Of a stretch of DNA of 64,000 bases, positions 1 through 64,000 are shown in pieces. Positions within the stretch are counted from its first letter, which is position 1; each line of letters opens with the position of its first letter. A model generated the notes under the pieces. The model worked only from the letters and a program-made list of their open reading frames with translations, was not told where the DNA came from and did not search any database. The stretch lies in assembly GCF_030435755.1 (NCBI RefSeq), contig NC_080855.1, forward strand, positions 24,658,445-24,722,444, given 5' to 3'. The position numbers and the translations under genes are program-made. This DNA is from Ochotona princeps. Taxonomy: Eukaryota.

Positions 1-1151
1 GGCCCCTCCTCTTTCTGACAGCGCCTCTATCCAGACTCGGGTCCCACTGAGACCCCCCCCCCCAGTGCACATCTTGGCGTGGTAGGGTGGCGCCTGGCTA
101 AGCCCAAAGCTTGTCGGGAGTTTAGTTCGTGTTAATGCAGTCCTTGATACCCCATGCTGGGTTAGGGGTGTCAAGAAGATTTGGGGCTCCCACTCACCAC
201 CTGGGAGAGAGACAGAGACAAACAGCTAAGGCCATTGCTGGGTGGGGACCCCTGAGGAACCCTGGACCAGGCACTTAGCATCTCTGGGCCCAGACCCCCT
301 CGTGGGTGCTGGGGGAAATAAGGCATCGAGAAGAGCAAAGCTTTTTGCACTGTGCCTGGTGCCATAAAGAGTAAGTGGAAACTGGCAGAAGTGCCAGGAG
401 CTGGGAGGGGCAGGAGCCGACACAGAGCAGGTGTCATTTATAGGAGTGGGGAGCATTGGCCTTTTTAGAGGAGCAGAAAGGGACAGGGAGCTTGCCATGA
501 GATGCAAGGCCGAGGCCCCTGGGCCCAGTGGCAATGGCAGGACCTACGATGAGAAGCTTCAGGATGTAAGATCTGGGGCGGACACAGAAAAGTTCCCCAG
601 TTGACCCAGTTGTCACAGGCTCTGGGAACACGGAGCTTGCTGGGCCTGACTAGTTGGGGCTTGGAAAGGCACCTGCCATGGCCACAAGCTGAGCCAGGGG
701 CTAAGCCAAGACCCAAGTGTCCACTGGCCCTGAGCGAAGAGCAGGTTCTAGCTCTGTCAGGCCCTGGCTGAGTGGCGTGTCTGGTCCTCTCACTGCCCCG
801 AGCCCTGGGCCCAAGAGAGATGCCAGTGACATTGACCTTGTGTAATGAACGCCTAGTGGAGTACCTGGCGCAACCTCCCTGAGAAGTGGCTGCGATGCCG
901 GCATCCACAGTGGGGTTTTCCTCAACTGGAACGTGTGCAGGTCCAGACAGGCAGTGGGAATGAAGTGGCTAGGTGTGGTGAACAAGAGCAGTGCTAGGGG
1001 GGCAGTGCTGGGGTCCAGCTGGCGCCGTGCCAGGGATCACCCCCATCTTGCTGTCTTCCCAAAGAAGCCTGAGATAGGACATAAAGTACAGTTTTAGGTT
1101 CCTAATCCACTGTCTCCTTCTGTGGAGTCACAGGCAAGGGAGCTGTTCTGA

Positions 1152-1777
<626 letters not shown>

Positions 1778-2146
1778 TAGTGAGCGTCTCCCAGGCGCTC
1801 CCCCGCCTCCTGGGGGAGGCACAGGCCTGGGGGAGTTGTGAGGGCAAAGATTAGAGCGGCGAGGGCCTTAGTCTGGAAAAGTCCCCTGCCCTCCCTGAGG
1901 ACAGGCCTCAGTGTCCCTGTCTCTGATGAATTCTGGAGACCTAGTGGGTTCAGCTCAGCCAGGACCCCGACCTCAAACACTCCTCTCCCCCTGGCACCAT
2001 GGCCAAGCTAATGTCCAGGTGAAGTGGAAGGCAGAGAAAAAGGGCAGCAGGCTGCCCAGCCCAGCCCCACTGGGCTCCGGCCCTCCAGCCAGTCTCCTTC
2101 CCTCCCTGGCTCAGACCCCGTCCCCCTCCCCCTCCTCTCCCCACAG

Positions 2147-2479
<333 letters not shown>

Positions 2480-2562
2480 TAAGTGTTTCATGTGAGCACC
2501 TGCTGGCCAGGCACCTGGCTCACGCCTGCCTGGGTCGGGGACAGCTCGGCCTCACCTGCTAA

Positions 2563-2829
<267 letters not shown>

Positions 2830-3192
2830 TGAGGATTGCGGCTAATGAGAGCTCTAGAGTAGCAGGAGTAGGGGTGATGGGGGAGGGACCGTGAACAGGA
2901 TGTGGTTCTAACCACAATGGGAACTTAGACCAAACTTATCAGATCTTGCAGTCTTTGGAGACAATGTAGGAGCTTCGGTGTTGAAGTCATTCTCTTGACA
3001 CTGCAGGAGGATTGAACTCATTGGCTAGATTCAGCCCTATCATGTGCCCCCCCTCCAAATCCCAGGGATCGAGGTCACATGGCAAACCTAGGCTCCTTTC
3101 TCCCCCTCGTGGACAGCGCCTGCCATTGCTGCTGCTTGCTGTCCCTCTGATCTGTCCCATTCCAACAGCTGGTCCTTTCCTCATGTCCGCAG

Positions 3193-3222
3193 GATACACG
3201 GGAGTACGAGGTCTCCATCTGA
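3193..3222 (+). CDS. SEZ6L2: SEZ6L2 terminal coding exon (DTREYEVSI, stop TGA 3220-3222)
   Basis: acceptor ccgcag|GAT; identical to human SEZ6L2 C-terminus DTREYEVSI. Confidence 0.8.
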   Translation, partial: DTREYEVSI

Positions 3223-3706
3223 ACCAGGACTGAGGCTGCAGGACCTGGAACGCCCCCTCCCCTCCTTTATTGGGGCGGTGGGGGGGGAGGGTCCGCCCTC
3301 CTACCTGCTGTGTACATAGTCTGCCCATCCCGCCAGGGGGCTTTTCTGGCCCTGGAGACCCCACAGTTGACAAACCAGCAGCCTGCCGCCCAGAGCCGCC
3401 TCTTGTCAGTTGCCAAACAGGGGGGCCTGCCCCCTACACCCTACTGGCTTTTGGATCCCAGGAGGGGAACTCAGCCCCCCTCCCCTGCAGCTCTTGGGGT
3501 CCCTGCACCCCTCCAGGACTGCCCATGACAGCCCTACAGTCTCCTTGGTCCTGCAGGCCCCTCCTCTCCCCAGCTGTCCTGGCCCCATCCGGATGCCTGG
3601 AAGATGAGAGAGGGAGGGCAGGCAGAGCCAAGGCCCTGCCCCCTTCCTGCTGTTTCCTCAACCCCCCATTTTCTCCATCTTTGCTTCTGGATTTTTGGTT
3701 TTCAGC

Positions 3707-3712
3707 AATAAA
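3707..3712 (+). terminator. SEZ6L2: SEZ6L2 polyadenylation signal AATAAA
   Basis: aataaa about 490 nt after the stop codon, then GT/T-rich sequence. Confidence 0.6.
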
Positions 3713-3989
3713 AAGAAAGTCATCACTTGTAACTGGGCTGCTGGGGTGTGGGAGGCGCTGGGATAGGAGAAGGGGCCAGTAAGACAGATGCAGTTAGAGC
3801 AGGAGGCCATGCCCTGGGTTCTAGGCTCAGCCCTGGTGGACGGCTGGCTGGAACCAGGGGCCTTGACCTTGCTGGGCTGTCTCTTCTGGCTCCTAACAGT
3901 GGGTGGCAGCTAATCCCCCACCAGCACTGTTTGGCAAGAGTTGCATCATGACCAGTTGACTTAAAAGTTGACTTTTGACAACTTTTGTT

Positions 3990-4335
3990 ACCTATTCAAG
4001 TGTATCACCTTTTTAAGATTATTTTACTTGAAAGGCAGAGTTACAGAGGGAGAAAGAGAGAGAGAGAGAGATCTTCCATCTGCTAGTTCACTCCCCAAAT
4101 GGCTGAAATGGCTGGAGCCAGGCCTGCCTTAATCCAGGAGCCCAGAGCTTCTTCTAGATCTCCCATGTGGATGCAGGGACCCAAGCACTCAGACCATCTT
4201 CCAGTGCTTTCCCAGGGAGAGCGGTCAGAAATGGAGCAGCCAGGACTCGAACTGGCAGCCATGTGGGATGCAACCAGTCACAGTGCCACAGTCAGCAGCT
4301 TTGCCAGCAGCCTCAGGTGCACCATTCCTTTACAC
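3990..4335 (-). repeat. rabbit C-repeat SINE (tRNA-derived), minus orientation
   Basis: internal consensus ..gatcttccatctgctagttcactccccaaatggctg..gccaggagcc..tgcagggacccaag.. Confidence 0.7.
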
Positions 4336-7300
4336 CCCCAATCTTGGGGGGGGGGTGCGTTTTGAAGCTACCTGTTGTCACGTGGCTCCCAGGTGTGAGT
4401 TCAATGTGTGTCCTTTTCTGCTCTTGGTACTTTTCAGCATTATAAGGAATTTATATTGTTTTCTTGAGTCCTTTTCTAAATTAAGTGAATTTTACCTAAT
4501 TAAAATTTTACGTCTAAATATGAATCAGTGGTTTTAGGACACCCAGAAGGACACTAAAATACTCAAAAGGAACGAATTGTAGAACATGAGGCTAGCTGAC
4601 CTTGACAGTAACTGGAAGTTCTGAGTCAAGCAGTGCACTGAGCACTCTGCCCATACTGTTTCTGAACCCTCCCAAGGCCCCGGGGGACAATCTATGATTC
4701 CCACTTTCCTGACAGCACCTACCTTCACAGTGGCTCAGCTCCCGCCCTACAGCCCTTTGGGGAGTAAAGCAGTGGATGGAAGAACTCGCTTTCTCCGTCT
4801 TGCCAGGTATTTATGACACTGTCTTTCAAGTGAAAATAAATCTTAAAAAAAAAAAAGCAAAGGCATGTGTGTGGGGGATGTGATGCGTCCCTTCAGGCCC
4901 TATTTAACTCTGGATCTTCGGTCCCTACGGTGGTGGCAGAGAAGGCTCCTACCAGGCAAAAGTGAGCCCCTGGTGGGTGGCCTAGGCCAGACCTTGGAGA
5001 CAGCATGCCCTTGCTCTGCAATCCAACCCCCTCTGGGGCTTTGTGTCCTCCCTCCCCCCCCCCCCATACAGAGTGGCGCTGGTGCACTCTGGAACCACAG
5101 GAAGGGAGGGGCAGTCTCTTTATTAAAAGCCTCCTCTTTCTGGCAGGGTCCTGGCTGGCTGAGGGTGGCGAGGTGGGTGACAAGCTGTGTGATGATTCCA
5201 GAACAGTCGGCCAGGCTTCAGGAGGGCTGTTCACCATCAGGGGTCCCTCTCAAACCAAGAGTTGCAAAGGGGAACTTGCAGGGTCTGGGGGGGGCAGAGC
5301 AGGGGATGGGATGGGAGGGTAGCAGCGTGGGATTCATCTTGTGGCTGCCAAGCTGGTAGGAAGAGCTCCCTGGAAGAGAGTAAGTCCTCCGTCCACCATC
5401 AACCTGTCCCTCACCCACCCTGATGCAGCCACTCGCCCCTCAGGGCCAGCAGCTATCCACCCCCTGCCTGTCCACTCATCTGCCCATCTACTCGGCACCT
5501 ACTCTTCCATTGTATCCCCCGTCCACACTGAGCCCTTTCCAAGAGCCTGGACTCTTTATCTTGCACCCCACTGAAGTGCTGGCCCCAGAGCACATAGTTG
5601 GTGCTCAATAAGTGTGCAGGGAATTCTACTCAAGCTCTTACCAACCACCCCACTCACCCCTCACCATTCCCCAGTTCGACATTCCTGGCTAGCTGTGGTG
5701 CTTTGCAAGACCCAGGGGTGCTTCCCGAGACCCAAGGGTGCAGAGGGCAAGGTTCCTTGGAATGACACACCCAGGCTGTCACAGTTTCTTCTCTGTCTTC
5801 TCTGTGAGCCCTCACCACCACCACACACGGCTCCAGGGCTCCTGCTTCATGGCCTCCTCCCCTCACTCCACACGCTCCCTCTCGGACGGTGCTGCCCTCC
5901 AGCTGCCCCCTCCCTCCTGCTGACTTCCAGGCCGAACTTGACCCTCAGCCCTTGTTTCCATCAAGTTTCCAGGACAGCCTCAAAGTCAGTACTCCCCAAA
6001 GTGGCGGACATGACTTGTGCGTGCTCCAGGAAGGAAGGGGAGGCTGGCCTGGGCAGCACAGAGAACAGGGGAAGGGTCATGGGCCTAGGGTCAGAGAGGG
6101 GGGCAGGCATAGAGAAATCACACTTAGGGCTGTACAGCGCCTCAACCCTTGCCGTGACTCTGAAATGCAAAGCAATGGAAGAGCTTGGGACACTAACATC
6201 ACAGGATCACAATGAGGTTACCTAGGTCAGAAACCTAGCAGTTGCCTGCTTCCGTCCCTGTGGCCGCTGCTATTTCTGATTAATAACCAAACTCGTTCAT
6301 TCTCCTGTCTTTACCCTCTCACCTACACATGCCTCCCTTCCCCAGTCTCTACTGTTGCTACAGCAAGTCAGGCCCTTACCACCTCTAGCTTGGCCTCTGC
6401 AGAATAATTCCGAACTGGCCCTCCTGCCCCCGGCGCCACGCTGCCTGCCGACCATGACAAGGACTGACCTCAAACTCCAACCTGGGGCTAGCACTGTGGC
6501 ACAGCGGGCCAAACTGCCACATGGTATGCTGGTATCCCACACTGGAGCACTGACTGCAGAGTCCCAGATACTTTGTTTCCCAGCAGCTCCTCGGGAACAC
6601 ACCACCAAGGCTGGGGCCTGGGCCTTTGCTCATGCAATTCCCACCAACCCTGGAAAATTCCCTATGGGGAAGCCACCTCTAGGAAGCTTTCCTGGTTTCT
6701 CCAATGGACGCTGGGATAAGCACTCTTGCTCCCAGATCTATTACAAGCATTTATCCATGGGGTGCTGTCTGTCCCTGGCTATCCACTTGTCTCTCCACAC
6801 AAAACCATGTATTCCTCAGGGAACAGAAACTGTATCATGTGTTCCTGTGCTCCAAGCTCTCTGGGACAGACACTGGCATGGAGCATGCGCTAACCTGCTA
6901 ACCTGCTTAGGCCCAGCCAGGCTCATGCTGACAGCCCTGCCCCCACCCCTACCTTAGCACGAGGGGATGGCAGCAGGTGCACCTTGGTGCGGGTCCGGTT
7001 CCTGTCAGATCTAAGAGCAGAGGAGAAGAGAGAGAGAGCTGACAGGAACGGAGAGGAGGCCTGAGGGTGGCAGAGCTGCCAGACCCTGGCTCTGTCCCCT
7101 CATCCCTCCGCCCCACAGCAGCCTCACTCACCGGGTGTCTGTACCTCTGGTCTTTGTGCAGAACACTGCAAGGGGAGGCCCAGTCAGAGGATGGCCATTC
7201 CCAGGGCCAAAGAGAGGGGGAGGGGATTGGCTAGAGAGAGGGAACTGAGGGGTGTGCTAGCTGGGCTCCAGGGCTGACTATGAGGTGAGAAAAATGGGCA

Positions 7301-9283
7301 CAGAATACTAGAACAGGGGGCAGCGTCTGGCACGGCACATAAGATGCCACTGGGGAGGCCTGCACCTCATATCAGAAGGCCTGGGTTCGAGTCCCAGCTC
7401 TGCTTCCCATCCCAGCTTCCTGCTAAGGCACCCTCTGGGAGGCAAGAGGAGAAGGTTCCAGTACTTGGAGTCCCTGCCACCCTGCCGCCCCAGGGGTGGA
7501 GGTGGTACACCCAGACTGAGTGCCTTGGCTTCTTGCCTGGCCCAGACCTGCCTGCTGTGGGCATCTGGGGACGTGGACCAAGCAGATGGGAGAGCTCTGT
7601 CTCTCTACCCTAACAAGCACATAAACACTAAAACTCCAAAGCGCATCGCAGAGAGCTCCGCTCTGAGGGGGAAGGGGTCCGCGGGCAGACGAGGCACGGC
7701 CTTTCCGAGTTAGGGGGGTCACCATGCTGTGAGATCTGCGTCCCCTGGTCTTTCGTTTGCTTTTCCTTGGGGGGCCCTGGGGTCACGTGGCAGCAAGCTA
7801 TAAACAAGGCCTCATCCGTGAGCTCTGTGCTGATCCGGCTCAGGAACTCCTCAGAGTGAGGTAATGAAAACTTCTGGAAAAAAAAGAATTCCAAGGGCTC
7901 AACACGGAGGCCTGCGTGGAGTGCAGGGGCTCACGGGCTGGACTGGGGACTACGGGAGGGCGAGGCTGGCCCTGGGTGGAGAGGCCTCACAGGCTGGTGC
8001 TGTGGGCTGCAGATCTGGGCCCACCGGCTTCGGGATGACACAGGAGGCTGGGGGCTCAGGGCTCTGACCTGCCCCTCATCCCCACACACACATCCCAGCC
8101 CCTTAGCTCACCGGTCCCTCACTCGGGGAGACTGCAGCTTGACACAGCCGGCTGTCCTTGGCCTCCTCATGCTTGGCAGGAGTGGAGGCCATTCCCTGAG
8201 AAAGCAAAGGCCTGGGTTGGGCTGAGAAAGAGCTCCACCAGCTTCTCGCCCACCCAACCCTATCCCATCACCATCCCCCAAGTCCAGAGTTAAAGGGGGC
8301 TTTTCCAAAAAACACTGCATGGTATCATGTCTCTGAAAAAAGAGGAAAAAAATGGTATAGCTTTCTATGTTTTGGGGGGGTTGGGAGCCAGTTCTGAAGG
8401 GGTCCCCACAGCAACTCCCCCTCCCCATTTTGCTCCTCTTGGCCCTTCTTCCCTCCCAAGGTCCTTCCCCAGGCCAGGCAGCTGTGCCTTGTCACCCCGG
8501 ACCTGGTAGATGGGTTGAAATCTTGGGGGTATTCGGCCAGGGGAGGAGGCGGGGAGAAGGGAAGATCCAAGGGGACCCCGTGAAGGTCGCGGGGAGGGGC
8601 AGAGGAGGAGGAACCAGGGAAGAAGGCTGGAGAGAGGGGAGCCCGGGAGGCGCTGCTACCCGTTGCTATAAAAACCTCAGTGCGGGCAGGGGTTCCGCAG
8701 CCTGGTTGCTAGGAGATGAGGGTTCTAGAACCGAGGCCGAGAGAATGTCCCGAGCACGCCGCGTTCGCCCTCCACACCCCTCAGGTCCCTCCTGGGGGCG
8801 GAGGCCTCAGGGCCTGGGGCTGGGGGAGTTTGGGAGAGACGAAGCAGGGCGGAGCCTGGCACCTAAGCCTCCCACCGCTAGGATGTCCCAAGAAGTCCAC
8901 CTGCTCCCGGGCCGCTCTAGCCGCCACTCGGCAGCCCAGAGCCTGCGGGAGCGGAGGGGGCCGGCGAGCTCGGGGGCGGGGACCAAAATGCGGACTATAC
9001 TAAGTGCCCGGACCCCTCGGGGATGCGAAGACCCGGAGGGGCGGGGTCTCACCGCCTCCTCTCTGCCTCCAGGAGGTCATCCCCTCCGCCAGAGCAGACA
9101 TTTTCATTTAGGTCTCCTTCTTCCGTTTTCAGCTTCTTGATTTGGTTTGCGCCGAGGGTCTTTTGTTCCTTCTCTCCTTCTCCCCCCCGCTTGCGCTTTG
9201 GTACGATCCGGTGGAAAGAGGCGGAGGGAGGAGAAGGAAAAGGAAGCGGGCAGGTCTTTAAAGGGGCAGCAGCTATTTAAAGC

Positions 9284-9307
9284 TTTTTTTTTTTTTTTTT
9301 TTTTTTT
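9284..9307 (+). repeat. (T)24 homopolymer inside the CDIPT CpG island
   Basis: uninterrupted T run about 290 nt upstream of the ATG. Confidence 0.9.
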
Positions 9308-9595
9308 GACTTTTCCTCCCGCCGCCTCCTCCCTCTTACATCCTAATCGTTGACGTCTAGCGCCCGTGGAGGTAGGCTCCCAGAAGCTCTCCTGGAGCAG
9401 CCGGGACAACACACCTGCTGACCGCGACCGCTGCTGGACGCCTGACGGGAGGTGCGGGCTTGTGCACTTACCAGGGCACCTCGCGCACAGCTGCAACCCA
9501 TTAGCCGGGCCGGGGGCAGCGGGGTCCAGGGCGGCGGAGGCTGGGACAACGCAGTACCTCCGGAGCTCGCCCTGGGCCACGAGGGGACCGCCACC

Positions 9596-9638
9596 ATGGC
9601 GGAGGAAAACATCTTCCTGTTCGTGCCCAACCTCATCG
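9596..9638 (+). CDS. CDIPT: CDIPT exon 1 CDS (MAEENIFLFVPNLIG)
   Basis: ORF track 9452..9655; ATG in Kozak context accATGG; donor ATCG|gtgagt; matches human CDIPT N-terminus. Confidence 0.85.
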
Positions 9639-9753
9639 GTGAGTGCTGCCCATGACCCAGGCCGGATACGAGGGCCACAGCGGCCGGGGCGGGGTGGGGT
9701 TTGAGCCAGGCTTCCACATGCCGCCCTGTCTCTCCCCACCGTTCTCTTCCAAG

Positions 9754-9888
9754 GTTATGCCCGGATCGTCTTCGCCATCATCGCCTTCTACTTCATGCCC
9801 TGTTGTCCACTCACGGCCTCCTCTTTCTACCTGCTCAGCGGGCTGCTGGACGCTTTTGATGGACACGCCGCCCGAGCCCTTAACCAAG
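9754..9888 (+). CDS. CDIPT: CDIPT exon 2 (YARIVFAIIAFYFMPCCPLTASSFYLLSGLLDAFDGHAARALNQ)
   Basis: ORF track 9795..9977; acceptor ttccaag|GT; donor CAAG|gtgacg; CDP-alcohol phosphatidyltransferase motif DG..AR. Confidence 0.85.
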
Positions 9889-10412
9889 GTGACGGACACC
9901 CCCTTGGAGCCTCTGCCCCTCTCCCTGACCCCGCTGAGGACATGGGGTGGGAGAAGTTTGGGGTCAGAGGGCTCTAAGCTGGCTCTTGAGACCCCTGCTA
10001 AGTTTACTGCTGCTGATGGCGGTGTCAGAGCCAGCCAGGACGTGGCTGTGGAGATGCTGGCAATCCCGTCACAGTTAACAGCAGCCAGGAAGGAGGGAGA
10101 TGGAAGGTGGGTGGGGAAGGGTGCTTCCAGCTGTTTTCCTGTAGCCTGTCCCGCTGGGACCTCCCTGCTCCCCTGGCTTGCCTGGGGGGGGGGGTCGGGG
10201 AGAGCCTTGGACCTGGGTTTGCTGGGCCCTGCCTCTGTTTCAGGTTTTGGTGACCCCACAGCCCACCCAGAGTGGCCCGTGTTCCACTTTCTAGCATCAC
10301 AGTGTTCCACCTGAAACGGGCACCTGTCCCTCCCCTCCCCTGGCCCTCCCCAAGCAGTGCCGCCCCACCTAACAGCCTCCTCTCTATGCACCACCCCTGA
10401 CCCCATTTCCAG

Positions 10413-10566
10413 GAACCCGGTTTGGAGCCATGCTGGACATGCTGACCGACCGCTGTGCCACTATGTGTCTGCTGGTCAACCTGGCCCTGCTCTACCCTCG
10501 TGCCACGCTCCTCTTCCAGCTCAGCATGAGCCTGGACGTGGCCAGTCACTGGCTGCACCTGCACAG
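10413..10566 (+). CDS. CDIPT: CDIPT exon 3 (TRFGAMLDMLTDRCATMCLL..ASHWLHLH)
   Basis: ORF track 10430..10660; acceptor tttccag|GA; donor CACAG|gtctgt. Confidence 0.85.
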
Positions 10567-10814
10567 GTCTGTTGGGGCTGGGTGCGGGGGCAGGGGCAGG
10601 TGGCCGATCCCACCCTGGGGGTGGTGCCTGAAATGTCCTGGGAGGGGGTCTTCATCTTAGCTCTGCTTTGCTGGGGAGCCTGGGGTCCCACAGGATCACC
10701 CCTCAACAGTCAAGTTCACAGTTGGGTTCAGCAGGTCCCAGGACATGCATCACTGGAGAAACTCAGTGGAAGCTCACACAAAGAGCCCTGGAAGCTGGCG
10801 GTTGTTGTTGTGTG

Positions 10815-10834
10815 TTTTTTTTTTTTTTTTTTTT
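10815..10834 (+). repeat. (T)20 homopolymer, the A-tail of the adjacent minus-strand SINE
   Basis: T run immediately 5' of the SINE at about 10845-11145. Confidence 0.8.
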
Positions 10835-10844
10835 AAGATATATG

Positions 10845-11145
10845 CGTTTTTATTCAAAAGGCAGAGTTGCAGAGCGAGGAGACAGAGAGATTCTATCTGC
10901 TGATTGACTCTCCGGTAGCCACAATGGCCAGAGCTGAGCCAATCACAGCCAGTAACTAAGAGCATCTTCCTGGTCTCCAACCTGGGTGCAGGGTCCCAAC
11001 CTCTTGGGCCATCCTCTGCTGCTTTCCCAGGCCACAGGGAGGGAGCTGATGGGAAGTAAAACAGCCAGGACTTGAATTGGTACCAGTATGCAAGGTGGAC
11101 ACTGCAGATGGCAGCTTAGCCTACTATGCCACAGTACTGGCCCAA
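10845..11145 (-). repeat. rabbit C-repeat SINE, minus orientation (CDIPT intron 3)
   Basis: SINE consensus blocks. Confidence 0.7.
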
Positions 11146-11612
11146 GTTTCAGAGGCATAGAGAGATCCCTCCCCAAGTGTCTGCCTTGGCCAGGACTGAG
11201 TTAGTTCAGAACAGAAGCTCTCCTCCAGGTTTCACACCTGGGTGGCCAGGTCCAATGATGTGAGCCAGAGTCTGCACTGGCTGTGACATTGGGAACACAG
11301 ATTGGGAGCAGAGCCCAGACCAAGACACGGGGACTGAGGTGTGTCTCCAGGATGGGTGCAACTGTTCCAAGGCGCATCTTGGTGACTAGAGCAGACCTCT
11401 GTCCCACAGGAAATTTCTCAATGTGGAGTCTGTCCCCTGACTCACCCCCCCAATCGGGACTTGTGGGGCATTGGGGCACTATGTAGCTGTGCCCCAATCT
11501 TTATCTGTGTAGGCACCCTTGCCACGTGGATTGATGAGGGGTCAGGTATGCACTGGTGCTGATTCAAGTAGCTCATTGGGTTGCCTCTCCCCCGTCCCAT
11601 TTGCTCCCCCAG

Positions 11613-11694
11613 TTCCGTGGTCCGGGGCAGCGAGAGTCACAAGATGATTGACCTGTCAGGGAATCCAGTGCTACGGATCTACTACACCTCCAAG
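11613..11694 (+). CDS. CDIPT: CDIPT exon 4 (SVVRGSESHKMIDLSGNPVLRIYYTSK)
   Basis: ORF track 11581..11847; acceptor tccccag|T; donor AAG|gtgagc. Confidence 0.85.
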
Positions 11695-12004
11695 GTGAGC
11701 CTGGCCCACCATCCCTCACAATCCCCCAATCCCCCACTGCCCGGAGGTCCAAGGTCAGAGGGGGAGGGCACAGTAGCCGATAAGGACCAATCCAGACTCT
11801 GCCAGCCCCCCAGGGTGGGAGGGGAGGCCCTGGTGCACCCTGGCTGAAGGAGCTGAGTGGCTGGGAGTGGAAGGGGGGAGTGGGACCAGAAAGTGTTTCT
11901 GGGAGTGAGGGCAGCAAATACGCACCCCCACTTGGTGCGGGAGGGGGTGATGGTGGGAGTGGGCAGGTGGCATGTGGCCCACTGCGCTTCCCCTCTGTGT
12001 GCAG

Positions 12005-12086
12005 CCCGCTCTGTTCACCATGTGCGCTGGAAACGAGCTCTTCTACTGCCTGCTCTACTTGTTCCACTTCTCCGAGGGACCCTTAG
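12005..12086 (+). CDS. CDIPT: CDIPT exon 5 (PALFTMCAGNELFYCLLYLFHFSEGPL)
   Basis: acceptor tgtgcag|CCC; donor TTAG|gtacgc; frame continuous. Confidence 0.8.
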
Positions 12087-12184
12087 GTACGCGGAGGAAG
12101 CGAGGGAGGTGCACCTGCCTGCCCAGCTGAGGGCTCCGTGCCCCCTCCCCTGACCCCCTTCTCTCCTCCTCCCCTCCCCTGTAG

Positions 12185-12330
12185 TCGGCTCCGTGGGGCT
12201 CTTCCGCGTGGGCCTGTGGATCACAGCCCCCGTGGCCCTGCTCAAGTCCCTCATCAGTGTCATCCACTTGGTCACGGCCTCCCGCAATATGGCTGCCCTG
12301 GACGCTGCAGACCGAGCCAAGAAGAAGTGA
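12185..12330 (+). CDS. CDIPT: CDIPT exon 6, terminal (VGSVGLFRVGLWITAPVALLKSLISVIHLVTASRNMAALDAADRAKKK, stop TGA 12328-12330)
   Basis: acceptor cccctgtag|TC; six exons total 642 nt = 213 aa plus stop, the same length as human CDIPT. Confidence 0.85.
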
Positions 12331-12750
12331 CCCCAAAGCCCTGGGTCCCCCGGCCACTTGCCTGCCTGCCCTGGGCGTTGCCTTGTGTCACGAGGCCCAC
12401 ACCCTTCCTGCGAGGAGGCCTGGGGCTCTCACATAGTCTTCGTGTGTGCTCTACCCTGCTGGGAGGGGTCAGCTTCTCTTGGGGTGACATGGCAGTCTCA
12501 GGACCAGGCGCTCCCCCTGGGCTTGGAAAGTTCTGTGGGGGTCCGGGGGGCAGTACCTGCCTGCTGGTCAGTCCTGGGCCCGAGGTGCTGGGGAAATTGG
12601 AGTGAGGGAGCTGGTGGAGAGGGCGTGGCTTGCCCAAGGGGCAGGAGAGAAGTCTTGGAGTGCCAGGCCAGGAGGGAGGGGCCACCCACATCCCTACCTG
12701 TCATGGTGTGGTGTCCTCCCCCTGTCCACACTGGCTCAAGAAGCCTGGGC

Positions 12751-12756
12751 AATAAA
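12751..12756 (+). terminator. CDIPT: CDIPT polyadenylation signal AATAAA
   Basis: aataaa about 420 nt downstream of the stop. Confidence 0.6.
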
Positions 12757-13159
12757 GGCAGCAGCTTCACCATGCCGGATGTGGCTTTCTTGGAGATGTC
12801 TGTGGCTAGGCGTGGGGGTCCTCGGCTTTCCCTCCCTCCTAGTTGAGGGTTTGCCACTATGGTTGCTCCCATAGCAGCTTGAGTGATGTGCTTCCTGGCC
12901 TTTAAACTCTCAGTCCCCGCTGCTTGGTAACCCTGTCTCTGCTCTGGATTAAGAGAACTGCTCACTGCTGTGTAGTAGCTCACTCAGAAATATTCCTGAC
13001 CCGAACTGGGAACTTCTCAAAGCTTGGGGGAGATTTGGGACACCTGTATCCCCTATTGGGGTCCTGGGTCAGCATCCAGCTCCGCTGTTCCTACCACCTG
13101 CCTGCTAATGCCCAGGCTGGGAGCCAGCAGCTGATGAATCAAAGAATTTGGTTCTGGGC

Positions 13160-13450
13160 CTGGTGCTGTGGCTCAACTGGCTAAACCTCCACCTTCAAGT
13201 GCCAGCTTCCTAGAGGGGCACTGATTCACGTCCCAGCTACTCTACTTCCCATCCAGTTTCCTGCTTGTGGCCTGAGAGATCAGTGGAGGATGGCCCAAAG
13301 CCTTGGCACCCTGCACCCACGTGGGAGACCCAGAAGAAGCTCCTGGCTCCTGGCTTAGGATCAGCTCAGCTCTGGCCATTGGGGTCATCTGGGGAGTGAA
13401 CCAGTGGATGGAAGATCTTTCTCTTCCTCTGTAGCTGGACTTTGGCTGGA
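13160..13450 (+). repeat. rabbit C-repeat SINE, plus orientation
   Basis: ..ctccacttcccatccagtttcctgcttgtggcctg..ggcccaaagccttggcaccctgcacccacgtgggagacc.. Confidence 0.7.
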
Positions 13451-13694
13451 CTCTGAGATGCAACATTTGTATTCCCCGACCATGGCTGTGCCCCACAGCT
13501 CAGGCTCCACGGTGCCTGTTTCTTGCACTTCCATAAACTTGGGGTTCCATAAACTTGGGCCTCCCCCCCAGAAGCTTTATTTCTCACAATTATTCCAGGG
13601 CACCTGCCGCAGACAGCTAACTATTCCGCCGTTTGGTCCCTAATGCCTACTGTCCGAGTCCGCTCTAGTATGCCACCAGATTTTTCTTGTTAAG

Positions 13695-14080
13695 ATGTAT
13701 TTACTTCAGTAAAAAGGCAAAGCAATAGAGAAAGAGAAAGACATCAAATGATCTTTGATCTGCTGGCTTACTCCCCAAAGGGCTGCAATAACGGGCTGGG
13801 CCAGGCTGGGGTGAAGCCTGGAACCAGGAACCCCAAACAGCTCTCCCCTGTGGGTGCAGGGATGCAAGCCCTTGGGCCCTCTCCTGCTGCTTTCCAGGCA
13901 TCCCCTAAGGGTGCTGCTTGCTCCAATTCCCTGCTGTTCCACTTGCCATCCAGCTCCCTGCTAATACACCTGGGAAAGCAGCAGAGGATGGCCCAAGTGT
14001 TTGGGTCTATGCACCCACCTGGGAGGCCCAGAAGAAGCTCCAGGCTGCGGGCTTCATTTCTTGTAGGTGCTGTTCTGAGG
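13695..14080. repeat. two abutting SINE fragments (minus, then plus)
   Basis: minus-orientation 5' block then plus-orientation ..ccacttgccatccagctccctgctaatacacctgggaaagcag.. Confidence 0.55.
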
Positions 14081-16429
14081 GCTTTCCAGGTGTGTGCTGA
14101 ACAGGTGCTGTGCCACAAGGAGATGGAGGCTTCGGGAGGGCTGTGGCCTGGGTGGGTGAGCGTCAGAATCTCCCATCTTAGCATTCAGATTGAGCGGCCC
14201 TTCCCTCACCTTAAGGGCAGTGTGGAGTGAGCCCTCAGTCACCTTGCCCGTCTTACCGTAATTCCCTGCTTCCTTGAGCCTGCAGCAAATGACCTTGCAC
14301 TCCTGGGTTGGATGTCCCGGATGGCACCTTCCTGATGCCCCACAAACACACAGGCTGGTTTGTTCCGCTCTGAATCAGAACTGCTGGAACTCAGTCACTG
14401 AAATGTTGTGATTTGTATTCCTGCTTTACATCCCTGCACTGACATTAAAAAAATCCATGCATGAAAAAAAAAAAATCCACACATGTGTGGCAGTGGAAAA
14501 ACTGCCAAAGCTTGGTTTCTGGACTCCATTTCCCCACGGAGAGTCAGTCCCAGACTTAGGTCTCTTCCCTGGCAGGTAGTGGGGCATTGTATGTGTGTGG
14601 GAGTTCTAACTTCAGAACTACTAATTACAGGGTGAAAAATTTTTGAGAATGAAATATTGCCCATCAGAACTCCTTTGTCAGGGCACAGTCCCTGTAGGTG
14701 AGCACAAGTACCAAGGCAAAGAACAGCCCAGCCCAGCTCATGTTGGGCAGCAGCACCCACAGGCATATGTGTGGCTCAGATCTGGAGGCAGGCCAGGCTG
14801 GGCCGGTTCATAATACCCATTGGCAGATCTGAGAACCAGGATGGAGTGCAAGAGAGGCCAAGTCGGCCCACAGCACCAACCAGTTCACATTAGGGCCGGG
14901 ACTGGGAGCTAACTGCCCCAGGTTGGGAGGCATCATTTGCCAGCACAAGCTGGAATGGGGACAGACCGGGCCAGGCCAGGCTGCAGCACCTGCTGGCAAA
15001 TGCCGAGGTGAGACAGGCCATGCCAGACTGGGCCGCAGCACCCACCAGCACATGCGAGACCGTGGGGAAGGTAGCGGAGAGGGTTTTGGGGGGTGGTGAG
15101 AGGAAGTATGTGAGGCCTGGCAGGGGAATAATGGGGACTCCCTTGCTGGGACACTGCCCCTGCTGGTGAGCAGGAGAGCTGGGACTAGTGTCAAACCAGG
15201 CAGGGAACGGCTACAGCACCTGTTTACCTACATGTAAACTGGGTTAGGGGAAGACCCAGGCTAGGCTAACCGATTGTATCCATTGGGGCAGGCATGAGTC
15301 AGAATAAGGGCAGGTGGGTTGGGCTTTGTCACAGGATCAGCTTGTAAATGCTGAGACTAGGGACAAGTCCTGGCAAGTTAGACTGCAGAACCACCTGGAG
15401 AGTGCAAAGATCTGAGGCAAGGAGTTGGTCCAGTGGACAGGCTGTGGGCACGTCTTTGATGGGCTGCAACTCTCACTGGTGAACATGAGAACCAGCACTG
15501 GGGGCGGGCCTGGCATGAGTGTGGGCTGGAGAGCAGAGTTGGATGGATTGACTTAGGCTTCAATGCCCGATAATGTGTGTGAGATCTCAATGGGATGTGG
15601 GCCGATCAGACCAGTTTACTGCACATACTGGCAGGCACAGGAATAAGAGCTGGGGGCTGGTCCAGGGGTGGGGTGGAGTGGTTCCTGAGGGTCGCTCCTG
15701 CTGGGCTGCAGCTCCCCCTGGTGTACGTGAGGGCTAAGTGTGTGGTTGGCAGCGTTGGGCTGAGCCACAGTACTCACTGGTTTATAAGAGGAAAGCGGGC
15801 AGAACAAATTGATTAACTATCCCAGAGCATTTTGACAGCAAATCTCTGCTCAAATAGAGACTCAGAGGTGGACTGTGTCAGCCAATTGACCTTGGAAGGA
15901 TTTCTTCATCCTTGGAGCAGCGATATTAACAGCTTCTCAGAACTATAAAAACCACATGAGCAGAACCCTCAGAAAATGCTCCACAACAGGGACACTGGGA
16001 TGACATTAGGTGGCAGTTCCCCATCCCCCACATGGTCTCAGCTCCCTCACCTATCTGTGAGTGTGGTGATCCATTCCGTGGAAGCCTCCAGAAGTCACTC
16101 CTTCCTTGTCAAACATGCCCTCCACTGCTCCCACTCCAACATGTTCCAGGTTCCCTTCCCTGGGCAATTGGCAGATCACTCCCACCTAAGGGCTGGGGTG
16201 GCACAGCCTGGCCAGACATTCCCTGCATTCCCCACATGCCTTGGATTCAAAAATAGAATCAACAACTATGCTGGTACACTGGTAGAGTTAGCCTTAACCA
16301 GGTCCAGAATGCCCACCAGCAAAGGGCTGCTCTTCTCCAAGCCATGTAACTTCCCGAGGTACAAAGAAACCTTAGCTGTTGCCTACAGCTGGGGGTCTTC
16401 TTTAGTTTATTTTAATGAACTAATCTTAA

Positions 16430-16960
16430 ACAGAGTTAAGAAAGAAAAATCTTCCATCTGCCAGTTCACTCCTCAATTGCCTTCATAGTCAGAGCTGGGC
16501 TAGTCCCAGGTCAGGAGCCAGGAGCTTGTTCTGGGTCTCCTGCACTGGGGCAGGAGCCAGGGACTTGAGCCATCCTCGCTGCTTTCCCAGGTCATAAGCA
16601 GGGAGCTGCATCACAAGTGGAGCAGCCTGGACGCAACCAGCACCTCGATGGGATGTCGGTCCTTGCAGGTAGAGGATTAGCCTGTGGAACCACCACACTG
16701 GCCCCAAAGGTTTATTGCTTTGTAACATTTTTTTGGTTCTTTTGAAAGACACCAAGAGAGGGGCAGACAGAGCTCACCCAGCTGCCGTCTTATTCCTCAA
16801 ATGAGTGCACCAGCCAGGAAGGGGTCAGACCAAAGCCCAGGCCTCAGAACTTAATCCCATGGGTGGGGGGTCAGGCCCCAGGTACTTGAGGCCATTGCCT
16901 GCTGTTTCCCAGCGTGCACACTGGAAGCCACCAGGAATGGGAGGAGGAGCTGGGCAAGGA
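16430..16960 (-). repeat. two consecutive C-repeat SINE copies, minus orientation
   Basis: SINE consensus blocks repeated twice. Confidence 0.65.
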
Positions 16961-17224
16961 CCCCTGTCCCTCAGCCCTGGGCTGCGGGCGTTGCAAGCAG
17001 CAGAGCACCTGTCTCTGTGCTTGTCTGTTGATGCCGGTCCCCTAGTTTCCTGGGGGTGTCCGTGACAGCCACCAGAGATGAGATTACCCTGAGATGTCCC
17101 TTATCTCCACCGCTGAAGTGCTGAAGTGGAAAGGGGGCATTGGGATAGGGACAGTGGTTGGGGACCACTGAGGCCTTGAGTTGAAGGAAAGGTCGGGCTA
17201 GGTGGAAGAAGACTTCACGTCCTG

Positions 17225-17465
17225 CAGGCTCCAACGATGGTGGGGCTGGCACTGCGGAAGCCACCTGCTTCCACAGCTCCAGTTCAAGTCCCCACTGTCC
17301 CACCACTTCCCACCCAGCTCCTTGCTTCTGGCCTAGGAAGGCAGTGGAGGAAGGCTCAAGGCCTTGGACCCCTACACCCATGAGGGAGACCCAGATGAAA
17401 TCCCTGGCTTCAACCTAATCGTTGCAACCACTGGGAAAGTAAACCTGTGGAAGAGAGATTGTTTT
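17225..17465 (+). repeat. C-repeat SINE fragment, plus orientation
   Basis: ..cccagctccttgcttctggcctaggaaggcagtggagga.. Confidence 0.55.
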
Positions 17466-18673
17466 AATTCACTGCTTAATTGCAAAAAGCCAAGGATGGT
17501 TGTGCAAGCAGGTGGTGAGGAGAAAGGAACAGCCGTCCCTGTGGGCAACATCACCAGTTTCTGCCACTGTCCCCGGGGGCACTGGAGTGTGAGCCTTGGG
17601 AACACAGCAGTGCTGATGTGGGACACACAGCTAGCAGGTGGATGAGTCACCCTTGGGGAAGCTGGGGTGGGGGAGGTGGCTCCCGCTCCTGGGCCACAAA
17701 CACTGAGCGAGCCCCGCAGAGTGGGAATGGGATAGCCCTGGCCTAGGCGCTGCCCCTCAAATGTGGCCCGACCTGGAGAGAATGAGGCTCACAGGGACGG
17801 GCTGCAATGTCGGGGAGTTGGTGGGAGGGGAGGACAAGGGTTCTGAAAGAGAGGACTTCGTATTACAGTGTGCCAACAGCCTCATTCAGCAAGGGCTCAC
17901 TGACCCATTTTGCAGATGGGAAGCAAGCTCCAAGTTCAAGGTACCCTCCCTAGCCACACCTGAGCGAGCCCAAGGCCTTTTAGCCTCCTTGTCAGCCACA
18001 TGCATGCCTGGCTGCCAGCCCTTGTGAACACTGCTGGGTGATTCTCCTACTACAAGGCCCCTTCGGGTGCTGCGGGAGGATGAACAGGGTACCCGCTCCT
18101 GTGGTGCTCCCGCAGAGCCCAGAGCAAGCAATTCAAGGGTGTTTTGGGGGTTCCTGTTCCTAAGCTCCTGGACGGGGTCTTTTCTCCATGCTGACTTCCC
18201 CACCAGAGAAGCCTCCAGTGCAGGAGATTGGCCCGGAGGGGGGTGGGGGGGAGCGGCGCAAGTTCCTGAATTAGCACCTGTGGGCTGCTATTGTGCGATG
18301 CGGCCAGCAGGTGGCGCGGAAGGAGGCTCCGAGGCTGCGGTGGGCTGGGACTGCGAGGGCCGGCTTCCTGGAGGAATGGGCGGACAGTGGGATGCTGCCG
18401 GCAAGGGAGCAGTCCCAGAGGCTTGGGCCAGGCAGGTTCCTTCCTCCCACCCGTGGCATCATCTCCTTTTGCCAAATGGAGGGCCGGCGTGCTGGCTCTG
18501 CGACTTGGGCATCTCACTGCTCCCCTCCCCGTTTCTGCTCTCTGCACGGATGCCCCGTATTTTCTAGCAGCGATCTAGAGGCTTCAAGGGTGCTGTTCCT
18601 TGCCCTCTTAGCTCGTCGGAGCCGCGGGCCGCACAGAAAGTGGAGACAGGCTCAGCAGCTTGGAGCAGTGGCT

Positions 18674-18679
18674 TTTATT
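18674..18679 (-). terminator. MVP: MVP polyadenylation signal (AATAAA on minus strand)
   Basis: plus-strand tttatt about 60 nt downstream of the MVP stop codon. Confidence 0.6.
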
Positions 18680-18734
18680 TGTCGGCCACTAGAGCTGCAG
18701 CCAGCCAAGGCAGGAGGTGAGTGCTCCCGGGAGC

Positions 18735-18923
18735 CTAGGAAGCAGGCGGTGATGGGGGAAGCGCGCCCTCCTGCTGGCGGGGCCCACTGGCCGCCATGCT
18801 AGTTGGGGGCTGGCCGTTGTTGCCCAGTCCCAGCAGACCGTAGGCTGTGTTGAAGAGGTTGATAGGAGTGGAGCCGTCGGTGATGAGCGTGGATTTCAGG
18901 CCCAGGGATTGGAGCAGTTTGAC
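18735..18923 (-). CDS. MVP: MVP terminal coding exon ([44 protein letters not shown], stop TAG 18735-18737)
   Basis: ORF track 18735..19154; acceptor ttccag|GTC; matches human MVP ..[32 protein letters not shown].. Confidence 0.8.
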
Positions 18924-19190
18924 CTGGAAGAAGGGAGTGGGGTGCAGGGAGGCAGATGAGAAACTGCAGCCACAGTGGCTGGCTACTCTGCTCCTGTCTG
19001 CCAGCACCACATCAGGGATGGCCTCTTTGTACCAAAAGAGCTGCACTGCTGCCGCCCCTTTCATCTTACAGCCCTGCCTGGTTTTCTTGGCCTGTTGGTT
19101 TCTTGTCTCTCCTAAGAGCTGCAGCAGGACACCGTTCCCCAGCTTCACCCCCACCAGATGTTTCTGATGGTGTGTTTGCCTTCCTGATCA

Positions 19191-19439
<249 letters not shown>

Positions 19440-19715
19440 TTAGGTCATGTGGCCTCTGGGAGCTGTCCAGCACGTCACCCTGGCCAGCAGGCTAGGGGTG
19501 TATGTGTGTCAGTGTGTGTGGGGGTGGGGTGGGGAGGGAAACTGAGGCAGCCAGCTTGCAGACAGTTGGTGTTGCATCCGGGCTATGCCACCGCTTAGCC
19601 TGTGTGAGTGTCTGAGCTTACAGCCTGACATCAGGGCATCTGGTGTCCCCCTCCAGCGATGCAGCCACCCCAGACCCCAAGGCCGTGTCCCGCCCCCCCT
19701 TGCCCCGCCACTTGC

Positions 19716-19842
19716 CGTCTCAATGGCCAAGGCCTGTGCCTTCAGCTTGGCCTGCAGCACGGAGCCTTCGCCCTCGATGCGTGCTGCCTCGGCGCGGGAC
19801 TCAGCCTCTGCCTTGGCAGTGCCAGTACTCTCCACTGCCATG
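19716..19842 (-). CDS. MVP: MVP exon ([42 protein letters not shown]), followed by a GC donor
   Basis: ORF track 19509..19982; acceptor ccacag|C; exon ends ..GAGACG|GCAAGT, so the intron is of the GC-AG class. Confidence 0.75.
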
Positions 19843-19916
19843 CTGTGGGAGCAGGAAGAGGCGGTCAACGCTGCGAGGAAGCCCTCCCCTGTGGCCTTGG
19901 GGCCTGCTGCCACAGC

Positions 19917-19940
19917 GCGCGCACACACACACACACAGAT
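19917..19940. repeat. (CA)n microsatellite in an MVP intron
   Basis: cacacacacacacaca run. Confidence 0.8.
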
Positions 19941-20028
19941 GAACACATATTCAGATACACAACTACACCGACACATACACAAGCCCCCCGCTGCCCGCGA
20001 CCCCTCGCGCCCCGTGCTCCCTGTTCAC

Positions 20029-20145
20029 CTCAGGGCTTCCAGCTCTAGCAGCTCCTTACGGGCCTTCTCAGCTTCCGACTGGTCCAGGATCTTCTGTCTC
20101 TCCAGCCGGCCCCGGGCCTCCTGCTCTAGCCTTTGTGCCTCATGC
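20029..20145 (-). CDS. MVP: MVP exon ([38 protein letters not shown])
   Basis: acceptor ctgcag|G; donor CTGAG|gtgaac; frame continuous with flanking exons. Confidence 0.75.
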
Positions 20146-20805
20146 CTGCAGGAGGGGGCATAGAGACCAGGGCTTGGGCCAGGAGTACAGGGGCGCAGAG
20201 GCCAGGGCTAGGCTGGGCATGGGGCGTGGGCCCGCCAATCCTCTAAGATGGCTGGGGGTGGCACCCTGAGAAGGCCCTCAATGTGGGACTCAGGTCAGGA
20301 GAGAACAGGTAGTCCATGGTCAAGGCCACCGTGGTCACACTCATGACCTTCCTGGGTGAGTGGCACATCCAAGGCAGTAAGATGGGCAGGTGATGGGGTA
20401 AGGTGGGAGAAGAGGGCGCTCCAGCAGTTGTGGGAGAAAGGAAGAGCTCCCCAGGGAGGAGGAGGAGATGGCAGTAGAGGCTGGCAGGGGAAGGACATGC
20501 TGCAGGGGGGAGAGCTTGTGGGGGCAGAGGGAACCGGCAGTGCAGAGGCAAAGGCAAGATAGGCTGTGCATGTGGGAAGCAGGAGGGAGCTGGGGGCGGC
20601 GGCAGGGCTGCAAGGTGGGGGACAGGGGGACCAGGGACACAGCTGGGCTGTGGCATGAGCAGGGTGGGCGGCCCCTAGGATGCACACTCGCTAGTGCATG
20701 GCAGAGGCGAGGAGACCTGCAGGCCATGCAGGGCTGTGAGGGTGTGGTAGCACAGAGCGGGGCAGCATGGTTGCAGGGCAGCAGGATCCCCCGGCCCACA
20801 CTCAC

Positions 20806-21192
20806 TTGGCCGCGGCCTCCTGGGAGTTGGTGGTGATCTCGATGGCCAGCTGGACACTGCGCTGCAGGGCGTCCCGTGTCCTCTGGTCCACAGGCTCCAC
20901 CGACTGCACATCCACGCTGCTGACCACCAGCCCATTCTGGGGAAAGACAGCCCGGTCCCGGGGCCTGGGCAGGGCTATGCCATCCGGGCCCTTGGCTTCG
21001 TTTGTCTCGAAGCCGAAGACGGCGGTGCGGATGATGCGTGCCGAGTTCTTGTGGAAGTCATCGAAGGTGACGGAAGCCACGGCGCCCCGCACCCGGGACG
21101 CGATGGCTTTGCAGGCATCCCCCACGAAGTCGGGCACAGAGAAGAGTTTGGCCATCTCCTGGGGGTCCTTCCGGTCGCTCAGCTCGAAGTGC
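20806..21192 (-). CDS. MVP: MVP exon ([77 protein letters not shown])
   Basis: ORF track 20802..21215; acceptor ctcccag|G; donor GCCAA|gtgagt. Confidence 0.8.
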
Positions 21193-21349
21193 CTGGGAGC
21201 AGAGGGGCCCAGCATGACTGTTTTCCTATGGTTACTACATTCCTGGGGCCAGCATCATGTAGCCTGGCCAGTTATGGCCAGTTATCTATGACCCCTCCTA
21301 CAGACATAACCACCACTGCGGGGGCACTGACATCTCCTATGGGAATGCC

Positions 21350-21550
21350 CCATTGAGTCCTGGCTGCTCCACTTCCCATCCAGCTTCCTGCTAAGGCACC
21401 TGCATGGTCCAAGTGTTCAGGCCCCTGCCACCCCTACATCGAGACCTGGATGGAGTTCCAGGCTCCTGGCTTTGGCCTGGCCCAGCCATGGCTGGAGTGG
21501 TCATTTGGAGACTCAGTCAGCAAATGGAAGACCTCTCTCTGCCTTAAGGC
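21350..21550 (+). repeat. C-repeat SINE fragment, plus orientation
   Basis: ..ctccacttcccatccagcttcctgctaaggcacctg.. Confidence 0.6.
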
Positions 21551-21984
21551 AGGACTCACATGTCTATCCTGTGTGTGGGGGCAGGGACCCTTACAACAGG
21601 GGATGCTAATTTTGCTTACAGGGTCTGAGGAACATAACCCATGTTCCCATAAATCCTTTTGGCAACCCTAGGCAATGGGAGGATGAGCAGAGGGGACAAG
21701 AGACCAACAGTTAAGCTGGGATCTGTGGGGTGTTTTGGGGGGTGCCTGCCCTCCTGGTTCTCCCCTTGCTTCCCCTTGACTGTGGCCTTGAGTCAGATCC
21801 GCCAGCTTCAGCAGGTGCTGCTAAGATCTGCATGTGGGCAGCTGACAGGCCCCCGTGGTGCCCATGGGTCTGGGCACCTCGCCTTGGCCACAGCAAACGG
21901 GTATCCAGGAACCCAGCGGCCATGACTTCAGGAGGCCTCTAATCCTCGGGGCACCCCCCCCCCACCCCAAGCCCTATGCCTCAC

Positions 21985-22182
21985 CAGTTATAGGCCAGCT
22001 GCAGCTGCAGCCGGGCGTGGTCGGCCGTCTCGATGGTGATGACGTCGGTGAAGAAGTCAGGTCCCAGCAGCAGGCAGAGGGCGCGACGGGCATGTGGACG
22101 CTTGGGCCGGCCGGCCGACAGGGACAACACGGTGAATTGCTCCTCCGGACCCAGTGACACCAGCTCGGGCCCAAAGACCACG
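21985..22182 (-). CDS. MVP: MVP exon ([65 protein letters not shown])
   Basis: ORF track 21981..22181; acceptor ctgcag|C; donor AACTG|gtgagg. Confidence 0.8.
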
Positions 22183-22290
22183 CTGCAGGGGGTGGACGGG
22201 CAGTCAGCCAGTCATGCCCACTGGTTCCCCGCCTCCCCCGGACCCTGCTTGCTCGGCGGGGGGGTGGGGGGGAGGCAGACAGCTCCTCAC

Positions 22291-22535
22291 CGAGCTCGCT
22301 TCTCCCTGTAGTCATACACTTGTACCGCTGCATTGTGAGGCACGCGGTAGCTGACCACGCGGGTCTTGTTTCGGAGCCCTAGGGGCGGATGGGGCTTGGG
22401 AATGGCCGTCTGGCCCCTGTCGGCCAGAGGGTCCTGCCCCTTATTCAGCAGCTCCTCCACTCCGGGGGGCAGCTCCTTGTCCCACAGGATCTCGTCCTGG
22501 GTCAGCATGTAGGTGCTTCCAATCACAGCGCGAAC
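22291..22535 (-). CDS. MVP: MVP exon ([51 protein letters not shown])
   Basis: ORF track 22287..22526; acceptor tctcag|GTT; donor GCTCG|gtgagg. Confidence 0.8.
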
Positions 22536-23580
22536 CTGAGAAGAAGAAACCAGAGAGAGATGGCGCTAGTGAAGTGGGAGTCCAGGGAGACCTGGGCACG
22601 GGGCTTCAGGTAGAACTTCCTGTTTGCCACCTGCTGGCTCCGTGGTCTTGGGAAAGCTGTTTGAGCCCTGGGCTTCAGTTGCCTCATCTGTGAGATGGAC
22701 ACTTTAGTAGCTCGCTCAGGGGCCAGAGTGGGGCAGTGAGGAAGGGGCTGCTTGGGACGCCCTCATTTTGCGTTCAACAGCTGACACCAGTCCTGGCTAC
22801 TCCTCACTTCAGATCCAATTTCCGGCTAACGTGCCAGAGATGGCAGCAAGTGGTGACCTAAGTCCCTGAGTCCCCCATCACCCCTGTGGAAGACCCAGCT
22901 GGAGTTCCTAGTTGCTTGTTTTGGGTCGGCCCAGGCCTGGCTGCCGTCTCTCTCTCTCTCTCTCCAGTGCAATCTCAAGGGGCTAAGCAATGAATGTCAT
23001 TTGCATGAGGGGTTCAAAGAATAGCACTTGGCATCTAGTGAGTACATGATACCATTCTTTCTAGAACCTTCCTTCATGAGGCAGACACAATCCCAGGAAG
23101 TAAGTGGGACACACTCCCTGCTTGGCAGACCTTCTCATGTGTCCCCCCCAACCTAGCAATCCCACTCCAAGGTTAAACCCAGAAGAAACATTGGCCTGTG
23201 TCCAACAGGAGGTCCCATGAACAAATGCTTAGCCCAGACGCCCAGGAACATGGGAGGTCGGGTAAAACAGACCACAGTCACCCATCACACAGCTCCCTGG
23301 GCTCCATGGAGAGGAGGACGGATGCAGCCCAGGTCAGACCAAGGTCAGGACTCAGGCACCAGGGAAGGGGCCACAAAGGGGGACACACCTACAGGCCCAG
23401 GGTCAACTTCACCCAGCCCACCCTCTCTGTTGATTTGAGACCATGGGGACAGGATGGCCAGTGTTCCCTGCAATGCTCTCAGGCCCACCAGCCACCCACC
23501 CTGCTGCTACCATGGAGAGACGGTTGGTGTCCCCTCCCCCTGCTCCATCAGCATCAACCCCGCCCCTCCCCAACTGTTAC

Positions 23581-23862
23581 CTTCCCAGTTTTGACATCTT
23601 GCACGTAAATGCCCTCATTTTCGTCCAGGGGGATGGCTTGGCGCTCTTCTACCACTTCCACCTTGGCGGACGGCACATACTCCAGAGGCCCGCGGATAAG
23701 CCAGCGGTCCCCGGCCTGGCGGGAGATCCTGTCGGTGCCTTCACCCTCCTCCAGGGGCTGCAGGGCCCGCAGCAGCAGCCCCTGCTGCTCCGAAAGCACG
23801 TACACATCCTGAATGCCTCGCTCCAGCCTCTCCCCGGGCTGCAGGAAGAAGGACTTCTCGCC
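23581..23862 (-). CDS. MVP: MVP exon ([52 protein letters not shown])
   Basis: ORF track 23554..23943; acceptor caccag|GGC; donor AAG|gtgaca. Confidence 0.8.
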
Positions 23863-24119
23863 CTGGTGGGGAGACACAGGTGCAGTTAGAAGCAGGTGCC
23901 ATCTGGAGTTGCAAGGTGTCCCCTCTCCCCAGCTCCATGGCACTTCCCGGGCTGTCCCAGAAAGTAGCCCCCAGACCCAACCACACTAGAACCCCAAGGA
24001 GTCCCTCTGGACGACAGGGGTCTCTGCAGATCCACACAGGCTCTCACGGGGGTCCAACGTGAAGAGTTTGTACCTCGTGGGGACCCACGTCCTCAAACCC
24101 ACAGTGAGGCCCGAGCCTG

Positions 24120-24410
24120 CCAGTGGGGTGGACCTCTGGCACGCTGGTTAGGATGCTGCTCAGACTGCCTGCTCCACATGCCAGCTCCTCTGCCTCTGAA
24201 CCGGCTTCCAGCACAGACACCCCGGGAGGCAGCAGGGGACAGCTCAGGTCCTGGGGTCCCTGCCACTGGGTGAACCAGTTGGAGCTCCTGGCTCCTGGCT
24301 GCAGCTTGGCCCTGCTCTGGCTGTCGTGAGCATTTGGGGAGTGAATAAACAGAAGATCTCTTTCCATCTGTCTCTGCTTTTCAAATAACACAAAAATAAG
24401 CATAATTGAA
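24120..24410 (+). repeat. C-repeat SINE, plus orientation
   Basis: SINE consensus blocks ending ..tctctgcttttcaaataacacaaaaataagc. Confidence 0.65.
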
Positions 24411-24849
24411 AAAAATTTAAATAGAAAAAGAAAGAAGAAAGAAAATATTGACCTATGTTCCTTTTCATTTTTCCCAGGTGCTGTATTCTTGGGATGGTGG
24501 AGTTTAGGCATTGGCAAATGCCAATCTTGGTGCCAAATCTGCTCCGGCCCATCTTGTGTGAATGCCCGCACGCCTGGGCCTGGGCTGTCCACAGTGGATC
24601 AATACCCGATGCCCAGCACTACAAAACAGTGTAGCATTTGCTGGGAAGAGGAGACTTCCTGCTGCCAAAAAATACATATTTTAAATATATACTTATTGAT
24701 TTGAAATGCAGAGTGCCGGAGAGTGGAATAGAGAGAGAGTGAGGGATTTTTCCATCTGATTTTCTATCTCTGTGTGTGTATGTGATGGAGAGAGAGATTG
24801 TCCACCTGTTGGCTCACTCCCCAGTTGCAGTTGGCATTGAGCTAGGCTG

Positions 24850-25130
24850 AAGCCATGGTTTGCCATACATGCATCCTGTGTTAGAGCGCTGGGTTGAGCT
24901 CCAGCTGCTCTATTTCTCATCCAGCTCCCTGTTAATGCCTCGGGAAGGCAGCAGAAACGATCCAAGTGCTTGGGCCCCGCCGCCCACGCGGGAGATCTGG
25001 AAGAACATTTTGGCTCCTGGCTTCGGCCTGGCCCAGCCCTGGCTGTTGCTGCCATTTCAGGAGTGAACCAATAGATGGAAGGTCTCTCTTCCCTCTTTCT
25101 CCCTCTGTCACTTTGCCTTTCAAGTAGAGA
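24850..25130 (+). repeat. C-repeat SINE, plus orientation
   Basis: ..ctccagctgctctatttctcatccagctccctgttaatgcc.. Confidence 0.65.
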
Positions 25131-25384
25131 AGATACATCTTCAAAAAGAAAATCAGAGAAGATGTCAAGAACTCCATGCAGGTTTCTCTGTCTTTCAAGT
25201 TGATTAAAATGAGCATTTTTTTTAAAGTCCTAAGAATTAAAAATAATGACAGGGACACAGCTCTTGTTCACACATGGTCTATGCTGCTTTTTTGAGACGG
25301 TGGTGGAGTTGAGCAATTTCAGCAGAGACCATATGGCTCACAAAGCCCAAAATAGCTGCTATCCAGCCCTCCACAGAAAGGGCT

Positions 25385-25830
25385 TGCTGGGGCGGGCGCT
25401 GTGGTACAGTGGATTAAGCCGTAGCCTGGGACGCTGGCGTCTCATAGGAGCACCAATTCAAATCGCAACTGCCCTATTTGTGCTGCAGCTCCCTGCTAAT
25501 ACAGCAGGGAGGGCAGTGGATGCTGGTCCAGGTGCTGGCCACCTGCGAGGGAGAGCTGGATGGAATTCTAGGCTCCTGCCTGCAGCACGGCTGAGCCTGA
25601 GCATCTCTGCCATTTCAGGAGTGAACTTCAGATAGAATATGGTCATCTCTCTATTTCCATCTCTTCCGAAGGGCTTGGCAGCGTGGCCTAATGGCTAAGG
25701 TCCTCGCCTTGATCCCATATGGCTGCTGGTTCTAATCCCGGCAGCTCCACTTCCTCTCTGTCTCTCCTCCTCTCAGTATATCTGACTTTGTAATAAAAAT
25801 AAAATAAATCTTTAAAAAAAATATATATAT
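25385..25830 (+). repeat. two C-repeat SINE copies, plus orientation (second internally deleted)
   Basis: ggcgggcgctgtggtacagtggattaagcc.. and gcagcgtggcctaatggctaaggtcctcgcc..ctgactttgtaataaaaataaaataaatctt. Confidence 0.65.
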
Positions 25831-25839
25831 ATATATATA

Positions 25840-26110
25840 GGAAAGGCAGATCAGATTTATGGAGAGAAGGACAGACAGAAAGATCCTCCATTTGTTGGTT
25901 CACTTCCCAAATGGCCTCAACAACCAGAGTTGAGCCAATCTGAAGCCAGGAGCTTCTTCTAGGTTCCCCACGCGGGTGCAGGGTCCCAAGGCTTTGGGCT
26001 ATCCTTGACTGCTTTCCCAGGTTACAAACAGGGAGCTGGATGGAAGCAAAGCAGCCGGCCCTTGAACAAGCACTCATTTGAGATTCTGGCACTTGCATGG
26101 TAAGGATTTA
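25840..26110 (-). repeat. C-repeat SINE, minus orientation
   Basis: ..gttggttcacttcccaaatggcctcaacaaccagagttgagccaatctgaagccaggagc.. Confidence 0.65.
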
Positions 26111-26989
26111 GCCATTGAGTCATTGCACTGGGCTCTATTTCTGCCTTTCAAATAAATAATAAATAAAACTTCACACATAGACACATAAAGGTTTGCTACC
26201 CTTGGTATGTGGCCACATATAGCTCAGAGAGACAAGGAAGCAGTAGTAAGGGTTAACCAATAGATGTGCTTTAGGAAGGAGGACACAGGTAACAGAACAC
26301 AGAAGGACGTTTTCAGAACCATGAAGGAAAGTTCCAGAGTCTTCATGCTTGCAGTGGGTCAGGTGGCAACATCTGAGGGTACTTCCGAATGGCCATTAAA
26401 ATGGAACTAGAAGATAAGCTTACTCCTGGTCACATGTTTTTGAAACTCAAGCACAGCAGAGGTCTTCAAGAGGCTTGCAAAATGCACAAATTATGAAATA
26501 ACTCTGTGTGCATTTCAAATAATTTTGCACCAAAATAAACTTATCTTGTTGTTTTAAGGGTTTGTTTATTACAAAAGCAGAGTGACACAGAAAGAAATAT
26601 CTTCTGGCAGCTGGCTTACTCCCCCGGTGCCTGAAACAGTCAGGGCACAGCCAGGCTGAAGCCAGGAGCCAGGAGCTCCATCTGGTTTTTCACATGGGTG
26701 CAGGGAATGAATCAGCAGATGGAAGATCTTTTTCTCTCTCTCCTTCTGTCCTGTAACTTTGCTTTTGAAACGAAAAGAAAATAAATCTTTAAAATAAAAA
26801 AAGAGAGAAATCCTTATCTATTTCTGTATCTACTCATTCATTTTATATGAAAGGCATGGAGAGAGAGACAGAGAGGACAAGGAAAGACCTCTCATCCTCT
26901 GGCTTATGTCCCTACCGTCCATGGCACTAGGAACAAGGAACTTCATCTGAGTCACCCCTGGGCCAATACCTGCTGCTTCCCAACCCAAG

Positions 26990-27080
26990 CATGAGTAGGG
27001 GGCTGCAGCAGGGTGGGGCTGCAGCAGGGTGGGGCTGCAGCAGGGGTGGGGCTGCAGCAGGGGTGGGGCTGCAGCAGAGG
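26990..27080. repeat. minisatellite, about 5 copies of a 17-18-nt unit (ggggctgcagcag(g)ggt)
   Basis: direct tandem repetition gggctgcagcagggtggggctgcagcagggtggggctgcagcaggggtggggctgcagcaggggtggggctgcagcag. Confidence 0.85.
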
Positions 27081-27310
27081 TGAAGGCAGACAGTGGTATG
27101 GGATGTGGGGAGTCCCAAACAGCATCCTAACTGCTTCATCCCTAGACTTGTCTGTTTCTTTCATCTGTGCATTTCTGGAAACCTCGTTGGGGGTAAATCA
27201 GCGGCTGGCAGGAATCTAGCAGAAGGGTGTTTTGAGCCTTCTCTATTTCCCATGCAAAAACACAGCAGGTGCTTCTAGAACGTTCCAGCGATGCAGAGAG
27301 CCATACTCAC

Positions 27311-27547
27311 CTTGACGACACGCTTCTGCCCTAGCTGATTCTTGCCGTCAGGGCCAACTGGGTCTAGAATGACACAGTAGTTTCGGGGGCCCAGAGTGGT
27401 GATGGGCACCACCCCTAGCACCTCCTCGTAGACGTCGGGCACGTGGGCTTCCGTGTCCTGCACTGTCACCAGCCACTCCTCCCCCGTGCGGCGGACCACG
27501 CCCCGCAGGTCTCGGAAGTTCTGCCGAGCCCGCAGATGCAGGGCTGT
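27311..27547 (-). CDS. MVP: MVP exon ([79 protein letters not shown])
   Basis: ORF track 27275..27751; acceptor ccacag|ACA; donor AAG|gtgagt. Confidence 0.8.
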
Positions 27548-27755
27548 CTGTGGGACAACAAGGGGCATGAGTGGCAGAGGGAGGGCCCCCGGCTCCTCCA
27601 AAGGCTGCTGGGGAACCCCCACCCCCGGGACACCAAAGGTTGCTGGGAGCCTAGTGACTAAATGCCCACCACCCCAGAAGTTTGGAGTTTGTGACCCTGG
27701 AAATGCAACGCACACAATCCGCCGCACCCTGACCCCGCAGCCTCGGCTCACAAAC

Positions 27756-27850
27756 CTTCTCAGTGAGGATCACTGCATTCACCAAGTCCAGGACCTCCTC
27801 GAACACCGCAGGGAGGTATGCACCCACCGTGCGCACCAGCCATTCTTCCC
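27756..27850 (-). CDS. MVP: MVP exon ([32 protein letters not shown])
   Basis: ORF track 27651..27836; acceptor cctag|GG; donor GAGAAG|gtttgt. Confidence 0.75.
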
Positions 27851-27999
27851 CTAGGCCGAGGGCAAAGGGGAAGGGTCAGAGGTCACTCTGCTGTCCCCTC
27901 TCACCAAGTCAACAGCAGGGGACCTGCAGGACTTTCTAAGCCAAGGGCTGACTTCAGGGCCCAGACAGCAGCGTTCACACTCATGCCTTTCTTGTTCTT

Positions 28000-28330
28000 C
28001 TTTATTTAAGGATTTATTTATTTCTATTTGAAAGGCGGATATACAGAGAGGAGGAGAGACAGAGAGGAAGATCTTCTGTGTAACGATTCATTCCACATGC
28101 GGCCTCAACAGCGGAGCTGAGGCAATCCAAAGCCAGGAGCCAGGAGCTTCTTCTGGGTCTCTCATGCGGGTGCAGGGTCCCAAGGCTTTGGGCTGTCCTC
28201 AACTGCTTTTCCAGGCCACAATCAGGGAGCTGGATGAGAAGCGGGGCTGCTGGGATTAGAACCAGCTCCCATATGGGATCCCGGGTGTGCAAGGCGAGGA
28301 CTTTAACCACTACGCTATTGTGCCAGGCCA
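28000..28330 (-). repeat. C-repeat SINE, minus orientation
   Basis: SINE consensus blocks, starts with tttatttatttctatttgaaaggcgg. Confidence 0.7.
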
Positions 28331-28474
28331 TTTTTGGATTAGCTCAGCTCAGCCATTGCAGCCACTTGGGGAGTAAATCAGCAGGCAGATCTTTCTCTGT
28401 GTCTCCTTCTCTCTGTAAATCTGCCCCCCCAATAAAAATAAATAAATGTTAAAAAAAAAAAAAAGAAAAAGAGT

Positions 28475-28790
28475 CCAGTGCAGTAGCCTAGTAGCTAAAG
28501 CTATTGTCTTGAACATGCCCAGGATCCCATATGGGCACCGGTTCTAATCCCAGCAGCCCTGCTTTCCATCCTGCTCCCTGCTTGTGGCCTGGAAAAGCAG
28601 TCAAAGACAGCCCAAAGCCTTGGGACCCTGTACCCGCATGAGAGACCCAGAAGAAGCTCCTGGTTCCTGGCTTTGGTTTGGCTCAGCTCTGGCTGTTAGG
28701 GTCATTTGGAGAGTAGACCAGCAGGTGGAAGCTCTTTCCGTCTTTCCTTCTCTCTGTAAATCTGCTTTTCTAATAAAAATAAATAAATCT
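28475..28790 (+). repeat. C-repeat SINE, plus orientation, followed by A24
   Basis: agtagcctagtagctaaagctattgtc..ctgtaaatctgcttttctaataaaaataaataaatct. Confidence 0.7.
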
Positions 28791-29099
28791 AAAAAAAAAA
28801 AAAAAAAAAAGGAAAGAAAAAGCCAGTCAAAGCAGTTCAGATCGCTGCTCTGCCAACACCCTGCAACACCTGCTCCAAGTTCCAAATACCAACTGTTTTC
28901 CTCTCGCTGGCACGGGCGGCAGAAGTTGCTTTGTGACAGGTGTAGACGCCCTTCAGTGTATGGCAACAGGTGCAAGCTACAGCCTCATCTTGCAGGGTCA
29001 CACACCCAGCATCAGGAATCTGAGTTCTGTCCTATCCTTTGAAACACATGAGCACTTGATGGTTGACACTGTGAAGCTTCTCCCTGTGGTACCAGTTTA

Positions 29100-29545
29100 C
29101 CCATGTGGATGCCAGATCAAGTCGCAGCTGCTCCACTTCCCATCCAGCTCCTGCTTGTGGCCTGGGAAAGCAGTAGAGCACAACCCAAAGCCTTGGGACC
29201 CTGCACCCGCATGGGAGACCCGAAAGAAACTCCTGGATTCAGATCAGCTCAGCTCCAGCCATTGCTCCCATTTAGGGAGTAGACAGTTTTCTCTGTCTTT
29301 TCTTCTTTCTGTAAATCTGCCTTTCCAATAAAAATAAATCTGAAGAAAATATTTTTATTGGAAAGGCAACACAGAAAGAGATCTTCCATTCCTTGCTTCA
29401 CTCCCCAAATGGCCACCAGGGCTGGAGCTAAGTCAACTCGAAGTCAGGAGTCTCCTGCTTTCCCAGGCCACAAGCAGGGAGCTGGATGAGAAGTGGAGCA
29501 GCTGGGACATGAACCAGCACACATATGGGATGCTGACGCTGGCAT
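29100..29545. repeat. SINE fragments, plus then minus (tail-to-tail)
   Basis: plus ..ctgtaaatctgcctttccaataaaaataaatct followed by minus tttattggaaaggcaacacagaaagagatcttccattcc.. Confidence 0.6.
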
Positions 29546-30194
29546 CACAGACCCCCAACATAAATATTGTTTTAAATAAAGAAGAAAATGGAACAGTACT
29601 CTTTTGAGGTTTTTGGATAAAGTGAACTATAAAACTTTTAATCTGAAAGGCAGAGAAGCAGAGGGAGAGCCAGCTGCATCCACCAAGTCCACCCTCCAAA
29701 CGCCTGAGATAGTTGGGGTTGTGCAAGGGTCAACGGCAGGAGCCAGGAACCCCTCCTGGTCTCCAACATGACTGGCAGGACTTCAAACACTGGAGCCATC
29801 ACCAGCACTTCCCAGGGTGCACATTAGCACAAGGCTGGAGTTGGATTCCAGGGCCAACACAGGGATTCTAACATGAGCATCGAGCCAGCTGGGTCAGCGC
29901 CCTGCCCTGGGTAGCGCATGGCATGGGACCCATGATGCCTTTGCTTGAGGCACCTGAACTGCTGTCCTGTCAGTCTGTAAGCAGAGGAGACACGGCCACT
30001 GCCTGCAGTGCCCAGTGGAGGCTGGGGACAGAGGCCAGGCCAGGCCAGGTGACAGGAACACAGGGTCAGCATGAGAGCGGAGCCAGCATCAGGTGAGGAG
30101 TGGGGAAAGGCCAGGGCAGCTCTGGCCAGCTTTACCCAGCTCCTCCCCATTCTTCTCCCACAGTGGAGCTCTCTTGGGCCCCTTGGCAACCCAC

Positions 30195-30326
30195 CTGTCA
30201 CCCTCTCCTTGCCATCCCGGTCCAAGCACTCCTTGCGGGCCCTCAGCCGCAGCGCCTGGTTCTGTCTGATGACTGTGGCTTGAATGATCTCCACAACCTC
30301 CACCTCTTTCTGGGGGATGTACGTGC
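30195..30326 (-). CDS. MVP: MVP exon ([43 protein letters not shown])
   Basis: ORF track 29824..30540; acceptor ccccag|GC; donor ACAG|gtggcc. Confidence 0.75.
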
Positions 30327-30434
30327 CTGGGGGGAGGCAAGGCGAGGGAAGGCGAGAGGTCAGAGGGGCAGGCGTGAGAGCCACAGGGAAAGAACAGGAA
30401 GACCTTGACCGTGAACCATGTGGAAAGCACATAC

Positions 30435-30558
30435 CGGGCCCTTCAAACAGCCACTCATCTCCTGCCACCACCTTCTCTCCATCCTTGTTTTCGAAATCCA
30501 GCAGGGCCTTCAGATGCAGTGCCGTATTGGGCAGGACCACCTGCAGTGGGGTGATATC
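30435..30558 (-). CDS. MVP: MVP exon ([41 protein letters not shown])
   Basis: ORF track 29824..30540; acceptor tctag|GAT; donor CCCG|gtatgt. Confidence 0.75.
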
Positions 30559-31344
30559 CTAGAAGGAGAAGAACAGGGTTATGGGGTGCTCAGTGCATTA
30601 ACGCTACCCCCACTCTGTCCCAGCCAGCTCAACTTCATTATCAGGAAATCTGAGGCCATGATGCCCAGCTTCCTATGTCCCAGGAAATGGACAAGGTCGG
30701 GGAGGGGGTCTGGAAAATTGTGACGGAGCAGTCCAGGCCGAAGGATGTCCCTGCTGCCCGGCCAGGAGCACACCTGCCTCTGCAGAGGATGCTTCCGGGT
30801 GCTCAGAGCTAGAAATCCACCAGGAGGGAGGCCGGGTGGATTTCTTGGTGGGAGACACCTCCAGGAAGCTGGCTGTGAGAGTAGGTCGTGGCCTGGCCAC
30901 GGCTCTTCAGGAGGCAGCAAAGGTAGAAACTGCTATACATGGCAAGACTCAGCACATGACCTTGTTTTCAAAGTTGCCTTCCAGTCACAAAACTGCCCAC
31001 CTGCACTGGTCATCACATCTTCCATCAGCGAGGGATACCCAACAGAGAGTCGAAATCCCTGTTGAGATGCTTGTGGAATCAATGGGGTTGATGTTCTGAG
31101 ATGAGAGAGATGGAGAGATGGAGAGACGGAAAGAAGGAAGGAAGGAAGGCAGGGTCACAGTAAGGATTTGAGCTACACTCGTGGTGGGACAGGGAAGGCA
31201 GGCCAGAGGCAGCTGTCCCGCTCCAGGGTGGAGAGGGTCATTTAGGGGTCATCATTGTCCTCCTGGCTCACGGCAGGTTAAAGCAAGTCTGGGAGGGATG
31301 ACAAAGTCCTGGGGGCTTTGAGGGATGACAAAGCTCTTGCAACT

Positions 31345-31347
31345 ATA

Positions 31348-31382
<35 letters not shown>
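31345..31382. repeat. (CA)19 microsatellite
   Basis: cacacacacacacacacacacacacacacacacacacg. Confidence 0.9.
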
Positions 31383-31384
<2 letters not shown>

Positions 31385-32166
31385 TGTGCGCATGTGTGCG
31401 AAGGGAGATTCCAGTGGGTCTGAGACAAAGCCTGAATATGGATTTAAACAAACACCTTCATTTTAACAGCTTCAGACTTTGGGAAAATTGGCAAGCATAA
31501 TGCACAGAATTCCTAGACACTGCTTCAATTCCTTAGGATTGACTTTTTAGTAACGTTCCACTTCCTCTCTCCACACATCCACACTTCTTCCCCAGACTGT
31601 TTGCATCTAAGCAGACTTGAACTCTCCCCAGGTTATGCTCCTGCACCCCCAGGACCAAGAAGCACTTGCTAAGGGTCCATGCCATGACACAGTAGACTAA
31701 GCCACCACCTGTGACACCAACAAATGTACCCAAGTGACAGTCAAGTCTCACTTGGTCTTCTTCCTATCCAGCTTCCTGTTTATTTGCCTAGAGATTCAAC
31801 AGGAGATAGCCCAAGTACTTGGGCCCCTGACACCTACGTGGGCAATCTGAATGGAATTCTTTGCTCCTGGCTTTGGCCTGGTGCAGCCCTGGCTGTGGCA
31901 GCCACTTAGGTAGGTTGTTCAAATGGATGAGGAGCTTAACCTTGGCTCAGCCAGTTGAGGGCTATGCAGCTGCTGAGATGGACTCTTCGGTCTCAAGGGA
32001 GGGCGGGGTCATCAAGGGTCCATGAAGAAAAAGGGGCTAGCTAGGCTGGTGGGTGAAGGGACACTGAGGCAGCTCTGCTCTGGCGGCAGCCAACACCTGT
32101 CCTGTCCCAGCTCATGTAAGGTGACAGGTGGGTAGACTGGGGGCATGGGGAAACCATGCCAGGTAC

Positions 32167-32362
32167 CTTCTCTAGAACCTCCCCTGGATACAGGGGGAAG
32201 GGGTCCTGAGCCAGGCGGATCTCCAGGTCAGCATGGCGAAGCCGAACTTGCCCCGTGACATCCAGTAGCACTGAGCCCTGGGCGTCCCGACACACGGGGT
32301 TGGCCACCGTGCAGTAGTGACGTGGGGGGACTGTCACCATCCGAACCGGGGCAAACAGGACC
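32167..32362 (-). CDS. MVP: MVP exon ([65 protein letters not shown])
   Basis: ORF track 32041..32481; acceptor caacag|G; donor GAGAAG|gtacct. Confidence 0.8.
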
Positions 32363-32487
32363 CTGTTGGGGGAATGAAAAGGGATGTGAGGACCCTGCCT
32401 GTTGCCCGACCCACCTCCAGTGAAGGTAAGGACAATAACAGCCCCAGGGCCCCCACCCCCACATGGACAGTCAGTCCCCATGCCAAC

Positions 32488-32612
32488 CTCTCATTGTCCT
32501 GTCGGATGTAGGTCTTGGGTCCCACCTCCACACGAGACACATTGCTGTTCTGGTCCAGCACATGGATGTAGTGGTACGGAGGGATACGGATGATGGACTC
32601 TGTGGTTGCCAT
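32488..32612 (-). CDS. MVP: MVP first coding exon ([41 protein letters not shown]; ATG at 32612-32610)
   Basis: ORF track 32334..32804; matches human MVP N-terminus [42 protein letters not shown]; donor AGAG|gttggc; 14 coding exons total 2640 nt = 880 codons. Confidence 0.85.
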
Positions 32613-32884
32613 GGTAACTCCTGCAGGGACAGCTGCACAGGTGGGGAGGAGACACACGATGAGCACAGGGTGCCTGCCACGAGGCGGGCTGGGGCCCAGG
32701 GTTGGGCTGTGTATGGGGCAAAACATCTTTTTTCTTCCCTCCCAGGACAATACAGTCCTTCCCAACCTCACCTTTGCTGAGACCCACTTGTCACAATGAG
32801 GCACAGAAGGTTAAGGTACCAACTCCTCCCCTCTCAATTCCCATCACCTCCCTCCCTCTAAAGAGTCCACGGGGACCCATGCTG

Positions 32885-33175
32885 TGATATGGCTACTTAA
32901 GCCACTTCCTGTAATGCTGGCATCCTGTATTGGGAACACCAGTTGGCGTTCCAGCAGCTCCATTTCTGATCCAGCTCTCTGCTAACAGACAGGAAAGCAG
33001 TGGAGGATGGCCTCAGTACCTCGACCGTTTCCACTCATGTGGGAAACCCAGAAGAAGCTCCTGGTTCTTGGCTTTCACTTGACCTAGCCTCTGCTGCGGC
33101 ATCCATTTGGGAAGTGAATTTGCAGATGGAAGATCTCTCTCTTCCTTTATCTCAGTAAATCTGCCTTTCAAATTT
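32885..33175 (+). repeat. C-repeat SINE, plus orientation
   Basis: ..ccagcagctccatttctgatccagctctctgctaacag.. Confidence 0.65.
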
Positions 33176-33199
33176 TTATTTGTATTTATTTGCTTTTGA

Positions 33200-33530
33200 A
33201 ATAAAAATTGAAAATGTATTTATTTATTCTTCTTGTAAAGTCAGATTTACAAAGAGAAGGAGAGACAGAAAGATCTGCCATCCACTAGTTCACTCCCCAA
33301 ATGGTCAAAACGGCCAGAGCTGAGCTGAACCGGAGCCAGGAGCCAGGAGCCAGCTTCTGGGTCTTCCATATGAGTAGTAGGGATGTAAGAACCTGGGCCA
33401 TCCTCTGCTGCTCCCCCAGGCCACAAGCAGGGAACTGCATCGGAAATGGAGCAGTCAGAAATCTAGCTGGCTGTGGGAAGCTGGTGTTGTAGGCGCTGGC
33501 TTAGCCAGCAAACCCACAGCACTGGCCCCA
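33200..33530 (-). repeat. C-repeat SINE, minus orientation
   Basis: ..ctagttcactccccaaatggtcaaaacggccagagctgagctgaaccggagccaggagccaggagcc.. Confidence 0.7.
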
Positions 33531-33879
33531 ATAAAAGAAATCTGAAATAAACTGCTTGCATCAGTAGGCACCAGGAGGGGCTTAGAACAAATGTTCCCAA
33601 CAAGGTGGAAATGAACCCCTGGGGTGGGGAGGGGGACAGGGACCAAAGGGCAGCTGTGACCATGTCAGCACAGGTGGACAGTGTGGCTCCGCACTGCTCT
33701 GCCTTCTCCAGGGGCAGATGACCCCGTGATCCCCGGGGCACCCAAGGACCTGGCTGTATTGAAAGGTAACCCTGCAACCAGTGACAATTGCATTATCTTT
33801 GCCTGCTGCCCCACCCTCTCCAGTGAGCCCTAAGCACGCCTAGGGGGGTGAACTGTGAAGGGCTGGGCCAAAGCTCAGA

Positions 33880-34150
33880 GATTCAAAGAGGGAGACAGAG
33901 AGAGAGAGAGAGAGACCTCCTATCTGCTGGTTCACTCTCCAAATGGCTGTGACAGCTTGGACTGGGCCAGGCCACAGTCAGGCATCAGGAAAATCTTCCT
34001 AGCCTCCCACTTAGGTGTGGGGTCCCAAGGACTTGGGACATCTTCTGCTGCTTTCCCAGTCCTTATGCAGAATTTCATCGGAAGTAGAGCAGCCCAGACT
34101 CAAACTGTCATGTCAGCGCTTGCAAGGGGGAGGATTAGCCTGTGTTTCGC
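33880..34150 (-). repeat. C-repeat SINE, minus orientation
   Basis: ..ctggttcactctccaaatggctgtgacagcttggactgggccaggcc.. Confidence 0.65.
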
Positions 34151-34319
34151 CATGTTAGCTCCTCAGGCAAGCATTTTAGAAGACCAAAGTCAATGAGCCA
34201 AAAGTGCACTAAGAGCCACAGTGCCTCGGGCCTTACGGGGAGGCACGGTAACAAGACATTGGCTGCTTTGACCAGAGCCTGATTATCCAAGCAAACAGTT
34301 GGATTTTAAAAAACCTGCA

Positions 34320-34650
34320 TGGGGGGCCTGGCGGCGTGGCCTAGCGGCTAAAGTCCTCACCTTGAACGCCCCGGGATCCCATATGGGTGTCGGTTCTAAT
34401 CCCTGCAGCTCCACTTCCCACCCAGCTCCCTGCTTGTGGCCTGGGAAGGCAGTTGAGGACGGCCCAAAGCCTTGGGACCCTGCACCCGCATGGGAGACCT
34501 GGAAGAGTTCCAGGTTCCTGGCATCGGATCGGTGCGCACCGGCCCGTTGCGGCTCACTTGGGGAGTGAAACATCGGATGGAAGATCTTCCTCTCTGTCTC
34601 TCCTCCTCTCTGTATATCTGACTTTGTAATAAAAATAAATCTTTTAAAAA
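34320..34650 (+). repeat. C-repeat SINE, full length, plus orientation (copy 1 of a head-to-tail triplet)
   Basis: ggcctggcggcgtggcctagcggctaaagtcctcaccttgaacgccccgggatcccatatgggtgtcggttctaatccc..ctgactttgtaataaaaataaatctttt then A10. Confidence 0.8.
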
Positions 34651-34664
34651 AAAAACCTGCATGG

Positions 34665-34995
34665 GGCCCGGCACAGTAACCTAGAGGCTAAAGTCCTCAC
34701 CTTGCACATGCTGGGATCCCATGTAGGCACCGGTTCTAATCCTGATTGCCCTGCTTCCCATCCAACTCCCTGCTTGCGATCTGGGAAAGCAGTCCAGTAT
34801 GGCCCAAAGCCTTGGGACCCCGCACCCACGTGTGGGAGACCTGGAGGAAGTTCCTGGCTCCTGGCTTTGGATCTGCTCAGCTGCAGCCATTGTGGCCACT
34901 TGGGGAGTGAACCATCGGATGGAAGTTCTTCCTCTTTGTCTCTCCTCCTCTCTTATATATGACTTTTCAATAAAAATAAAATAAATCTTAAAAAA
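34665..34995 (+). repeat. C-repeat SINE, full length, plus orientation (copy 2 of the triplet)
   Basis: starts immediately after the A-tail of copy 1; same block structure, roughly 10-15% diverged. Confidence 0.8.
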
Positions 34996-35009
34996 AAAAA
35001 AAAAACTTG

Positions 35010-35340
35010 GGCCCGGTGGCGTGGCCTAGCGGCTAAAGTTCTCACCTTGAACGCCCCGGATCCCATATGGGCACCGGTTCGTATCCTGGCAGCTCCACTT
35101 CCCACCCAGCTCCCTACTTGTGGCCTGGGAAAGCAGTTTAGGACAGCCCAAAGCCTTGGGACTCTGCATCCATGTGGGAGACCTGGAAGAAGTTCCTGGA
35201 TCCTGGCTTCGGATCAGCATAGCATCGGCCGTTGCGCTCACTTGGGGAGTGAATCATCGGGCGGAAGATCTTTCTCACTGTCTCTCCTCCTCTCTGCATA
35301 TCTGACTTTCCAGTAAAAATAAATAAATCTTATAAAGAAA
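35010..35340 (+). repeat. C-repeat SINE, full length, plus orientation (copy 3 of the triplet)
   Basis: starts immediately after the A16 tail of copy 2. Confidence 0.8.
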
Positions 35341-35964
35341 AAAGTTATAAAAAAACAAACTTGCATGAAGGGTTTCCCATGAAATAATGGGTTAGGACAA
35401 TCCCAGGGTGAAAAGACATGCACAGTGACATGTCAGCCATGCCAGGAATTTCACCAGCAGCTGGAGGCTGCTGCCCAAGGTGGCAATGCAAGGACCTTGG
35501 CTTATCTCCCAAGGAGACGGGACAACAGGTACAGAAAGGACAGTTCACCGCATGACCGGATCCCGGATTCCCAAGTCCAGCAGCCAAGGACAGCCCCCTC
35601 TTGGAATACATCTGACCTCCCCACACCGCACCAAACAGCCTGTCAGAGGCTCAAGTGCTACGGGTTTTGTAGGCAGCTGGGCTCCGCCTTGAGGGTCTGC
35701 AGGCACTTGGCCCACAGCGGATCTGCATCAGCGTCTCTCTCCTTCCCACCCTTTCCTCGCTGTTTCTTCCTCCCTGCCGGAGCCAGCAAGACAACCTTGG
35801 ACTTGGTGAGTTAGGGCCAAGGATTCACACCCAAGCTACTTGGGCCTGCACTTGTGGTGGGCTCTGTTTCCTGAGCGTTTCCCCTTAGTCTCACTTCTGG
35901 GCACACTTCCCACAACAAGGCACGCTACTCTGCTTCTCATTCTTTTTCTTTTTTTTTTTTTTTT

Positions 35965-36630
35965 TTTTTAAGATTTATTTTATTTTTATTGCAAAGTCAT
36001 ATATACAGAGAAGAGGAAAGAAAGAGAGGAAGATCTTCACTCTTTTGGGGGAGTGGTAATTCACTCCCCAAATTACCACAATGCCCGGTGCTGCACCGAT
36101 CCGAAGCCAGGAACCAAGAACTTCATCCAGGTCTCCTACATGCGGGTGCAGGGATGGGTTCCCAAGGCTTTGGGCCATCCTTGAATGCTTTCCCAGGCCA
36201 CAAGCAGGGAGCTGGATGGGAAGTGGGGCTTGGGTTAGAACCAGTGCCCATATGGGATCCCAGTGCATTCAAGGTGAGGGCCCTAGCCGCTAGGCCACCA
36301 CACCAGGCCCCCTCATTCTTTTTTAAAGATTGATTTATTTATCTGAAATTCAGAGTTAACAGAGAAAGTTCTCCCACCTGCTGATTTACTCCCCAAATGG
36401 CTGCAATGGCCTGACCCCGGGCCGGTCTGAAGCCAGGAGCCAGGAGCTTCTTCTGGCCCTGGTACGTGGATGTAGGAGCCCAAGAACATGAGTAGTCTGC
36501 TGTTTCCCTAGGCACGTGAGCAGAGAGCTGGACTGGAAGTGTAGCAAGCAGGACTTGAACCAGTGCCCATATAGGACTGACACTGCAGGCAGAAGATTAT
36601 CGTGCTACATCATGGTGCCAGCCCCCTAGA
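35965..36630 (-). repeat. two consecutive C-repeat SINEs, minus orientation, preceded by T28
   Basis: two complete minus-orientation SINE units (about 35965-36310 and 36325-36630). Confidence 0.7.
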
Positions 36631-37914
36631 TTCACTTCTACTCTTCAACTACTGCTTGTTCCGGAAGCTATGTTGATATGTGCAAGGGGTGGCTCTCCTT
36701 CTACTCCAGTCTCTTGTCTGGGACAAAGACAGGCATTCTAAATGCAGATACATATAAGGTGCAAGAATTGGTAACCAAATGTATTCAAACGCAAATTCAC
36801 GTACACACAGCAGCATCTGGTGCACCACGCGGAGAAAAATCTGCTATGTGTGGACAGCAGGGTCAGCAGAGACTGACCCAAAGGAGGAGGGGCAGGGCAA
36901 GAAGGAATGGGTGCCCACCCAGCACCTGCAGCTCTGGTCTACGGAGTGAGGCCCCGCTGAGGGAAAGCCTGGTGCTGCTCCAGGCAGCCTGGGACAAGGG
37001 TGTGTCCTGCTTGACAAGTCAGGGGCTGGTGACCACCAGCTCAGCCCACCCTCAACGAGCTTCCCTGGTTGCTCTTGGGTATCTCCAGGCTGGGAATGCC
37101 GGGATCCTGGCTCTTGTTCTTAGCCTCATAGCTGCTTCCTCATCTACCAAATGGGAGCAGGTCTCTGCAGCCTGTCTGGTTGTGAGGATTCAGGGCAGAG
37201 GGGCCGGCTCTTCCCCAGCACGCTGTGTCCCCCTATCCTGATGGGGGTGGGGACAAAGGGGATGCTACTAGAGGTCTCCCCCCGCCACACACACACACCA
37301 AGCATCCCTGGTTTCTGGTTAGGAAGGTGACAAGACCTGTAACACAGCACAGAGGGGGTACCTGATGACCAAGGAAAGCTTTTCCCAGGAAGTGCGGGAA
37401 GGGGAGGAGGGCTCCTCTACCATGTGGAAGCTGGGCCAGGACACCAGATGGGGAAACAGGAAGGGCCAGGGCTGCAGGAAGAAAGTTGAACCTGCGCCTG
37501 GCAGCAGGCTCTAGCCTAGCCTCCACCGTTCCTTGCTGGCCCAGCTCCCATGCCCCTGTGGCTGAGGCCTTGCCACCATCTGCTGGCCCAGCTGGGCCCA
37601 GTCAAGGGGGGGGGGTGCCGCACACAGCTCAGTGACTCAGCAGGAATCATCCTCACGGCCCATCAGGCCCCATTCCTGTCGGGTTCCCAGGTCAGAGCAT
37701 CTCACCTCCCCTGATCACAACCCTGGAGCTGAACCTTCACCCAAAGTCACCAGGGGACAGAGCTTGTCTCCCTCCACACCCACCACTCACGGAGGGGAGT
37801 CGGGGAGCCACTTGACTCTGGCAGTGTGCTTGGGACACGAGGCAGCCTGATGCGGCTCATCGGTTCTTGTGGACAGTAGCTCACCGTGCCAGGGCCCTGA
37901 AAAGAACAATGGCA

Positions 37915-38210
37915 GAGTGGGCATTTGGCACAGCAGCTGTGCTGCCTGCCACCTAGGATATTATGCCTGCATGCCACATTAGTGTGTCTGGGGTCACGTC
38001 CACGCACCATTCTCCTCTCCAGCTTCCTGCTCTGTATCCCCACCCACCGCAGGGAGGTGTTTCAGGCACCTCCTCAACACACATGCAGGAGACCTGGATG
38101 GAGTTTCTGTCTTCTGGCTGTGGCCTGGCTCGGCCACACCTGTTGTGGGCATTTGGGGTGTGAACCAGCAGATAGGAGATCATTCTGTCTTTCAAATAAA
38201 GAAATAAGGA
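37915..38210 (+). repeat. C-repeat SINE, plus orientation
   Basis: ..ctctccagcttcctgctctgtatccc.. Confidence 0.6.
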
Positions 38211-38499
38211 AGTAAGGGGGAAATGACTGTTGACCTCCAGAAGGTATTTACCAGCTCTCAGGTTCGGCCCCAACTCCTCCAACCCACTCTCCTTTCAGTT
38301 CCTGCTTCTGACATTTGCCATATTCAGCTGTCTGTGTCCGTGCCCTGCCCTACCCAACCACGCATGTCTCAAATGTCATGAGACCTACAAGAACCACAGG
38401 TGACACTACTCCTCTCTGTCAGTTTCATGCTGGGTTCACCCTCTAGTTAAAACATGGACTGAGTTCTGGGTCCCAGTCTCCTGACTTAAAACTTGGCCC

Positions 38500-38935
38500 A
38501 ACATCGGGCCCGGCGACGTGGCCTAGCGGCTAAAGTCCTCTCCTTGAACGCCCTGGGATCCCATATGGGCGCCAGTTCTAATCCCGGCAGCTCCACTTCC
38601 CATCCAGCTCCCTGCTTGTGGCCTGGGAAATCAGATGAGGACAGCCCGGAGCTTTGGAACCCTGTGCCCATGTAGGAGACCTGGAAGAGGTTCCTGGTTC
38701 CCGGCTTCGGATCGGTGCAGCACCGGCCGTTGCGCTCACTTGGGGAGTGAATCATTGGATGGAAGATCTTCCTCTCTGTATATCTGACTTTGTAATAAAA
38801 TAAATAAATCTTAAAAAAAAAAAAAAAAAGATTACTGTTAAAACCTTGGTCCAGCATCGTGGTGTAGTAGGTAAAACCGCTGCCTGTGATAATGACATCC
38901 CATATGGATGCTGGTTGCTGTCCCGACTGCCCTGC
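38500..38935 (+). repeat. C-repeat SINE (full length) plus the 5' fragment of another, plus orientation
   Basis: ggcgacgtggcctagcggctaaagtcctctccttgaacgccctgggatcccatatgggcgccagttctaatcccggcagctccacttcc.. Confidence 0.75.
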
Positions 38936-38944
38936 TTCTTTATT

Positions 38945-39250
38945 CTTTTTTAAGATTTATTTATTTATTTTACTGGATAAATAAATGAGGCAGATATACA
39001 GACAGAAGGTTTACTCCCCAAGTGCCTGCAATGGCCAGAGCTGAGCTGATCTGAAGCCGGGAGTCAGGAGCTTCTTTCTGGTCTCCCATGCAGGTGCAGG
39101 GTTCCAAGGCTTTGGGCCATCCTCACTGCTTTCCCAGGCCACAAGCAGGGAGCTGAATGGGAAATGGAGCAGCTGGGATATGAACCAGTGCTCACATGGG
39201 ATCCCAGTGGATGCAAGGTAGGATTTAACCATTAGGCTATCGTGCCGGGC
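38945..39250 (-). repeat. C-repeat SINE, minus orientation
   Basis: SINE consensus blocks. Confidence 0.7.
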
Positions 39251-39254
39251 CCTG

Positions 39255-39465
39255 GCTGCTCCGCTTTTGATCTGGTTTGCTGCTTATGCACTCAGGTGCT
39301 AGCCCAAGGATGTGGGCCCCTGCTACTCCTGTGGGAGACCTGGATGCACCTCCTGGCCTCAGCCTGGATCTGCCCTTAGCTATTGTGGCTATCTGGGGAG
39401 TAAAGCTCTTTCTCCACCCTTCCCCTTTCTCTAGGACTCTCCCTTTCAAATAAATAAATAATGAA
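39255..39465 (+). repeat. C-repeat SINE fragment, plus orientation
   Basis: ..ctccctttcaaataaataaataatg. Confidence 0.55.
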
Positions 39466-39544
39466 ATAACCGAGCCATGAGTCACTACAGATCAGCTTCA
39501 GGGTCAGCTGCGGGTGGTTGATATGGTGGCTCTTTTTTTTTTTT

Positions 39545-39880
39545 TTTAAGATTTATTTATTTTTATTACAAAGTCAGATATACAGAGAGGAGGAGAGATA
39601 GAGAGAAAGATCTTCCGTCTGATGATTCACTCCCCAAGTGAGCGCAAAGGACGGTGCTGTGCCGATCCGGAGCCAAGAGCCTGGAACTTCCTCCCGGTCT
39701 CCCACACGGGTGCAGGGTCCCAATGCTTTGGGCCGTCCTCGACTGCTTTCCCAGGCCACAAGCAGGGAGCTGGATAGGAAGTGGAGCTGCCGGGATATGA
39801 ACTGTCACCCAAATGGGATCCCAGTGCGTTCAAGGCGTGGACTTGAGCCGCTAGGCCACAGCGCCGGGCCCAATATGGTG
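39545..39880 (-). repeat. C-repeat SINE, full length, minus orientation, preceded by T16
   Basis: reverse complement of the consensus, ends ..ggcccggcgctgtggcctagcggctcaag. Confidence 0.75.
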
Positions 39881-40189
39881 GCTCTTAAATAGCAGATGTC
39901 CCAAGCCAACCCCATGGGCTGCAGAGAGCTGCATGAGCACCTGCCCGCAGACCACACAGGGGCCTGTTGGTGCTACAGAGTCAGGGGCCCCAGCCCAGAG
40001 CTAACCCAGATCCCCAGTGACTTGGTGAGAGCAGCTCGGGTGGAAGGTAACCACTCTCAGGCAAGGCTGTTTGTTAAAGGCACCTGGGGACCTTCTAAAG
40101 CCACATCTCCGGGGAGTTGATATGAGCAGTCTGAAGCTTGGATAAAAGCTTAACTGTTTTTAAAAGCTTTCCACTGGGGTAGGGCGTGG

Positions 40190-40455
40190 TGGTTCAGTGA
40201 GCTAAGCTGCCACTCGTCACAACCACATCCTGGTTGAAGGAGTCCTGGCTGCTGTGCATCGTGTCCAACTTCCTGCTAATGCATTCTGGGAGGCAGCAGA
40301 TGATGGTCCAAGGGCTTTGGACCCCTGTGACCTGCATGGGACACCTACAGGGTGTCCCTGGCCTTGCACTAGCCGTGGAGGGCAGGTGGGGCGTGTCCCA
40401 GTAGATGTGAGCTCTCTCTGCCACTCTGCCTTTCAAGTAGATTCAAATAAACTTT
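40190..40455 (+). repeat. C-repeat SINE, plus orientation
   Basis: gggcgtggtggttcagtgagctaagctgccactcgtcacaacc.. Confidence 0.6.
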
Positions 40456-40984
40456 TTTTCTTTTTTTAAGCTGATCCTAATATACAAAGGTACTTTGACT
40501 CCCAAAAGTGCTTCCCAGGTTTTATACCCACCAGCAGGATCAAGGGCCTCTCACAGGACTCCTTGTCTTCCCCTCTGGACCGCTCCCTGTACAGAGCAAG
40601 TGCACAGTTGGGGTCCTCGGCAGGCAGGGCGCTTCACTCATTCTCCTCCAGCGCCCTCCCCTCAGGTCCCAGAGGGCCATTGAGCCCCACCCCTGGGCCC
40701 TGGGTCCAGCCAGCCATGAAGCTGGGAGAGAGGGAAGTGGCCCCCAGTCAACCTGAGGTTGTGGAACAGGAGTCCCTGCGGAGTCTTCCTTCGCTTGATG
40801 TGAAGATGAACATTCTGGTCTGTGTTTACCAAATGAGTCATCCCACAGGCCCGGAGAGAGCCTGTTGTCACCAGCAGCTTCCTAGTTTATCAAAATCACG
40901 CCCTACTTCAGGGAAACTGAGAAGTCGCAGCCTATCAATCTTCCAGACAGCAACATTTCAGGGACTTGCCCCTTTTGTTAATTA

Positions 40985-41260
40985 ATTTTAAAGGCACAGT
41001 AACAGAAAATGAGAATCTTCCTTCTGTGGGCTCATAGTTCCAACATCCAAGTTTGAGCCAGGCTGTCACCTGGAACTCCAACAAGGCCTCCGTCACGGGT
41101 GCTGGGGCCCTAGCACTTAGACCATCTTGTACTACTTTTCCAGGCACATCAGCAGGAAGCTGGAGGGGAAGCGGAGCAGCCAAGACTCAAACCAAATGGG
41201 ATGCCAGCATTGCTGGCTCAACCCACTCTGCCATGATGTCAGCCCTAGCAACACTTTGGT
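40985..41260 (-). repeat. C-repeat SINE, minus orientation
   Basis: SINE consensus blocks. Confidence 0.55.
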
Positions 41261-41624
41261 TAATTTTTTTTTAAATTACTTACTGGGCACACGTGTTGCA
41301 GTGGATTAAGCTGGAGCCTAGAAAGCCCTTATTCTATATCAAAAGTGCTGGTTCTAGTCCCAGCTACTCCACCTTGCTAAAATAAAAGGATGCCAGATAG
41401 CAGGCAGATGCCTAACTTGCAGCACCACAAGACTGGCCCCAGGAATCTTCTAAGAAAATCATCTGAGTTGCTACGAGTTATACCTTTGTTGGGAGAGGGG
41501 AAGGATGGGTGTGGGAGCAGAAAGGGGCCATTGTGCCAGCCCAGGACCCTGCCACTCCTGCATGCAGCCAATTCATGTTAATCATTGACAATGAGGAGTG
41601 CTGAGACTAGAAGTGACTCAGTCT

Positions 41625-41920
41625 GGGCCTGGCGTGGTGGCCTGGTGGTTAAAGTCCTTGCCTTGAATGCGCTAGGATCCCATATGGGCACCGATTCTAA
41701 TCCTGGCAGCCCTGCTTCCCATCCAGCTCCCTGCTTGTGGCCTGGGAAGACAGTCGAGGATGGCTCAAAGCCTTGGGACCCTGCACCTGTGTGGGAGACC
41801 TGGAGGAAGCTCCTGGCTCCGAATCAGCGCAGCACTGGCTGTTGTGGTCACTTGGGGAGTGAATCATTGGACGGAAAATCTTACTCTCTATCTGATCTTC
41901 CAATTTAAAAAAAAAAAGTG
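41625..41920 (+). repeat. C-repeat SINE, full length, plus orientation
   Basis: ggcctggcgtggtggcctggtggttaaagtccttgccttgaatgcgctaggatcccatatgggcaccgattctaatcctggcagccc.. Confidence 0.75.
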
Positions 41921-41949
41921 ACCCAGCCTGCAAAGCTTTCACTTTAGAT

Positions 41950-42195
41950 CTCTTTTTAAAATTTTTTTAACTTGTGTTCCATCTGCTGGTTCCCCAAATG
42001 TACACCACAGACAGGGCTGGGCCAAGCCCACGCCAAGAACCAGGAAGTTAATCCAGGTCTCCTAAGTGTGCAGGGATCCAGTACATGAGCCATAGCCTGC
42101 TGCTTCTCATGTAGGCACCAGCAGGAAGATGCAATTTCAAGTGGAGCTGGAATTTGAAGCCAGCTTTTCCCATACAGGTTGCACAGGGGCCCAGG
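41950..42195 (-). repeat. C-repeat SINE fragment, minus orientation
   Basis: ..ccatctgctggttccccaaatg.. Confidence 0.55.
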
Positions 42196-42429
42196 AATGT
42201 TCCAATCACACTGCCAAAGGCTAGTTCCTAGGTTCCTTTCACTAAACTGTGTCAGCATAGCATTTGGCTGGGATTCTTACTCCTGCTGTTTCCCAGACCT
42301 CGCCCTGGACCACGGAGTCAAAGTTCCTAGGACAGACAGACTCTGGGACTTGTAGGCAAGTCCCCCAGATAATAGCTGTTACTTGCTCTAAACTTCACCG
42401 CTGCCAGGCACTGAGGTTATCAGAAAGGC

Positions 42430-42705
42430 AGATTGATTGGGCCTGCACCATGACATGGTGGTCAGGCCTCTGCCTGTGGCACTGCTTCAATCCCAGCTGC
42501 TCTTTACTTATGGCCTAGGGAAGCAGCAGAGGATGCTTCGAGTCCTTGGACCCCTGCATCCACATGGCAGATCTGGAAGAAGCTCCTGGCTCCTGATCGT
42601 CTCAGCTCTGGCCATTGTCATTTGGGGAGTGGCCATTTGGGGATTAAACCTGTGGACAGAAGATGTCTTTCTTTCCTCTAACTCTGCCTTTCAATAAAAA
42701 TTATT
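42430..42705 (+). repeat. C-repeat SINE, plus orientation
   Basis: ..tcaatcccagctgctctttacttatggcctagggaagcagcagaggatgc.. Confidence 0.65.
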
Positions 42706-42735
42706 ATTATTTGAGGCAGACTGACAGGGAAAGAG

Positions 42736-42768
42736 ACACACACACACACACACACACACACATGCTCA
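42736..42768. repeat. (CA)n microsatellite at the end of a minus-orientation SINE fragment (42715-42955)
   Basis: acacacacacacacacacacacacacaca. Confidence 0.85.
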
Positions 42769-43429
42769 CATACTCTTCCATCTGCTGGTTCATTTCTCAA
42801 ATAGCCACCACAGCAAGGTGTGTGACAAGCTCCATTCTGGTCTCCCACATGCGTGGCAGGGGCCCAAGCAGCTAAGCCATCTCCCACTGTCTCCCCAGGC
42901 ACATCAGCAAGAAGCTGGATTGGAAGATCAGCGGCCATGACTCAACTGGCATTCTGAAGTGGGATGCGGACATGAGCAGTGGTTTCAACCACATGCCACC
43001 ATGGCGGCTCCCTGCCCAGGGCCTTTCACCCACTCATTGGCAGATCTGAGGGTGGAGTCAGTGTGCCCCCACTCCACCCCAGGTATCATGGTTGCAGAAT
43101 CCTGCCTGGCCAGCAATAATCCTGGAGCTGAAGGGCCTGGGAAGGGCAGGGGATTGCCCAGGAAACTGTGCCACAGGTCAGGGCTCACAATCCAGGCCTC
43201 TGTGCCCCCTAGAGATAGACAGGGTACACCCAGGGAGGTGGTTGAGCACCCAGCTACCTCAGTCCTCCGAATGGCTCCAGATCACCCACAGGAGGCGGCT
43301 GCCCCACCCCAGGGCATGCCACACAGGTTCTCAAGGAATCTGACCAGTGATAGCCAGCCTTACCTTCCTCACCAAGCGGTCCCCCAGGACAGAAGTGTGG
43401 TAGTGCGGGGGCACAAGGCTGTAGCTCAG

Positions 43430-43665
43430 TAAGCCACGCTGCTGCTTCCGTGGCTGGCAGCGCACATCATGGTATGTCCCCCATCCAGCTTCCTGCCAAT
43501 GCCCCCTGGGAAGGCAGCTGGAAGATGGCATATGGACTTGGGCTCCTGTCACCCATAGGAGACCAGGTGGAGTTGACTGGTTTCAGCCTGGCTGAAACTT
43601 GGATATTGGGCTACCTGGGAGTGAACCTGCAGATGGGGGAGGTCTGATACTCTGTTTTACAAAGA
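43430..43665 (+). repeat. C-repeat SINE fragment, plus orientation
   Basis: ..cccccatccagcttcctgccaatgccccctgggaaggcag.. Confidence 0.6.
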
Positions 43666-43814
43666 AGTTGGTATATCTTGAAAAAATTTTTTTAAAAAAC
43701 CAGGGGCCATCTTTCATATCCCTTTTCCAACAGCTCACTCTAGAGTGACAGCTCTGACTTCCCACAACACAGGCTCACAAGAGAGCTTCCTTGTTTTTTT
43801 TTAAATGTCATTGG

Positions 43815-44095
43815 GGCTCAGCGCCATAGCCTAGCGGCGTAAGTCCTCACCTTGCACATGTCAGGATCCCATATGGGCACCTGTTCTAATCCCAGCAGCC
43901 CGCTTTCATCCAGCTCACTGTTTGCAGCCTGGAAAGGCAGTCCAGGACGGCCCAAGGGCTTGGGACCCTGCACCCACATGGGAGACCCAGAAGCTCCTGG
44001 CTTCAGATCAGCACACCGCCAGCCATTGTGGACACTTGGGGAGTACATCAGTGGACGGAAGATCTTCCTCTCTGTATAACTGACTTTCCAAAAAA
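43815..44095 (+). repeat. C-repeat SINE, plus orientation, A10 tail
   Basis: ggggctcagcgccatagcctagcggcgtaagtcctcaccttgcacatgtcaggatcccatatgggcacctgttctaatcccagcagccc.. Confidence 0.75.
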
Positions 44096-44109
44096 AAAAG
44101 TCTTTGTCC

Positions 44110-44400
44110 CGGGGCTGGTGATGTAACAGGCTAATCCTCTTCGTGCAGCACCAGCATCTCATATGAGTGCCTGTTACAGTCCTGGCTGCTCTACTTGTCA
44201 TCCAGTTCCCTGCTAACGCACCTGGGAAAGCAGTAGAAGATGGCCCAAATCCTTGGGCCCCTGCTATTCACATAGGAGACCCAGAAGCTCCTGGCTCCTG
44301 GCTTTGGATCTGCCCAGCTGTAGCTCTTGGGGCAATCTGGCCATCGTGAACCAACTAAGATCTCTTTCTCCACAACCTAACTTTTAAGTAAAATAAAAAA
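44110..44400 (+). repeat. C-repeat SINE, plus orientation, abutting the previous copy's A-tail
   Basis: ..gtcctggctgctctacttgtcatccagttccctgctaacgcacctgggaaagcagtagaagatggcccaaatcc.. Confidence 0.7.
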
Positions 44401-44404
44401 AAAC

Positions 44405-44409
<5 letters not shown>

Positions 44410-44460
<51 letters not shown>
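44410..44460. repeat. (TA)n microsatellite, about 24 units, with adjacent (CA)n and (TA)n
   Basis: tatatatatatatatatatatatatatatatatatatatatatatataatatacacacacacacatacatatatatatat. Confidence 0.9.
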
Positions 44461-44486
<26 letters not shown>

Positions 44487-45171
44487 AAAATCGTTGTTCC
44501 TTTTATTTATTTGAGAGGCAAAAACAGAAACAGAGTGTACACCGACCCACTGGGCCACTCCCTAAATGCCTGCAAAGGCCCAAGGTGAGAGTATTACCAG
44601 CAGAAAGCTGGCCTTAGGAGTGGGGCCAGGACCCAAAGACAAAAAATTTAGGTATGAGATGCAGACATCAAAACCGGTGGCTTGAACAGCCATGCCAAAC
44701 GCCCACCCCAGCTTCCTATTTTTTCAAGACTTCCTCCCCTCAACCCCATCCTCCCTGCCCCAGAGATGAACCATGTCAGGTAAACTCAAGTTCACTCTGA
44801 GTGACTTCTGCAAGCACCAAGGCCCACAACAGGCACAGCCTGGCGGCAGGTACAGCGTCTGGCAGAGCTGAGAGCTCTGAGGAAGTGCCTGAGAGGACAG
44901 GCCCAAGTTGGGGTCCCTGGGAGGAACAGGTGGGAGAGTAGGCAAGCACCAGACTGGCTGGGAGTTGGAATGGATGCCCGCCAGTCCCCTAGCCCCAAAG
45001 GGAGAGCGGCCCCGGGGCTGCGAGGCAGCCATCTATCAGTTGATCTACTGTTGCTGTAAAAGCCACAGAACCCCAGCACAGAAAGCAAAAGCGCACACCC
45101 CTCTTCCCCTTTACACCTGCCACAGCAGAAGCAGGACCCAGGAGGCCTGCCTCAAGGGGACACAGACTCAC

Positions 45172-45290
45172 CAATATGCGGGGGGTTTCGGGGCCAGGAC
45201 CCTGTACTCCACAGTGCTGTGTTCCTGTCTACTATACACGCCACACCGGGGCCAGCCTCGGTCCGGGAAACTCCCTTGCCCAACCCCAGG
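45172..45290 (-). other. MVP: putative MVP non-coding exon 1 (5'UTR), spliced to the first coding exon at 32612
   Basis: minus-strand consensus donor ATATTG|GTGAGT at 45171-45166, directly downstream of a GC-box cluster; in human the MVP 5' end lies inside the PAGR1 3' region; the 5' boundary (TSS) is not determined. Confidence 0.4.
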
Positions 45291-45380
45291 GATCACTTCC
45301 CGGCCGTCGGGGGCGGGCCCGGGGCGGGGCCTGGCGACTTAAAGCCCAAGGGCCTTCCGTGCTGCCAGCAGCTCACACAC
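45290..45380 (-). promoter_or_regulatory. MVP: putative MVP promoter, TATA-less, with Sp1-type GC boxes
   Basis: ggccgtcgggggcgggcccggggcggggcctggcg; human MVP is known to have a TATA-less GC-box promoter. Confidence 0.4.
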
Positions 45381-45561
45381 AGCACCCCGCGGTCAAGCCA
45401 AGTTGGGGACCTTCTGCCTCAGCCAGCTCAGGGAACCACCTTGCTGGGTCAGAGGGCGGGCTGAATGGAGGGTGCTGGGTTAGCTTCAGCTCCATTTGGC
45501 TTTAATTTTCCATGTGGGCTCTCCGCTTCAGCTATCTCAAGGAGACAGGAACACTGCATCT

Positions 45562-45567
45562 TTTATT
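45562..45567 (-). terminator. PAGR1: PAGR1 polyadenylation signal (AATAAA on minus strand)
   Basis: plus-strand tttatt about 130 nt downstream of the PAGR1 stop. Confidence 0.55.
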
Positions 45568-45695
45568 TTAGCTCAGGCCCCTAGAGTCCATGTTCAACAA
45601 CAAAACAAACAGCACATGCCCCCTCTCCTGCAAGGAGCTGTGTGGGCCTTCCCGGCACCCCCTTGCAGGATTGTCTAGGCTCCAGTGGCCAGCAA

Positions 45696-46125
<430 letters not shown>

Positions 46126-46591
46126 GGGGCCTGAAGGCTTCCTTCCCCAGATGTGGAATCTTCTAGAGCATTTCCAACAGAGACATGACTGGTGTTTAAA
46201 GAATCATTTGCTGGCTGAGACTGGAAGCAGGGAGACCGGCTCGTGTGCTGGCCCAGGCGGGATGGTGGATTGGAGGAAGATGTGTCAATGGGGCGGCAGC
46301 AGATGGGGTTGGTAATGTGGGGGAGGCAGAGCCAGCTCATGGCACCTGCTGCTGGCTCAAGGGTCTGGGTAACAGATCAGGAATGACTGCAAAGTCAGAC
46401 ACTAGGGGTGAGAACCAGATCAGAGAACAGGGCTGTGGTTCCGGCAAGTGAGGAAGGGGAGGGACCAGCAACAGAGCTATCTGTAAAGTGTTGTTGTGCC
46501 GTGGGTTGGGGGCCCGCCCCAGCAGCCACCTGCAGGGTGGCACCTGAAGCATCAAGCAAAGGCTTCTGGAAGGGAGCCGTGCTGTGTGTAC

Positions 46592-46674
46592 CTGGCGTGC
46601 GTCTCCGATCAATCAGGGCGTCCTTGGGTGTCATCGGTTCATCATCAAAGTCAAATTCCGTGGGCATGTGTGGT
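46592..46674 (-). CDS. PAGR1: PAGR1 exon 2 ([27 protein letters not shown])
   Basis: ORF track 46395..47138; acceptor tctgccag|A; donor CCAG|gtacac. Confidence 0.8.
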
Positions 46675-46840
46675 CTGGCAGAGGCAGAGAGAGTGTGTGA
46701 GTGGTGGTCCTCCTCCCAGCACCCGCAGACAGGCCTGCTCATCCCACCATCTGCCCCCACCTCCCACTTCCCACCCCTGTCCCTGGCATTGGGAAGCAGA
46801 GTCCAGGGATGGAGTGTGAAGGTGATGAGCCTGCCCTCAC

Positions 46841-47301
46841 TTTTCCTCCTCTTCCTCTTTAGCTTCCGGCTCTTCATCTGATCTCTCCTCTTCGCTCTGG
46901 GCCTCGGGAGTGGGTGGCCGACGGGGCAGGATCTCGGCTTGTAGCTCCACGGTGCCATGGGCAGCCAGCAGTTCATAGAGCCGCTGGATTTCAGAAGGCG
47001 GGGGCATCCAGGCCTGCCCTTCCGCTGGCATCTCCACCTCGTCGTCGCTGCAGGGCACGCACCAGTCCTCGGCTTCTCCCTCCGCTGCCTCCTCCCCAGC
47101 AGCGCTCCGGGCTTCTCCTGGCACCTCCTCCGCCCCACATCCCCCCCGTTCGGCCTCCTCCTGGCCTTCCTCCCCCTCGTCCTCAGCCTTGCTGGCGGAG
47201 GCAGAGGGGCCTCCGGTATCCTCCACGGCCAAAGCCTGGAGGCCGGAGGTCACTTCTCCTTCTTCCGACAGAGGTGCCGTCGTGGCGGCTGCCAGGGACA
47301 T
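46841..47301 (-). CDS. PAGR1: PAGR1 exon 1 CDS ([63 protein letters not shown]; ATG at 47301-47299)
   Basis: ORF track 46837..47301; acidic Glu-rich N-terminal region matches human PAGR1; donor GAAAA|gtgagg; three exons total 744 nt = 247 aa plus stop. Confidence 0.85.
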
Positions 47302-47960
47302 AGGCCCTTAGGGACAAGGGAACCCGGAGGTGACAAGAGATACCAGAGGCCTAAGCCGGGGTCCTTGCCCCGCCCAGGGAGGGGGCTTCCTAGGGGGGTT
47401 TGAAGGAGTGTCTCTAACCAGTCAGGGTCTACTGGCAGCGTTCACGGCCAGAAAGCCAGTCCCCGGGAGGGGACTCTGGGGTCCCGTCCAAGGACCCCGC
47501 CCACGGCCCGAGGTCCCGTACTACGGCGTTTCCAAGAACCCGCAGCAAGCACTTTCTGAGGCGGCGATGGGCAGGCCCACTCTTCCTGCCTTTCCACCGG
47601 CCTCGCTCCACACCGGTGCCCGGAGCCCTCTCCCCAGGCCTGGAATTGGGGCCCCGACGACTTAGCTGCTGTACGCACCTGAACCTAACGCCCGCCTCCC
47701 GGGTTGCGCAGGGTCACAGTGCGCAGGCGCACAGAAATGGCGCGGGAGGCTATGCTCTAGTGAAAGCTACTGGGGAGACGCAAAGCAAGGGAAGGCTTGC
47801 ACATGCGCAGACCGACGCTGGGGGGGGGTGAGTGGGTGGGGCAGCCAACAGGTTTTGGCCCACATTAAAGATGGCCACCGAGACGGCGCATGCGTACACC
47901 CCACCCACTTGGGCTCTGCCTGTAAGGCGGCAGCACCGCTAGCCGGGCGGGACCGACGCA
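47300..47960 (-). promoter_or_regulatory. PAGR1: CpG island and promoter of PAGR1
   Basis: CpG-rich (..gcgcaggcgcac..cgcatgcgta..) immediately upstream of PAGR1 exon 1. Confidence 0.6.
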
Positions 47961-47996
47961 GGGATGAGACTAGAGGCGCCTCTCATGCAGTCTCCG

Positions 47997-48002
47997 TTTA
48001 TT
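47997..48002 (-). terminator. PRRT2: candidate PRRT2 polyadenylation signal (AATAAA on minus strand)
   Basis: plus-strand tttatt (ccgtttattgg) about 1 kb downstream of the PRRT2 stop; no closer signal seen. Confidence 0.4.
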
Positions 48003-49027
48003 GGTGTTTCAGACTCATGCAGCATCCAGCATACAAAAAGGGAGAATCCGTTTACCTAGTTTTATCCTCCTTCAGATTTTTTTCTTTTTTTTTCTTTTTT
48101 ATTTTTTTAGAAAACAGAATCCCCGCCAGTCCCGACCCACAAGGTAGCTGGGTCTTCAGCAGGTTGCTGCGTGCACCACACCTCCCTCCTAGAAAGGAAC
48201 GGCAGCGCTCCCCGCCCTTCCCTCGCTCCCTGTCCACCCCCGGGGAGCTTTGGTCCTAATGTTTGGGTTCTTTCTGTACCAAGCCTGAACCCCAATACCT
48301 TCAAGAAAGAAACTTGGGATTTGAAAGCCCAGGTGGGCGGGTCAACTCGGACCGCCCCTCCTCCCTCCAAGGTGTTCAGAGACAGTGCTTGGCAGACCAC
48401 CCTAGCACGGGAAGCCTGGCTGGCCAAGCTGTGTGTGGGGGGCCGGGTGGAGAACAGTCAGCGTGCCGGGCCAGAAACCCACTGTCCCAGACCACTCCCC
48501 TCCTCTCCCCTCTCCTAGCCTGATCTACACTTGATCTTAGCCAAAAAGCCAAGAAGTGATCCTAGCCTGATCTAAGTGCAGAATGAACAGGTGGAGAAAA
48601 GGGTGCTGAGGGGAGATGAGGAGGCTGGAAGAGACTGTGGGTGGCAGAAAGGCAAGGAGGAGAGGACTTAAGACAAGGACAACACCACTAGGTGGGAAAG
48701 ACTGGGTCAGATGAGGCGGGGAGCTCAGGAGGGAGCACAGAGTGGGAAGATGTTCACAGAGGTTTCCGGAAGTGCAGGGAGGGGCAGGCCCAGAGGCCAG
48801 AGGGGATGCAGGCAGAAATGCAGGCAGTGGGAGGCCTACGGTTGGCAGAGGAGCCTGGTAGGATGCAGGAACGGGAGAGGAGCTGTAAACAAGGCCGCTG
48901 GGGCTCCCTTCGTCCTAGGGGTGGGGGCCGGGGAATTCGACCGGGCTCCCCCCACCAGGGGAGGGATGGACCCATGGCAGCTCCCAACAGGAAGAAGAAA
49001 AGTCTCGGAGTGTGGGGGCAGAGCCCC

Positions 49028-49038
49028 TCACTTATACA
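49028..49038 (-). CDS. PRRT2: PRRT2 terminal coding exon (completes ..G, then V Y K, stop TGA)
   Basis: acceptor cccacag|TG; human PRRT2 ends ..INLGVYK; coordinates +/-2. Confidence 0.6.
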
Positions 49039-49174
49039 CTGTGGGAAAGGAAGGGGGGAAGACAGAGACAGGGCAACAAAGTCGAGGGGACAGACAGGAG
49101 AGAGCAGGGCAGGGGTTAGTAAGGCCGCCTTCCACACAACCCCCCAGCCTGCCCCGGCTTGTCCCGCAGCTCTA

Positions 49175-49318
<144 letters not shown>

Positions 49319-49688
49319 TTAGGGAGTAGTGCATAGGTCGGTTCAGGTTGGGAGAAGGCAGCCCAGCAGGTAAGAAGAGAGAGAGAGAGAGAAAGAGATA
49401 CAGTCATCCAGTCCCATGGGCACTGTGGGGACCGGGGAGGGGGAAGGTTGAAGCAGCAGGGCAAGAGGTCTCTCCCACCCATTGGAGAAGGGCACAGCCA
49501 GGTCCTGAAGGAGGTAAGCAAGGGCCCTGTCCCTGGGGAAGTGGGATCCCTGCAGAGAGGGGAAGGGACAGCATGGTTACTCGTGTGGTTTCGTGCCAGC
49601 GGTGGCCAACAGGACACTGAGAGCCAAGACAGGTGATAGGCCTCCCCCCTCCCGCCCCTGCCCAGGGCCAGGGTCCCGTGGGGCTCAC

Positions 49689-50507
49689 CATGACAGCATA
49701 AGCAAAGGCCACGATGTTGACAGGCCACATGGGGCAGAAACACGACAGGATGGCAAGGATGATGTAGTCTCGAGGTTTCTGGGTACCTTCGCCCCCCTCC
49801 ACCCCTGCCAGCTGGGAGCTAGGGTGGCGGCTCAGGCTACCTCGGGGAGATCCCGGGTGCCCACCATGAGCTCTTCCTTTTCGATCCTCCTCAACCAGCT
49901 GCTGCAACACCCGAGGGGGAGCCCCGTTGGCTGGGGGTGGGGAGTGAGGCTGGGGGGCTTGGCCCTCTTTCCCATTACCAGCCTCGAGTGGGACCACTAC
50001 CCCATTTTCTTGCCTTCCCCCCTCATTCTTGGTCAGGCTCTCAGGGGTGTGGTCTTGGCTCAGGGATTCTGGCTGGACAGCCGGCTTGAGGCTGGGCTGG
50101 GGCTCCTCCGGCTGGGGAGCAGGCTCTGCGGCTGGCTCAGGTGGGGTCGCCGGCTGCAGCTCGGAGCCCTGATCTGCAGCTGGGGCCTCCCTGCTCTCCT
50201 CTGCTGTGGAGGCTGCTTCTTGGCATGCTTCTTGGGGACTGGAGTTGGTCTTGGAGTTCCCTCCTGGGCTAACACTGAGGTCTGTGGCCTGGGCTGGGGT
50301 CTCAGAGGTTTCAGGAGCTGACCCAGCCTTTGGCTCTCCTGAGTCCACGGGGGCCACGTTGGGGTCTGGGTCTGCCTGTTGGGGGGCCTCGGGCTGGGGT
50401 GGAACCCCTGTTGGTGGGGCTTCAGAGGGGCCTGGCCCTTCTTGCTGGGTCTCAGGACTCCTTTCCGCCTCGTTTATCTCAGAGACCTCGGAGGTGCTGG
50501 CTGCCAT
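49689..50507 (-). CDS. PRRT2: PRRT2 exon 2 CDS ([58 protein letters not shown]; ATG at 50507-50505)
   Basis: ORF track 49404..50804; proline-rich N-terminal half then first TM helix; matches human PRRT2; donor ATG|gtgagc; acceptor for the exon near 50537. Confidence 0.85.
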
Positions 50508-50879
50508 CTTGACAGAGGGGCAAGGGGAGAGGGGTCCCTGCGGGCGGGCGGAGGATGGCCAGTAGAAAAGGAAGCAAATCCTGAAAGAGGAGACAGGCTT
50601 CGTGTGAGGAGGCAATGGGCGCGCTGAATGCTGCAGCCCCAAGAGGGCCAGGCTCCTGTCTCCCAGCCAGCCTCTTGCTACCTCTAGGGAGAGGGAGAAA
50701 AGTTGGGGCTTCCTTTCCTTGGGGTGGGATACCCCTGAGGAAGGAATGTCTTTCTCCGAGGCTTTGCGAGCCACCACCCCCCGGGGTGTGGGGGGGAGAA
50801 TCAACCCTTTACAAACAGGACTCTCCCCGGGGGTCGTCAGGCCAGTAGAGGCACTGGCACCCCCAAATCAGACAGCTGT

Positions 50880-51800
50880 CCAGGCACCCGGCCAACTCCG
50901 CCAAGCAGACGGCAGAGGACCCGACACGCACTCCACGCCCTCTGCATCCTCGTTCTCCGCCTCTGGGAGTGCAGGGCTTTTTTTTTGTTTTTTTTGGTTT
51001 TTTTTGCTGCGTGGTTCAGGTTCCGACGCCCCCGCCCCGCCCTGGGGTGCCGAGGTAGCTCCTCTGAGAGCCCCTTCTTGGCCCCTCTCCTAGGGATTCC
51101 CTCATCCTCAGTGGGCCGGCACCTTCCTCCCCGCCAGGCGCCCGCATTCCCGTGCAACCCGCCCGCCAGGCGTCGGCCGTCTGTCGGTCCACTCCTACCC
51201 GCAGCTTCAGTCTGTCCCCGGCTCACCTCGACGCCGGCCTCCGGCCAGCTCCGCCGCCGAGCCCCTGCTGCTGCCTTTGCAGCAGCCGCAGCCCGGGAGG
51301 GAGCAAGTCAGCGAAGAAAGAGGGAGGCGACGGGTCTTCCCTTCTCTCTCCTCCCGTTTGCTCGTCCCCTCGCCTCCCGTCCCCTCCCCTACGCTCCAGT
51401 GCTGCGCGCCGCCCCCGCCCCTCGCACGCCTCCGGCCCCTCCCGGCCAGCCCAAGGGAGTCTCGCGTGCCAGGCCCCGCGTTTCCAGGCAACCGGCCCGG
51501 GGACCACTCGCGCCCCCTCCCACGCGCGCCTCCTGGCGGGGCACCTCCTTCCTAAGTCCTCGGCCCCTCCCGCCAACGGTCACCAGGGGTCCTGGCCGAG
51601 ACCCAGTGAGGATAAACGGAGAAGGGTCTCAGAGGAGATGGATGAGGACCTATCAGACTGGCTGGACTGGTTGGGGGCAGTTCCACAGCAGGAGGAGGGG
51701 GCAAAAGGGGCTGGCTGCATAGCAGCAGTATGGGGTTTGGAAAGATAGCCTGCAGAATGAGCGGTCTCCTGACGCCCCCCCCTCGAGGAAGCAGCAAACA
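50880..51800 (-). promoter_or_regulatory. PRRT2: CpG island, PRRT2 promoter and non-coding exon 1 region
   Basis: very CpG-rich block upstream of the ATG-containing exon 2; exon 1 boundaries not resolved. Confidence 0.5.
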
Positions 51801-52324
51801 GGTACTGGAAGGCTGGGACAGGGGCTAGGCTGGGGCTGCAAGGGTGGCCTGGAGCAGCACCAAGGGGCTGGGCCTTAGGTGCCTGGGCAGACTGAACCGT
51901 GCGCACAGCCAGGGGCCAAGTGCATCTTAGTCTGGACTGAGACTGCTCCTAGCCCTAGGGCCTGAGGCTTTCTGCAGCTACACTATCCACCAGCGCCTGC
52001 CAAGGCCTGAAGGGTGTGCAGTTACTCTGACAGGGCCAGAGCAAAAGCAAGGGTGCAGTGGGGCACACAGTGTAGCCGTCCACCAGCCATCTGGGCCAGT
52101 CCAGATTGGGGATTCCCCACAGAGCAGGGGGACCTGGAACTTGTTCGCCAACACCCCTGGAGTCTTGACCCTTGCATCCCAAATCCTTGCTACAGCTGGG
52201 AGAGGTGGGAGTGTGAACCATGGGCCACTCAGAGCTGAGAAAAGGTGGACATGACATCAGACCTTTGGGGGATAGTCTCCTGGGGCTGGGAAAAATTCAC
52301 TCAACCCAGAAACAGAGACAGGTT

Positions 52325-52330
52325 TTTATT
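52325..52330 (-). terminator. MAZ: MAZ polyadenylation signal (AATAAA on minus strand)
   Basis: plus-strand tttttatttaaa about 890 nt downstream of the MAZ stop. Confidence 0.5.
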
Positions 52331-53215
52331 TAAAATTTATTGTAATAGGGTCCGCGCAAAAGGAGGGGGTGGAGGGCGGGGGACATGCAGGGGACACAGG
52401 AACACGATGACACGGCCAGGGCCATAGCTCTGTCGTGGGGGAAAGGGGCGAAGAGACCAGACCAGGGCTGGAGCTGGGGTGGAGAGGGAAGGGGGAGACC
52501 CCATGGCTGCATTCCCCCTGCCCAGGAAGCACCTCTAGTCCTGGACCCTCTCATTTACCCTGGCCCCCTCGATGCCCCCTCCTGTTCTACCTCTGGCCCT
52601 GGCAGCTCCTCTTCCTGCTCCCCTAACCTCCCCCCAACAGATACTCAGTAAGTACCACCTCTACCTTTCCTGTCTGTCCCTTCTCGAATCTCACCTTTCC
52701 CTTCCCAGGACAGAATTTTTGATTCCCTCCTTCCTCTCCTCCCTCCCCCTGAAGAAAAAAAAAAAAAGAAAAACAAAACAAAACAAAACAAAAAGAAAGC
52801 ACCAACTCCCCAGGGAGGGGCAGCAGACAGTAGTGAGGGAAAGGACCGGAAGGAGTGAGGGCTGTGACAGAAGAGACTCGCAGCCCCTGGGAGGGCCGGG
52901 CAGGGGTGACAGAGAGGAGAAGGGGAAGGGCAGTGGCTGCTCCTGTCCTCTGCCATCCCGGCCCGTGGTCCAGGGGGGCTTCAACACAAACCAAGGGCAC
53001 AGGTGAGTGTAGGGTCATCTCTGGGGCAAGGGGGAGAGGAGCAGGAGACAAATGGTGAAAACCTAGCCAATCCCCTAAGAAAACGCGCCTTCCTCCTTCC
53101 TGCAGGAGGCTCCCGGGTGGGTGGGGACGCAGTGAGGAGTTGGTGAGCAGAGGGCTGAGGAGACTGTGCCAAAGCACATCCCTCCACTCTCCCCTCCCGC
53201 CCACCAACCTGGGGC

Positions 53216-53370
53216 TCACCAGGGCTGGGAGGGAAGTGGCTGGGAGCTCACGGGCACCCCCTCAGCCCCAGGGAGGGAACCCACAGCTGTGGGAGGGGCT
53301 GCCACTGCTGCTGCTGCTGCTGCTGCCGCTGCTGCTGCCGCCGCCGCCATTGGACAAACCTCGCCGGTAC
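53216..53370 (-). CDS. MAZ: MAZ exon 5, terminal (TGEVCPM-A14-VAAPPTAVGSLPGAEGVPVSSQPLPSQPW, stop 53216-53218)
   Basis: ORF track 53216..53419; acceptor gtgcag|GT; polyalanine encoded by a (GCT/GCC/GCG) repeat; matches human MAZ isoform 1 C-terminus. Confidence 0.85.
53291..53345 (-). repeat. MAZ: GCN trinucleotide repeat encoding the A14 tract of MAZ
   Basis: ctgctgctgctgctgctgccgctgctgctgccgccgccgcc on the plus strand. Confidence 0.85.
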
Positions 53371-54605
53371 CTGCACGGTGGGGAACACAAGAGCACAGTG
53401 CAGGCTGAATGCCTATCACCTCGCCCGTCCCCCAGACTGCTTCCCCAGGACACAGCCGTTGCTAACTTCCTGTCTGGTCCCGAGAGCCTCTGGCCTGCAT
53501 CCTCACCCACACAGAGCAGTTCTGAGGGGCCCTGCTTGGTCCCCGCAGTCTCCCTAACCTGAAGGACAGATGGGGGTGTCCCTGGCCTTCCTGAGCTCCC
53601 CTAGTGGGCCCTTGGAGCCCCCTTGTCCCACCCTCCCGCTTCATCCCCCCAGCCATGCCCCACGCCTTGCCTGGTGGGTGCGGGGGTCCCCCTCAGCAGG
53701 TGGGCTGTGGCTGGGGGGCGTCTCCCAGGACAGGGGGGGCGGCCCCCCCCAGATGGGTCTGCATGTGGCCGGCCAGCTGGGCAGGGGTCTTGCAGTGCAC
53801 GCTGCACAGCTTGCACAGGATGCGGTCAGCCCGCGGGGCCTGGAGCCCATGGTCCTTCACCGCGTGGATGCGCAGGTATGCTGCTGTGGTGAAGCCTATG
53901 GGGGGTGGGGTGGATTGGGATGGGGGATGGGGGTCAGCCAGGTGGAGACCCCAGAGACGGGGCTGTTCTCCCAGGCTGGGGACGCCCTCCTCAGATGGCC
54001 CTGTCCTCCTCCCCCCATATCCTTGATAGTGTGGGGTTGTCTGCCTGCAGCTGCTGGGGGGTGGGGAGGCCCAGCTTGGGTGATACCCACTTCTCAGCCT
54101 GGCCACCTACAGTGCTCCCTCTCCCAGGATGAGCAGTCACTGGCTCCTAGCTACTTGGAAGGTTGCTCCTCAGAAGAGACGGCTGTGTCCCCCCCCCAAG
54201 TACCCCCCAGCCCTAACCCAGACCCTCAGTGAACAAGTTACCAAAGAAAAAAAAAAGGCAGCCCTGCCATGGCAGCAGGTGCAGGCTTAGAGCCCCTGCA
54301 GAGGGCCTCCACTAGCCTAGGTGCTGGACACAAGAAGCTGTGGCTCTGCAGCAGGAAGCCTGCCTGACCGCCTTGATTGCTTCTCCCTGGGGCCTCGTCC
54401 CACTGCCCCTGCCCACCCATGAGCTGGCCTCTCTAGTAGATGGTCTCCCCATTGCCACCTCAACTTCTCAGAACTTGGTGACGTTCAGTTGGCCCCATAT
54501 TGCTTTGCTCGCTTCCCAATGGGCTATAGATGCCACGAGCTCTTGGTTCCAGCACCCGCTGGCTTCGTGCCCACCCTGGCCCTCCTGGCCCCCTGATGTG
54601 TGTAC

Positions 54606-54777
54606 CTTTGTTGCAGAGCTCACAGACATGGTGAGGGCCCTGGCTGTGCACCTTCATATGGTCCGAAATATAAGCCGAGCTCAGCATCTTGCCACACACG
54701 TGACATGGCACCTTTTCCTCGTGTCGTACTGTGTGCGCCCGCAGTCGGTCCTTCGTAGCAAAAGCTGCCTCACATTT
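54606..54777 (-). CDS. MAZ: MAZ exon 4 (KCEAAFATKDRLRAHTVRHEEKVPCHVCGKMLSSAYISDHMKVHSQGPHHVCELCNK; C2H2 zinc fingers)
   Basis: ORF track 54460..54810; acceptor ccccag|AAA; donor AAAG|gtacac. Confidence 0.85.
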
Positions 54778-55053
54778 CTGGGGAGGGGGGAGGGGCGTGG
54801 GGGGTGTCACAGGAGCGTTAAAGCTTCAGGGAGTGGGGAGCAGGGAGTAAGACTAAAGGCGTCAGCGCCTTGGGGCTGTGGGAGCTGTAGGGAATGGGAG
54901 TGAGATGATGAGGCCTTGGAGGAGGAATGAGACAATGGAGTGAAAAGGCAAAAAGAAGAGAGAGAAAAAGGGGGTCTGAGAGGCTGAACTGAGACAGCTA
55001 CCATGAGGATCAAAACCGATGAAAACCAGGACAGGAGGCGGCGGGCTTCCTAC

Positions 55054-55117
55054 CTCACATTTGAAGGGCCGTTCTGTGGAGTGCACTTGTCTGACGTGAC
55101 TGTTGAGGTGATCCGGC
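55054..55117 (-). CDS. MAZ: MAZ exon 3 (PDHLNSHVRQVHSTERPFKCE)
   Basis: ORF track 54862..56340 in frame; acceptor cccag|G; donor GAG|gtagga. Confidence 0.8.
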
Positions 55118-55474
55118 CTGGGGACACGTCGGGGAGCAGGATTAGGGCTCAGGGGGTGTGTGCGTCCCGGCCAGCGCACCCCTCCTCGCCTCCCAGGGCT
55201 TCCGGAGCCAGCGGGAGCAGGAAACCCCTCCCCTCGACCTCGGCTTCCTCCACCTCCTCCTCCTCCCACCCGAGGCTCTCCCTCCACCCATAGGCCCACC
55301 TCCTTCGCCAAGTACCACCCCCCGCTCCCTGCCAAGCGGAGCGCTCGCCTCCCTCCTCCCGGGGAGGGGCTCTCCTGCCCCGTCCCCAGCCGTGCCTGCC
55401 TGCCGGGTCCAGGCCAGCCGCCCCCGCCTCCCTCCCGCCCGCCCCCGGCCGCGGCGGCCGAGCCCCCTGCACAC

Positions 55475-56328
55475 CGGGAGAAGCTCTTGCCACAGTGGGA
55501 GCAGTTGTAGGGCTTGTGCACAGCGCCGTCATGTGAGCGCACGTGGTAGCTCATGCGGTCCTTGCGCTTGAAGCGCTGCTGGCACACCGGGCACTGGTAG
55601 GGCTTCTCGTCCGAGTGCGACAGCTTGTGTCGGTTCAGGTGGTAGACGTCGCGGAAGGCCTTGCCGCACATCTCGCACGCGTGGTTCTTCCGAATGCGCT
55701 TGCCCGAGGCCGTGGTGGTCACCACGCCGCCGGCGGCCACCGCGGCCGCCCCGCCGCCGGCCCCCGCTTCGCCCCCTCCCCCGCCGGCTCCGCTCAGCTG
55801 GGGCACGCTCAGGAGGCTCAGGGGCACCATGGTGGGCATCTTCATGGCCCCAGAGGAGACGCGGCCAGCCTTGGCCCCTGTGTGGATGGCCTCGTGCCTC
55901 CGGAGGTTGTAGCCGTTCTTGAACTCCTTGGCGCACAGAGCGCAAATGTAGGGCCCCTTGCTCTTTGTCTTCTTCTCCAAGGCGGACGCGACCGGGGCCA
56001 CGGCGACCGTCGAGGTCGGGGCGACGACGGCGGTGGCCGCGGCGGCGGCGGCGATGGTGGCGGCGGCGGCGGGGGGCGCGGCCTCGGCGGCGGGCGCCGA
56101 CACGGGCGGGGGCGGCGGCGGGGGCGCCGGGGGCTGCTTCAGGGCCGCTGTGTCCACAGTGGACGCGGCGGCCGGGGCCGGGGGCGCCGTCACCACGGCG
56201 GCAGCGGCGGCGGCGGCGGCCGCGGCGGCGGCGGCGGACTCTTGAGCGGCGGCGAGAACCGGGAGCAAGTCCACCTGGAGGGGCTCGGCCGCCGGGGCCT
56301 GGGGCGTGGGGGGGGGCGCCGGCGCGGC
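55475..56328 (-). CDS. MAZ: MAZ exon 2 (AAPAPPPTPQAPAAEPLQVDLLPVLAAAQES-A13-..zinc fingers 1-3..HCGKSFS)
   Basis: ORF track 54862..56340; acceptor ccgcag|GCC; donor CCCG|gtgtgc; matches human MAZ. Confidence 0.85.
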
Positions 56329-56416
56329 CTGCGGAGACAAGGCGCCGTGGTGGGCCGCGGCCGCGGGTCGGCGCCCTCCCGGCCCGGCCAGCCCGCCGCG
56401 GCCGGCCCCTACTCAC

Positions 56417-56608
56417 CTGGAATGGACTCTGGGCGCAGCCCTGGGAGGCAAAGAAGCGGGACTGGAGCTCAGCCCCGACCTGCAGGGGGTTCTGGGCGTG
56501 ACCCTGAGGTGGCGGGAAGGAGTTCATGAGGCCGCCCACCCCCCGGGAGTCCAGGCCCAGCACGGGGAAGGGGGGGGCCAGCAGCGTGCAAGGGAACACG
56601 GGGAACAT
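56417..56608 (-). CDS. MAZ: MAZ exon 1 CDS (MFPVFPCTLLAPPFPVLGLDSRGVGGLMNSFPPPQGHAQNPLQVGAELQSRFFASQGCAQSPFQ; ATG 56608-56606)
   Basis: ORF track 55529..56620; identical to the human MAZ N-terminus; donor CAG|gtgagt; five exons total 1437 nt = 478 aa plus stop. Confidence 0.85.
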
Positions 56609-57793
56609 GGCCTCGGCCACGGTGGGGGGCCCCTGGGGCTCAGCGGGGGCCGGGGGCGCGGGCCGCGCGGGGCCCGGGCTCGGGGCGCCGCCCCCGGCCG
56701 GCCGGGCTGGGCCGCGCCGAACGCATGGCCCGCGGGCCGCCCCGCCGCCCGCGCACCCCGGCCGGCGGGAGGGAGGGAGGGAGCGAAGGGAGGGCGCCTT
56801 GCGGGCCGCGGAGCGCGGCGACGGCGGCGGCGGCGGCGACGCCCCCTGGGTGGGGGCGGGAGGCCCCGCGGGGCCGGGGGCCGGGGCCGGGGGCGGGGGC
56901 CCGGGCGGCGGTGGCGGCGGCGGCGGCGGCGGTTGGAGCCTGGCGGGGCGGGGTGGGGGGAGCGAGGGAGCAGCCTCGGCCCCCGCCGCGCGCGCGCCCA
57001 GCCGGCGCCTCGGGGAGGGCGGGGGAGGGCGCGAGGGAGGGAGGGGGACAGCTGCGCGCGCACCGGGCGCGCGGAGGGGGGGTGGGACGGGAGGGCAGGG
57101 GGTGGGGGCGGGGGGAGGGGGTTGTTACCTGGAAGATGAAGCTGCTCCAGTTGCTGGGATCCATGGCGGAGGGAGGGAGGGAGGTGGCTCGCGCTCGCCC
57201 TGGGGCGGGAGGAGGAGGAGGCCGCGGCGGCGGCGGCGGCCGCGGGGGGAGGGGGCCGAGGAGGAGGCGCGCGGGGCGGGCGGGGGGAGGAGGAGGAGGA
57301 GGGTGGGGGGAGCGGAGCACTCTGCGCGCGGGGAGGGCGGGCGGGGGGCGCGGGGACACACAGGAGGCTGGAGCGGGCGCGAGCGCGAGCGCGCGCGGGG
57401 CCGGCGGGCGGGGGAGGGCCCGTGGCGGGAGGAGGGCCGAGGGAGCCGCCCAGCAGCCCGAGGCGCCCCGAGCGCGAGACCCCGGAGGCGACTGCTGATT
57501 GGCTGACGCTGGCGCAGGTGGTGGGCGCGCGGGAGACGGGGCGGCCTCGTTCTTCTTCCCCCCCCTCAAAGACTCCAGCCCCCCCCACAGCCCGCCAGCG
57601 GCCGTTATTCCGCGCGCACGCGCACAAGGTCGCCCTCGCCGAGGAGCGGGAGCGGAGGGGCGCGCGCGCGCCGGGGGCGGGGCGGGGCCAAGCTCCGAGC
57701 GCGCGCCCGGCTAACGGTCGCCGTCTCCGGCCTTCGCGTCAGCTTTTTGTTTCCTTTCGGCCGCCGTCTCTTCCCCTCCCCATTCCAGAGGTT

Positions 57794-57799
57794 TTATTT
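57794..57799 (-). terminator. KIF22: KIF22 polyadenylation signal (AATAAA on minus strand)
   Basis: plus-strand gttttatttac about 180 nt downstream of the KIF22 stop. Confidence 0.5.
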
Positions 57800-57979
57800 A
57801 CAATCCGGCGCTGGGTCGTGGTTCCCCAAAGATGGCGTCCCTCCGGGGTCGTTCGCGGAGCCCGTGGCCCGCCCACCCCAAAAATCAGGCCGAGGCACCA
57901 GCGTAACAACTGTATTTACACAACACAAGGATTTTCGCTGACACAAGGATAATAAAAATAGAACGGGAGGTGGCAGCAG

Positions 57980-58027
57980 TCAGCAGGGGCCGCAGCGCTG
58001 GCCGGCGGCGAGACCCAGGATGTTGGC
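57980..58027 (-). CDS. KIF22: KIF22 terminal coding exon (ANILGLAAGQRCGPC, stop TGA 57980-57982)
   Basis: ORF track 57980..58210; acceptor gttgcag|GCC; human KIF22 ends ANILGLAAGQRCGAS. Confidence 0.8.
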   Translation of the reverse strand, partial: ANILGLAAGQRCGPC

Positions 58028-58101
58028 CTGCAACACAGGAGGGGAGGGAGCCACGTTAGCGCGGGCCGAGCCGGGCGGGGAGGGCCGGGGCAGGACCTCA
58101 C

Positions 58102-58613
<512 letters not shown>

Positions 58614-59040
58614 TCACTCTCTCCAACTTGTGAAACCGCGGTGACACTAGTCCCTTTCTCATAGTTACTGTGGAGATCATTTCCAGTACAAAAGTCAATC
58701 TGTCCCTCCCCCTCCAGCAAGGAAGCCGCCTTCTACTCCTGGCAAAGCCATCCCCGACGACAGCTCAGTTGGGATAGTTCTACTCACCCACCCATGCACG
58801 TGTGTGCACACTGACCTGTGTGTGTGAAGGGGTGCCAAAGTCATTTTCCTGATTGTGCTCTAAGTTTGTAGCAAGCAGGTGCAACACGAGCCCCAAGGGG
58901 AAGGAGGCAACAGGTGTGGGGTCACACAGCCACACTTGTTTCACCCTAAATTCCCTTCTCATGACTTGTCACCAGGTCTCTCCCTACAGTTGCCCACCAC
59001 TTTCACTCCAGGGGTAGCCTGGGGCCACAGCTAGTCTCAC

Positions 59041-59108
59041 CTTCCGCTTCCGGCCTCTCTTCTTTAGGATATGGATTTCTGTACTTGGGGAAGCCGCCTG
59101 CTCCTGAA
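59041..59108 (-). CDS. KIF22: KIF22 exon (..QEQAASPSTEIHILKKRGRKRK)
   Basis: ORF track 58984..59340; acceptor tttcag|TT; donor AAG|gtgaga. Confidence 0.75.
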
Positions 59109-59395
59109 CTGAAAGCAGGAATGGTGAGCTGGAGTTAGGGAGGCTATCATTTTCACCCTCCCCGGCAGCCACTTGGGGAGAGGTGTGGCCTAGGGCCTCT
59201 CTTACACCTGTAGACACCCACAGAGTGCTCTCGGCTGATCTTGCAGCAGAAGCAGTCCTGCCTTGGTGGCCTGACCATAGGCTGATGAGGGCAGAGTGCC
59301 CAGCTTTGTGCCAGCTGTTCCTCATCCTCCCCACCCCCATGTTCCAGGCAGGACCGAGCCAGTTCCCCCAACACCCACACCGGACCCAGACTTAC

Positions 59396-59561
59396 TCAGT
59401 TGCAGGGGCATCACCACAGCCTTCTTCAGGGGGTTTGCGGCTGTGACTGTGCGACGAGGAAGGAGCCGGAGCGCTGTGGGAGAGCAGTTCTCCTTCTTTG
59501 GGTCAGTAGCCTCCTGTGCCAGCACTTTGGCCTCCAATTCTTTCTGCTTCATTTTAAGCCT
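59396..59561 (-). CDS. KIF22: KIF22 exon ([55 protein letters not shown])
   Basis: ORF track 59322..59552; acceptor caacag|AGG; donor CTGA|gtaagt. Confidence 0.8.
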
Positions 59562-59935
59562 CTGTTGGGAGGATGAGGCAGATGGGACTCAGACCCACCC
59601 TGAGGGCAGCAGGTTAGGGTGAGCATGAAAGAACACCCAGGCAGGACATGCAGGGAAAGCTGGCCGGGCAGTCCATTAAAGCTAGAACGGAATCTAGGAA
59701 ATTCAGCGTCAACATTTCTTCCTTTGACTTGGAATCTTCTCTAATATCCTCACATATGTCTCAGTTACTTTCACCAAAACAAAACTTTCCAGCACTTTCC
59801 AGCTCAGGTGAAAAATAGATTCTAGGTCCAGCCTCTTAAGTGTCCTTTATCCCATCTGAAGAACTGCCTCAAGGCCAGGGGAGGGGGTGATGAGGAACGT
59901 TATGTGTGTTCCAGCCCCCAGTTTCCAGCATGTAC

Positions 59936-60104
59936 CTCAATTTCCAAGTCCTTCTCTTCTACTGTCTTCATAAGCATCATCCTTTCTCGCTTGGGGGTGT
60001 TTAGCAGTGGAGTCCCTTGGCTGCCCTGGGAGCCCAGCAGCCGGTCCAACCTCAGAAGGCGCTCCAGCATAGCTGGATCCATGCTCCTGAGCTCCTGCAG
60101 GGGG
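59936..60104 (-). CDS. KIF22: KIF22 exon (..[56 protein letters not shown]; coiled coil)
   Basis: ORF track 59900..60199; acceptor gttcag|C; donor GAG|gtacat. Confidence 0.8.
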
Positions 60105-61409
60105 CTGAACAGACAGATGTTACTCCCGCACATCTCCTCAGCCCTCACCACACTGCTGCATCCTGCAGTTCCAAACCCCAAGGTTAGGTTGTTGGACAAC
60201 CCTGAGCAAGTTTCCTGGCCTCTCTGGACACAGGCTCTTTCAGGTAAAATACCTCGGGGCTGCCAGGAGTCTTGAGTGCCAGGTGTTAGGGACTTGAAGA
60301 CAAGACCCTGTGCTGGGGGCGCTTACTGTCTGATGAGGAAACTAAGAAAAAGGGAGACTACAGGGTTGAGGGCCTGTGTGTGCGGAGAGGCAGTCAGGGA
60401 AGGCGTCCCCGAAGGAGGTCAGCTCTAGCAGGCTCTGAAAGCCACTGCAGACCTGAGCTGCCAGGCCTTCTCCTGTGGGCAGAAGGAGAGGCCTGTCCCA
60501 GCAGGGTCCTCACATCCCATGCAGCATGAAGTCTCCCATCCTCCCCTTCCGCCTGGCATTTCCCCACCTCCTCATACCTGGTAGCTCATTTGTCAGTCAC
60601 TCTCCCATGAGGATGCCCCATGTCACTGGCCGTCCTGTTCGCTACCCTGTGGACTAGCCCCTCTGTCCTGCTGTCTGATGCAAGGGCCTTAGAGGAACAC
60701 ATTGGAAGCTGTGTGTGCAACACACCAGTCATTTCCTCATGGCTCCTCCTGCCCTGTCTGCGTGGCCTTGGACAAGTCAGCCCTCGTTATCTATGGAGAC
60801 AGTCATCCCAGAACAGCTGAGGATGCCAGAATCCCAAGATGCCAAGTCCTTGCTGTAACATGCCCCCAGACACTCCAAGACATCTCCGGGGGTGGGAGGA
60901 GGGGTCTTGCAACAGCTAGGACAGCGCCATGTAAACTGGGACCTGCTGCACTGTTCGGGGAGTGTAGACAGGAAGTATGTGCATGCGCAGGATGCAGAAC
61001 CCATGGATGTTCCTATCTTCCCCAAAACTGAGCACCTGAGGAGAGGGATGGTCTTGGCACCCCAGTGCCCAGAGGGCCTGTTGGGCAGCGAGCGTACTGT
61101 TCATGCACGATACCCATGGGCATGTGAGCTCAAACTCTGTACATGGAGCAGGAGAAGCAGACATGACTGAGGGGGTGATGAGTGAACTCACACTTTTTTG
61201 CATGCCACTTTCCTCAATGGTGCTAGCCCCTGCTGAAGTGTTAGGACTTAAGATAGGGCAAAGTTACAGCTACACTGGCTCACTGGAGTCAAAAAGGGCC
61301 CATTGCTAGGTTCAGAAAGCAAGAACACTGACATAGCACTGGTGGCAATCTCCACTGAGAAGTGGGTCAGTAGCTTAAAAGGGATAAAAGTAGAAGCAGC
61401 AATGTTAGG

Positions 61410-61735
61410 TCCAGCACGGTAGCCTAATGGCTAAAGTCCTTGCCTTGCATGTACCAGGATCCCATATGGGTGCTGGTTTACGTCCAGCCGCTCTACTTGC
61501 CATCCAGCTCCCTGCTTGTGGCCTGGGAAAACAGTCAAGGATGGCTCAAAGCCTTGGGACCCTGCACCCCGTGTGGGAGACTTGGAAAAAACTCCTGGCT
61601 CCTAGCTTTGGCTCGACTGAACATCAGCTGTTGTGGCCACTTAGGGAGTGAACCAATGGATGGAAAATGTTTCTTTCTCTATCTCCTCTCAGTAAATCTA
61701 CCTTTCCAATAAAAATAAATAAATCTTAAAAAAAG
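61410..61735 (+). repeat. C-repeat SINE, full length, plus orientation (KIF22 intron)
   Basis: ggtccagcacggtagcctaatggctaaagtccttgccttgcatgtaccaggatcccatatgggtgctggtttacgtccagccgctc..tctacctttccaataaaaataaataaatctt. Confidence 0.75.
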
Positions 61736-62176
61736 AAAGAAAAGAAAAATAGAAACATCAGTGTTAGGACCACACCCAGTTCCCTGAGGTCTGGCATCTA
61801 GCTCAGAGCCTGAGGGGCTTCAGGCAGCCAGCTCATTTCCTTTGGACCAGAAAGATTCGATCCACGACACTCCTTGAGGAGACACAATAAGTACTCCCCT
61901 TCAAACAGCTGCCCCAGCAGCTGCTTAAAGCCTGGGAGGAAGGGGTGGCTGGAAAATGGAGGGAAGTGGGCTAAGAGGCCCAGGAAATGGCCTCCCACTG
62001 GGCGGTAGCCTGGAATAACGTGGAGGCTTAGGGTGAATTCAGCAGGAGAGCAGTAAGTCCCCAGCTGCCGATGCTCAGGGACCTGAGAGACCACACTGCC
62101 ACCCCTGCTAGGCCACACTGCTGCCCTCCGCTGAGCTGCATGTGGTAGGCAGGGTCCACTGGGGCCTCATGCTCAC

Positions 62177-62312
62177 CTGAGTTTCGGGGAACCAGAGGCT
62201 GTGGCTGCTGTGGGCTCAGGGCTCTCGAGCTCCTCTTCCTCGGGGCTTCGGGCTCTCTTGGCCTCTGAGGGGCCTAGTGGTTCCTTCTGAGATGGTTTAA
62301 CAGGTGCCAAGA
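62177..62312 (-). CDS. KIF22: KIF22 exon ([45 protein letters not shown])
   Basis: ORF track 62173..62424; acceptor ctcccag|TC; donor CTGAG|gtgagc. Confidence 0.8.
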
Positions 62313-62403
62313 CTGGGAGGCGAGAGTGGGGAGGAGGGCAGTCAGCCTGTGGGCTGAGGCCTGGTGGCTCCAGCCAACACCCCAGCTGTCCATGGGCACT
62401 CAC

Positions 62404-62557
62404 CATGGAGCTGCAGACTCTCATTGGTAAAGGGCCGGTTGATCACTTCCTTGGACCTGGCAGCAAAGTTGAGCGCGGAGACCGTGTCCAGGTAGTACCG
62501 CCTCTCGGGGGCAATGTTGGCAATGAGAATACTGTGCGCCGAGCCACCCAGTGAGTC
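62404..62557 (-). CDS. KIF22: KIF22 exon, end of motor domain ([51 protein letters not shown])
   Basis: acceptor cctcag|GAC; donor CATG|gtgagt; matches the human KIF22 motor C-terminal region. Confidence 0.75.
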
Positions 62558-62639
62558 CTGAGGCAGAGCGGGCAGGTCAGAAGCCCAGTTTGCCTAGCTC
62601 TGACCACCCAGCAGACCTGGGAGCCCCTTTGGGCCTGAC

Positions 62640-62870
62640 CTGAAGTAAGCGAGTGAGCTTGCTGTCGCGGTAGGGCACCCGAGGGAGGCCCTGGTTCAGT
62701 GCATCGACCACCTTGCCCAGCACAAAGAGGGAAGTGTTGATGGCGCCACTCTCTTTGAGCCGCAGGCCCCGGTTGCCCGTGCGCCGGTTGTCCTCTGAGC
62801 CAGCCAAGTCGATCAAGTAGAGTTTTCCTTCCCGCTGGCGAAACGGGGCCAGGCGTTCCCGCTGGTCCAC
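62640..62870 (-). CDS. KIF22: KIF22 motor domain exon ([77 protein letters not shown])
   Basis: ORF track 62577..62870; kinesin switch II DLAGSE and SLFVLG motifs; acceptor ccccag|GTG; donor CAG|gtcagg. Confidence 0.85.
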
Positions 62871-62964
62871 CTGGGGACAAGCATGAAGGCCTCAGGCTTA
62901 ACCCCAACTCTGACTCCGGCTCCGCAGAGCTTCCTGGGCCACCGCAACAGCCAGCAGACCTCAC

Positions 62965-63174
62965 CTTGACCAGTAGCACGGCGTGACTGCGAGAAGAACG
63001 CTGGTTCAGCCGGGTGGCACCCACAGTCCGGTTCCGACTGGCAGGCAGGAAGTGCCGCTCAAAATCAGCAAAGCTGCTGATGGGCTTCTGCGTGAGGCCC
63101 GGGATCAGGATATTGCCCCGACAGTCTTCGCGGATCACCAGGTCTCCAGATGCAGGCTCTAGGAGGTCTAACAC
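62965..63174 (-). CDS. KIF22: KIF22 motor domain exon ([70 protein letters not shown])
   Basis: ORF track 62443..63297; kinesin switch I NQRSSRSH; acceptor cgacag|GTG; donor AAG|gtgagg. Confidence 0.85.
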
Positions 63175-63365
63175 CTGTCGAAGCCCGGCCAGGTGAGTGC
63201 CGAGTGGCCAGCCCTCCACACCCAGGCTGGCCACTCTCTTCCTAGGACTTGGGTTTCCTGTCCTGTGCTGGACACTTGGCGTGACACCATCTGCCACAAT
63301 GCCCCAGGACTGGGCACTCTAGACCCTGCTGCCTCTTCCCTCCCCAGCCCAGAAGGGGGCATCAC

Positions 63366-63520
63366 CTTTTCCTGGTAGATCTCTAAGTAGGACATGGTGA
63401 CAGAGAGAGCCCACGGCCGGCCCTCGGCCCCCTCCTCCCGGGTGAGATGCAGGAGATCCATGAGTGCCCGGGGGATCACGCCAGGCTGCTCCGGGCTGCC
63501 CAGCATCGTGTGGGTCTTTC
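63366..63520 (-). CDS. KIF22: KIF22 motor domain exon ([51 protein letters not shown])
   Basis: ORF track 63168..63800; completes the P-loop GPTGAGKT; acceptor cccccag|GA; donor AAG|gtgatg. Confidence 0.85.
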
Positions 63521-63628
63521 CTGGGGGAAGAGAGGAGGATGCATTGAGGGTTGCCTCTTCACGCCCCTCAGCCTTGGTGCCCCACAGTGCTGCCTGGCCA
63601 ACCCGCTTACCCGTCCTGCCCCTCTCAC

Positions 63629-63756
63629 CTGCCCCTGTGGGCCCATAGGCGAGCACACTGGCATTCTGCCCTTCCAGCAAGTGCCGCAGGATGGGCTGCA
63701 CAGAGCCTGCATACACATCCTGCTGAGAGCTTCGGTCCCCATAGAAAGCATCAAAC
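63629..63756 (-). CDS. KIF22: KIF22 motor domain exon ([42 protein letters not shown]..)
   Basis: ORF track 63168..63800; acceptor ccaatag|G; donor GCAG|gtgaga; further 5' exons lie outside the window. Confidence 0.8.
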
Positions 63757-64000
63757 CTATTGGCAGGAAGGAAGGAATTAGCTGGGGGCTCCATGTCCAC
63801 CGCAGCTGGAGGAAACTGGCCTTGGATTTAACAATGTTTATCACTGTGGCTGCACGAGACCTGAATAGGCACACGAAGTGCCTGCTCTGCCACAGCCTCT
63901 GGGTTGGGGTTATGAATACAGAGACACACAGGCCTCCCCTGCTCTCGGGAGCTTTGCAGTCTCATGGGATTGGCAGATGACCTGGAATTTACTGGGACTC

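Follow-up and report, generated by a model that had tools for sequence, protein, structure and literature searches.

The locus studied here raises the question of where an intron of the gene for the major vault protein (MVP) that begins with GC and ends with AG comes from, and of how it is spliced. The gene lies on the minus strand of the window, i.e., the whole stretch of 64,000 nucleotides that was analysed. With a probability of about 0.78, the intron is an ordinary, constitutively spliced U2-type GC-AG intron, resulting from a lineage-specific conversion of GT to GC in pika MVP.

The gene was located using a human MVP sequence, which served as a tblastn probe only and pointed to positions ~32612 to 18700 of the minus strand. 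Combination of this tblastn mapping with an enumeration of splice junctions yielded a coding region of 14 exons (18735..32612, stop included; Table 1). The 880-amino-acid product of this 14-exon model is an exact match to XP_004587190.2, the MVP isoform X2 of Ochotona princeps. This record carries no low-quality flag, and the RefSeq model already uses the 19716/19412 junction. All five vault Pfam domains (PF17794, PF01505, PF17796, PF17795 and PF11978) are found on homologues of the pika protein. In the protein search, mammalian MVPs shared 90-93% identity with it over 100% of the query; the identity of the pika protein to those of other mammals amounts to 89-92%, with 92% for orangutan MVP. 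The identification of the gene as MVP in a preliminary description of this DNA is supported by these domains, identities and the RefSeq match, and the gene is intact apart from its GC donor. The species had been taken for rabbit; since the gene product is identical to XP_004587190.2, it is the American pika, which is a lagomorph but not a rabbit. Twelve of the 13 coding introns are of the GT-AG type, and only coding intron 12 is GC-AG.

Table 1. Positions of the MVP coding exons, of the elements in and around coding intron 12, and of neighbouring open reading frames (ORFs) in the window.
Feature	Positions	Strand	Detail
MVP coding exon 1	32612-32488	(-)	
MVP coding exon 2	32362-32167	(-)	
MVP coding exon 3	30558-30435	(-)	
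MVP coding exon 4	30326-30195	(-)	
MVP coding exon 5	27850-27756	(-)	
MVP coding exon 6	27547-27311	(-)	
MVP coding exon 7	23862-23581	(-)	
MVP coding exon 8	22535-22291	(-)	
MVP coding exon 9	22182-21985	(-)	
MVP coding exon 10	21192-20806	(-)	
MVP coding exon 11	20145-20029	(-)	
MVP coding exon 12	19842-19716	(-)	encodes (S)MAVESTG...KAQALAIET; last codon ACG = Thr755
MVP coding exon 13	19412-19224	(-)	ends ...GPEMQ
MVP coding exon 14	18923-18735	(-)	
GC 5' splice site ACG|GCAAGT	19710..19718	(-)	positions -3 to +6; direct read and enumeration
Coding intron 12	19413..19715	(-)	303 nt (a multiple of three, yet with in-frame stops inside); phase 0; GC-AG; 64% G+C
G-run cluster	19646..19709	(-)	intron +7 to +70; 6 runs of at least 3 G in 64 nt; 58% G
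Putative branch-site region ccacatgacc	19443..19452	(-)	alignment of intron 3' ends
3' splice site cccag|GAG	19410..19432	(-)	weak, interrupted pyrimidine tract; 14/22 pyrimidines
ORF matching PAXIP1_C	46395-47138	(-)	Pfam match
ORF matching CD225	49404-50804	(-)	Pfam match
ORF matching C2H2 zinc fingers	54862-56340	(-)	Pfam match
ORF matching kinesin motor	62443-63297	(-)	Pfam match

Two other features of the gene model were observed. In the last coding exon (18735-18770, minus strand), the TAG stop codon of pika MVP lies 10 codons short of the end point in related proteins. The codons past this TAG still read APGSTHLLP, and the tail of the closest relative reads APGSTHILP. The early TAG looks like a recent nonsense change in a variable C-terminal tail, a part of MVP that differs among mammals. 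Coding intron 3 (30327-30434, minus strand) is 108 nt long, in frame and stop-free, and its retention would add 36 residues. The resulting 916-aa product is absent from a collection of 15 billion proteins (exact look-up). The contig index keeps only the longest product and has no entry for the pika isoform X2, which indicates that a longer isoform X1 exists.

A direct read of the minus strand across the donor gives ..GCCTTGGCCATTGAGACG|gcaagtggcgggg.., with the end of exon 12 reading ..GCC TTG GCC ATT GAG ACG|gcaagtggcggggcaaggggggg... The final base of the exon is the G of ACG at 19716, and the intron starts with G19715 and C19714 at +1 and +2. At its 3' end, the intron closes with ..ccccgctcccag at 19413 and exon 13 opens with GAGGCTGAGCTG at 19412; a longer read of this end gives ..ctatccccgctcccag at 19413, followed by GAG GCT GAG CTG from 19412. 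The GC-AG intron initially described at 19716/19412 is thus exact in both its donor string and its coordinates.

When all donor/acceptor pairs were enumerated, 19716/19412 was the sole one giving the conserved ..LAIETEAELQRV.. (..LAIET|EAELQRV..). The full enumeration also contained 37 in-frame, stop-free GT-AG pairs, every one of which deletes or inserts residues. When the native acceptor is kept, a single GT remains in frame, TCC|GTGCTG; it is located 45 nt inside the exon and would delete 15 conserved residues. Splicing from the GT that lies 4 nt past the GC (GCAA|GTGGCG) would put the next exon out of frame. The initial claim that no GT donor keeps the frame therefore stands in substance, except for this single exonic GT, which is implausible as a donor. 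A GC-AG intron is required in the gene model, and gene finders restricted to GT would break or frameshift pika MVP.

The donor matches seven of the nine positions of CAG|GTAAGT, with mismatches only at -2 (C) and +2. Relative to MAG|GURAGU, the G at -1, the A at +3, the A at +4, the G at +5 and the T at +6 match, and the A at -3 is allowed. The C at -2 is explained by the Thr codon ACG, which is fixed in seven of the eight mammals compared (ACA in the kangaroo rat). Two points of the preliminary description have to be corrected here. The donor was presented as a typical AG|GCAAGT, but its exonic side is ACG and not ..AG, and the strong complementarity to U1 attributed to it is contradicted by the computed duplex with the U1 5' end. 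This duplex reaches -4.3 kcal/mol, versus -9.1 kcal/mol for the ancestral ACG|GTGAGT and -7.1 kcal/mol for an ideal CAG|GCAAGT. The natural GC donors of human genes have a mean U1 duplex of -4.0 (Kralovicova 2011). The pika donor looks typical of the GC class rather than strong, the comparison of -4.3 with -4.0 being rough since the methods differ.

GCATCC is the donor that defines GC-AG introns of the U12 type (Sheth 2006, PMC1557818). The pika donor GCAAGT is not U12-like, as it contains neither GCATCC nor RTATCC, which assigns the intron to the GC-AG introns of the major spliceosome. With the mammalian U2-type GC-AG introns (PMC1557818), it shares the GC at +1/+2, the AG end, the G at -1 and the AAGT at +3 to +6. 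Those introns are near-perfect otherwise, whereas the pika donor stays at 7/9 as its exonic -2 position is a C. The proportion of ~1% of mammalian introns, given for the GC-AG class at the outset, agrees with the 0.865% in human and 0.817% in mouse (Sheth 2006). GC-AG introns tend to be short (PMC7242645), and pika intron 12 is also short. Set beside the GC-AG class, the pika acceptor is no stronger than those of its orthologues, with 14/22 pyrimidines versus 12-20.

Genomic loci from seven other mammals were retrieved via protein search, and their donors were compared at the matching codon. All seven carry the intron at the same codon boundary (phase 0, following ..AIET), and its first two bases are GT throughout. 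The donor reads GAGACG|gtgagtgg in the orangutan (Pongo), gtgagttg in the golden-mantled ground squirrel (Callospermophilus), gtgagagc in the chinchilla (Chinchilla), gtgagttg in the kangaroo rat (Dipodomys), gtgagtga in the Asian elephant (Elephas), gtgcgtgg in the water buffalo (Bubalus) and gtgagtag in the opossum (Monodelphis). Comparison of the orthologous donors, as proposed in the preliminary description, thus reveals no conservation of the GC: GT is found in every other mammal examined, the orangutan being the primate among them. Read-through ORFs were also collected by searching with the 157-aa pika ORF that runs from exon 12 into the intron. The 13 such ORFs from other mammals all read LAIET-V (GTN), and none reads LAIET-A. 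The read-through ORF P0264 reads LAIET-VSWG and carries the exon sequence STGNAKAEA, which we take to be mouse-like. No pika- or rabbit-like genomic fragment was found in searches with the C-terminal 171 aa and with the 157-aa exon-intron ORF. A scan of metagenome contigs with GGCCATTGAGACGGNNAGTGG returned three chance matches, all unrelated and none of them MVP.

Both ends of intron 12 align between pika and other eutherians, with the block ggccttgg in common at the 5' end, which identifies it as the same ancient intron in pika and eutherians. Among the eight orthologues, the pika copy has the smallest length and the highest G+C content (303 nt and 64%, versus 383-3748 nt and 39-56%). At this same codon boundary, the spliced transcript contigs L002-L004 (Logan runs SRR29544054, SRR29544044 and SRR29544039) have GAGACG immediately followed by GAGGCC. 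These are full-length spliced MVP transcripts. Among the species compared, their MVP is the closest to that of pika (91.7%), with a C-terminal tail resembling the pika tail, and they may originate from a leporid.

By parsimony, the GC donor of pika would be derived, with GTGAGT as the ancestral state. Relative to the latter, GCAAGT differs by transitions at two adjacent bases, +2 (T>C) and +3 (G>A). The conversion of GT to GC probably occurred on the pika (or lagomorph) lineage, either before or after the pika/rabbit split. In primates and rodents, GT>GC conversions outnumber reversals by 298 to 40 (Churbanov 2008, PMC2490688). As in these lineage-specific conversions (PMC2490688), the outgroups of pika have GT, including a marsupial, one lineage has GC, and the region is GC-rich. 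That study (PMC2490688) accepted only conversions common to two sister taxa, whereas the pika case comes from one genome. A compensation of the T>C change at +2 by the G>A change at +3 in U1 pairing was considered and rejected, as GCGAGT (-4.7 kcal/mol) and GCAAGT (-4.3 kcal/mol) are essentially equal.

According to Xiao et al., weak donors are reportedly buffered by downstream intronic G-runs. A cluster of such runs directly follows the pika donor (Table 1). Its number of G-runs is the top one among the 13 pika MVP introns (0-5 runs) and the eight orthologues (1-3 runs). Among all 64-nt segments of the MVP gene strand, 0.22% reach six G-runs and 0.02% reach 58% G. The cluster, which was noticed post hoc, is a plausible candidate for an intronic splicing enhancer of the hnRNP H/F type. 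These proteins bind G-runs downstream of the donor and enhance weak donors (PMC12062376), and the weak donor of TP53 intron 6 requires five G-runs in 85 nt (PMC12062376). As in TP53 exon 6 (PMC12062376), the pika donor is weak and directly followed by dense G-runs, the densest of the gene. Unlike in TP53 exon 6, the pika enhancer is only a candidate, and the G-richness may reflect the general GC enrichment of the intron. This enrichment may have produced the G-runs and the T>C change alike.

A weakening of the pika donor (GT>GC) with the simultaneous gain of a dense G-run enhancer directly downstream seems quite unlikely. If true, it would provide a natural, datable case of a weakened 5' splice site co-evolving with poly-G buffering, and full-length MVP output might hinge on the levels of hnRNP H/F in a high-altitude, cold-adapted pika. 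Should the G-runs prove compensatory, this locus would offer a small natural experiment in the buffering of weak donors.

Towards the 3' end of the intron, the motif (C)CACATGAYC lies ~30 nt from the acceptor; it is kept in the three rodents (ground squirrel, chinchilla, kangaroo rat) and is degenerate in the elephant, buffalo, orangutan and opossum. This is a probable branch-site region, proposed from its position and the yUnAy-like TGAC, with 19445, located 32 nt before the last intron base, as the candidate branch A. The acceptor CAG GAG (19410-19415, minus strand) is of the tandem NAGNAG type, and splicing to its second AG would remove one Glu. Degenerate (CA)n- and (TG)n-like microsatellites flank exon 12 on the minus strand, in intron 12 (19500-19535) and in intron 11 (19905-19985).

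Conversion of an ordinary intron could have proceeded as follows. An old intron at this codon boundary (after ..LAIET, phase 0), starting with GT in eutherians and opossum, would have changed from GTGAGT to GCAAGT in the pika lineage by adjacent transitions at +2 and +3. The mutational route may have passed via the strong donor GTAAGT or via the CpG-containing GCGAGT. In the latter case, the T>C change at +2 would create GCG, followed by a fast decay to GCA. The U1 snRNA would tolerate the single C:A mismatch at +2 when the G at -1 and positions +3 to +6 (AAGT) pair. The short GC-rich intron, the conserved branch-site region and the six G-runs just past the donor, with a presumed role as enhancer, are probable helpers. 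We infer that the intron is spliced efficiently and constitutively in pika and that the change had little or no effect on fitness. The use of the junction in pika is based on the RefSeq model and on conservation, the GC being a single-genome observation on a terminal branch.

A different fate of the intron is conceivable, in which the change from GT to GC was favoured by selection, or recruited, as a regulatory switch, making the removal of the intron conditional and thereby tuning the MVP output of pika. Such a switch would consist of the weakened donor, the weak pyrimidine tract, the tandem CAG|GAG and the G-run enhancer, and retention of the intron or use of the +4 GT would lead to a premature stop. 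Alternatively spliced introns contain a disproportionate share of GC-AG introns (Kralovicova 2011; Churbanov 2008), and GC donors occur in ~1 in 20 alternatively spliced introns versus 1 in 200 constitutive ones (Kralovicova 2011), which speaks in favour of a switch. The GT located 4 nt downstream also fits, as 4 nt is the commonest spacing of alternative GC/GT donor pairs (Kralovicova 2011), and so do the U1 duplex, roughly halved in comparison with the ancestor, and the NAGNAG acceptor. At least two pika MVP isoforms are present in RefSeq, X2 being the match, but nothing ties isoform X1 to the 19716/19412 junction. Moreover, seven guessed isoforms are absent from the 15-billion-protein collection by exact look-up, which reflects annotation and not RNA. 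Three of them are specific to this junction (a donor at +12 nt, the NAGNAG product minus Glu, and retention of intron 12), and the four others comprise the retention of intron 3 and three alternative donors elsewhere. The junction falls in a conserved helical segment (residues 755/756), which every alternative truncates or disrupts, and most GC-AG introns are simply spliced. The closest parallels are intron 10 of C. elegans let-2 and human ING4 (PMC2490688, PMC7242645), in which a GC donor also has a nearby GT. Alternative isoforms are documented for these two, whereas none was found in pika and every alternative destroys the reading frame. A regulatory switch is therefore considered unlikely, and the hint at regulated splicing in the preliminary description, with all three junction-specific products missing from the protein collection, finds no support.

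The GC itself could be questioned if the C at +2 stemmed from a mistake in sequencing or assembly, or from a rare or heterozygous allele of the sequenced animal, in which case the species-typical donor would be GTAAGT and no GC-AG intron would be fixed. The observation comes from a single genome and a terminal branch, and such sites were excluded by Churbanov et al. for reasons of error and polymorphism. In addition, the searches yielded no independent pika or lagomorph sequence. No protein in the collection is identical or nearly identical to the read-through ORF of the window, and the contig index lacks the pika isoform X2. An error or rare allele is nevertheless very unlikely, as two adjacent bases differ from the ancestral GTGAGT and not one. 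The ~298 GT>GC conversions among ~123,000 donors on internal branches (Churbanov) correspond to a few per thousand, a rate that we estimate ourselves to be well above the per-base error of modern assemblies. The RefSeq model passes through the junction unflagged, and the donor site is free of Ns and of low-complexity problems. A decaying MVP gene, with the non-canonical donor as one of its lesions, is hardly credible. The donor and the TAG 10 codons before the end point of related proteins could be read in this way, but the 880-codon frame is intact over its 14 exons, and all 12 remaining introns have canonical splice sites. The protein retains 89-92% identity to those of other mammals, all vault domains are found in its homologues, and the C-terminal tail is variable among mammals anyway.

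The GC-AG intron of pika MVP belongs to a textbook class, is one of hundreds documented and is already implicit in public annotation. It has no bearing on the open questions about vaults or splicing and is of little importance beyond annotation. It does provide a further clean case of lineage-specific GT>GC conversion for which the ancestral state is known. In the literature, no paper was found linking ‘major vault protein’ with ‘GC-AG’.

The remainder of the window was searched as well. No RNA families of Rfam were detected anywhere in its 64,000 nt. Upstream of MVP, four ORFs were assigned by family match (Table 1), and these are presumably PAGR1, PRRT2, MAZ and KIF22. The families of the pika ORFs fit the order of human 16p11.2, which we take to be KIF22-MAZ-PRRT2-PAGR1-MVP. 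A 2-kb block at 56001-58000 has 79% G+C and a strong positive GC skew. It is probably a CpG island at the 5' end of the MAZ-like zinc-finger gene.

Follow-up and report, generated by a model that had tools for sequence, protein, structure and literature searches.

The DNA analysed here, which we refer to as the window, is a 64,000-nt stretch that carries PAGR1 and MVP in tandem on its minus strand; unless stated otherwise, all features described below lie on this strand and their coordinates are given in its direction. Reconstruction of PAGR1 from three exons in the window yielded a protein of 247 aa whose full-length sequence shows 100% identity with Ochotona princeps XP_004587191.2. For MVP, tblastn with the human protein, used as a guide only, led to 14 coding exons (32612–18735) encoding an 880-aa protein identical to XP_004587190.2, ‘major vault protein isoform X2 [Ochotona princeps]’. 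The two accessions are encoded on one 38-Mb contig. These identities assign the DNA to the American pika and not to the rabbit, the species named in a preliminary description of the locus.

Read in the direction of transcription, the last PAGR1 coding exon ends with the stop codon TGA (45698–45696), which is followed by a poly(A) signal, AATAAA (45567–45562), by a spacer containing an ATTAAA (45506–45501), by the candidate promoter and exon 1 of MVP (block 45344–45172) and by the MVP ATG (32612–32610), with which the coding part of MVP exon 2 (32612–32488) in the 880-aa reconstruction begins. The AATAAA is unchanged across a five-genome alignment, and RNA contigs of the sister species Ochotona curzoniae cross over it. 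The ATTAAA is embedded in the block GGAAAATTAAAGCCAAATGG, most columns of which are invariant in the five-genome alignment; it could serve PAGR1 as a further poly(A) signal or act as a distal regulatory element. Two GC boxes are found 232–258 nt past the PAGR1 AATAAA, and a splice donor follows at ∼390 nt past it; from the last base before this donor (45172) to the MVP ATG the distance is 12,560 nt. On re-reading the sequence, the positions that the preliminary description had given for the donor and GC boxes, for the poly(A) signal of PAGR1 and for the MVP ATG all proved correct, as did its distances of ∼200–400 bp beyond the AATAAA and 12.5 kb to the ATG exon, and the cluster of GC boxes that it had placed at 45300–45360 resolves into two, at 45331–45309.

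At its upstream end, the promoter block has a conserved CTTTAAGT (45344–45337), which reads CTTTAAAT in other mammals in the cross-species alignment. It includes the sole TA-rich element of the block, TTTAAG (45343–45338), which was rejected as a TATA box because it lies ∼75 nt upstream of the presumed start and of the longest 5′UTR end from another mammal, and is thus too distant. Downstream of it are the two adjoining GC boxes, GGCCCCGCCCC (45331–45321) and GGGCCCGCCCCC (45320–45309), which by motif match are putative Sp1/Sp3 sites. These are followed by a second motif match, the ETS-like CCGGGAAGTGA with a GGAA core (45303–45293), whose GGAAGTGA part is the best conserved sequence of the block. 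Since an exact-match search showed that CCGGAAGTG is not present in the region and the conserved form is GGGAAGTGA, we label this element only as ETS-like. A further element, TTCCCGGAC with a TTCCC core (45269–45261), resembles half a STAT/GAS site. In the alignment, the species have only TTCCC in common, without the GAA half; equating TTCCCGGAC with the human GAS site was dropped because conservation is limited to TTCCC.

With GC boxes at 45331–45309, close to the presumed start, and with no TATA box found at –30, the block has the layout of a TATA-less GC-box promoter, and the composition of 45200–45400 is promoter-like: its GC content is 0.677 and its CpG observed/expected ratio 0.62, which makes it a borderline CpG island (≥200 bp, GC ≥0.5, CpG observed/expected ≥0.6). 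The ratio drops to 0.50 across 45150–45450, and it is 0.23 at 44000–45000 and 0.17 upstream of the MVP ATG exon. In the window as a whole, GGGGCGGGG occurs 12 times, compared with 2.1 expected, and its copies are clustered in GC-rich islands. No Pfam match was obtained for four of the longer ORFs overlapping 44,900–45,500 (three on the plus strand and one on the minus strand), and Rfam gave no match inside 45150–45400, the two sub-threshold matches from a scan of 44000–46500 lying outside the feature.

In order to compare the block across mammals, we used the PAGR1 neighbourhoods of Sapajus apella (monkey), Lutra lutra (otter), Choloepus didactylus (sloth) and Dugong dugon. Standard blastn against these four orthologous loci aligned the PAGR1 coding exon only and not the promoter, and the promoter footprint became visible with sensitive blastn and MAFFT. 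In all four placental genomes a colinear series consisting of CCTTTAAAT, GCCCCACCCC, CCGGGAAGTGATC (which contains GGAAGTGA) and TTCCC was found downstream of PAGR1, so that the order CTTTAA, GC/CACCC box, GGAAGTGA, TTCCC is common to Sapajus, Lutra, Choloepus and Dugong. The first pika GC box aligns to GCCCCACCCC in Sapajus, Lutra and a Myotis RNA contig and to GCTCCACCCC in Choloepus, and GGAAGTGA is identical in all seven of the sequences that cover it (the window, O. curzoniae, Sapajus, Lutra, Choloepus, Dugong and the Myotis contig). When conservation was expressed as the fraction of the four genomes with a base identical to that of the pika, in 25-nt bins, it peaked at 45300–45276 (0.75, the highest value) and at 45350–45326 (0.64), compared with 0.25–0.32 in the upstream flank (45425–45351) and 0.37–0.46 just downstream (45275–45201). 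From these alignments, we regard the promoter block as a phylogenetic footprint.

The human MVP promoter has been described as TATA-less and as carrying both a GC box and a GAS-like site (PMC3216873); its occupancy by Sp1/Sp3 is reported in PMC2685645, which cites Steiner 2004. The fit to a human TATA-less promoter with GC boxes that the preliminary description had proposed agrees with these accounts, and the Sapajus orthologue aligns to the pika block. The likeness to the human MVP (LRP) promoter (Lange et al. 2000; Steiner et al. 2004, 2006), as summarised in PMC3216873 and PMC2685645, lies in the lack of a canonically placed TATA box, the GC box and the STAT/GAS-like TTCCC; p53 and inverted CCAAT elements are reported for the human promoter in addition. 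The pika differs in its two tandem GGGGCGGGG-type GC boxes, where most other mammals have one CACCC-type box. The arrangement predicted for the pika gene is also that of human, with a short untranslated exon 1, a long intron and an ATG exon, the gene lying directly behind PAGR1 and sharing its strand.

The putative non-coding exon 1 of MVP extends from 45267 to 45172, a length of ∼100 nt without an ATG. Its 3′ end is supported by the data given below; its 5′ end is approximate and may lie up to ∼30 nt further upstream, the limit used here being the alignment column (∼45267) at which the longest 5′UTR contig without read-through, L009 from another mammal, starts. Around the donor, which we call D1 (GTGAGT, 45171–45166), the minus strand reads ...CGCATATTG/GTGAGTCTG (the slash marks the exon–intron boundary), the end of the exon being ...CCCCCCGCATATTG/GTGAGT with 45172 as the last exon base. 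Donors were scored with a simple weight matrix built from approximate consensus frequencies. D1 scored 8.8 compared with a mean of 7.6 for 13 coding-exon donors of MVP, which places it among the top ∼2% of GTs on the strand, and no other strong donor follows the GC boxes within 250 nt (the next scores are 6.1, 4.9 and 4.5). The site is conserved in O. curzoniae, where position 12054 of the genomic locus L016 is followed by GTGAGT.

RNA evidence was sought among Logan RNA-seq contigs encoding MVP. For lagomorph MVP transcripts, a 107-aa N-terminal query gave only short proteins of other species, and a full-length MVP query gave no lagomorph match above 93%. Neither the PAGR1 protein of O. princeps nor the Psammomys protein led to any recorded contig. 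A query with the PAGR1 protein of O. curzoniae led to the genomic locus of O. curzoniae (L016) and to nine RNA-seq contigs of this species from nine runs (L017–L025; SRR22936743/744/846–849/853/855/856). All nine contigs are spliced at both PAGR1 introns, are 98.8–100% identical to L016 and differ from each other by SNPs. Their 5′ ends are scattered over ∼120 nt (window equivalents 47598–47715). Their last block, by comparison, runs uninterrupted for 727 nt (728 in L018) from the start of the last PAGR1 exon, past the stop codon and the AATAAA and on through both the GC boxes and the ETS-like block. Eight of the nine stop at L016 position 12054, which is orthologous to 45172 and is followed in the genome by GTGAGT, and the ninth stops at 12055. 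As a control, unspliced, genome-colinear contigs from other runs cross the donor unbroken (L027, 47334–44782).

De Bruijn assembly contigs stop at graph branches. Splicing at D1 is the best explanation for an RNA-specific break that recurs in nine samples and falls right before the strongest donor: the paths that would part here are the spliced and the unspliced one, or those to two acceptors, and the contig ends have the signature expected of a splice branch. The junction between exon 1 and exon 2 is what we infer from these stops; among the contigs retrieved for either pika, no RNA spanning the two exons was found. Since all of the contigs that end at D1 contain PAGR1, they prove transcription and a graph branch at this position but not the promoter from which the spliced molecules came. 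An MVP exon 1 with its donor at 45172, as the preliminary description had suggested, is supported by the conserved block, the donor score and the ends of the nine O. curzoniae contigs.

In other mammals, RNA contigs that encode MVP extend into the orthologous sequence. A Myotis contig (L007), whose protein is 99.3% identical to Myotis davidii MVP, begins at the poly(A) signal of PAGR1 (CTAAAATAAAAAATAC), crosses the promoter block to ...GCAGTCAGCCACACTTCTGGAT and continues with GCACAGGTGTAACC-ATG and the complete MVP coding sequence. In a contig from another mammal (L005) the corresponding junction reads GGAGTCTTGCAGTCAGCCACACTTCTGGAT/AAGTTACT-ATG, so that ...GCAGTCAGCCACACTTCTGGAT is joined to the ATG exon in both; in the Sapajus genome the same exon end is followed by GTGAGTAC, a donor that we call D0. 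The contigs L008–L015, from a third species, have a longer leader, the exon-1 part of which aligns through D0 to the region of D1, and in L009 the sequence that precedes the ATG exon aligns to 45267–∼45180, the part of the window (∼45267–45180) to which L005 and L007 align as well. Judging from these alignments, the orthologous stretch is MVP 5′UTR in other mammals, with a variable position of the donor.

D0 lies ∼40 nt upstream of D1 and is the end of exon 1 in a primate, a bat and another mammal. In O. princeps a remnant of this ancestral donor is found at 45213–45204, with 4 nt (AAGT) missing and a score of –0.7: the window reads CACTGTG(4-nt gap)GAGTAC where O. curzoniae has CACTGTGAAGTGAGTAC and where Sapajus, at the equivalent place, has TAGAT/GTGAGTAC. 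Because the ancestral donor (GAT/GTGAGTAC in Sapajus) is deleted in O. princeps, the pika exon 1 ends ∼40 nt further downstream, which is a difference from human MVP. In O. curzoniae D0 is intact (GTGAA/GTGAGTAC), with a strength, calculated by hand, of ∼8.4 that is similar to that of D1, yet the RNA contigs of this species pass through it to D1; this fits the use of D1, given the assumed behaviour of the assembler. A third site, D2, is found in a conserved intronic block, CTGCTTCTGCTGTGGCAG/GTGTAA (45136–45110, exon end at 45117), whose score of 4.5 makes it a weak candidate for an alternative donor in the pika. Its equivalent in Lutra and Choloepus is a good donor (GGGGCAG/GTAAGAC), and Dugong and Sapajus have GC and GG, respectively, at the donor position. 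The three sites lie ∼40–55 nt apart and each is intact in some mammals only. If the donor is regarded as mobile, O. princeps, without D0, would depend on D1, and O. curzoniae, which has both, appears to use D1.

Since PAGR1 RNA is contiguous with the MVP 5′ end in both pika and Myotis assemblies, we considered whether D1 might be used mainly by PAGR1 read-through, as part of a conjoined RNA or of an alternative PAGR1 3′ exon, with MVP starting elsewhere. All RNA contigs that reach the donor carry PAGR1 sequence. Those of the pika join spliced PAGR1 coding sequence to MVP exon 1, and the Myotis contig L007 spans from the PAGR1 poly(A) region to the full MVP coding sequence. However, short-read contigs such as these can merge or chain overlapping transcripts, so that contiguity is no proof of a single molecule. 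In addition, the conserved GC-box/ETS block has no obvious role in a 3′UTR, the contigs without read-through, L005 and L009, have their 5′ ends just downstream of it, and its motif content is shared by the human MVP promoter as described in PMC3216873 and PMC2685645. We therefore consider it improbable that read-through accounts for most use of D1.

The preliminary description had raised read-through together with a spacing of a few hundred bp between PAGR1 termination and MVP initiation, and both agree with what was found, namely a spacer of ∼220 nt from the PAGR1 poly(A) signal to the MVP core promoter and assembly contigs that are contiguous across it. In these two respects, the latter observed in pika and bat, the gene pair resembles tandem read-through pairs; it differs from them in that PAGR1–MVP is known from short-read contigs and not as a chimeric protein or a regulated conjoined mRNA. 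We found no literature on PAGR1–MVP read-through. In human, the annotations of the two genes overlap.

The predicted intron 1 of MVP (45171–32621) is 12,551 nt long if the proximal acceptor is used and 12,539 nt long with the distal one, and it holds several copies of a dispersed repeat of ∼330 nt. The preliminary description had given the ATG at 32612 as the target of splicing; the sequence instead shows two tandem acceptors, ctgtgcAG/CTGTCCCTGCAG/GAGTTACC (32634–32613), with which exon 2 would start at 32632 or 32620 and contribute 20 or 8 nt of 5′UTR before the ATG. Short and longer exon-2 leaders are seen in RNA contigs of other mammals (L005 and L007).

If pika MVP started within intron 1, or right before its ATG exon, 45150–45400 would be only an extended PAGR1 3′UTR. 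One place for such a start is an additional coding exon in the annotation of O. curzoniae (window 37860–37790), the GenBank MVP of this species being a 909-aa protein that starts at L016 position 18892, and in the annotation of Lutra the CDS also starts in an upstream exon. However, the extra exon is 93% identical between the two pikas, with a 3-nt indel, which is no better than the surrounding intron (89.7–90.5%), and the RefSeq protein of O. princeps that matches exactly begins with MATTES. Furthermore, a pyrimidine tract and two AGs precede the ATG exon, the CpG ratio upstream of it is as low as 0.17, and the 5′UTRs of other mammals derive from the exon next to PAGR1. Such a start is, in our view, very improbable. 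Least credible of all is a functionless chance meeting of a GT-consensus hexamer with GC-rich sequence, since, common as GGTGAGT is in the window (19 copies compared with 10.1 expected) and although every GC-rich island of the window has GC boxes, conservation of the block extends over several placental orders, the ends of nine RNA contigs coincide with the donor (in one case a base beyond) and other mammals transcribe the orthologous sequence as MVP 5′UTR. It is this conservation and RNA evidence, and not the motifs alone, that raises the finding above chance.

None of these alternatives fits the conservation and RNA data as well as a promoter and exon 1, and we consider it highly probable that the region is the proximal promoter and the 5′ non-coding exon 1 of American pika MVP. 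The core promoter would lack a canonically placed TATA box, begin ∼220 nt past the poly(A) signal of PAGR1 and consist of the two GC boxes, the ETS-like GGAAGTGA element and the TTCCC element, with transcription-factor binding predicted from the motif matches. MVP transcription would start at approximately 45300–45260 and produce an exon 1 of ∼100 nt ending at 45172, the splicing in O. princeps being presumably the same as in O. curzoniae. TTG/GTGAGT would then be spliced over the 12.5-kb intron to either of the tandem acceptors, 8 or 20 nt before the ATG, so that the leader would read ...CCCCCCGCATATTG joined to (CTGTCCCTGCAG)GAGTTACCATGG. Some PAGR1 transcripts would pass the AATAAA and cross the MVP promoter into exon 1, which would cause the two units to overlap at the RNA level.

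The tandem acceptors, whose AGs are 12 nt apart before the ATG, recall the 5′UTR variants of human MVP. In the work of Holzmann and colleagues (2001), human MVP is reported to have long and short leaders that arise through alternative 3′ splice sites of intron 1, the long variant reportedly carrying an inhibitory upstream ORF. The pika differs in that its 12-nt extension is without an upstream ATG, and an inhibitory upstream ORF is therefore not predicted.

A further interpretation, which we regard as doubtful, is that the 3′ end of MVP exon 1 (D0, D1 or D2) is mobile in evolution and that, in addition, the PAGR1 read-through into the MVP promoter and exon 1 in pika and bat provides a conserved coupling of the two genes. 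Such coupling could take the form of a conjoined PAGR1–MVP RNA or of promoter occlusion, and the read-through would then not be noise.

We conclude that the arrangement is ordinary and already known, since an orthologue of the promoter and first exon described elsewhere was to be expected here, and that it discloses no new biological principle. Its main value is for annotation, in that it gives pika MVP a probable 5′ end and a 12.5-kb first intron that is missing from CDS-only annotations and into which two GenBank annotations put doubtful upstream coding exons. The RNA-continuous spacing of ∼220 nt between the PAGR1 terminator and the MVP promoter is relevant to the editing or deletion of PAGR1 or MVP in the block syntenic to 16p11.2.

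The genes were identified by rebuilding their products from the genomic sequence. The reconstructed MVP protein matched the O. princeps RefSeq entry XP_004587190.2 exactly, and the reconstructed PAGR1 was identical to XP_004587191.2, annotated on the same 38-Mb contig. The DNA thus comes from the American pika rather than from a rabbit. A PRRT2-like CD225 ORF (49404-50804), PAGR1 and MVP follow one another in this order, all on the minus strand, in agreement with the 16p11.2-syntenic block of the fetched loci. Exact reproduction of the MVP protein requires splicing from a GC donor, ACG/GCAAGT (19711-19716, minus strand), at the intron after coding exon 13, whose end lies at 19716.

The region around the donor GTGAGT (45171-45166, minus strand), at the end of the putative non-coding MVP exon 1, was compared with related sequences. 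An ancestral exon-1 donor, D0, situated ∼40 nt upstream, is used in RNA from the bat and another mammal and is found in a primate genome as GAT/GTGAGTAC. Compared with O. curzoniae (∼12005-12020 of its locus), O. princeps lacks the 4 nt AAGT at 45204-45213 on the minus strand, a deletion that abolishes D0 and leaves only a remnant. D0 is intact in O. curzoniae, yet the O. curzoniae RNA contigs continue across it.

Two conserved blocks were found on the minus strand in this region. The first, GGAAAATTAAAGCCAAATGG (45493-45513), is strongly conserved, with the majority of its columns invariant across five mammals, and contains an ATTAAA (45506-45501) ∼60 nt past the PAGR1 AATAAA. This block could serve PAGR1 as an additional poly(A) signal, or it could be an element that regulates MVP from a distance. 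The second, CTGCTTCTGCTGTGGCAG/GTGTAA (45110-45136), lies within MVP intron 1, 55 nt past the GTGAGT donor; the corresponding site is a consensus donor, CAG/GTAAGA, in the otter and the sloth and carries GC in the dugong and GG in the capuchin. It is possibly an alternative end of exon 1 or an intronic element.

GenBank lists an MVP of 909 aa for O. curzoniae and one of 906 aa for Lutra lutra (position 15112 of the otter locus), and in both annotations the coding sequence begins in extra exons inside intron 1. The pika exon (MSRIRQRVPS...; 18892-18960 of the O. curzoniae locus, 37790-37860 here, minus strand) is 93% identical between O. princeps and O. curzoniae, with an additional 3-nt indel. 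Since it is conserved no better than the flanking intron, this exon is probably an ab initio artefact. Part of the 12.5 kb of intron 1 is made up of copies of a SINE-like dispersed repeat of ∼330 nt, present in both orientations (41626-41893, 39536-39870, 38503-38823, 35958-36364 and 34324-34655). A minus-strand Rfam match to mir-297 at 44408-44479 scored 33.8 bits, far under the gathering score of 90, and is probably due to chance.

RNA assemblies are contiguous from PAGR1 to MVP in two distant mammals, Myotis (positions 1-407 of one contig) and O. curzoniae (nine contigs). This contiguity suggests that transcription regularly reads through the PAGR1 poly(A) site.
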